Below, one piece after another: positions 1 through 36,441 of a stretch of DNA of 36,441 nucleotides. A program made the translations under genes and the position numbers. Position 1 is the stretch's first letter, and each line of letters opens with the position of its first letter. A model generated the notes under the pieces. It was not told where the DNA came from. It worked only from the letters and a program-made list of their open reading frames with translations, and did not search any database. This DNA is from Catajapyx aquilonaris (taxonomy: Eukaryota): positions 124,001-160,441 of the forward strand of contig KZ538011.1 in NCBI GenBank assembly GCA_000934665.2, given 5' to 3'.

Positions 1-1315
1 GAACAAAGCGGTCTCTAATTGATGTGAATATTTATTTTCGTTGTAAATCGGATATTTCAACCTCTTTGAATTCAGTAGTAGAATGATACATTACACGAAA
101 GTTTACATATATTTGACACATCTCGCAGCTACTTACGTACAGTACAAAAGCAATTTGAGGAAAATCATTACTTAAGGCCAAGTATATTCACAAAAATGGC
201 AGATATTCTCATTCGCGTCCATATGCCACAGGCCTTTTGTCGTGCAGTGTAAACTTGACAACTCACGCTATAGTGGGCATTGATAAATTAATTGCAGTCA
301 GACTGAAGTTAAATTAATTAAATATGCAATGAAAATGTACCTGATTAATAATACAACGCAACGGTCTAAAAATGCACAACTCTAATTAGCACAAGTCCTT
401 CGAAGGCACACAAATGCGCATACGATCTTAGGCATGTAATTAACTATTAAACTACTCGTAGAGTACCAGAAGGGTGTATCAATAAATTAACTTCCGTACG
501 TAGGATTAAAAGGACCAAATGAGGCATTATTTATTAATTAATTCAGCTGACCTTTTGCTATACGTTTGTAACCTATTACTCAAACTGAATTATTTTGTCA
601 TCCCTTTCAACAAGGTAAGAAAGTATAATATTAACATTCACAGTTTAAATAATTTTCTAACATATTATTGAAACCCCTGTAAATTTGATCAAATTGGAGA
701 GCCAGGATCTGCAATTTGTGTGTCATAAAATTATAAGCTTTTGCGCTCTGTTGACATGTTCTTTCATGACTATTTGTTCTCATGACTTTTGCATTGATAT
801 AATGACACGAGACCATAATACGAACTTCCCACTGAATTTAATTTCTGCAATAATAATTATGAATAATACTGTCCAAAATTTACAGTCCTGGTCCATATTT
901 AAATTAAATTATTCAGTAGTCAATTTAACCCAAACTATTAATAGCTGGCCTAATTATGCAAAAATTCGGCGAAATCGCAATGTTTACTTAATCTAAATGA
1001 AGTGCCAAAACCTTATATCAAAACCGTCTAAACATCACACGCCTTTAATTGGTCAAACTGCTGCAGGGCACGTAATTAAACACACACTCACAAACACCAT
1101 CAACTCCCCGCTCCGCTACCTGACTTAAGAGCCACGCAAAAAAATAAACCATCCTCTCCATTGCTAATTAACTTACACCCCCTCCTTCTTTTCCCGAAAA
1201 ACCAAATTACAACATTCGCCGCATTATTTTAAAAAAATATGTCCAACGTCTCGGATCCACCTCCGGTAATCGAATTACTTGATTCGATAACGAGTCCTGC
1301 TGTAAATATTCTTCA

Positions 1316-1346
1316 CTCTCTCTCTCTCTCTCGAGAGAGAGAGAGA
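1316..1346. repeat. (CT)n directly followed by (GA)n microsatellite, self-complementary
   Basis: ctctctctctctctctc-gagagagagagaga read directly. Confidence 0.9.
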
Positions 1347-1461
1347 CACTGCTGGTTATACAGACTTGATGGAGACATCGTTTGGCTAAATGGAGCCGGC
1401 TACGTAATGGAGAGGCATGCACACTACAGCACCACCCTTTAACCTACACTGCCCCCCCCCC

Positions 1462-1586
1462 NNNNNNNNNNNNNNNNNNNNNNNNNNNNNNNNNNNNNNN
1501 NNNNNNNNNNNNNNNNNNNNNNNNNNNNNNNNNNNNNNNNNNNNNNNNNNNNNNNNNNNNNNNNNNNNNNNNNNNNNNNNNNNNNN
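1462..1586. other. Assembly gap (N run)
   Basis: Run of Ns after a poly-C tract. Confidence 1.
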
Positions 1587-4500
1587 ACCCTGCTAGAAGG
1601 CAAGAAATCCTGTTGGAAACGGGCTGGTTTTTTGATGTAGAAAGTTGTGTTTAAAAAATCACGGTGAAAAAAAAATAGGGGGGGGGGGGGTTAAGGATGG
1701 CGGCAGATGTGTAAATTTTTTGGAGAGAGTAAAAAAAAGGGGGAGGTAATGTAGGCTTAATGGAGCGGTGGTAATGTGCCGACTCCTTCAAGACGCCAAT
1801 CATTTCCCCATGGGAGGGAGAGGATGGAGACTGCTAAAACATCTCTTGATCGATCCCTTAGCAAAGAGCATGGGAGGAAAACCGCACTAGAATTCGCGAT
1901 GAGGAAGAGGAACCACCCAGGAGTTTGGAGGAAACTATACTGGAGGAAGCACAAACGATGAAAAGAAGAAAAAAATGAAGGAGCGGTATCGGGAGTGCAG
2001 CTGGGCCGATTCCAATCGGAAATTGCTCTTGTAGTTTTGAATTCTGTTGGGCTCACCGCATATTACGGGACAAATTGCTTTCGCTGCCTGAAATTGGCAA
2101 GGTTAGATCAAGACTTTGGTGCTGACACAGGGCGATGCAGTCCAGCCAAAGGAAACTGTTATGTTCGTTAAAAAAATTAACACAATTTATATAACAAAGG
2201 CGCAGTAGGCCCTATAACTTCACCTTCACCAGGCCATCTGTTAGAGCACAAATTGACACTTCATGCCACGACTGCCTTAGTTAATCGCTTAATCGCTTCA
2301 GTGGTTACTGTACAACCTCACGTGATTCCAGAAGTGGTTTGCTCATAGTTGCCTTAAATGTCTCTTTCTCTTCCTAATAGTACCGTATACAGACGTAAAT
2401 AGGTTTGCAATCACTATTTGGAGGAATTAATTTGTTAATTGTTTAATGTTCTTGATATGACAAAGCATTGATGATATTTTATTACTGGCAAATTCTTGAA
2501 ACGAAAATAATCAGGAAAATTGACTAGAACCGTAAATAAATTGCGCGGACGCGCATTTTAACACGCGAGTTACACACGAACCAATAGTGCAAGTCCAACG
2601 TTCCTTATTATGCAAAATTTGGTGTTTAATGGCCTTAATTGTTTTATTGCTGTATAGAAATGTTTTGGAGTGTGTGAATCACGATCATTCTGTAAATCTA
2701 AGCTATGCTTATGGTCGAATGTGGATTTTCCCATTGATTCATATAAGTACTGACCTATACTGCACAGCAGTGAGTAAGCATGACTGCATGGACTTTTCAT
2801 TCAAACAACTCTGGCTCTGCTTCGGCAAGTGTGAGTAATCCGAGACGATTGTTGTACAAACGTCACACACAAACATCAGGCGGAAAGGCTGATGAACGAG
2901 TAACAAACAGCATGATTAATCTTGAACTATCGCCTTCAAAAGTCCTTTGAAGAAACATCCACTGATGTAAAATTCAATATCGCGGATTTAGTGCCGCGAC
3001 CGCCTAATAGAAAATTTCGTCAGCGTCTAACGTGGTTAGAAAATTCATTTCATCAACGCCAATTTATTTTAGTATCCCCCACCTGCTGGCTGCCTACTCT
3101 TTCTCCATCATCTAATCCGTTTACTTTCAGAGTAGCTCCTCCTTTATCTGGAAGATCCGGTCCTCGGGAGACTCGCGATTCCCGGATCTTTTATATACGG
3201 CGCTTTGCCAAGCTGACAGCAACAAAAGGCAGCTGCAGCTTATTGGTCATATATCCGGCCTCAATCTATTTTGTTCTGGGCCTTGAAATTTGGGGGAGTA
3301 GAGTCTGCTGGGAGAGGAAGGGGAGGGGCCTGCCTGCTGATGCCTTTTCACTGATTTACGGATAGTTTTATCCTTTGAAGAAGGAAGAATAATTAGAGCT
3401 CCGGAGTTTCCTGCAAGGTTTAATGAGCCGAGGAGAAAAAAAACGCTCGAGTAATTGAAATAAAGGTATGTTTTCGTGCAACTCTATAGCTCTTGAAGGA
3501 GAATGGGAAATCTGCAGGTGACTCTCACGTCAATTTTTTATACGCGGTACATAGTAATTGTGGCGTAACTGCAAGGACACCTACTGCCAGATCGATTCGA
3601 CAATAGTAAGTCGGCCTTAAGGTTCGCCCCGTCTCTCTATTTAGGCGAGAGGGTTTGGACTGCTAAAATTTTCCTATCGTGTCCAAGCCTGGCTGGGTTC
3701 GAACACGTCCGGGACCACATCAAAGTGAATTAGGCCAACTCAACTTTAATTTGCATTGAACGGAAGTGAGGAAGAGCTGTCGCCGAATTAAGCTGACGTC
3801 CACTTGCACGAAAAAGCAACTATTGGGAGCCGATAAGAATCAAAGTCAATCTAGATCTCCTTTTTGGGCGTGCGATTAAAATACATTGTCCGAAGCTTCC
3901 AATTAGAATTTTTACTACTTGCCAAAACCACCCTTGCAACAAGTAAAGTCTACATTGAAAATCCAGAAACGTTAAAGGCGACAGGATATTGCTGCCTACA
4001 ATTTTCAAAGGTGCAAAATTATAGATTATTTTCTCCATCAATCAGATCTCACAGAAGCAACAGAGAGGGCCACAAGCGTTTCTGATTGTTGATCTTAATT
4101 GCGAGACATTTAAATGACATTTAATTTTCCACAGTAACTACCAGATAGATCTGCATGGTCATCGAAAATCTCTCGAAGCTAATTTATTAATCTGAATAAA
4201 TTTTTGAATTTTTACAGCCTACAATTTAACAGGAGAAAGATTAATTAATTTCAGCAACTAATTCCAGGTAATATCTTGACGCACGAGAGAAGTGCAATCA
4301 AGGAATAATTAATTTTTATGCAAATATTGACTCAGGAAAGAAGCTGATCACTCGGGCGAAGTAGTGAATTCATTTTTTGTACTAAGTAAGATCAATAGAG
4401 GATAACCTTGTTAAAAAGCCATTCAAATAGTTGTGATGCCCAAAATGCAGGGTGGTACAGAGCAAAATATTTCATGAGCTGTGATTGCAGCCTTTCAGCT

Positions 4501-5563
4501 TGGTAACTGGCAAATAATACCTCTACATAAAGTGATCCCCATAACCGTCATTGCAAAACATCCAGCAATAAATTGGTTTATAAACTGAAAAGGCCTGGCA
4601 CAATCTCTTTTCCATTAAATCCGGCTGGATTATTATGTCCCTGTCTCTGTAGTGTATAACCCAGAGACATCACTTGACACATATACCCTTCTCGAAGAAT
4701 GACTTGAGAGCACACTTACCCTAATCATCCTGCCAGCGTCGCCGTCCACTTGCGCCGAGTATGCCTTGTTTTCGTCGCCGTCCTTGCCTCGTTCACTGGA
4801 ATTACACCACAACGGGATTTGACACACTCCAATTATCATTCCACAAAAGCATCTCACTTCCAACTTAAAGAATCACCTCCCTAACACACAAATCACCACT
4901 ACCAACACTCTTATTTTAGCCCCCCCCCCCAAAAAAAAACCACTGGATTATACCTGGATTGAAATAGCCCGATTATTGATTGACTTTTTTGGGGGGGCCT
5001 GCAGCACCAACACTCTTAACGAGCCCATTATTTTTACATATTTTGAGGGAAGGAATGCTCCGCAAAATTTCGCACAAATTATCACCTATGTAATTTTTTT
5101 TGGATGTGGATATCCAGTGGAAGCGCCGCAGCCGCACAACCCAAACTGTATCCAATTCTGGAGGACCTCCAGGACTGGCAAAACCGCTCTCTTGCGCAGG
5201 GTCACTGAAGATTCGCTTCAGCGGGCTGCCACCCACACCACTTATTCACGGGTACTACATGTATGCACTATATTTGAGCTGGGGGGGTGTCTTACGTAAC
5301 TTACCACAGTCTAGTAATAGTAGAGCCTGCGAGGTGTGGCGGGCTCGAGAAGTGCAATCGGACTGATCTGAATCGACTGGAAGGAAAGTTTTTTTTGGCG
5401 AGCGATCCGTATATAAGATATGGGCACGGATGACTTGCGACTGAGTAAAGCGTTGTGTGCCAAAAGGTCACGGACGCTCATCTATGACGTTATCGCAAGC
5501 CTGTAGTTTCATACAGGGTTTGTTGCTCACACGTGCGCATGATTCATAGCGTTGCACAAAAAG

Positions 5564-5757
5564 GTGGAGCTCACTTAATCATTGTTCATTCAGTAAGTTA
5601 TGATTACTCTGACGTCATATGGTTGTCATTTCTGTAAGAATGTCAACAAATGTGGAGTGCCCACTGGGGAGCTGTGGAGCTCACTAATCATTGTTCATTC
5701 AGTAATACTCTGACGTCATCATGGTTTGTCATTTCCGTATAAGAATGCCAACAAATG
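5564..5757. repeat. Two-copy direct repeat (about 85-90 nt copies, 110 nt period), each copy containing TGACGTCA
   Basis: gtggagctcact(t)aatcattgttcattcagtaa...tactctgacgtcat...aagaatg(t/c)caacaaatg at 5564-5652 and 5674-5757. Confidence 0.9.
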
Positions 5758-8467
5758 CAACAAGGTATATTTCAGCCAATTACGACCAACAATATTATCC
5801 TTGTCATCATTCAATTTCTGTTACATGTGCACCTAAGTATCGCGTAAAAAAGGCGCACAACAATATAATCAAATTTAATTTTTGGAATATCGCGCGCGGT
5901 ATTTCTCTGCGAAAAAATATTCGTGTTGCATACCATACGCCACATTATCGTAAATGTTGGGGGGAAAAAGGACATTACCGAGTTCTTAATGTCCCGACGG
6001 TTACGATCATAATCGCTTCAACAAATGATAATAATGGTCACTTGATCCAGGGATAAAGGGCAAGATGGGGGAGGTTTGACGCAAGGACTTGATTCCCTTT
6101 TCACGTTCCCTGCATCCATCGTTCTGGACCCCGTTGAAACAGAAAATATCGAGCGCTGTATCCTTTTTGGAAAAGAGCCAAAAAGTTGGGGAGTCTGCAC
6201 CATACCCACCCTGGAAAAGACCCGAATTCCCCTCGCCAAATTCCATTTTTGCACTACTCGTCTACAGTCCATAGGGCCACCCTCGCATAGATCGTGCACA
6301 GACAGACAAATTTTAATATATTTTTTGGGGGGGAGGGGGCTCCTCCCTCTAGAGGACACATATAATAGTGGCGCGTTGTCTATGCAAGGATTGGTCGAGT
6401 GGAAGAAGAAGAAAATTTCAGATATTTCAGATATTGAGCTTCTTTCGTCGCGTCGACGTTGAGTCATGAAAAGCTTATAGCTCCAGATATCGGTGTTGTA
6501 AAGACACGGATGCAATTCTAACGGTATCGCCTTCTCTCCCTTCCTCCATTTTCCCGTACAATTTCCTGGACTAAATTAGGGCATAGAGAATCTGAACGTG
6601 CCCAGGAGAAACCCCCTCTCTCTTTCTGAGCAGTGTTTCGCAACTAATTACGAGCCGATTCATCCGATATTTAATTATGCAGCAGGGCGTTCATAAAGCC
6701 GAGAAGAAAAGTTTTTTTTTTTTTTCCTTTTCCGTCCGAACCTGTCTGGCATATTATGTCGCGCGGAATAATATCCTTTTTCTTAAAGCTTTGCATAGAG
6801 GTGTCATATTTCTGTATGCAATTAAACATGTTGATCCAAATAATTATTTAAGAAAGCACGTAATATACAAAAAATGAGTTTTTCCCTCCCTTTGAAGCTT
6901 GATCGAATCGTGTTGATTTTCTACAGGGAAAAATTAGATAACTTTTTTGAATTTAATTTCATCCGAAATTTTTGATTTCCTAAGGTCGAACCATATCTTT
7001 TAGAAATTTTATAAAAAAGTAGCTCTTTGAGAAAGCTATCCATTCTGTTAGTGCAGTCACAAAAAGTCGATTATGGAACAAATATTTGTACAGGTGAAGT
7101 CAACACGCCAATTTTCCCCCCTATCCTTAAGTGTATAGACTTGGGAAATTCACCACCCTGTATTTTACATTGGAGAACAGTGGTGTTGTTAGTCGCTGTC
7201 GCAGCCAAACTAAACGTCAAAATTTCTGGCATTCCTCCGCGAAAAATTTATGAGCAGAAATTATTGCGGTTGCGTGTGGCTGGAGTGGCTTATAATAAAC
7301 TCCTGCACATTACTGTGAAGCAAAAACTTGACCATATACATCATTTGGCCATATTTGATGCACATTACTGAAAAATGTTCATTTTTCCGCCTGATTTTCG
7401 TGTCCGTGTAACGCTCTTTCATATACGGACAAGGTTTTGTGCAGTTGTTTCCACCACACATTCCGTATCGACCCCGTCTGTCACACCCCGGAGTTTGTTG
7501 TGGCCATAAACACAGCGCCTACAGTGAGACATTATCATGACTCTCATTCTTGCGGCCTCTTGAGAAACAATCTCAAAACGAGTGTGACAACTCACCCCGA
7601 TCTTCATGCTGTCCTAGCTCATGCTGATGTGTTTTTTTTTTTTCTTCTTCTTCTTCTTCTCCCCAGCGTTTAGTTGTAGAGCATCACCGTGTCTGCTGGA
7701 GGCGACAGATGAGCGTGTTGCGACGGTGTGGATGACGGCACCATGTCTGCTGATGACTGAGCCCGCCAACCGGGTAGGCAAGCACACCTGGAAAAACCAA
7801 TCAATGTCGGGTCGGTATGCTGCTGACGGGGGTTATTCTGTCCCCAGAATATAGTGGAGCCACCTGTCGTAACGGGTTGGAAAAGGACTCTGGACACACA
7901 CTGTGCTCTGTAGGTGGTGCTGGCCTGACCCTGCTGGGTCACTTCAACTTTGGAAGCACGATTTTTATTATGACCAAGCAAATGAATTCGCATCAATAAT
8001 AAGCGTCAAGGTGCAGGACTTGCCGCCATCTCTGGATCGTTCGCCAAATGTGATGAGATCCAGCAACAGGAGGAGAATTCGCAAACATTTTGACACAGTA
8101 TGCTCAGGCATTATCCAATGAAAACGCATTATAAGCAAGTTCTCATGTATCATATCAACTGGTGATAAAATGAGGGGGTGTGGTGGAAAAACGTGATTAA
8201 TACTCTCATTTTTGTCATTTTTGATCCGAACACCTAACAGACACATTGCATATTCCAGCGGCAGAAACAGCTCATACTACACTTTGCGGCCATTTTCAAT
8301 TTTTCATCCTTAGGTCAAGGGTTGAACTCATTTTTTTCAACATTTTTTCTGCAGTAGCCTAGACAACAAGCCTCATCAAATCTTAGCGCAAATCATTTTA
8401 AATAGTATCTGTTACGATGTAGTTGAATATAACCTCGTAGTTACAAATTCCATACAAGGCAATTAAA

Positions 8468-8692
8468 TACCGTCAATTGGGGTGAGATTATGCCAGGTGG
8501 GTTTAAATTTTGCCAAGTGGGGGTGAGATTGTGCCAGTGCATTTTTTGGGACAACAGCAGTGCGCCCTACTGGAAGAAAACTAATTTAGGCATGTTTTAC
8601 TACATTGAGGGATAGTCAGTGTTGGCAATGACGCGTAAAATTCGCACTGTTGTCCAAAAATTGCACTAGCACAATCTCGCCCCGGTATCGGT
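8468..8692. mobile_element. MITE-like non-autonomous DNA element (Tc1/pogo-like end)
   Basis: Arms 8520-8564 (ggggtgagattgtgccagtgcattttttgggacaacagcagtgcg) and 8643-8683 (cgcactgttgtccaaaaattgcactagcacaatctcgcccc) are reverse complements with a few mismatches and small indels. The left end ta-ccgtcaattggggtgaga resembles taccgtaattggggga near 14827. The superfamily assignment is inference. Confidence 0.6.
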
Positions 8693-8935
8693 TTTAATAA
8701 ATTATTGATAATAATATTAATTCATAGCAATAATTATCTCAATTTTGCTCTGTGTTTAAAATGAGTGAAAACCATGGTTACGCTATCCATCCAAATCGAA
8801 AACTCTCACTTACACTCTCAGTTTACATATTTTTGGAATGCTACTTATCGGGCACCTTTACGCCCACTCTGTGCTTGTTAATTGACACTTTCGCACGTAA
8901 TTATATAATAAGAAGGTATCAAGTAAGGAGCGAGG

Positions 8936-11900
8936 ATGCCCATCATCACCTTCGACGACCTGGTGACATCAGGGGCTGCCCAGTCACACGTGCCTCGGTC
9001 CAACTTTCGTACCCGCAAGCCGGACAAGGGTCCCATGGGTGCCAAGGTGGTCTTCGGAGGACGCGCCCTAGACACGGTGTCCAACCCAAGGAGAGAGGCC
9101 AGGCAGGAGGAGATCTTTCAGAACGCGACTCGGGACAGAATCTCCAAGAGGAAGGAGGTGGACTTCTTGAAGAAATGCTGCTCAGATATTGGGTATACCA
9201 GCCTCATTATTTAAGTAAAAGTGGCGCACCATGCCCGAACATTTACTCCACGCATCGCCTATATATGATACACACGTCAAAATATGGATCTTTTCCTAGG
9301 GCGTTGTTCAACGCTGATGTGATTCAGAGATACCACGCGCATCCCCAGGTGGCTGAGAGGAACTACCTGCCTGCGGATTTTACGGGAAAGGAAAGGAAAG
9401 GATTGTACGTGAAGAGACCGTCGTTTGTCAAGAAGGTGCCTTCGTTCGAAAGGAAGCCTTGGGAAACCAGGCCTGACGAGCTGGTGTTTTTGAAGAAGGT
9501 CAGGGAAGAGATTCTAGAGAGGGTCCAGGTGAGTCTGTTGGTGTATAAATTTCCGGCTGGCACACACGATATATTCTTGTCCTTTTGTGTACTTGCAGAC
9601 TGCGTGGGAAGAGACACCTGCAGGCAGCCGGTTTGACATCAGCAGTATTGAGCTGTCCACCAAAACCAAGTCCGAGAGCGAGTTGAACTCCATGGAGCAG
9701 CTGCAGGTGAAGCCAGTTGAGATAGAACAGGAACCAAACTGGCTGATGGACACACTCAGCATGATTCGGGTCAACACCTTGGAGAGCGTCATTCTTCCCC
9801 ATGTCGAAGACGGTAAGTTCAGCCTTTCCTGCATCATTCTCGCCGACCACTAAATATTTTAAAATACTGTTCCGCAGAGGAAGAGCGGTATTACCTGGAA
9901 CAAGGAGTGAAGCAATCCAAGCTAGACCTTCAGCTCTCTTCAGGACCTACCGGAATCTGGAGCGAACCAATCTTGTCTGACTGCAATTCAACCAGTGAAT
10001 TGGTAACGAATTCGTTATGACAGACAAACACAACCAATACGTTTTTGGCTATTCTACAGGGTTCGTTCGACAACATCTTGTCCAAACTGAAGTCGTCCAA
10101 GACCGACCCGAACCTCCTGAGCCAAGGCAGCGGGTACGACCGAAAGCAGGTGGACATGTCCATGTGGCTGGTCCGGAAGATCCATTTTCCAGGACGGTCG
10201 CAATTTCCACGCCGTCTGGAGAAGTACTCGATCCCTAGCATCCTGGACACCAGGAACCAGCAGGTTCTTCCGAGCTACTGGGGGAAATTGGGCAATATCG
10301 GCGACCTTTCCGTGACCATCGCGGACAAGCTGGATGTGGTGGACAGGTGGAGGGAAGTCCGAAACATGGAGTACATGGGCCTCATGGACAACACGCTGGA
10401 CGCTATCAAGAAAGAGATGGTGTCCAAGAGCGGCTGGAGGAGAACTAGGGGTCTGGCCACCTGCATCCGGCTGGCCTACCAGACCATGGGCGAGTTCAGC
10501 CCGGACAAGAGGAGGCTCCAAGGAAGGCTGAGGGAGAAGCACTCCGGGTTCAAGAAGATGCTGGAGGACACCACGGAAGAGATGCTGCATGACCAGCAGG
10601 CCGTAAACAGACTGGGATTCTCCATGCTGCTCTCGTGCATGGGAATGTCCAACGAGAAGTCCAGGAAGGTGATGTTCCAGGCTGCGACCGACCGGATGTA
10701 CGACGTAGACGCCTGGACGGCTTGCTTCAGCCTGGTGAGAGCAGCAACGAATGGTCGCATCAAGAAAAACATTGACAGTTTGTGTGTGATTTAGATCGGC
10801 GAGAAATTGGTGGACGCTGCGGTGATAAGGACCACCCTGAGCCACTGGGCAGCTGCTCGGAACCCCATGGACCTGAGGAGGTCTCTGTGCGCCATGAAGC
10901 AGGTGACAGTGGCCGTTCCTGGAGTGGTCAACGCCATGTGCACCCGCCTGTCCAGCTCCGACTGGGAGACCCGCCTGAGGGTGTGCAAGACCCTGGAGAT
11001 CATCAACGTTCCTCTGAGCAAGCTAGTGGCCTCCGAGCTGATGAGGGTCATGCAGGGTGACCTGAGCAGCGAGGTTCGCTGGGCAGCCGCCAGTGCTCTT
11101 CGGGCCACAGGAAACGCCCACCTTGTCCACAACATCTGCGTGAGGTTCCTCAGCCAGCCGGAGCCGGCCGGACCACTGGAAGGAATGCACATCATGGAGA
11201 GCCTTGGATCAGGTATATAAAGTCAAAGCCAGTGTATCCGAATCGTGTTAAACTGCACTGTTTGCATTTCAGAGAAAGTGACCGGTGCCATGTTGGCTGC
11301 GTTCGTGGATTGCATGAACAGCAAGAACATGGTGATAAGGATGGAGGCTCTGAAGCTGGCCAGGAAGATGAGGCTGTGCGACGACCAGGTGGTGGAGACG
11401 CTTCAGTCGGTGATCGAGACCGATCCCAGCGTCAACGTCAGGGAATCTGCCATCCTAGCCATCGGTAAATGATCGAGTCCGAAGAATATTATACGTGCAA
11501 ACAATCGTTCACCCGCTGTTAAGAACCGGGAAAAGCGATTTTGCATGTGCGAGGGGAAGTGCTGGCTGTATATAGGAAACGGGGACACCTTGAGATTTGG
11601 AATGAGATAAATACATTTAATCGGCGGGCGGTCTCAATAGGGGTCAACAGTGAAGGAATGAGAGTTGCCAATGACACGATAATTCTCCTGCCAATGATAC
11701 ACTGTGGGGTTGCGTTGCGTGTTTTGCCTTATAACACTATAGCCACAAATAAGGTCAAGTAGTTTAGACAGCCACATGCAATCAGCCTTTTTGTAGCAGT
11801 ATCCAAACGGAAGTATAGAAATCTGATGTAACGTTTAAAAGGAAATAATGTTAGGACCATTATTTTTTTCCCCTCCTTCCCTTTCCTTCAGGCAACATGG

Positions 11901-12413
11901 GAGTAAGGACCATTCCGATAGAAGACCAGCTGGTGGCCGCAATCCGTTACGACCGCAGCTCTAGGATACGGATGGCGGCGGCCAACTCCATCCTGGACCT
12001 ACAGGCCTTCACCCCGACCATCTACCGGGCAGTCAAGGCCTGCTGCTGCGTCGAGGACAACCCAGAGGTCTGCGAGCTTCTCCAGAGGATCGTGTCCATG
12101 GAGGACAAGGAGATAGATGAGGTAATAAGGCCCAATCGAGCAATCCGCATCTGATGTTAACACCATTTCTGAACCATAGCCGTTGTTCGAGCCTACCAAG
12201 AAGACATCAGGAATGACGCTGCTGTTTAAGAGGAACGAAGAGACCTCTAATAAACCGCAGACCCCGCAGTCTCCTCTTGGAAAGGAACCCTATACGCTGT
12301 CCGAAGAGCTGCTGAGGAGCCATCTGAAGGGTCGGGTCGCAAACCAGAGGTCTTCAGTACCGAGGGTGTCCAGTATGAAGGTCGCTTCAGAGGAGATCCC
12401 TGCGAGAAAGTGA
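8936..12413 (+). CDS. HEAT-repeat (PBS-lyase/armadillo-type fold) protein, possibly HEATR4-like; about 857 aa, 9 coding exons
   Basis: Exons 8936-9192, 9300-9528, 9599-9812, 9878-10002, 10060-10734, 10795-11212, 11273-11464, 11892-12121, 12180-12413. All introns are GT-AG with consistent phases, total 2574 nt with no internal stop. C-terminal half has HEAT-type motifs: SSDWETRLRVCKTL, DLSSEVRWAAASAL, SKNMVIRMEALKLA, DPSVNVRESAILAIG, DRSSRIRMAAANSI. HEATR4 orthology is only a guess from architecture. Confidence 0.8.
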
Positions 12414-13121
12414 CAGACTCCGAAGTCAAGGATGTCGGGGACACTGAAAACGCCAATCAACTGAGGTCGCGTTTGCATGTTCAAGGACGTGGCATGACAG
12501 GGGAAAAAAATTTACTGTTGCCGCACAGTGGTGCAATTAAAGGGAAGCATTTCCGTGACGGGGACGATAAGGACATCTTTTATTCAGGCGATGGCTGGCT
12601 GGTGGAAACAGTGGATAGCCGAGTCAAGGTTGGGGGGTGTCTTTGTGCGAAATTTTTTGAGGAGGTTTTTCCTTCGAAAAATAAAGTGTGGGGTTTTTTT
12701 ACTGGAATTTGTGCCGGGGTCATTTCTTGGAATTTGGGAGCGTGTGCATGGTGTACTACACGCGTATCGATCATTGCGGTCAGTGACTCGAAACGAGTGC
12801 AAGGGCACGGATTGATTATTTTTTTATAAGGAAATGTCATAATACAAAGAGGTCGTTTCCTTCGCAGGGCGTGACTTATTCATAGGTTTACAGCAGAGAC
12901 GTTTGGCGAATCTTGGCGCGTGGTTCATTCGTTGTGGTTACCAAGTCTTGTGTGTCTGAGAGCAAGGTTTCATATCGGCTCGATAATAGTACATGGAGGT
13001 GATGTGCGAAGGGCGTAGGAGACAAAAGGTGCATTGATTAGAAGCAGGAGGTCATGGTGCGGCACGAAATGGTTTGGCCCATTGTCGATGTAACCGGACG
13101 TCCGTCATGACGTGAAGAAAG

Positions 13122-14632
13122 ATGGCATGGTCTCCAAGGCTGGTACCCTTGGTGTTTGTCCTCCTGTTTCTGGCTGTCGAGTCGGTTGAAGAAGTGACGG
13201 AAGTGAGCGATGCAAACACCACCGAGTATGAGATCTACGAGTTTTACGAGTATCCAGATGACGACTACTACATCTACGATGTTGAAGAAGTGGAGGAATC
13301 AGCGGTGATAGAACATCCAGAAATGGCTCGACTGACCGTGGATGACGAAGCTGCAGCTGCAGCAGCCGGTAAAGCGCCAGGTAAGCAGCAACGGAAACCT
13401 CCAGGTAAACAGCAGCGGAAACCTCCAGGCAAGCAGCAGCAGAAACCTCCAGGCAAGCAGCAGAGGAAACCTCAGAGGCAAAAGACGCAGCAGAGGAAGG
13501 GCCAAGGAAAGCCAAGAGCAAGGAAAGGGAACAACAAGAGGCCAGGAGGAAAACGACGACGGACTCTGAGGGTCAGCAAAGACTGTGAGTGTGGCGTCGG
13601 TGGAGGAACCTCAGGGGGAAAGATGCGGATCGTCAATGGCCAGACAGCATCCGTCAACGAGTTTCCATGGATGGTGGCCATCATGCAGGACGGCCCTGGA
13701 GCTAAAGACCGACAGTACTGCGGGGGATCGCTGATTAACAACCTGTACGTGGTGACCGCTGCTCACTGCGTGGTGCCTTTCAAGGCCTCCGAGATTGTCG
13801 TCAGGCTTGGAGAACATCGGCTCAGCACCAACGACGAATCAAAAGTAAGCTATCATAATATCGTAATTTAGACAGATCATTGTGCATGGCAACATGTTGC
13901 AGCTGCAAGTCCGCCAAGTGGAGAGGATCATCATAAACGGAAACTACAAGCCGAAGACAAACACGAACGACATTGCTCTGATCAAGATGAAGAAGCCGGC
14001 CAACATCAACAATGCGGTGGGCACCGTTTGTCTGTCGCCTGCCAATTTCAATTTCAATGGAAAGCAGGCAACGGTGTCCGGTTGGGGTCGGACCGCCCAA
14101 AATGGAGCAGCACCAGACGAGCTCAGAAAAGTGGACGTGACGGTGAGTTAAAGCCATTTGAATTCCAAGATTACTAACAAAAAATTGTCGCATTGAATTT
14201 AAAATGTCAGGTGAAGCCCTAACACGATATATGATTACGTGAATTTCAGATCGTGTCAAACAAAGAGTGCCAGAGCAGGTACAAGTCCGCAAATATCAAC
14301 ATTACACCCACCATGATGTGCGCAGGCGGAGACAAACGCGATTCGTGTCAGGTATAGGGAATTCCTATAGATTAATCGACGGGTTATGACATCACGGCTA
14401 ATGACCTGTCACCTCTTTCGTTTTGTTCCAGGGTGACAGCGGAGGACCCATGGTGGTGGCTGGAGACAAAGGCAAGTCAGCCCTGGTCGGAATCGTGTCC
14501 ATGGGGCTCGGGTGTGGAAGCGAACGGTTCCCAGGAATATACACGAGGGTCGGAGCATACAGAAACTTCATCAGAAAATATGCAAGAGACGGGGTGTTCT
14601 GCCAGGACGGGAATCTAAAAGGGAAAAACTAA
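13122..14632 (+). CDS. Secreted trypsin-like (S1A) serine protease zymogen, copy 1; about 421 aa
   Basis: Exons 13122-13844, 13903-14142, 14250-14351, 14432-14632. Signal peptide MAWSPRLVPLVFVLLFLAVES, CECG linker, activation site KMR|IVNG, catalytic motifs TAAHC, NDIAL and RDSCQ-GDSGGP (Asp189, trypsin-type S1 pocket). Confidence 0.95.
13377..13472 (+). repeat. Coding minisatellite, 4 x 24 nt, encoding PGKQQ(R/Q)KP
   Basis: ccaggtaagcagcaacggaaacct unit repeated four times with small substitutions inside protease copy 1. Confidence 0.9.
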
Positions 14633-15369
14633 TCTGGGGGGAAAACCAATTGGCTACAACGAATTTTTGGCACTTTTGTAAGTGATCTATGCATGTGAAG
14701 TACACTAGTGTAGCAAAATGTATCAGACAATTTTCTAGAATTATAAAGTAAAGTGTTATTGATGAATTAAATGACACAGTGTTGAGCTTTTGTCACCGAG
14801 AGAGTGGAATAAAAAATCACCCTCAGTACCGTAATTGGGGGATATTTTGGCACTTGGTTGGGAAAGGTTTTTTTTTCAGCCTACTATTTATGTATTCGAA
14901 AACTAATAGTACTGTAGTACAGTAGAGTATAACACTGTACGTGTACATGAGTGGTTGTTTGAGTACGCTAAGGGGAGGTGAAAAGAATATGTCACACTTT
15001 AAAGTTTAAACTGTGTAGGTTTATTTATTTTTAACAAAAATGTGCAAAATGACGAAGAAAAGGCCATCAAAACGTGCGCTGTCTAACTTTTTGTTAAAAC
15101 GAAAGGTAAGTTTGAAGAGTAGCACTGATGAGAAAGCCTTTGTACTTGTAAAAATATTACATTTACTTTTAACAGTTACATAACTTGTACGAGAAGGTTG
15201 TTACGCCCCTCAGATTAATGCAGCTTCCACCCCCACCCCTATAGTGTATAAGAGGTACATTTTACTTCCCTATTTGTTTTCTTATCAGGCATTGCGATGT
15301 TTTTTGTTGTACTGCCACTTGTGTAGACTCAGTTGGAAATAATAGAGGCTGAAGTCGAGCAGGCTAAAG

Positions 15370-15445
15370 GGAACTCCCGGGCGGAGATCGAACCTGGGAC
15401 CTTTCACTCAGCAAGCCGAATCGTTACCAGCTCGGACACCACGCC
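15370..15445 (-). mobile_element. tRNA-derived SINE head or tRNA pseudogene
   Basis: Minus strand reads ggcgtggtgtccgagctggtaacgattcggcttgctgagtgaaaggtcccaggttcgatctccgcccggga, with an A-box-like tgtccgagctgg and a B-box ggttcgatc at tRNA spacing; no well-paired acceptor stem is evident. Confidence 0.55.
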
Positions 15446-15804
15446 TCACCTATCGAGCAGTGACTTCTTGGGATCATTTACCCAATTTTTTTCCTGCTTC
15501 CCACGTTTACATCTTGAGCCCACAGATCGAGACATGAGCAGCCTTAATAATGGTAAGAGTTGCGCAAAACTGAAATCTGTAATATCGTACTCATTAGAGT
15601 AATTATTAGAACAATATACCGCACGGTATCACTTGAAACTAAGGGAAAAATTACCTCCTCGGCAACAATCACCAGACGCCATTCCCCATTTGACGTCATA
15701 ACTGCATTACTTTCAAGTGGGACAAGTGGGACTCTGGCCATTTCATCATGTACCAGTATTATGGAGGTCAATATTAATGCATTCATTAATATGCAGTAAT
15801 TGAA

Positions 15805-15962
15805 GGCCATTTCACAAAAAAATGTCGCGCGGCAAACGGCGCGACTTGCGGCAAATTTTTTATTTATATTTATTGTTGCCAATTGTTGGCAACAATAAAG
15901 ATAAATAAAAATTTGCCGCAAGTCGCGCCTTTTGCCGCGCGACATTTTTTTGTGAAATGGCC
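15805..15962. mobile_element. Palindromic MITE (about 158 bp near-perfect hairpin)
   Basis: ggccatttcacaaaaaaatgtcgcgcggcaaa...ttgccaa-ttg-ttggcaa...tttgccgcgcgacatttttttgtgaaatggcc, flanked by tgaa and ttaa (TTAA- or TAA-type target duplication with one mismatch; Kolobok or PIF/Harbinger by inference). Confidence 0.8.
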
Positions 15963-16276
15963 TTAAAAAAGACACTTCGTGCTCAATCATATAAATACTT
16001 ATAGTATGTTATAATTTGTTAATTGGTGGAATATGGCCTACTGGAAACCAGTGCTATTAATACCAATAATTGTACGGTACTGTACATATTACAGAAACGT
16101 GTGAGCCAATATCATGACATTGCGTAACTATATACGAATGGCTCGCACAGCTGCTGATCGCAAATCCCAGTGCTCAGTAGCGTGCATTTGAAAAGGCCAA
16201 AAAAAAAACACATTCACACGTCGTAATCCATCGTAATTCCTCATTATCAAAATGACCACACGTCTGTCTTGACGCC

Positions 16277-17702
16277 ATGCCTTCAAAGTGGATCCCCATT
16301 CTAATTCCCCTGTTGTTGCTGGCTGTCGAGTCCACACATGAAGCTGAAGCTACAGTTGAAGTGAATAGTGACAACGCCACTGACGAGTACGAGCTGATCG
16401 AATACGTCGAGGACGACTTCATGTCCGAAGGTGCAGGTAGAGTCCAGGTCATTACCAGAGAAGCCAATAGACCTGCTGGAAAGCAACAAGCGAGACAGCC
16501 AACTGTAAGGAAAGGAAAGAAGAAGCCTCTGAAGAAGCTGAAGGTCAACAAACGGTGCCAGTGCGGTGTCAGGAGAGAAGGTTCAGGCAGCAAAACGCAT
16601 ATTGTCAATGGCGAAACAGCATCGGTCAACGAGTTTCCCTGGATGGCGGCCATCATGACACGCAGTTCATGCGGCAAGGTCCTTTCCCGCTGCGGAGGAT
16701 CACTCATCAACAACCGGTGGGTGGTGACCGCAGCCCATTGCGTGGTGCCCTTCAGAACATACGAAATCATAGTCCGACTGGGTGACCATCGACTCAGCAA
16801 ACTTAAAGAAACTAAGGTCAGTCCGTTGTATGCGTACTGAAAACCACACTGCACTATTTGAGGTGCTTTTATGCTTCTACTCCTTTAAAACACCTTCCTT
16901 ATTTGTTGAAGGCAATGACTTTGATACTTTGCGTGCAAAAGGCTCATTATTTCCGTTTAGTTGCAAGTTCGACGCGTGGTGCGGATCATTATCAGCGGCA
17001 ACTACAGACGAAAGACGAATGTGAATGACATTGCCCTGCTCCGGATGAATAGACCAGCCAAGATCAATGGCAGAGTGGGTACAGTTTGCCTCTCGCCTCC
17101 TACCAAATTTGAAGAAGCAACTGCCACTGTCTCAGGATGGGGTGCTTTGAAACAAAAGGGGAAATATCCGGATGTACTTCGGAAGGTAGAAGTTGAGGTA
17201 AGAAGGTTACAAAGTATTGCAGAAAGTGACATTGAAAAGCTAGTTTTCAAACACCATGATTTTTTAAAACTCCTGGGTCACTTATCTATAACAACCACTT
17301 CAGACCATGGCCAACTCAGATTGCCGGGAAAAGTACAAGAAAACAAAGGTGGCAATTCGACCCACCATGATATGTGCAGGAGGAGAGGGAGGCGATTCTT
17401 GTCAGGTAACATTTTCCGAGAAATTGATCATTGATTGACTTGCTGTTGCACAAGAAGAATCAAGAACAATAATAACTAGACTCATCTATGACGCCAATGT
17501 TTTCCAGGGAGACAGTGGAGGGCCGCTGGTGGTCGCCGATGACGACGACCATTACATGCTAGTTGGGATTGTGTCACAGGGAATAGGGTGTGGCAAGTTT
17601 CCAGGAATCTACACACGTGTGGGAGCCTACAGAAATCTCATCAGGAAGTTTACCAAGGACGGCATTTTCTGCAAGGATGCGTATCTCAAAGGGAAAAAAT
17701 AA
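16277..17702 (+). CDS. Secreted trypsin-like serine protease zymogen, copy 2; about 357 aa
   Basis: Exons 16277-16816, 16961-17197, 17304-17405, 17508-17702, same intron positions as copy 1. Signal peptide, CQCG, activation site KTH|IVNG, TAAHC, NDIAL, GDSCQ-GDSGGP. Confidence 0.95.
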
Positions 17703-18800
17703 TAGAAAAAAAATTAAAGCGGTGAGGTAACTGTTTCAATGTGTACAATATTGTCTAAATGAATGCAATCAAATCAGTTTGCAAAAACACTTTGCACTGA
17801 ACAGTTTACTGCCACATGTAGCAAAAACTCATTGAAATGTTGGCAGGACCAAACAAAGAGTTCTGAATTATCAGGTTTCAGCTCCATTCCGTCCTTGTAA
17901 TTATATGCAGGGTATATACTCAATTACTGACAATTTGCCTAATAAATTGTGTACTATGCAACCTTGAGGGAGTTAAGACTGGGGGAATTAATAATACAAT
18001 AAATTTTGCCTTAATTTCAATATTGTTTCATGATTACTGTGAGTAACACAATCAAAAATTGTTTTTAAAGGCTTGTATAGCTGTTGTTGTAAAATAGTTC
18101 TAAGACTATGCGTAAAACCATCTGTCTACAAAATTACCTCATAAAAGAAATTCCCCAAAAGTGTGTTTTACTAACATGCTGTACTGTATATACATGTTCT
18201 TATATCATTGTATTTTTTTTTGTTGCGAATAAATCGATAATCACGTGCGTAAATGAAACCCGTCTCCAATTCTACCTTTTCAAACAAACCCGCCAAGGTT
18301 ACCTTCTCGGACTTGCCAGTGAAAATCGGTTTGTTATGACAATTATCGAGTGCGTGAGATAAATTGGCGAGCCATTTCCACGAAAAAACGTCCCACAAAT
18401 TTGTCTTTCTATACCGGATATTGATTTCTGCTATCGCCCTATATACTGTAGAATCGGAATGATTCCAAAGTAAATTGACTGCCTATAAATTCAAGGGCAA
18501 GTGCGCAGGCTGTGTACCTTGTTTAATTTATTGCCTCAGATCACTGTGCGTGTTGCATAAATGACAGCCTGCATTTCAAGTCCAAGCCGATCAGGCATTT
18601 CCACATGGACAGGATCCATGTAGAGAAGTGCTAACTCGTACTCGCTATAGTGTTGTGGTTACCAACTTTTCAATGGCGTGAGAGACATGTGAAACTCTTC
18701 GCTTCACGCCACCCACTCTCGCCATAGAAATTCGCTAAAGGTCAAATGAGAGACAATGCATTGATCTGGCCACATTGTGACGGGTAATGCCGCCAGGAAG

Positions 18801-20184
18801 ATGGCATTGTCTTCTGGGCTGATAATCCTCTTGTTGCTGCCCTTCTTGTCGGCTGATGAAGCTGGAGTCACATCAAGTGAAGTGGACGTGTCCAACAGAA
18901 CAGAAGAGTATGAACTGTACGAGTACTTTGAGGACGACGAGACCTATTTTCACACCGATTACGAAGACGGATCAGGCGAAGTCGAGGATTCGGCTCGGCT
19001 TAGTCTGACCCCACAAGCCAGAGGCAAGAAGCCAGGAAGGCAGCAAAAGAGACCTCAAAGGAGGAAGCAGAAAAGACCACGAGGAAGGAAGCCAGCAAGA
19101 GGAAGAGGTCAGCAGGGCAGAGGTCGCAACACACTGAAGATCAACGAAGGATGCCAGTGCGGTGTGGGTGGCGGTGGAGGTGCCAGAACTCGAATCATCA
19201 GCGGACAGGCATCGGAGATTAACGAGTTTCCATGGATGGCTGCACTGATGGAACGTGGTCAAGGTGGTCGGATGTTCGCGTTCTGCGGAGGAACGCTGAT
19301 CAACAACCTGTTCGTGATCACAGCAGCGCACTGCGGGATTGATATGAGCCCTGCTGCTATTACAGTCAGATTTGGAGAGCATAGACTCAGCAATAAGGAT
19401 CAAACCAGGGTCAGAAACCATTCTCTTTATTCTATAGCACGCTTTTCCCTATCACTATAATCCTTTTTGAAACAACTCCCATAGAGTAATGATTTTAATT
19501 ATAGTCGTTTTTGTTCAGTTGCAAGAGCGAGGTGTGGCTAAAATAGTAATCCATCCCAAGTACCAGCCAGGACCTAACATACACGACATTGCTGTCCTAA
19601 GACTGAAGAGTCCGGTCACACTTGACCCTGGTGTGGTGTGTCCAGTCTGTCTGGGCCCAGCCAGGCACAACTTCAATGGCGAAAGGGGCATCGTGTCCGG
19701 ATGGGGAACTCTGGTCGAAGGCGGAAAAACTCCTGACGAGCTGCAAAAAGTCGAAGTCACGGTGAGACTTGATGATGTGTTGCACTATTATTTTTTATAA
19801 GACGTGTGTTGCAGATTGTATCGAACAAGGCGTGTCAGAAGGCGTACAGGACAACTGACATCAGGATAACTCCAGGAATGATGTGTGGAGGAGACAGCAA
19901 TGGTGATCATTGCCATGTAAGTAGGTCTAAAAATTGCAAGAAAGTATTATTGCATTACTTTTTTTAAATTATTTTACTCACAGGGGGACAGTGGAGGACC
20001 TTTAGTGTTCACTGGTCCCAAAGGACGTTACGCACTGGTTGGAGTTGTGTCCATGGGATGGAAGTGCGGAAGCGACAGGTACCCAGGAGTCTACACCAGA
20101 ATTTCGTTTTACAGAAATTTTATCAGAAGAGCCACCAGAGACGGAGTGTTCTGCCGGGATGGAAATCTTATTGGGAAAAATTAA
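18801..20184 (+). CDS. Secreted trypsin-like serine protease zymogen, copy 3; about 384 aa
   Basis: Exons 18801-19409, 19519-19761, 19815-19916, 19984-20184. Signal peptide MALSSGLIILLLLPFLSA, CQCG, activation site RTR|IISG, TAAHC, HDIAV, GDHCH-GDSGGP. Confidence 0.95.
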
Positions 20185-22115
20185 TATCCGCTCAATAACT
20201 ATTAGAATATTCGTTTGCGTAACTTGAACTGTAGTTCAAAAAGTCTCGGACATTGTCAGTCTAGCAAGGTGATTGTTAGGTGGGAATATGTCGAATATGT
20301 CACCTCCTTTACCTTGAAGTGACAAGCCGAGCCGATTCAACTGGAATCGAAGGAATGTAACACAATTTTAAGTATAAGAAACCCTGCATTGTTTGTCTGA
20401 AACTTTTGTTGGCATACATAAGATAATATTTATGCAATGATGGTGCCAAAAAGTATTTTGGCAATATGCAATGAAACACTGTAATGTATACATTATGAAA
20501 TTAAACACATTTGTCGGCATGACCCATTACTATACCCAGCATTGTGTGAAGCAATGATAGCGTGACTATAAAATGTTCCTATATACTGACTGATTCTTTA
20601 AACCACACTTTTCGATGGTTGAAATGCAATTTTCCATCTTTTACTCAATGTAATTCAGCAGTATACACACATGCATAATAAATCAACTGCGGTTCTTGAT
20701 TACCATTGGCTACTCGTAATTGTTGCCCGTTACTGTGGTGACGCCTCTAACTCTCGAAGGCTTCTTCTGGTCTATGTGCAGACTTTTATTCTTCTCCTGC
20801 GGATCCCTTTCCATGGTATGATCACCGGTACTTAAATGTTACACCTTTTTGTCTTCGGCGTGAAGCCACGTGCTGGGGGCCAACTGATATGAAGCAATGT
20901 CGCCTTTCTGCGCATCTTGCTTGTGATATGTTGTTCCATTTTTAAAAGTATTTTAATATAACAGCATTTTGTCTTCCCAAGTAACATACTGTACATGCAA
21001 CTATTTGTAAATCATGATCCAATCATAATTTGAAACCCAAATCCTCCACATAATTATAGCATTCCTGGGTTTGAAAAGCATTGAATTGTGGGAGTTAGTA
21101 AAATGTTCATTGCTAACACTTTTCACATGGGACAATTTGCTCAAAACATATAAAACTATACCTGCTCCGGACCCAGTAATCTCTTTTTATGCTGGGGAAA
21201 ACGTTTTCATTCCATATACATTCAATCATGTAATGCCATTGCATGCTAGCCCGAATATACTGTACTTTTGTTGGTAAGTAAGATTTTTTTTATTGGTTCC
21301 AAAAGAATTGGGTGGTCAGTTTTTCTGTCTTTTTTGGTGCAATTCCGTGTCCTCAAAAAAGTGTATGCAGTACTAGGTATAGACCGGGTGTGCAAGTAAC
21401 GGGTATTTGGTACACAATTTTTTGGGAACTATTAATTATTCAAACCAGTACTTATAATAATTTGGTCAGCAACGCTATGGCAACATGTGACGACATATTT
21501 AATTGTCAAGGTCATAATATATTCTTGGCCAAGTTACCATGGAATGACTAGAATGGCGGTTAAACAGAACGACAGCAAGGTGCCTTCCAGAAGGTATGAT
21601 ATAAGCCTCTCTAAGGTACAAATTCATATTAGGAGAGGTCAGGACAGGAACCATTTTTTAATCCCAGGAGGTAAGGACGGACGATGGATGTGTCGAGTCT
21701 CCTGTCACACCGAGTAAACTATAGACTTGTGAATGTTTAGGGCATTGTTGCCAACAATGTACGACAAGGACTTGTTCTGGGTTTACTATCGATCATGCAA
21801 CCCTGAAACAATCAACAACGATCAAATATTATTCCTTTCAAAGCATGAACAACGGAAATACAACTTGGCTTTTTGATATTTTCCAGGGACGTTCCAATTA
21901 CTCTCGTGTCTGGTAGGACCCACACGGAAAAAATATATAATCCACATCCGCAACTGTGGATTCGTCCCGGTCATTCCAACGATCCCACAGATACCAGCCA
22001 GGACAGCTGGTTTTACTCCATTCGTATTTTACGACAAAGTCTATATATTATTTTTATTATTTTACTTTTTTGTGTGTAAAAACCTTCATTGTTGAGTCTG
22101 TGTCGGAGTTGGAAG

Positions 22116-24297
22116 ATGCCGACCTTGGAAGAGTTATTAGAAGGGATGTCCCTTAGCCGCAGTGTGGTGGAAGAGAAGGCAGCAGGGGGAGACGCTGAAG
22201 AAACGGAGGGCCCCGTGGGACCAGGGAGCGACGCCCTAGACGGCAAGCAGCAACAGCAGCAGCAGCAGCAGCAGCAAGAGCAGCAGGAGCAGCAGGAGCA
22301 ACCGCAGCAGCAGAATGTGGGCGACGAAGAGGGCAAGGTCTGCGACCGAGGAAGGTTCAGAAGCAACGCGAGAGAGGAGTGGATGGGCCGGGGGATTCCT
22401 GAGGGAGGAGACGCGAACGCGACCTGGATCATACCCGAGCTGAGGGTCTGCAACTGCCACTTCAACTGGGACCTGGAGAAGTACGAAGTCACCGCGAGGA
22501 CCATGCTCCTGACTCTGATCAGGGTGAGTGGGCCTCGGTGCTATTGTTGCAATGACCTCCTCCGGTTGATTGTGTCTGTCCGCAGGGAGACGAGGAGTAC
22601 TCGTGGAGCGAAAAGAACGCCTTCCGAGACCTGGACACGGGCTGCCTCAAGGCATTCTACTACTACCTTCTGGGAAGGTGCCCAGAGGCCCACGCTTGCC
22701 TGGACAGCTGCGAGAAGGACGCCCAGGACCCGACCCTGGCCTCGGGGAAGAGAGGACTGAACTACCTTCTGTCAGCCAACAGGGCCTTCGTCCTCTGCAG
22801 GCAGGGAAGGCAGAAGGAAGCCAGGGAACTGCTCCAGGAGAATGAGGTCTCCTGGGACAGGCTCAGGCCAGTGGACATGGCCTTGGTCCTAGGGGTCAAG
22901 GGGCTCGCGTTCAGCCATTACGGGAGCAGGGGGAACAAGAAGGCAGCGGACATATTCTTCGAGTCCAGCAGGTAAAGCGTCCTTTGCAAGAAGAACTCTG
23001 ATGATTTTCTGATGGGCCTCCTCCTCACTCTTACAGGCTGGAGCCGTGGAACCCCGAGTGGCACTTCTGGGTGGGCAAGTGCCTTGGGAGGGTCCGTCGA
23101 GAGGACAGCATGGTGAGCAGGCTCCCATCGCCTCTGGAGTGCAGGTCCCTGGAGAAGGCGGTGGAGCTGAACCCGACCTCCACCTACATGCTGTTCCTGG
23201 CCCAGTGCCTGCGGGAGAAGGCCACGGCCTTGTTCCACAGGCAGACCGCAGGGAAGGGGGAGCTCCACAGGCTCAACCTGAGGTCTCTCAACCTGTACAC
23301 CCAGGCTCTGGCCATGAACCCTGACTGCCCCAGGACCAACGTCCGGTGCGCCGAAGGGTTCATCCGGCTTCCCTACGCCTACAGGAAGGAAAGGTCCGCC
23401 GAGAGGTGCTTCGAGCTGGCCTTGAGGAACGCCCCGGACAACAGCATGGTGCACCACAAGTACGGCTGCTTCCTGGAGCGGTGCAAGGGCAACCACCGTC
23501 GGGCCATGGAGCACTACGAGCTGGCCGCTGGACCCGACCTGCACAACTTCCCTGCCCTCATGTCCATGACCAGCCTCAAGATGAGGATGGATTACTCCTG
23601 GAACCCGGTCCCTCTCCTGGAGAGGGCCATCCAGGCACACAGGGAGTCCCCGGTCAGGGTGGCCTCCCTCCTCTGCTTCCAGGGGATGTACGTCTGGACC
23701 ACCGAGAAGAACTACCAGGCCACCTTCGACTACTGGAAGAAGGCCATCCGGGTCGACCCGTCCAGCAGGAACCTCTTCGTCAGGCGCTCTATCATGGTGA
23801 GACGCTAACTACATGCACCTAGGTGATGAATCAACGCGGGTAGGGACGGAGTCACGCCTAGCGAATTCTTAATATGATTGCTTTAAAAAAGCGGGCCTCT
23901 CCCAGAAGGAAATGCTGATTCCTGACTGTTAATCGTTGGTAACCATATATAGCATCGCCAATATGTTAGCCAGAGATGTCTTTTTTAAATTATTTGTACA
24001 CGACAGTTCAGCGCGCTTCGCCACGACCCAGAGGACCACCTGACCGTGTGCGACATCCTGATTCGAGAGCTGACCTGGCGCCTTCCCAGAGAGCCCGAGT
24101 CTCCTCTGAGGAGGGAGATGGCCGAGGTGTTGGAGGAGGCCAAGAAGCTGCAGGAGGCCAACAAGGCAGTGGGAGACCCAGATCGACACCCTCATCAGGA
24201 CAGGTCAAAGAGCAGGCAGGCCCAGCACCAGGGACAGCAGCCAAACATCCAGTCACCCGCGGCCCACAACTGGCGCCAAAAGTCGTACCCAAAGTAA
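22116..24297 (+). CDS. IFIT-like tetratricopeptide repeat protein, copy 1; about 608-614 aa, 4 coding exons
   Basis: Exons 22116-22523, 22586-22971, 23037-23778 (alternative phase-0 donor after 23796) and 24007-24297; frames join cleanly. Acidic/polyQ N-terminal extension, then CNCHFNWDL and TPR helices RLEPWNPEWHFWVGKCLGR, LEKAVELNPTSTYMLFLAQCLRE, ALRNAPDNSMVHHKYG. Exon 2 is absent from the ORF track. Confidence 0.85.
22248..22313 (+). repeat. CAG-rich coding repeat (polyQ/QE)
   Basis: Encodes QQQQQQQQQQEQQEQQEQPQQQ in IFIT-like copy 1. Confidence 0.95.
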
Positions 24298-24861
24298 AGA
24301 GACAACTACCCTGTGGGACATCCGATCGCAAAGGACGGCGTTATATCTGTTCTTGTCCTGGTTTAACAGTAAAGACAGTCTTTACGGGGTCAACCAGGTG
24401 GTTTTTATTATTCTGATACAAAGTGAAAGTTTGAGCCAGACGTGGAGTTATGTAAATATCAGCACTCTTTTAGGTTTTTTAAAGTGCCGTATAGCCTTTA
24501 GTATAATTAGCAGTAGCGTTCAAAGATATGAACGAGCTTATGCAAGTGATGAAACAACTACACTACTCTTGAGAGTGAGGTGTCTTTATCAGCCATGTCT
24601 TGTCTATTTAGTACTTTCCACACAAACAGCAGTGAAAATGCTTTGTGTTTCAGAATTTATTCTGGCGGTTGCAGCACAAGTTCCGGAAAGTGAACTTGAA
24701 CTGAATTCTCCGCCTCGTATTGAGGAAAAGTGTTGGCTACAATGAAGGAGGGAGGGCCGAGAAAAGAGCATGTCGCCCAAGGCCAGATTTCAAGAGTGAA
24801 CACTGGCCATAAGCATCTTAAAATTTCAAGCTCAAAGCTCAAATGTATAGGCATACATAAC

Positions 24862-24872
24862 GGGAATTTCCC
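24862..24872. promoter_or_regulatory. Candidate NF-kB (Rel) site GGGAATTTCCC upstream of IFIT-like copy 2
   Basis: Matches GGGRNNYYCC, about 1.7 kb before ATG 26536 and upstream of a candidate 5'UTR donor at 25432. Motif match only. Confidence 0.35.
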
Positions 24873-25040
24873 TTTTGTACCATTCAAAATAAACATCGAC
24901 CACATTGTCTTCGTAAGAAGAGCAATGCAGGAGCAATGAACATAATGAGGAAACATTAGTGTTGTTTTTAAGAAATTACTTGTAGCGCATAATTTTTACT
25001 CATAACTACTCGTATTTCAAAGTCAGCAGCTATTCTTATT

Positions 25041-25082
<42 letters not shown>
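25041..25082. repeat. (ACA/CAA)14 microsatellite
   Basis: Read directly. Confidence 0.95.
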
Positions 25083-26389
25083 TCACGACATTTCCCTATG
25101 AGGGGTAGTCAGCGATGAAGGGAGATGCAAGCTAACCCAACATATGAACTAATAAAACTCATGAGAAAGAACCTAAAAACAACCTGTCCCACCCCCCACC
25201 CCTGCCCACCTCAGACATCACCTTATCCTCAGACATATTCTTATTACAGTAAATAAAATTGGCGTTTATTGCCAACGCTGCATTTTCGAGGCATTGCACT
25301 GCGTCACAGGAGGAAGTGTGCATTCTGCTAGTCTGCACAGCCAGATTCAGTGGGTCTACTCGCAGTTTCGCAAGCTGAAAGATCTGCATAATAATTATAG
25401 CAACTGTGTCTGGCGTAAAGGAGAGTCTGAGGTAGGTGCAATATACAGGCATCTCCTGTTAGGTATACCGGTACGTAGAGAAGGAGCTTGACCGTAAGTT
25501 ACTACAGTACTCGTAGATAAGCGCGTTTTAATATACTGACCGGTGCACACTTAATTGGTATACTGATTACATAATATACCCCGATCTAGAAAATAATAAT
25601 TCCTAGTGTAAATGTGTGTGCGGATCTTGTACAGGGTGGTGTATTTCCCAGGCCAGGAATTGGTAACTCCAGCAATCATTTAAAATAGCGTCTTTTTTGT
25701 AATCATATTCCCAGTTTGTAACTATCTTCAGTATAGTTGCTATGCGCCTATGCACCTCGACTATCTCCCGATTCATCACCAATATTTGCACCATATACTG
25801 TAGTAAAGTAGAGGTAATTTTGTTTCCTGGACAATGAGACTATTGTTTTCTTTTCTCGGAGCCAATTCCTTTCTTTCCGTTGCCAGCACATTATCTCATG
25901 TATGAATGACGCCATTGGCATTGTGTGGTATCCACTTGCAGATCCGGCGAGGTCAGCAGACAAAGTCATGTCAAAGTCCAAAGGATGCTTACTCACTTTT
26001 CAGTTCAGTTACGTCGGAGTGTGGCCGCTGACTGTCAGACAATATATTGACAGCCTTTAAAATTAGCTCTCGTGGGCCTGTAACAGTTGACGAGTAACTC
26101 TACGTCGCAGGACTTTCGCTAATATAATTTAAGTTTTCTTTGCCGGGATTAGAATAGTTTGTCGGCTCTTTGACACTAAAGTATTTTTTTCAACATCGAA
26201 CCTTTAGTCATATCCGGTTGGAATTGAATTGTGGCCATGCCTACATTATCATTGTTATTTTTACAGATACCTTTACAAGGGCCTTTATTGTCGTAAAGCT
26301 ACATCTAACTGTAACGGTCATTAAGTAGGCTATATTTTCCACATATAAGAACGAGTCAATTGCATAATCAAATCGTTACACGCCTGTTT

Positions 26390-26439
26390 TATGCATCAAT
26401 GGCAAAAGTACTGTACAGTACTTTTGCCATTGATGCATA
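26390..26439. repeat. Perfect 50-bp palindrome with no spacer
   Basis: tatgcatcaatggcaaaagtactgt|acagtacttttgccattgatgcata. Confidence 0.95.
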
Positions 26440-26535
26440 GTTACCTAGAATGAAATAAGGGTAAAATATTTTCAGTGTCCCTTTCTGACACTTTATTACC
26501 TTGATTGCAATTTATTTCGCTTTACAGTATTAAAA

Positions 26536-28288
26536 ATGGCATCGCTGAGGGCAGAAGAGAAGGACGAGTCTGGTGAACTAATGGACCAGCTGACAAGGCT
26601 GACCCTTGAATGCAACCAATCCGGAGAACAGAAAGCACTACCTAAGTCCACTCCCTCGGGACTGGGAGATCTCCAGTGTCACTTCAACTGGAAGCTGTTT
26701 GACATGGCCACGTCCTACACGGTGGCAGAACTGATATCAAAATTCAAGTTGAAGGAGGCAGAAGACATGGATTCGCCAGATTCATGGCGCCTATTCATCC
26801 ACGACATGTTACTGTCATTTTGTCATGCCAAGGAATCCGATTTCAAGCCGGCGGAGCAGGTTCTGGACAAGTGTGTCGAATACGCTGCAAAACTAGAGCG
26901 TTTCAGCAGCGGTTTGATGTACGTGGTGGATGCAAACCGCTCATGTATGGATCATCTCCAAGGACGTCATCGCCTCTCGAAAGAAAGAGTGTCGAAGATG
27001 ACCGCATTCGAGCGCCTCTCCAATTCGGACAAAGCAGCCGTTCATGGGATTCGGGCCTTGTCACTGATGCAGCTGGGAGTCGCAGGCAGCAAACGAGCAC
27101 AAGAGTACATCGAGAAGGCCATCGACTTGGATCCAGACCATGCTGAATGGCACTTCCTGAAGGGCAAGGCGCTGATGAGGATTCGCCACCTGGAACACCC
27201 ATTCGGATGCCCGACAGATGAAGAAGCACTTCATCTGGATAAAGCTAACTCAATGAACCAGAATGCGTTGTACCTGGTGTTCCTGGGACAGTGCATGCGC
27301 GACAAAGCAAGATACCTCCAGTTCACCCGAAGACTGGGAATGACCCCACCCGTCATGATCGCATATGAACAGTCTCTTGACTATTACACGAAGGCTCTAC
27401 AAATGAACTCAGTTACCCCAAGTATCAGCATAAGATGCGCAGATGCGTTCGCGATGATGCCTCTCCCTTTCCAGAGATATGGCATGGCTGAAGCGTGCCT
27501 CCAAGTGGCCCTGGAACTGGATCCTGACAACAGCATGGTGCTTCAGAAGGCCGGTACGTACTACGAGGTCATGCGGGACTGGAACAGAGCCCAGACATGT
27601 TATGAGAGGTCGATTGAGACTGCTCACGGGCATGGAAATTTCCCGGCGAGTCTAAAACTGCTCAACCTGAAGTCCACGCTTGACCTTTCTTTCGACCCGT
27701 TTCCAATGATCCACGACATGATGAGCAAGTACACCGAAAGCCCGAGCCATATAGTGACGCAACTCATTTTACGTGGCCTGTTTCACTACACACGGAGAGG
27801 CAACATGGAGTCAGCAGCAATGGATTTTCATGAGGCCATCGTCACTAGTCGAGATGATGTGGAGCCAAACTTTATGGTATGTTCAATTTTACAAGATGGT
27901 ATGCGGACGTGGGGAATAATTTTCATAAATCGGATGCATATTTTGCGGGACATTCAGGTTTTTATCATCCACAACTTTCTTCCATTACTTGTTAAGTTTT
28001 ACAATGCAGTGCTGTCATTTGTCAGAAGGTTGCGGATATATAAGCACTGCTTTACTGTTAATTTCTACCTGGATTTTCCAGCGAATCTCTGGTTATTCTT
28101 GCTTCCGGAACACTCTGCAGTTGGATGGTCTCCTGAACGATCTGGAGAGTATGCTGCGGGTTATGGAGCAGTCTTCTGAAACGGAGGTCCAAGATCAAGG
28201 GGATCGACTCGCAAATTACTTTATACCAGTGGTGAGGATGGCTCGAGGGATGGCTTCCCAGAGGAAGAGGTGCTTCTGTCAGCGTTGA
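26536..28288 (+). CDS. IFIT-like TPR protein, copy 2; about 515 aa, 2 coding exons
   Basis: Exons 26536-27876 (donor ATG|gtatgt) and 28082-28288 (acceptor ttttccag). An acceptor tttacag at 26521-26527 lies just before the ATG. Motifs DLQCHFNWKL, IEKAIDLDPDHAEWHFLKGKALMR, ALELDPDNSMVLQKAG. The 547-aa ORF in the track is read-through into the intron. Confidence 0.9.
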
Positions 28289-28740
28289 TTGTTGTAAGGG
28301 TTTCCAGTACGAAAAAAAATGGTACATTATTATTTTGTGTCGTGTGTACTTGGATTTTGAAGAAGACTTTATATTATAGAGTGCCTATGCCTATTCAGTA
28401 AAATAATCAGGGAATGTTGCATCTCAAAACTAAGCAGTTACAGTTTGCTGGAAATAGGGTAAAAGGAAGGAAAATCTGAAATGAGTAAGACTCCTCTCAC
28501 ATAATCTTGCTCGAGGTTTATAGAAGTATGTAATATTATGCAACATCATACAATATGGAGACAGCATTTCAGCAACAAGGAAATAATTATTTTGCGATAT
28601 CAGATTATTTTGATGCGTCTTTCCATATTTCTCAATACTGTTTGTGAAAGACATCGATCAAACGTCACTATTCCATCTGCCATAAAATCCATGCATTTCA
28701 ACCAGCCCCCGGACACTACCTCTACGTTCTGATTTTATCG

Positions 28741-29032
28741 CCTGCCGGGGCGTTTTGCAGGAGGGGCTCACCTGAGAGCGCCATGAGACCTTTCACTGCA
28801 CAGTTATGTGGCGACCCTACAGGACTACGCTGAACCTTATAGGTGCAAATGGGAAGCGCTACATGCGGGTCCAACATGGCCGCCGGCGACCATATTGGGT
28901 CCCCCAATGTAGCGCTTCCCTTTTGTACCTATAAAGTTCAGCGTAGTCCGGTAGGGTCGCCACATAACTGTGCAGAGGCTCAGGTCTCATGGCGCTCTCA
29001 GGTGAGCACCTCCTGCAAAACGCCCCGGCAGG
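28741..29032. mobile_element. Foldback/MITE-like long inverted repeat (about 290 bp; degenerate outer arms to about 28711-29050)
   Basis: cctgccggggcgttttgcaggagg...gggaagcgctacat pairs with atgtagcgcttccc...cctcctgcaaaacgccccggcagg over about 125 nt per arm. It lies in a segment of about 690 bp absent from the paralogous flank of copy 3. Confidence 0.8.
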
Positions 29033-30042
29033 GGGTAGGTGGGAGTGTCCAGACCTTAGTATTCTATGACCATGATTTTAACATGGCCTTTTCTTTCAAT
29101 GGCAGAATACATTATATACCAGGATTATTCCCTTACTTGTTATGCCACCAGTGCAGTGTCCTCATTATTTATTTTATGGTCAGCAGTTGTTTAAAAATTT
29201 AATGACTTCTGGTGGCACCCTACTGCATTTCACTCTTGCTATTACAGCTGTTACATAGGATGACATTGCAGTTATCAACCTTCCAGTGTTTGCACATTTG
29301 CATTGAAAATAACCGACACCAGCATTTACTGGAATCATTACAAGCTCTTCTTGAAGGCGGAGCAAATATGTGAGTTTTCACTTCCTGTTGACAAAAACCG
29401 AGCTGTGCCATTCTTATGTTTTGTATAATTCAGTATTTGGGGTACAGTACTGAACCAGAGGAATCCCTGCCTCTTCAGATTTTTTCCCAACGTTTCTTGT
29501 GTTCTCTTGTGATTTTGAAATTGTCTTTGTGCCACTATATCCGGTTCCAAATGAAATAAAATACTTCAATGATTCGTATTTAATTACATACCGGTATATC
29601 ATTATGGTCATTTTTAGCATCACCCTGCAGGGGGGAATCACATAGTCAGATGAAAAGATGCCAAAGGAGAGTCAGGCTCCATATGGGACTTGTACACTAT
29701 GTACAGTATATCTTGCTGGGCTTCGGCCTTCGATGTTTTATTTAGTCAGTTATGTGGAGGTGTCACTTTCAATAATTCCGTTGGAGTTACAGACAGTATT
29801 CACGATTTCACGTGCTTGTGCATGCTATCTTTGACAGGCTGGATGTACTGTACGTATGTGCAGTAAAAGTAAATGTTACCCGCGATAAGTCAACCATGCT
29901 TTCTGGATACACCGAACTCCTTACCATGTGGTTGGCAACACTTCTGACACCTGCCAAAAATGCCTTCCCTATTGGCTTATGCCTTAGTTACTACTTAATT
30001 GGAGTAATATAACTCACATATTATGACCGGCGTGTGTGTTAT

Positions 30043-30257
30043 GGGGCCATACACATATTACGTCGTCACATTTTTGACATTTTTGAACCCCCTCGTCATA
30101 CTTCGTCATCATTTGGCCCACTGGTTTTTTGTTAGTTTATTCATCCCAACTTGGACCCCCCTCCCACTCTCATCACCTTTGGTCATCCATCAGGTCCTAG
30201 CAACCCCCCCCCACCCCCNCCCCCCGTTCGAGGATTACGTAATATGTGTACGGCCCC
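30043..30257. mobile_element. PIF/Harbinger-like MITE, 215 bp
   Basis: Terminal inverted repeats ggggccatacacatattacgt and acgtaatatgtgtacggcccc (1 mismatch in 21), with an exact 3-bp target site duplication TAT on both sides. Confidence 0.85.
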
Positions 30258-30372
30258 TATCTGCACAGAGCTGCACAGCATGCTTCAGGCATGCTGCTCA
30301 CATTTCTTTCTGGCGTGTCCAAATTGGCACAGCATCCTTCAGAGGAGGCACAGAAGTGGGAAGGATTCCAAG

Positions 30373-30412
30373 GGGGATTCCCCTCTGGTATCGTGTAGGT
30401 CAGCGATTGGTT
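30373..30412. promoter_or_regulatory. Candidate kB site GGGGATTCCCC (30373-30383) plus CCAAT box upstream of IFIT-like copy 3
   Basis: Symmetric kB 11-mer followed by cagcgattggtt; the same block recurs at 35951-35990. Confidence 0.5.
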
Positions 30413-32723
30413 GTTGCCACGAGGAGAACTTGGCTGCGGGAAAATATTAATATTTAAATGATAACCACAGGAATTAAGGAGGAAAAATTAAAATGCGGGT
30501 AAATTTTCAGCCTTGACGGTCACGGGTAAAATTGGGTATTCAGCGCCCTCCTGAGAGGTTTATGGACAACTCATGTTGACAAAAATGGCCGCTTCGGATT
30601 CCTCCACTCCACATGCTGTCCTCCAAGCGTGGCTCCAAGGGAAAGGATAAGAGGGTTACTCCCACGCGGACAGAGCACATTCTCAGGTTGCTCGTTCACA
30701 GTTCAGCGTCCGCCATTTCGCCTGTCTTGTTGGGTCTTTACAGAAGGTTCGTCCAACAGTCTCAGGTAGGTGCTGCATATAGCAATTAGCTAGACCTTGA
30801 GCTAGGTGTACGCATACACATACAGTAATTACAACGCAGAGTTGGAGGTTCGTTGCACATGTTACACTTGCATCCGGATCTCAAACCCTGTGAGTTTTTA
30901 CCGCGACTCTTAATATAGCCTACTGCGCACTCTGGAGTTGTGTTAATGTTTACATTGGGCATTTTCCGACGCATATTTTGCAGAGGAAACCTATAGGTGT
31001 TTTTTCATATGTGAACATAGAAGTCCTTGGTAGAGTATACGTACAGATGTAATGTACACCGCTTTGTCAATGAGTGACATTCCTCTCTGTCTCAGATGAG
31101 ACGGGAGGGGACTAGAATGAGTTATGATCCCATTGTACAGTTAACTTTGCCAAACTGTGTTTGTACGAGGACGAATACTCGTAGTTTGGCAGTTTCACAC
31201 GTCCCTGGTAAGCTAAAAACTACCTGCACTACTGTATCTTGTCCGAGTTGTCAGCAATACACCTTAATACACTCTGCAGGAATTTCTGCAGGTATTCACT
31301 CTGCAGGAAGGTGCTGCATGGCTATGAAAGTTTGTGGCTGAATATTTTTCAAATGGTGCGGATTGTTCACCCCAGCGGCATGTTTAAAAGAAACAATCGC
31401 GACATGTGCAATCCTTAATGTTTACAATATGATGTTTACAATGATATGAACTCCGGAACCCCCCTTGATGGTGTTCGCTGGTGATTTCATGTACTGTACG
31501 AGCCTGAGAATTTGCTCGTTCATATCGGACCACTTCCTCCTTGTGATTCTTTGGCTGGAGTTATAATGTCCATTATTCGCATCGTGTTACATCCATTGCA
31601 AGTGCAGTAAACAAATTTCAATGTGATTCCAGGACAGATCGGGCTAAAAATAGCATATAGAGGTCACCCTACATGTACTCAAATACACATTTTTAGACAG
31701 GCCTGAGCCTTAATTATTAAGAATATTGCAAGTACGCATATAAAAGAGGTCGGTAAGTCAGACGAAATTAAGAAATATTTCTGAAACGTAACCTCACTCG
31801 GACATCAATGCCCACTCTTCCCTTTCCCATCAGCTGACGTCTCCTAACAAAGATCGCGCAGGCCATACCTATGTTTGAATCAGATACCACGAATTTCAAC
31901 ATGAAAAAATTGATAGCATGACTGTATATCGCGATGTGTCATTCCGCATAACAATACTACATCAGTTTACTAACATACATTATGCAGTGGTTTTGAACTT
32001 TTGACAGCATGAGGGCCTCGTGCGTGCTAATGTAGTAAATACTTTTCCCTCCCATTGGTTTCATATTCCGCTCACCCGGCTGGCCAGCTTCCGAGATAAA
32101 GACCTAGCTGGGTACTTAAGATAAGAAAGCCCAACTGACAGCATTGCAAGTTGTGCACGGGATATATAGCATATTAGAATTTGTTTACATACCGTACTGT
32201 ACCATGGGAAATGAAACATGTTTTTATACGATTTTTTTGTCATAAGGTATGGGGGAAGAGAAGGATGGGTTCGATCGGGGTGGGGTTATGTTTCAGAATT
32301 ATTTCTTCGTAAATAATGGTTTTCTTCATCGAAAACCTTCCATATGAAAGGTTTATAGTATAAGTACAAAATGTAATGGATTTTTTCATATTTTTCACAG
32401 TCATAGTATTAGAAGATACGTAAGCCAACACGCTGTATAAGATGCGCCTTTTTTGCTTTAAGTTATTTTATTTCTTCTGACCCACTGACCTCTGACATTT
32501 GAAAATCCTTCTGCCGAGTATGCGTTTTTTTATTTTAAAAAAGTAGGAGTACGGAGGGTGACATAATTATAATCTACTAACTAAGTGGAACTGTCATAAT
32601 TGCAATTGATCACGCCAGTTTTTTGCCCACCCAGCGATGGCCGCCTGTCAACCACACTAGTGTTATGTATATGAAAAGTTTTCTATGACATGAGATGTGA
32701 CAGTAGGCTGTTTCTTCCTCAGG

Positions 32724-34448
32724 ATGGCTGCTTCTCCATCGGAAAACATTCCCCTAAAGTATCAGGGTCTACTAAATCGGTTGAAGGACCTGCAGTGCCA
32801 CTTCACCTGGAACATACACTACGTGGCACCTGAAACTACATGGGAATCTCACATCAAAGTTTCTATTCAAAAGGAAGAAGCACCTTTTGCTTTTGAATCA
32901 GGCTCCTGGAAATACGTTCGAAAGTTTTTCTTGGCGTATTTGTACTACGAGGCAGGCAATGTGGCAGACTCTGAGGGTAAACTGGATGAAGTGAATTTTG
33001 ATGATTTGTCGTATCTCCAGGGGAACCGCAAGAAGGGGTTGGAATATGTCAGAGAGGCATTTCAGTCCTTCATCAATTTCAAAAAGAATCTGTGGGTGGA
33101 AACGGAAATGATTTTGGACAAGCTCAACTACGAAGATTTGCCAGCGGAGGGTCAAGCTGCGGTTTTGGCGCTGAGGGCCAGCAGCCTAGCGGCAGCTGGA
33201 ATCAAGGGAAACGAAGCTGGTTTGCCATACATCAGAGAGGCCATCAAGCTGGACCCACACCATGCGGAGTGGCACTTCCTGATGGGCAAGGCGCTGATGA
33301 AAATTCGCCACCTGGAACACCCATATGGTTGTCCAACAGACAAAGAGATATGCCACCTGGAAAATGCAAATGCCTTGGAACAGAGTCCGTTGCACTTGGT
33401 GTTCCTGGGACAGTGCATGAGTGACAAAGCAAAATACCTTCACCGCATGCTGCAACTGGGGATGACACCAACAGTCAGGATCGCATACAATCGGGCTCTG
33501 GACTGTTTCTACAAGGCTCTACGAATTAACTCAGATTGTCCAGGTATCAACATCAGATGCGCAGATGGGTTTATGATGATGCCTAGGCCTTTCAAGAACT
33601 TCGGTCTGGCTAAAGTGTGCATCCAAAGGGCCCTGGAACTGGCGCCTGACAACAGTATGGTGCTTCAAAAGGCCGGTACCTACTATGAGATCATGCAAGA
33701 TTGGAATAGAGCCAAGACATACTATGAGAAGTCGATCGAGTCCGCTTATGGGAAAGGAAATTTCCCGGCGAGTCTCAAACTGGTCAACGCGATGTCCACA
33801 CTTGACCCCTCTTTCGACCCATTTCCCATGATCCAAGACATGATGAGCAAGTACACCGAAAGCAAGAACCGGATAGTAACTCAACTCGTTTTCCGGGGCC
33901 TGTTTCACTACGCACGGAGAGGCAACATGGAGTCAGCAGCGATTGATTTTCATGAGGCCATCATCACTAGTCGAGATGATGTGGAGCCAAACTTTATGGT
34001 ATGTTCAATAATGGTATGCCGAGTTGGTGAATAATCTCTTATAATGAGGCACAGAGTGACTCTGTATGCATGTCCTGACTACCTAACACACTTCCACATG
34101 TAACTTAATATCAAAGCGTCACACCAATAACATCTTGCAACATTAATATCAGACCGTCGAATTTTTAGGAATAACTGAATCCCAAACAAAGGTTTACTGT
34201 CATTTGTCAGAAATGTTCTGCAGTACTGCTTCAATATTAATTTCTATACTTGCATTTCCCAGCGACTTTGTGGTTACGCTTGCTTCTGGAACAGTCTGAA
34301 CTTGGGTGATCTCCTGAAAGATCTGCACAGCCTTCTGCGGGCTATGGAAATATCGCCTGAAAAAGAGGTCCAGGATCAAGGGGCTCGTCTAAAACTTCAC
34401 TTTATGCCAGTGGTGAAGGTGGCTCTCCAGAGGAACATCTGCTGTTAG
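32724..34448 (+). CDS. IFIT-like TPR protein, copy 3; about 486 aa, 2 coding exons
   Basis: Exons 32724-33998 and 34263-34448 (ends ...QRNICC stop). Acceptor ttcttcctcag lies immediately before gATG. Motifs RLKDLQCHFTWNI, IREAIKLDPHHAEWHFLMGKALMK, ALELAPDNSMVLQKAG. AATAAA at 34578. Confidence 0.9.
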
Positions 34449-36002
34449 GATATATCTCAGCTTCGCTGATGTTACGGGTTTCCAGTCCAAAAATGCTACC
34501 AGTATTTGCATATTTACAGTATGTAAGCTACTTGGTTTTTGGGGAACAATAATGTGTACACTATACGGTACGTATTGAATAAAATAATATGGGAGGGTGA
34601 TATCTCAAAACTGAGCAGCTGTAGATGTTCTGAGAGTAGCCTACAAGCAAGGAAAATCTGTAATGAGTATGACTCTTGCCGTAGAATCCCACTTGAGGTT
34701 TATAGAAGTCACATTATTCAGCATCTTAGTACAATATTCAGACAGGAATTCATCAGCAGAGAAATAATTTTGCGATATTAGACTATTTTGATAAATCTTG
34801 CTATATTTCTCTCTGGAAGCAGCATTTACTGAAATTATTACAAGCTTTTATTGAAAGCTAAGCAAATGTGAGTTTTCACTTACAGAATTTGACAAAAACA
34901 AAGCTGTGCCGTTCTTGTCATTTTTGTAAAATTCAGTACTATCTTGTACATGTAGTACTGAGCCATATGAATTCCTCCCACGTTCCTCCGTAGTTTCTGA
35001 TATTGTCTTGTGATTTTGAACTCGTCTTTGTGCCATTATATCCAGTTGCAAATACAATAAAATGTTTTGGTGAGTCATATTTACAGTAATTATTTGGCTT
35101 CTTAATTTTTGATAGCTTTTACAAGTTGGACGTACGTACAGTATGTGCAGTTTTACAATGTTACCTGCGATAATGTAAATGCAAGCCAACCCCTCACCAT
35201 CTGAATGGTTGACACAGTATCTGTGCAATGTACTGGAATTATGTATCCCAAACGTGTCATCAGGTTTCGTGTGGTAGTCTGGGAAACGCTATTGATATTA
35301 TTGGTATCATCTAGGTAATCTCGGTAATCTCAGTCTGCTGAATCATACTAATGTTTCATACTATCTTGTCTACTTTATATCTACTTACTCATAGTACGGA
35401 ACGTGTATGACTCTTATCAATAATAAAAGTGCAGTGGATTGTTTCATGCTGATTTTGCTGTAATTGTTTGATGACATCACGGGACTAATTTTGTAAACAA
35501 TATTCTTTGAATTGTATGGCTCAGATTACACCAAACACCAGGCTTAATTAAGCAGGTTACATTTAAAAACAACTTGTCAAATCACGAAGCAACCAGAACG
35601 TGTATTATCGGAAATGAAACTCGGGTACTGACGTCACTAGCATTTCATATTGTCAGTTACATTGTTAGCATTGTTGAGAGACGTTGTTGTGGATGGCCAT
35701 CTGTACACCAAATCTGACATAATTATCTTCTTCATCTAAGTTACTGGCATATTGTGAACATTCTGGAACCTGCGGCATAAGATGCGTTCGATCGAGCCTT
35801 ATGTCTTGACTTGCAAAATTCACACCTTAACGAGGGCATGATACCATGTAATGATCTTATCTGCATGTGTATGTGATCTACACTCACTTTCCTCTGACGT
35901 CTCCAAATGGGCAAAACATCCTTCAAGGTGAAGATAAGTGGAGCTGTCGAGGGGATTCCCCTCTTACGTCCAGCTGTTCAGCGATTGGTTTGTGCCACGA
36001 TG
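34449..36002 (+). repeat. Paralogous 3' flank of the tandem duplication unit (homologous to about 28289-30425)
   Basis: Collinear matching blocks: 28390-28633 with 34570-34811, 29320-29565 with 34820-35065, 29845-29890 with 35130-35175, 30295-30425 with 35882-36002. Confidence 0.8.
35951..35990. promoter_or_regulatory. Second GGGGATTCCCC kB site plus CCAAT block
   Basis: Same 11-mer and cagcgattggtt as at 30373-30412; a consensus donor AG|GTGAGT follows at 36202. Confidence 0.45.
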
Positions 36003-36441
36003 ATCACTCACCTGACTGCATTTGTAATGAGTGTTGGTCTGACCGAGTCATACCGACATCCTACATAAGTAGCCTGTTATGCTGTGCCACAATTCAAAAC
36101 CGCAGCAGTACTCGTCCTATCAGGTGCAGAAATATCACCACTCTGCACTGCAGCAGTGTTTATTATTCCGACTCTTCGATAACACGAGCATCCCGTTTAA
36201 GGTGAGTTTCTTGCATTCACAGGGCATTCCCATTATTCGGAAGAGATAAATTTTCCTAAACTATTATCACGTAGCCTATACTTCAGGACGGGGACTAAGT
36301 TATAAAAAGAAGCACTTTTGAATGAGTGCTGTAAATTATTAATTAACTAGCAGGTTACCCGGCGTTGCCCGGGTATGTTGGGGTGCTGGTAAAGATAGGG
36401 GTACATATCTGTGATAGATTACCTGCTTGTCTTATAGCGTA

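Follow-up and report, generated by a model that had tools for sequence, protein, structure and literature searches.

A tandem cluster of three probable IFIT homologues in an arthropod, with a putative role in clamping RNA 5' ends

Can three neighbouring genes of an arthropod belong to the same protein family as the vertebrate IFITs, and what would such proteins do in a host with no known canonical interferon? Few antiviral effectors of vertebrates are induced as strongly as the IFITs, and antiviral immunity in arthropods is usually framed as RNAi. In the part of their paper available to us, Liu et al. (2013; PMC3688568) dated the origin of IFITs to jawed vertebrates and rejected the invertebrate candidates examined there, and among the papers listed by our literature searches, mostly vertebrate studies and work on arboviruses and IFITM, none describes an arthropod or invertebrate IFIT homologue.

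The window, by which we mean the whole 36,441-nt stretch of Catajapyx aquilonaris DNA that was analysed, supplies all positions given here. A tandem cluster of three genes had been proposed at this locus, and the gene models bear the proposal out: three intact paralogues lie on the + strand within a span of 12.3 kb, at 22116-24297 (G1), 26536-28288 (G2) and 32724-34448 (G3), running from the G1 ATG at 22116 to the final base of the G3 stop codon at 34448, and tblastn found these three copies and nothing further, not even a fragment, in the window. All three reading frames are open throughout and every intron runs GT..AG. The four exons of G1 encode 614 aa and are separated by introns of 62, 65 and 210 bp. 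Exon 1 (22116..22523), an ORF that ends at the splice donor GTGAGT at 22524, carries the ATG, a poly-Q/E tract and a CHFNW motif (codons 22455-22469); exon 2 (22586..22971), bounded by acceptor CCGCAG and donor GTAAAG, restores the frame and is collinear with G2 in tblastn. The TPR core falls in exon 3 (23037..23796), which is defined by the ORF and splice model and by Pfam matches to TPR_1 and TPR_17 and holds the motifs WNPEWHF, RVRR, RCAEG and PDNSMVHH, while exon 4 (24007..24297), entered through acceptor CGACAG, adds a 96-aa tail and the stop codon. The other two genes have two exons each. G2 (515 aa) consists of exon 1 (26536..27876; 447 aa), with CHFNW at 26677-26691, and, after a 205-bp intron with acceptor TTCCAG, of exon 2 with the stop codon (28082..28288; 68 aa). 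G3 (486 aa) consists of exon 1 (32724..33998; 425 aa, from the ORF and splice model), with CHFTW at 32796-32810, and, after a 264-bp intron with acceptor TCCCAG, of exon 2 with the stop codon (34263..34448; 61 aa). The last intron of G1 matches the single introns of G2 and G3 in position (phase 0, after a residue M), and all three genes have this 3'-proximal coding intron in common. Each motif string quoted in the original prediction is present in the sequence, one per gene: CNCHFNWDL in G1, DLQCHFNWKL in G2 and DLQCHFTWNI in G3. Since G2 and G3 are 54.5% identical and G1 is 27-30% identical to both, the recurrence of the motif stems from the common descent of the paralogues and not from chance.

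The locus also contains a tandem segmental duplication. The non-coding flank 3' of G2 (28448..30430, + strand) has its counterpart 3' of G3 (34630..36008, + strand), the two being related by collinear direct repeats D2-D6 that are 76-84% identical and spaced 5.5-6.2 kb apart. The core of G2 and G3 is under purifying selection, with omega at 0.32-0.39 for G2 residues 201-447. The dN/dS comparison between the two genes gave no sign of positive selection, the ratio being given for residues 201-447; synonymous sites are saturated over residues 1-200, where a ratio is therefore impossible.

The genes belong to a family that reaches well beyond this host. An organism was shown for 22 of the 30 family representatives looked up, and all 22 are arthropods. 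Members occur in crustaceans, a probable myriapod, springtails and many insect orders, among them the cricket Gryllus bimaculatus, the cockroach Periplaneta americana and the locust Schistocerca, and Diptera, Lepidoptera and Coleoptera are absent among these 22, which form a sample and not a test. Most representatives are annotated 'uncharacterized'. It had been cautioned that automated 'IFIT-like' annotations may exist in invertebrates, a caution that finds no echo here, none of the 23 named representatives being called IFIT. The family tree broadly tracks arthropod relationships, and its paralogues group by taxon, so that the expansion foreseen in the original prediction is supported lineage by lineage; tandem clusters and lineage-specific expansion likewise characterize the vertebrate IFITs, according to the portion of Liu et al. 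(2013; PMC3688568) accessible to us. The cartilaginous-fish IFITs stand apart as a clade of their own, divided from the family by a long branch that measures 0.8 changes per column to either side of the root and has an SH-aLRT of 100. The family consensus of the N-terminal motif is C-P-F-T-W, with W in 98%, F in 88% and C in 64% of rows; P replaces H in 69%, and the window genes have H where most family rows have P. C-terminal extensions of at least 200 aa are present in 19 family representatives, and K+R makes up at least 17% of the extension in 18 of them. These long tails, which many insect members add and which set them apart from vertebrate IFITs, are rich in R, S and G, several with RG repeats, a composition typical of RNA-binding proteins.

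The genes might instead be vertebrate contamination or have been acquired recently from a vertebrate, and we found no point in favour of this. The nearest relatives of the window genes are arthropod proteins at 23-36% identity, against only 14-18% for the IFITs, and the window genes nest inside the arthropod tree. Their introns, of 62-264 bp, stand at positions not seen in IFITs, and they are flanked by genes for trypsin-like proteases, for which the best named match is an insect protein (two matches for the flanking protease exon, the better one, 41% identical to a TMPRSS9-like protein of a lepidopteran, being weak evidence). We therefore regard this explanation as exceedingly improbable; both the arthropod relatives and the position in the arthropod tree support an arthropod host, as had been supposed, and the genome is very probably that of a crustacean-like arthropod. 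Gene structure departs from the vertebrate pattern as well. Among the vertebrate IFIT genes covered by the available part of PMC3688568, 46 of 60 have a first exon of ATG plus 2 nt and the remaining coding sequence in one exon, whereas G1-G3 have coding introns near the 3' end (one in G2, one in G3 and three in G1, counting all coding introns); a 5' micro-exon unseen in our models may exist.

A likeness to IFITs might also be nothing but generic TPR similarity or convergence, and searches with single sequences would leave that impression. Pfam sees generic TPR families only, phmmer with G2 alone against the PDB put designed TPRs on top and matched IFIT5 at no better than E 0.012, in a segment that was not collinear, and G2 as the sole query of a word-based search brought up one protein; helical repeat proteins, moreover, often obtain middling Z scores in structural comparison. 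Profiles were needed. A family profile of 25 rows (A1) gave a single unbroken match to human IFIT5 (3zgq), with E 1.4e-21, from profile positions 26-489 to chain positions 6-468, and matched IFIT1, IFIT2 and IFIT3 via the N-terminal region at E 5e-20 to 5e-17. The IFITs were outscored with A1 in the PDB by designed consensus TPRs only, through accumulation of repeats at profile positions 276-438. A word-based profile search of 5.8 billion proteins, in which 8000 candidates were scored, returned, as the best matches after one family member, seven IFITs from sharks and rays, with E between 2e-28 and 6e-17; among the candidates scored they account for five of the six top non-family matches and all seven stand within the first 11, the other four being unnamed proteins. 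The IFIT1-like and IFIT5-like proteins of cartilaginous fish (P0178-P0184, P0188) are the best non-arthropod matches of the family profile. Direct comparison of the family with the seven by hhalign gave a probability of 99.8 and E 1.3e-28 over 380 columns, and with the larger family profile of 58 rows E 1.6e-42 over 432 columns. Among the 103 non-family proteins from the profile search, seven of seven IFITs match the N-terminal part of the family model and carry CHFTW, whereas none of the 96 others, which are generic TPR proteins, matches that part. The profile match spans both ends and takes in the N-terminal region, which lies outside the repeats, with its motif, L-x-C-H-F-T-W in human IFIT5 (3zgq, 4hoq, 4hor, 4hot) and IFIT1 (5udi, 5w5h) and CHFNW or CHFTW in the window genes. 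The three blocks of G1 and G2 that had been set beside human IFIT5 are all present in the sequence, the IFIT5 strings quoted in that comparison agree with the IFIT5 chain, and each block pair was aligned together; sequence blocks of IFIT5 are collinear with the family over the whole length. The significance of the likeness comes from the profile E-values.

The predicted fold points in the same direction. The AlphaFold model covers G2 exon 1 only (447 of 515 aa) at a pLDDT of 87.1, and VIA-align superposed it on IFIT1 and IFIT5 at Z 27.1-29.6, with 357-378 residues aligned at an rmsd of 3.4-3.8 A. No non-IFIT chain exceeded Z 20.4 (19.9 among 48,161 representatives), a gap of 7-9 Z units. The next-best fold matches, at Z 18-20, are SKI3/TTC37, LGN/Pins and the OGT TPR domain, which are all-helical TPR superhelices like the G2 model but superpose with a worse rmsd (4.6-10.8 A) and over fewer residues than the IFITs, and leave the N-terminal subdomain and motif unmatched. 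In Foldseek, IFIT5 and IFIT1 fill the first 12 rows listed (ranks 1-14), and 11 of the 12 have a TM of 0.62-0.67. In the structural comparison that had been called for, IFIT1 and IFIT5 are thus ahead of every non-IFIT chain, and the modelled exon is predicted to adopt the three-dimensional arrangement of the IFIT type, a non-canonical TPR clamp sharing its global fold with human IFIT1 and IFIT5. Profile matches that are collinear over the full length, the N-terminal motif in common and a fold specific to IFITs make generic TPR similarity or convergence a very improbable explanation. Because the end-to-end profile matches are joined by the superposition of the AlphaFold model on IFIT1 and IFIT5, we conclude that the G1-G3 family is, with high probability, a distant homologue of the vertebrate IFITs, as originally predicted.

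Homology of this kind leaves room for a neighbouring branch. Some automatic classifications place TTC22 together with the IFITs, of which it is a possible non-immune relative. If the family were the arthropod orthologue of TTC22 or another vertebrate TPR gene close to IFITs, the IFITs would be a later vertebrate offshoot, and 'IFIT-like' would therefore name the wrong branch. Against the grouping of TTC22 with IFITs stand the searches themselves: the nearest named non-arthropod proteins are all IFITs, no TTC22 appeared among the 8000 candidates scored or the ESM Atlas matches listed (where eight of the ten nearest clusters are named IFIT, at a score of 0.97), and neither the profile nor Foldseek nor VIA-align gave a TTC22 match in the PDB. 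The papers listed for TTC22 together with IFIT offered nothing beyond lists of genes. We consider TTC22-type orthology improbable.

Does the family then retain the residues with which IFITs hold RNA? The effects of IFIT5 residues on RNA binding are taken second-hand from the accessible parts of PMC9677429 (Table 5), PMC3950709, PMC3948006 and PMC13197388. In PMC13197388, as far as it was accessible, there are evident slips in residue names. K150 is described in the available parts of PMC9677429 and PMC3950709 as the main triphosphate-binding lysine of IFIT5, with K151 as its counterpart in IFIT1, and mutation of IFIT5 Q41, Y250, Y254 or Q288 strongly reduces binding according to the same part of PMC9677429. 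The family has arginines at or beside the positions of IFIT5 R186 and R253. At the R186 position, R or K is found in 79% of the 58 rows and in G1, G2 and G3; at the R253 position it is found in 91% of the 58 rows, one residue off in the 58-row mapping and in register in hhalign. K or R stands one residue off the R260 position in 66% of the 58 rows, with no counterpart in G2 and G3, and the register near R253, R260 and R294 shifts by one residue between alignments. H occupies the H287 position in 72% of the 58 rows, and the T37 position (R38 in IFIT1) is K or R in 45% of rows and, among the window genes, in G2 only. By contrast with human IFIT5, Glu or Gln replaces K150 in the family: the column is E in 53% and K or R in 2% of the 58 rows, and G1 has H there, G2 has Q and G3 has A. 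Counterparts of Q41, Y250, Y254 and Q288 are not conserved in the family. At three positions G2 and G3, with M307, Q337 and V345/I, have lost the residue that most of the family retains; G1 retains R, H and R at them. In these alignments the triphosphate- or cap-binding lysine of the IFITs is not conserved in the family.

We favour, at a probability of roughly 0.6, the reading that the locus is a tandem cluster of arthropod-wide, IFIT-homologous TPR clamps that would hold RNA 5' ends, with a putative antiviral role free of interferon. Each protein would be built of helices throughout and form an IFIT-type TPR clamp, starting with an N-terminal helix that bears L-x-C-H-F-(N/T)-W and continuing with an IFIT-like arrangement of subdomains. 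By homology, the clamp would enclose a channel lined by conserved arginines, in G2 R215 and R217 (RIR(R/H) motif) and R300 (IRCA motif), and this channel may hold the 5' end of single-stranded RNA such that RNAs with particular 5' ends are sequestered. The most likely role of the proteins would be cell-intrinsic antiviral defence, regulated without interferon. RNA binding by the G1-G3 family is a prediction that we hold slightly better than even, and an effector role against viruses is a tentative one.

The same proteins could be true IFIT homologues with a housekeeping role, acting on cellular RNA ends (tRNA, 5'-monophosphate RNA) or as scaffolds of RNP granules. The loss of K150, Q41 and Q288 agrees with such a role, as do the resemblance of the RS/RG-rich insect tails to those of general RNA-metabolism proteins, the purifying selection on the core, and a tree that follows arthropod relationships as expected for a long-kept gene. 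Immune promoter motifs are likewise not above background: the ISRE core GAAANNGAAA is absent from the 1.5 kb upstream of each of the three gene models, and in the same regions NF-kB-, Relish-like and STAT-like sites occur at or below the window-wide rate. However, the grouping of paralogues by lineage indicates recurrent lineage-specific duplication, with a tandem cluster in this genome, and three insect orders are missing from the sampled representatives; recurrent duplication and missing orders are more in keeping with a defence family that evolves fast and can be dispensed with than with essential housekeeping genes. We therefore judge a housekeeping role unlikely and retain the antiviral clamp as the preferred reading.

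The new element is the presence of IFIT relatives in arthropods, the family having previously been thought confined to jawed vertebrates. An arthropod-wide family with end-to-end homology and an IFIT fold would shift the origin of this architecture to early bilaterians. It is possible, if doubtful, that the IFIT fold and its RNA 5'-end clamp are older than interferon and already existed in the ancestor that arthropods share with vertebrates, and that arthropods use them as a cell-intrinsic, interferon-independent sensor or sequesterer of non-self RNA ends, in which an altered pocket (Glu/Gln for K150, RIRR arginines) reads another 5' feature. From the altered residues of the pocket, a preference for ligands other than those of IFIT1 and IFIT5 is predicted. 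If the preferred reading is true, arthropods, among which are pests of crops, crustaceans raised in farming and relatives of disease vectors, would gain a candidate reader of RNA 5' ends.

Stop-to-stop open reading frames (ORFs) of the + strand from 22.0 to 34.5 kb were joined into exons after their junctions had been read, which yielded three related TPR proteins, G1, G2 and G3, each open after exon joining and with every intron bounded by GT..AG. G1 is encoded at 22116-22523, 22586-22971, 23037-23796 and 24007-24297 (+ strand; 614 aa; introns of 62, 65 and 210 bp), G2 at 26536-27876 and 28082-28288 (+ strand; 515 aa; a single intron of 205 bp) and G3 at 32724-33998 and 34263-34448 (+ strand; 486 aa; a single intron of 264 bp). 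All three have their last intron at one shared position (phase 0, following '...M'). Identity is 54.5% between G2 and G3 and 27-30% between G1 and either of them, and tblastn recovered these three copies, and no others, from the window. The original prediction of an IFIT-like tandem cluster at 22116..34448 is confirmed as an observation: it runs from the start codon of G1 to the stop codon of G3, and its motifs, CNCHFNWDL, DLQCHFNWKL and DLQCHFTWNI, were all found. GC3 is 0.85 in G1, which is 62% GC, but 0.57-0.60 in G2 and G3, which lie a few kb from it; G1 also carries a poly-Q/E tract close to its N-terminus. Draft-scaffold assembly gaps are present as a run of 125 N at 1462-1586 and a single N at 30219.

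Three trypsin-like serine proteases lie in tandem at 13116-14300, 16256-17434 and 18765-19800 (+ strand), with Pfam Trypsin in all six exon ORFs tested. Each gene opens with a signal-like sequence, followed by a K/Q/P/R-rich repeat region and then a C-x-C-G ... IVNG activation site. This trio is a second tandemly duplicated family directly beside the TPR cluster. One protease exon gave two matches in all, the best named one being an insect protein at 41% identity. A multi-exon gene at about 10021-12829 (+ strand) was recovered as several ORF pieces, one weakly matching HEAT repeats, with HEAT_2 just short of the Pfam cut-off (E 5.7e-06) and the others without a Pfam match. The short introns and the three trypsin-like neighbours are consistent with an arthropod.

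An exhaustive phmmer search with G2 against 1.84 billion representatives returned 642 proteins at E <= 0.001, 12 of them at E <= 1e-30, and many align over G2 residues about 40-430 in a single stretch. Names and organisms were checked for 30 of the 642. An organism was shown for 22, every one an arthropod: 19 insects (Odonata, Orthoptera, Phasmatodea, Blattodea, Hemiptera, Hymenoptera), one springtail and two from an ostracod; one further relative was named without a visible organism (UniRef T1JLK3, probably a centipede entry) and seven were nameless. IFIT occurred in none of the 23 names, most being 'uncharacterized' or 'hypothetical' and three having other automatic names. A maximum-likelihood tree was built from 58 arthropod rows, with seven IFITs as the root. 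Two unnamed metagenome proteins group there with G1 and with G2 plus G3 (SH-aLRT 88), and this clade adjoins one of 47 hexapod rows; the ostracod proteins and T1JLK3 branch further out, and paralogues mostly cluster by taxon. The predicted arthropod host is well founded, and the gene trees suggest that it is probably a pancrustacean other than an insect. Two family members, P0002 and P0058, contain two IFIT-like modules in tandem.

G2 alone matched generic TPR families and nothing else in Pfam, and its IFIT matches in the PDB were weak and non-collinear. We report likeness to IFITs from a family profile, A1, built from G2, G3 and 23 collinear relatives, whose motifs are L..L.C(P/H)F.W, EW.F..GK.L.RIRR, RCA.G...LP, P.NS...H..G..YE and GN..A. 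Against all PDB chains, A1 matched IFIT5 (3zgq) at E 1.4e-21 in a single stretch (profile 26-489 on chain 6-468) and IFIT1, IFIT2 and IFIT3 at E 5.1e-20 to 4.6e-17, chiefly over positions 25-157; the only entries above IFIT5 were designed consensus TPR proteins, which scored via repeated matches to positions 276-438. The blocks that the original prediction had matched with IFIT5 are paired in exactly that way in this alignment. When the family profile was searched against 5.8 billion proteins, with 8000 word-sharing candidates scored, seven cartilaginous-fish IFIT1-like or IFIT5-like proteins came top after a family member (E 2e-28 to 6e-17), providing five of the six best-scoring non-family matches and all falling within the first 11, the other four of which are unnamed. 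Profile-profile comparison with these seven gave a probability of 99.8 (E 1.3e-28, 380 columns), and the 58-row profile gave E 1.6e-42 over 432 columns. Among the 103 non-family proteins from that search, a match to the N-terminal region of the model together with CHFTW was confined to these seven IFITs, the remaining 96 matching the central repeats and nothing else. Eight of the ten nearest clusters listed in the ESM Atlas are named IFIT (score 0.97). TTC22 is grouped with IFITs in some classifications.

The predicted fold points the same way. AlphaFold2 run on A1 modelled G2 exon 1 with a mean pLDDT of 87.1 and a pTM of 0.83, and Foldseek against the PDB listed 12 rows in ranks 1-14 that were all IFIT5 or IFIT1, at TM 0.62-0.67 in 11 of the 12 and 0.40 in one, with the next natural proteins at or below 0.49. 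VIA-align to full-length IFIT1 and IFIT5 gave Z 27.1-29.6 (rmsd 3.4-3.8 A, 357-378 residues), followed by IFIT2 at Z 21.4 and the first non-IFIT chain, SKI3, at Z 20.4 with an rmsd of 6.9 A; a further comparison with 48,161 representatives, which did not rely on Foldseek, put every non-IFIT chain at Z 19.9 or lower. The model supports an IFIT fold and is closest to IFIT5 and IFIT1. Residues 36-447 of the model align with IFIT5 residues 6-416, so that G2 exon 2 (68 residues) would cover the last IFIT5 helices.

Collinear non-coding repeats lie 3' of G2 (28448-30430) and 3' of G3 (34630-36008), at 76-84% identity and a spacing of 5.5-6.2 kb, which implies that G2 and G3 arose by tandem segmental duplication or have a conversion tract in common. 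Divergence between the two is a mosaic along the gene: G2 residues 1-200 are saturated (pS 0.79-0.85, pN 0.50), whereas over residues 201-447 omega is 0.32-0.39 at a dS of 0.32-0.53. Shared history is therefore more recent for the 3' half and the flank than for the 5' half, and the mosaic suggests gene conversion or partial re-duplication. The G2/G3 core is under purifying selection, and G1 is older than the G2/G3 pair. The spacer 3' of G2 also contains two nested inverted repeats at 28736-29037, whose arms measure 56 and 74 nt and are 92-95% complementary; they resemble a small foldback element.

The IFIT5 mutants listed in Table 5 of PMC9677429 as strongly affecting RNA binding are T37V, Q41E, K150M, R186A, Y250F, R253M, Y254F, R260E, Q288E and F337A, and in that paper the three largest electrostatic contributions come from K150, R253 and R186 (see also PMC3950709). 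We mapped IFIT5 positions onto the 58 arthropod rows via the profile alignment. R186 is R/K in 79% of the family (R/R/K in G1/G2/G3) and H287 is H in 72% (H/Q/Q). R253 is R/K in 91% one position later, and in register in the 380-column profile-profile alignment (R/R/R); R260 (K/R in 66%; R/M/M) and R294 (R/K in 62%; R/V/I) likewise fall one position later. T37, which is R38 in IFIT1, is K/R in 45% (T/K/V), K150 is E in 53% and K or R in 2% (H/Q/A), and no conservation was seen across the 58 rows at Q41, Y250, Y254 or Q288. In this mapping the most conserved family motifs (RIRR, RCA.G and NS..H) coincide with the helices lining the RNA channel of IFIT5; judged from these aligned residues, IFIT pocket chemistry is kept only in part.

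R/S/G-rich tails are typical of RNA-binding proteins. C-terminal extensions of 200-746 residues follow the IFIT-like module in 19 insect family representatives, including P0003, P0006, P0007, P0009, P0013, P0021 and P0028; in 18 of the 19 these are R/S/G-rich and of low complexity with 17-28% K+R, and several have RG repeats. The tails of the window proteins are short (61-96 aa). The long tails of the relatives are one independent hint of a link to RNA.

Liu et al. (2013; PMC3688568) searched invertebrate genomes and placed the origin of IFITs with jawed vertebrates; in the usual gene that they describe (46 of 60), exon 1 holds ATG plus two bases and a single further exon holds the remaining coding sequence, and promoters bear an ISRE. 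G1, G2 and G3 depart from that gene plan and, unlike vertebrate IFITs, have no ISRE core in the 1.5 kb upstream of any of them, where NF-kB-like and STAT-like sites do not exceed the window-wide rate. The motif, collinear homology, predicted fold and clustering of IFITs are thus present, whereas the K150 lysine, the ISRE promoter and the gene structure are not, and we conclude that the family is a distant, IFIT-like homologue rather than part of the interferon-induced IFIT family proper, with a probability of roughly 0.9 for homology. Of the IFIT-type effector family originally predicted for an invertebrate, the homology, the fold and the arthropod host stand; RNA binding we infer with a slight leaning in its favour, and an antiviral role is a tentative suggestion on which we lean the other way. 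No arthropod or other invertebrate IFIT homologue was found in the literature searched, which lay largely outside subscription journals, and an earlier description is possible. What appears new is that the IFIT architecture has an unannotated branch which extends across arthropods and whose pocket residues are altered.
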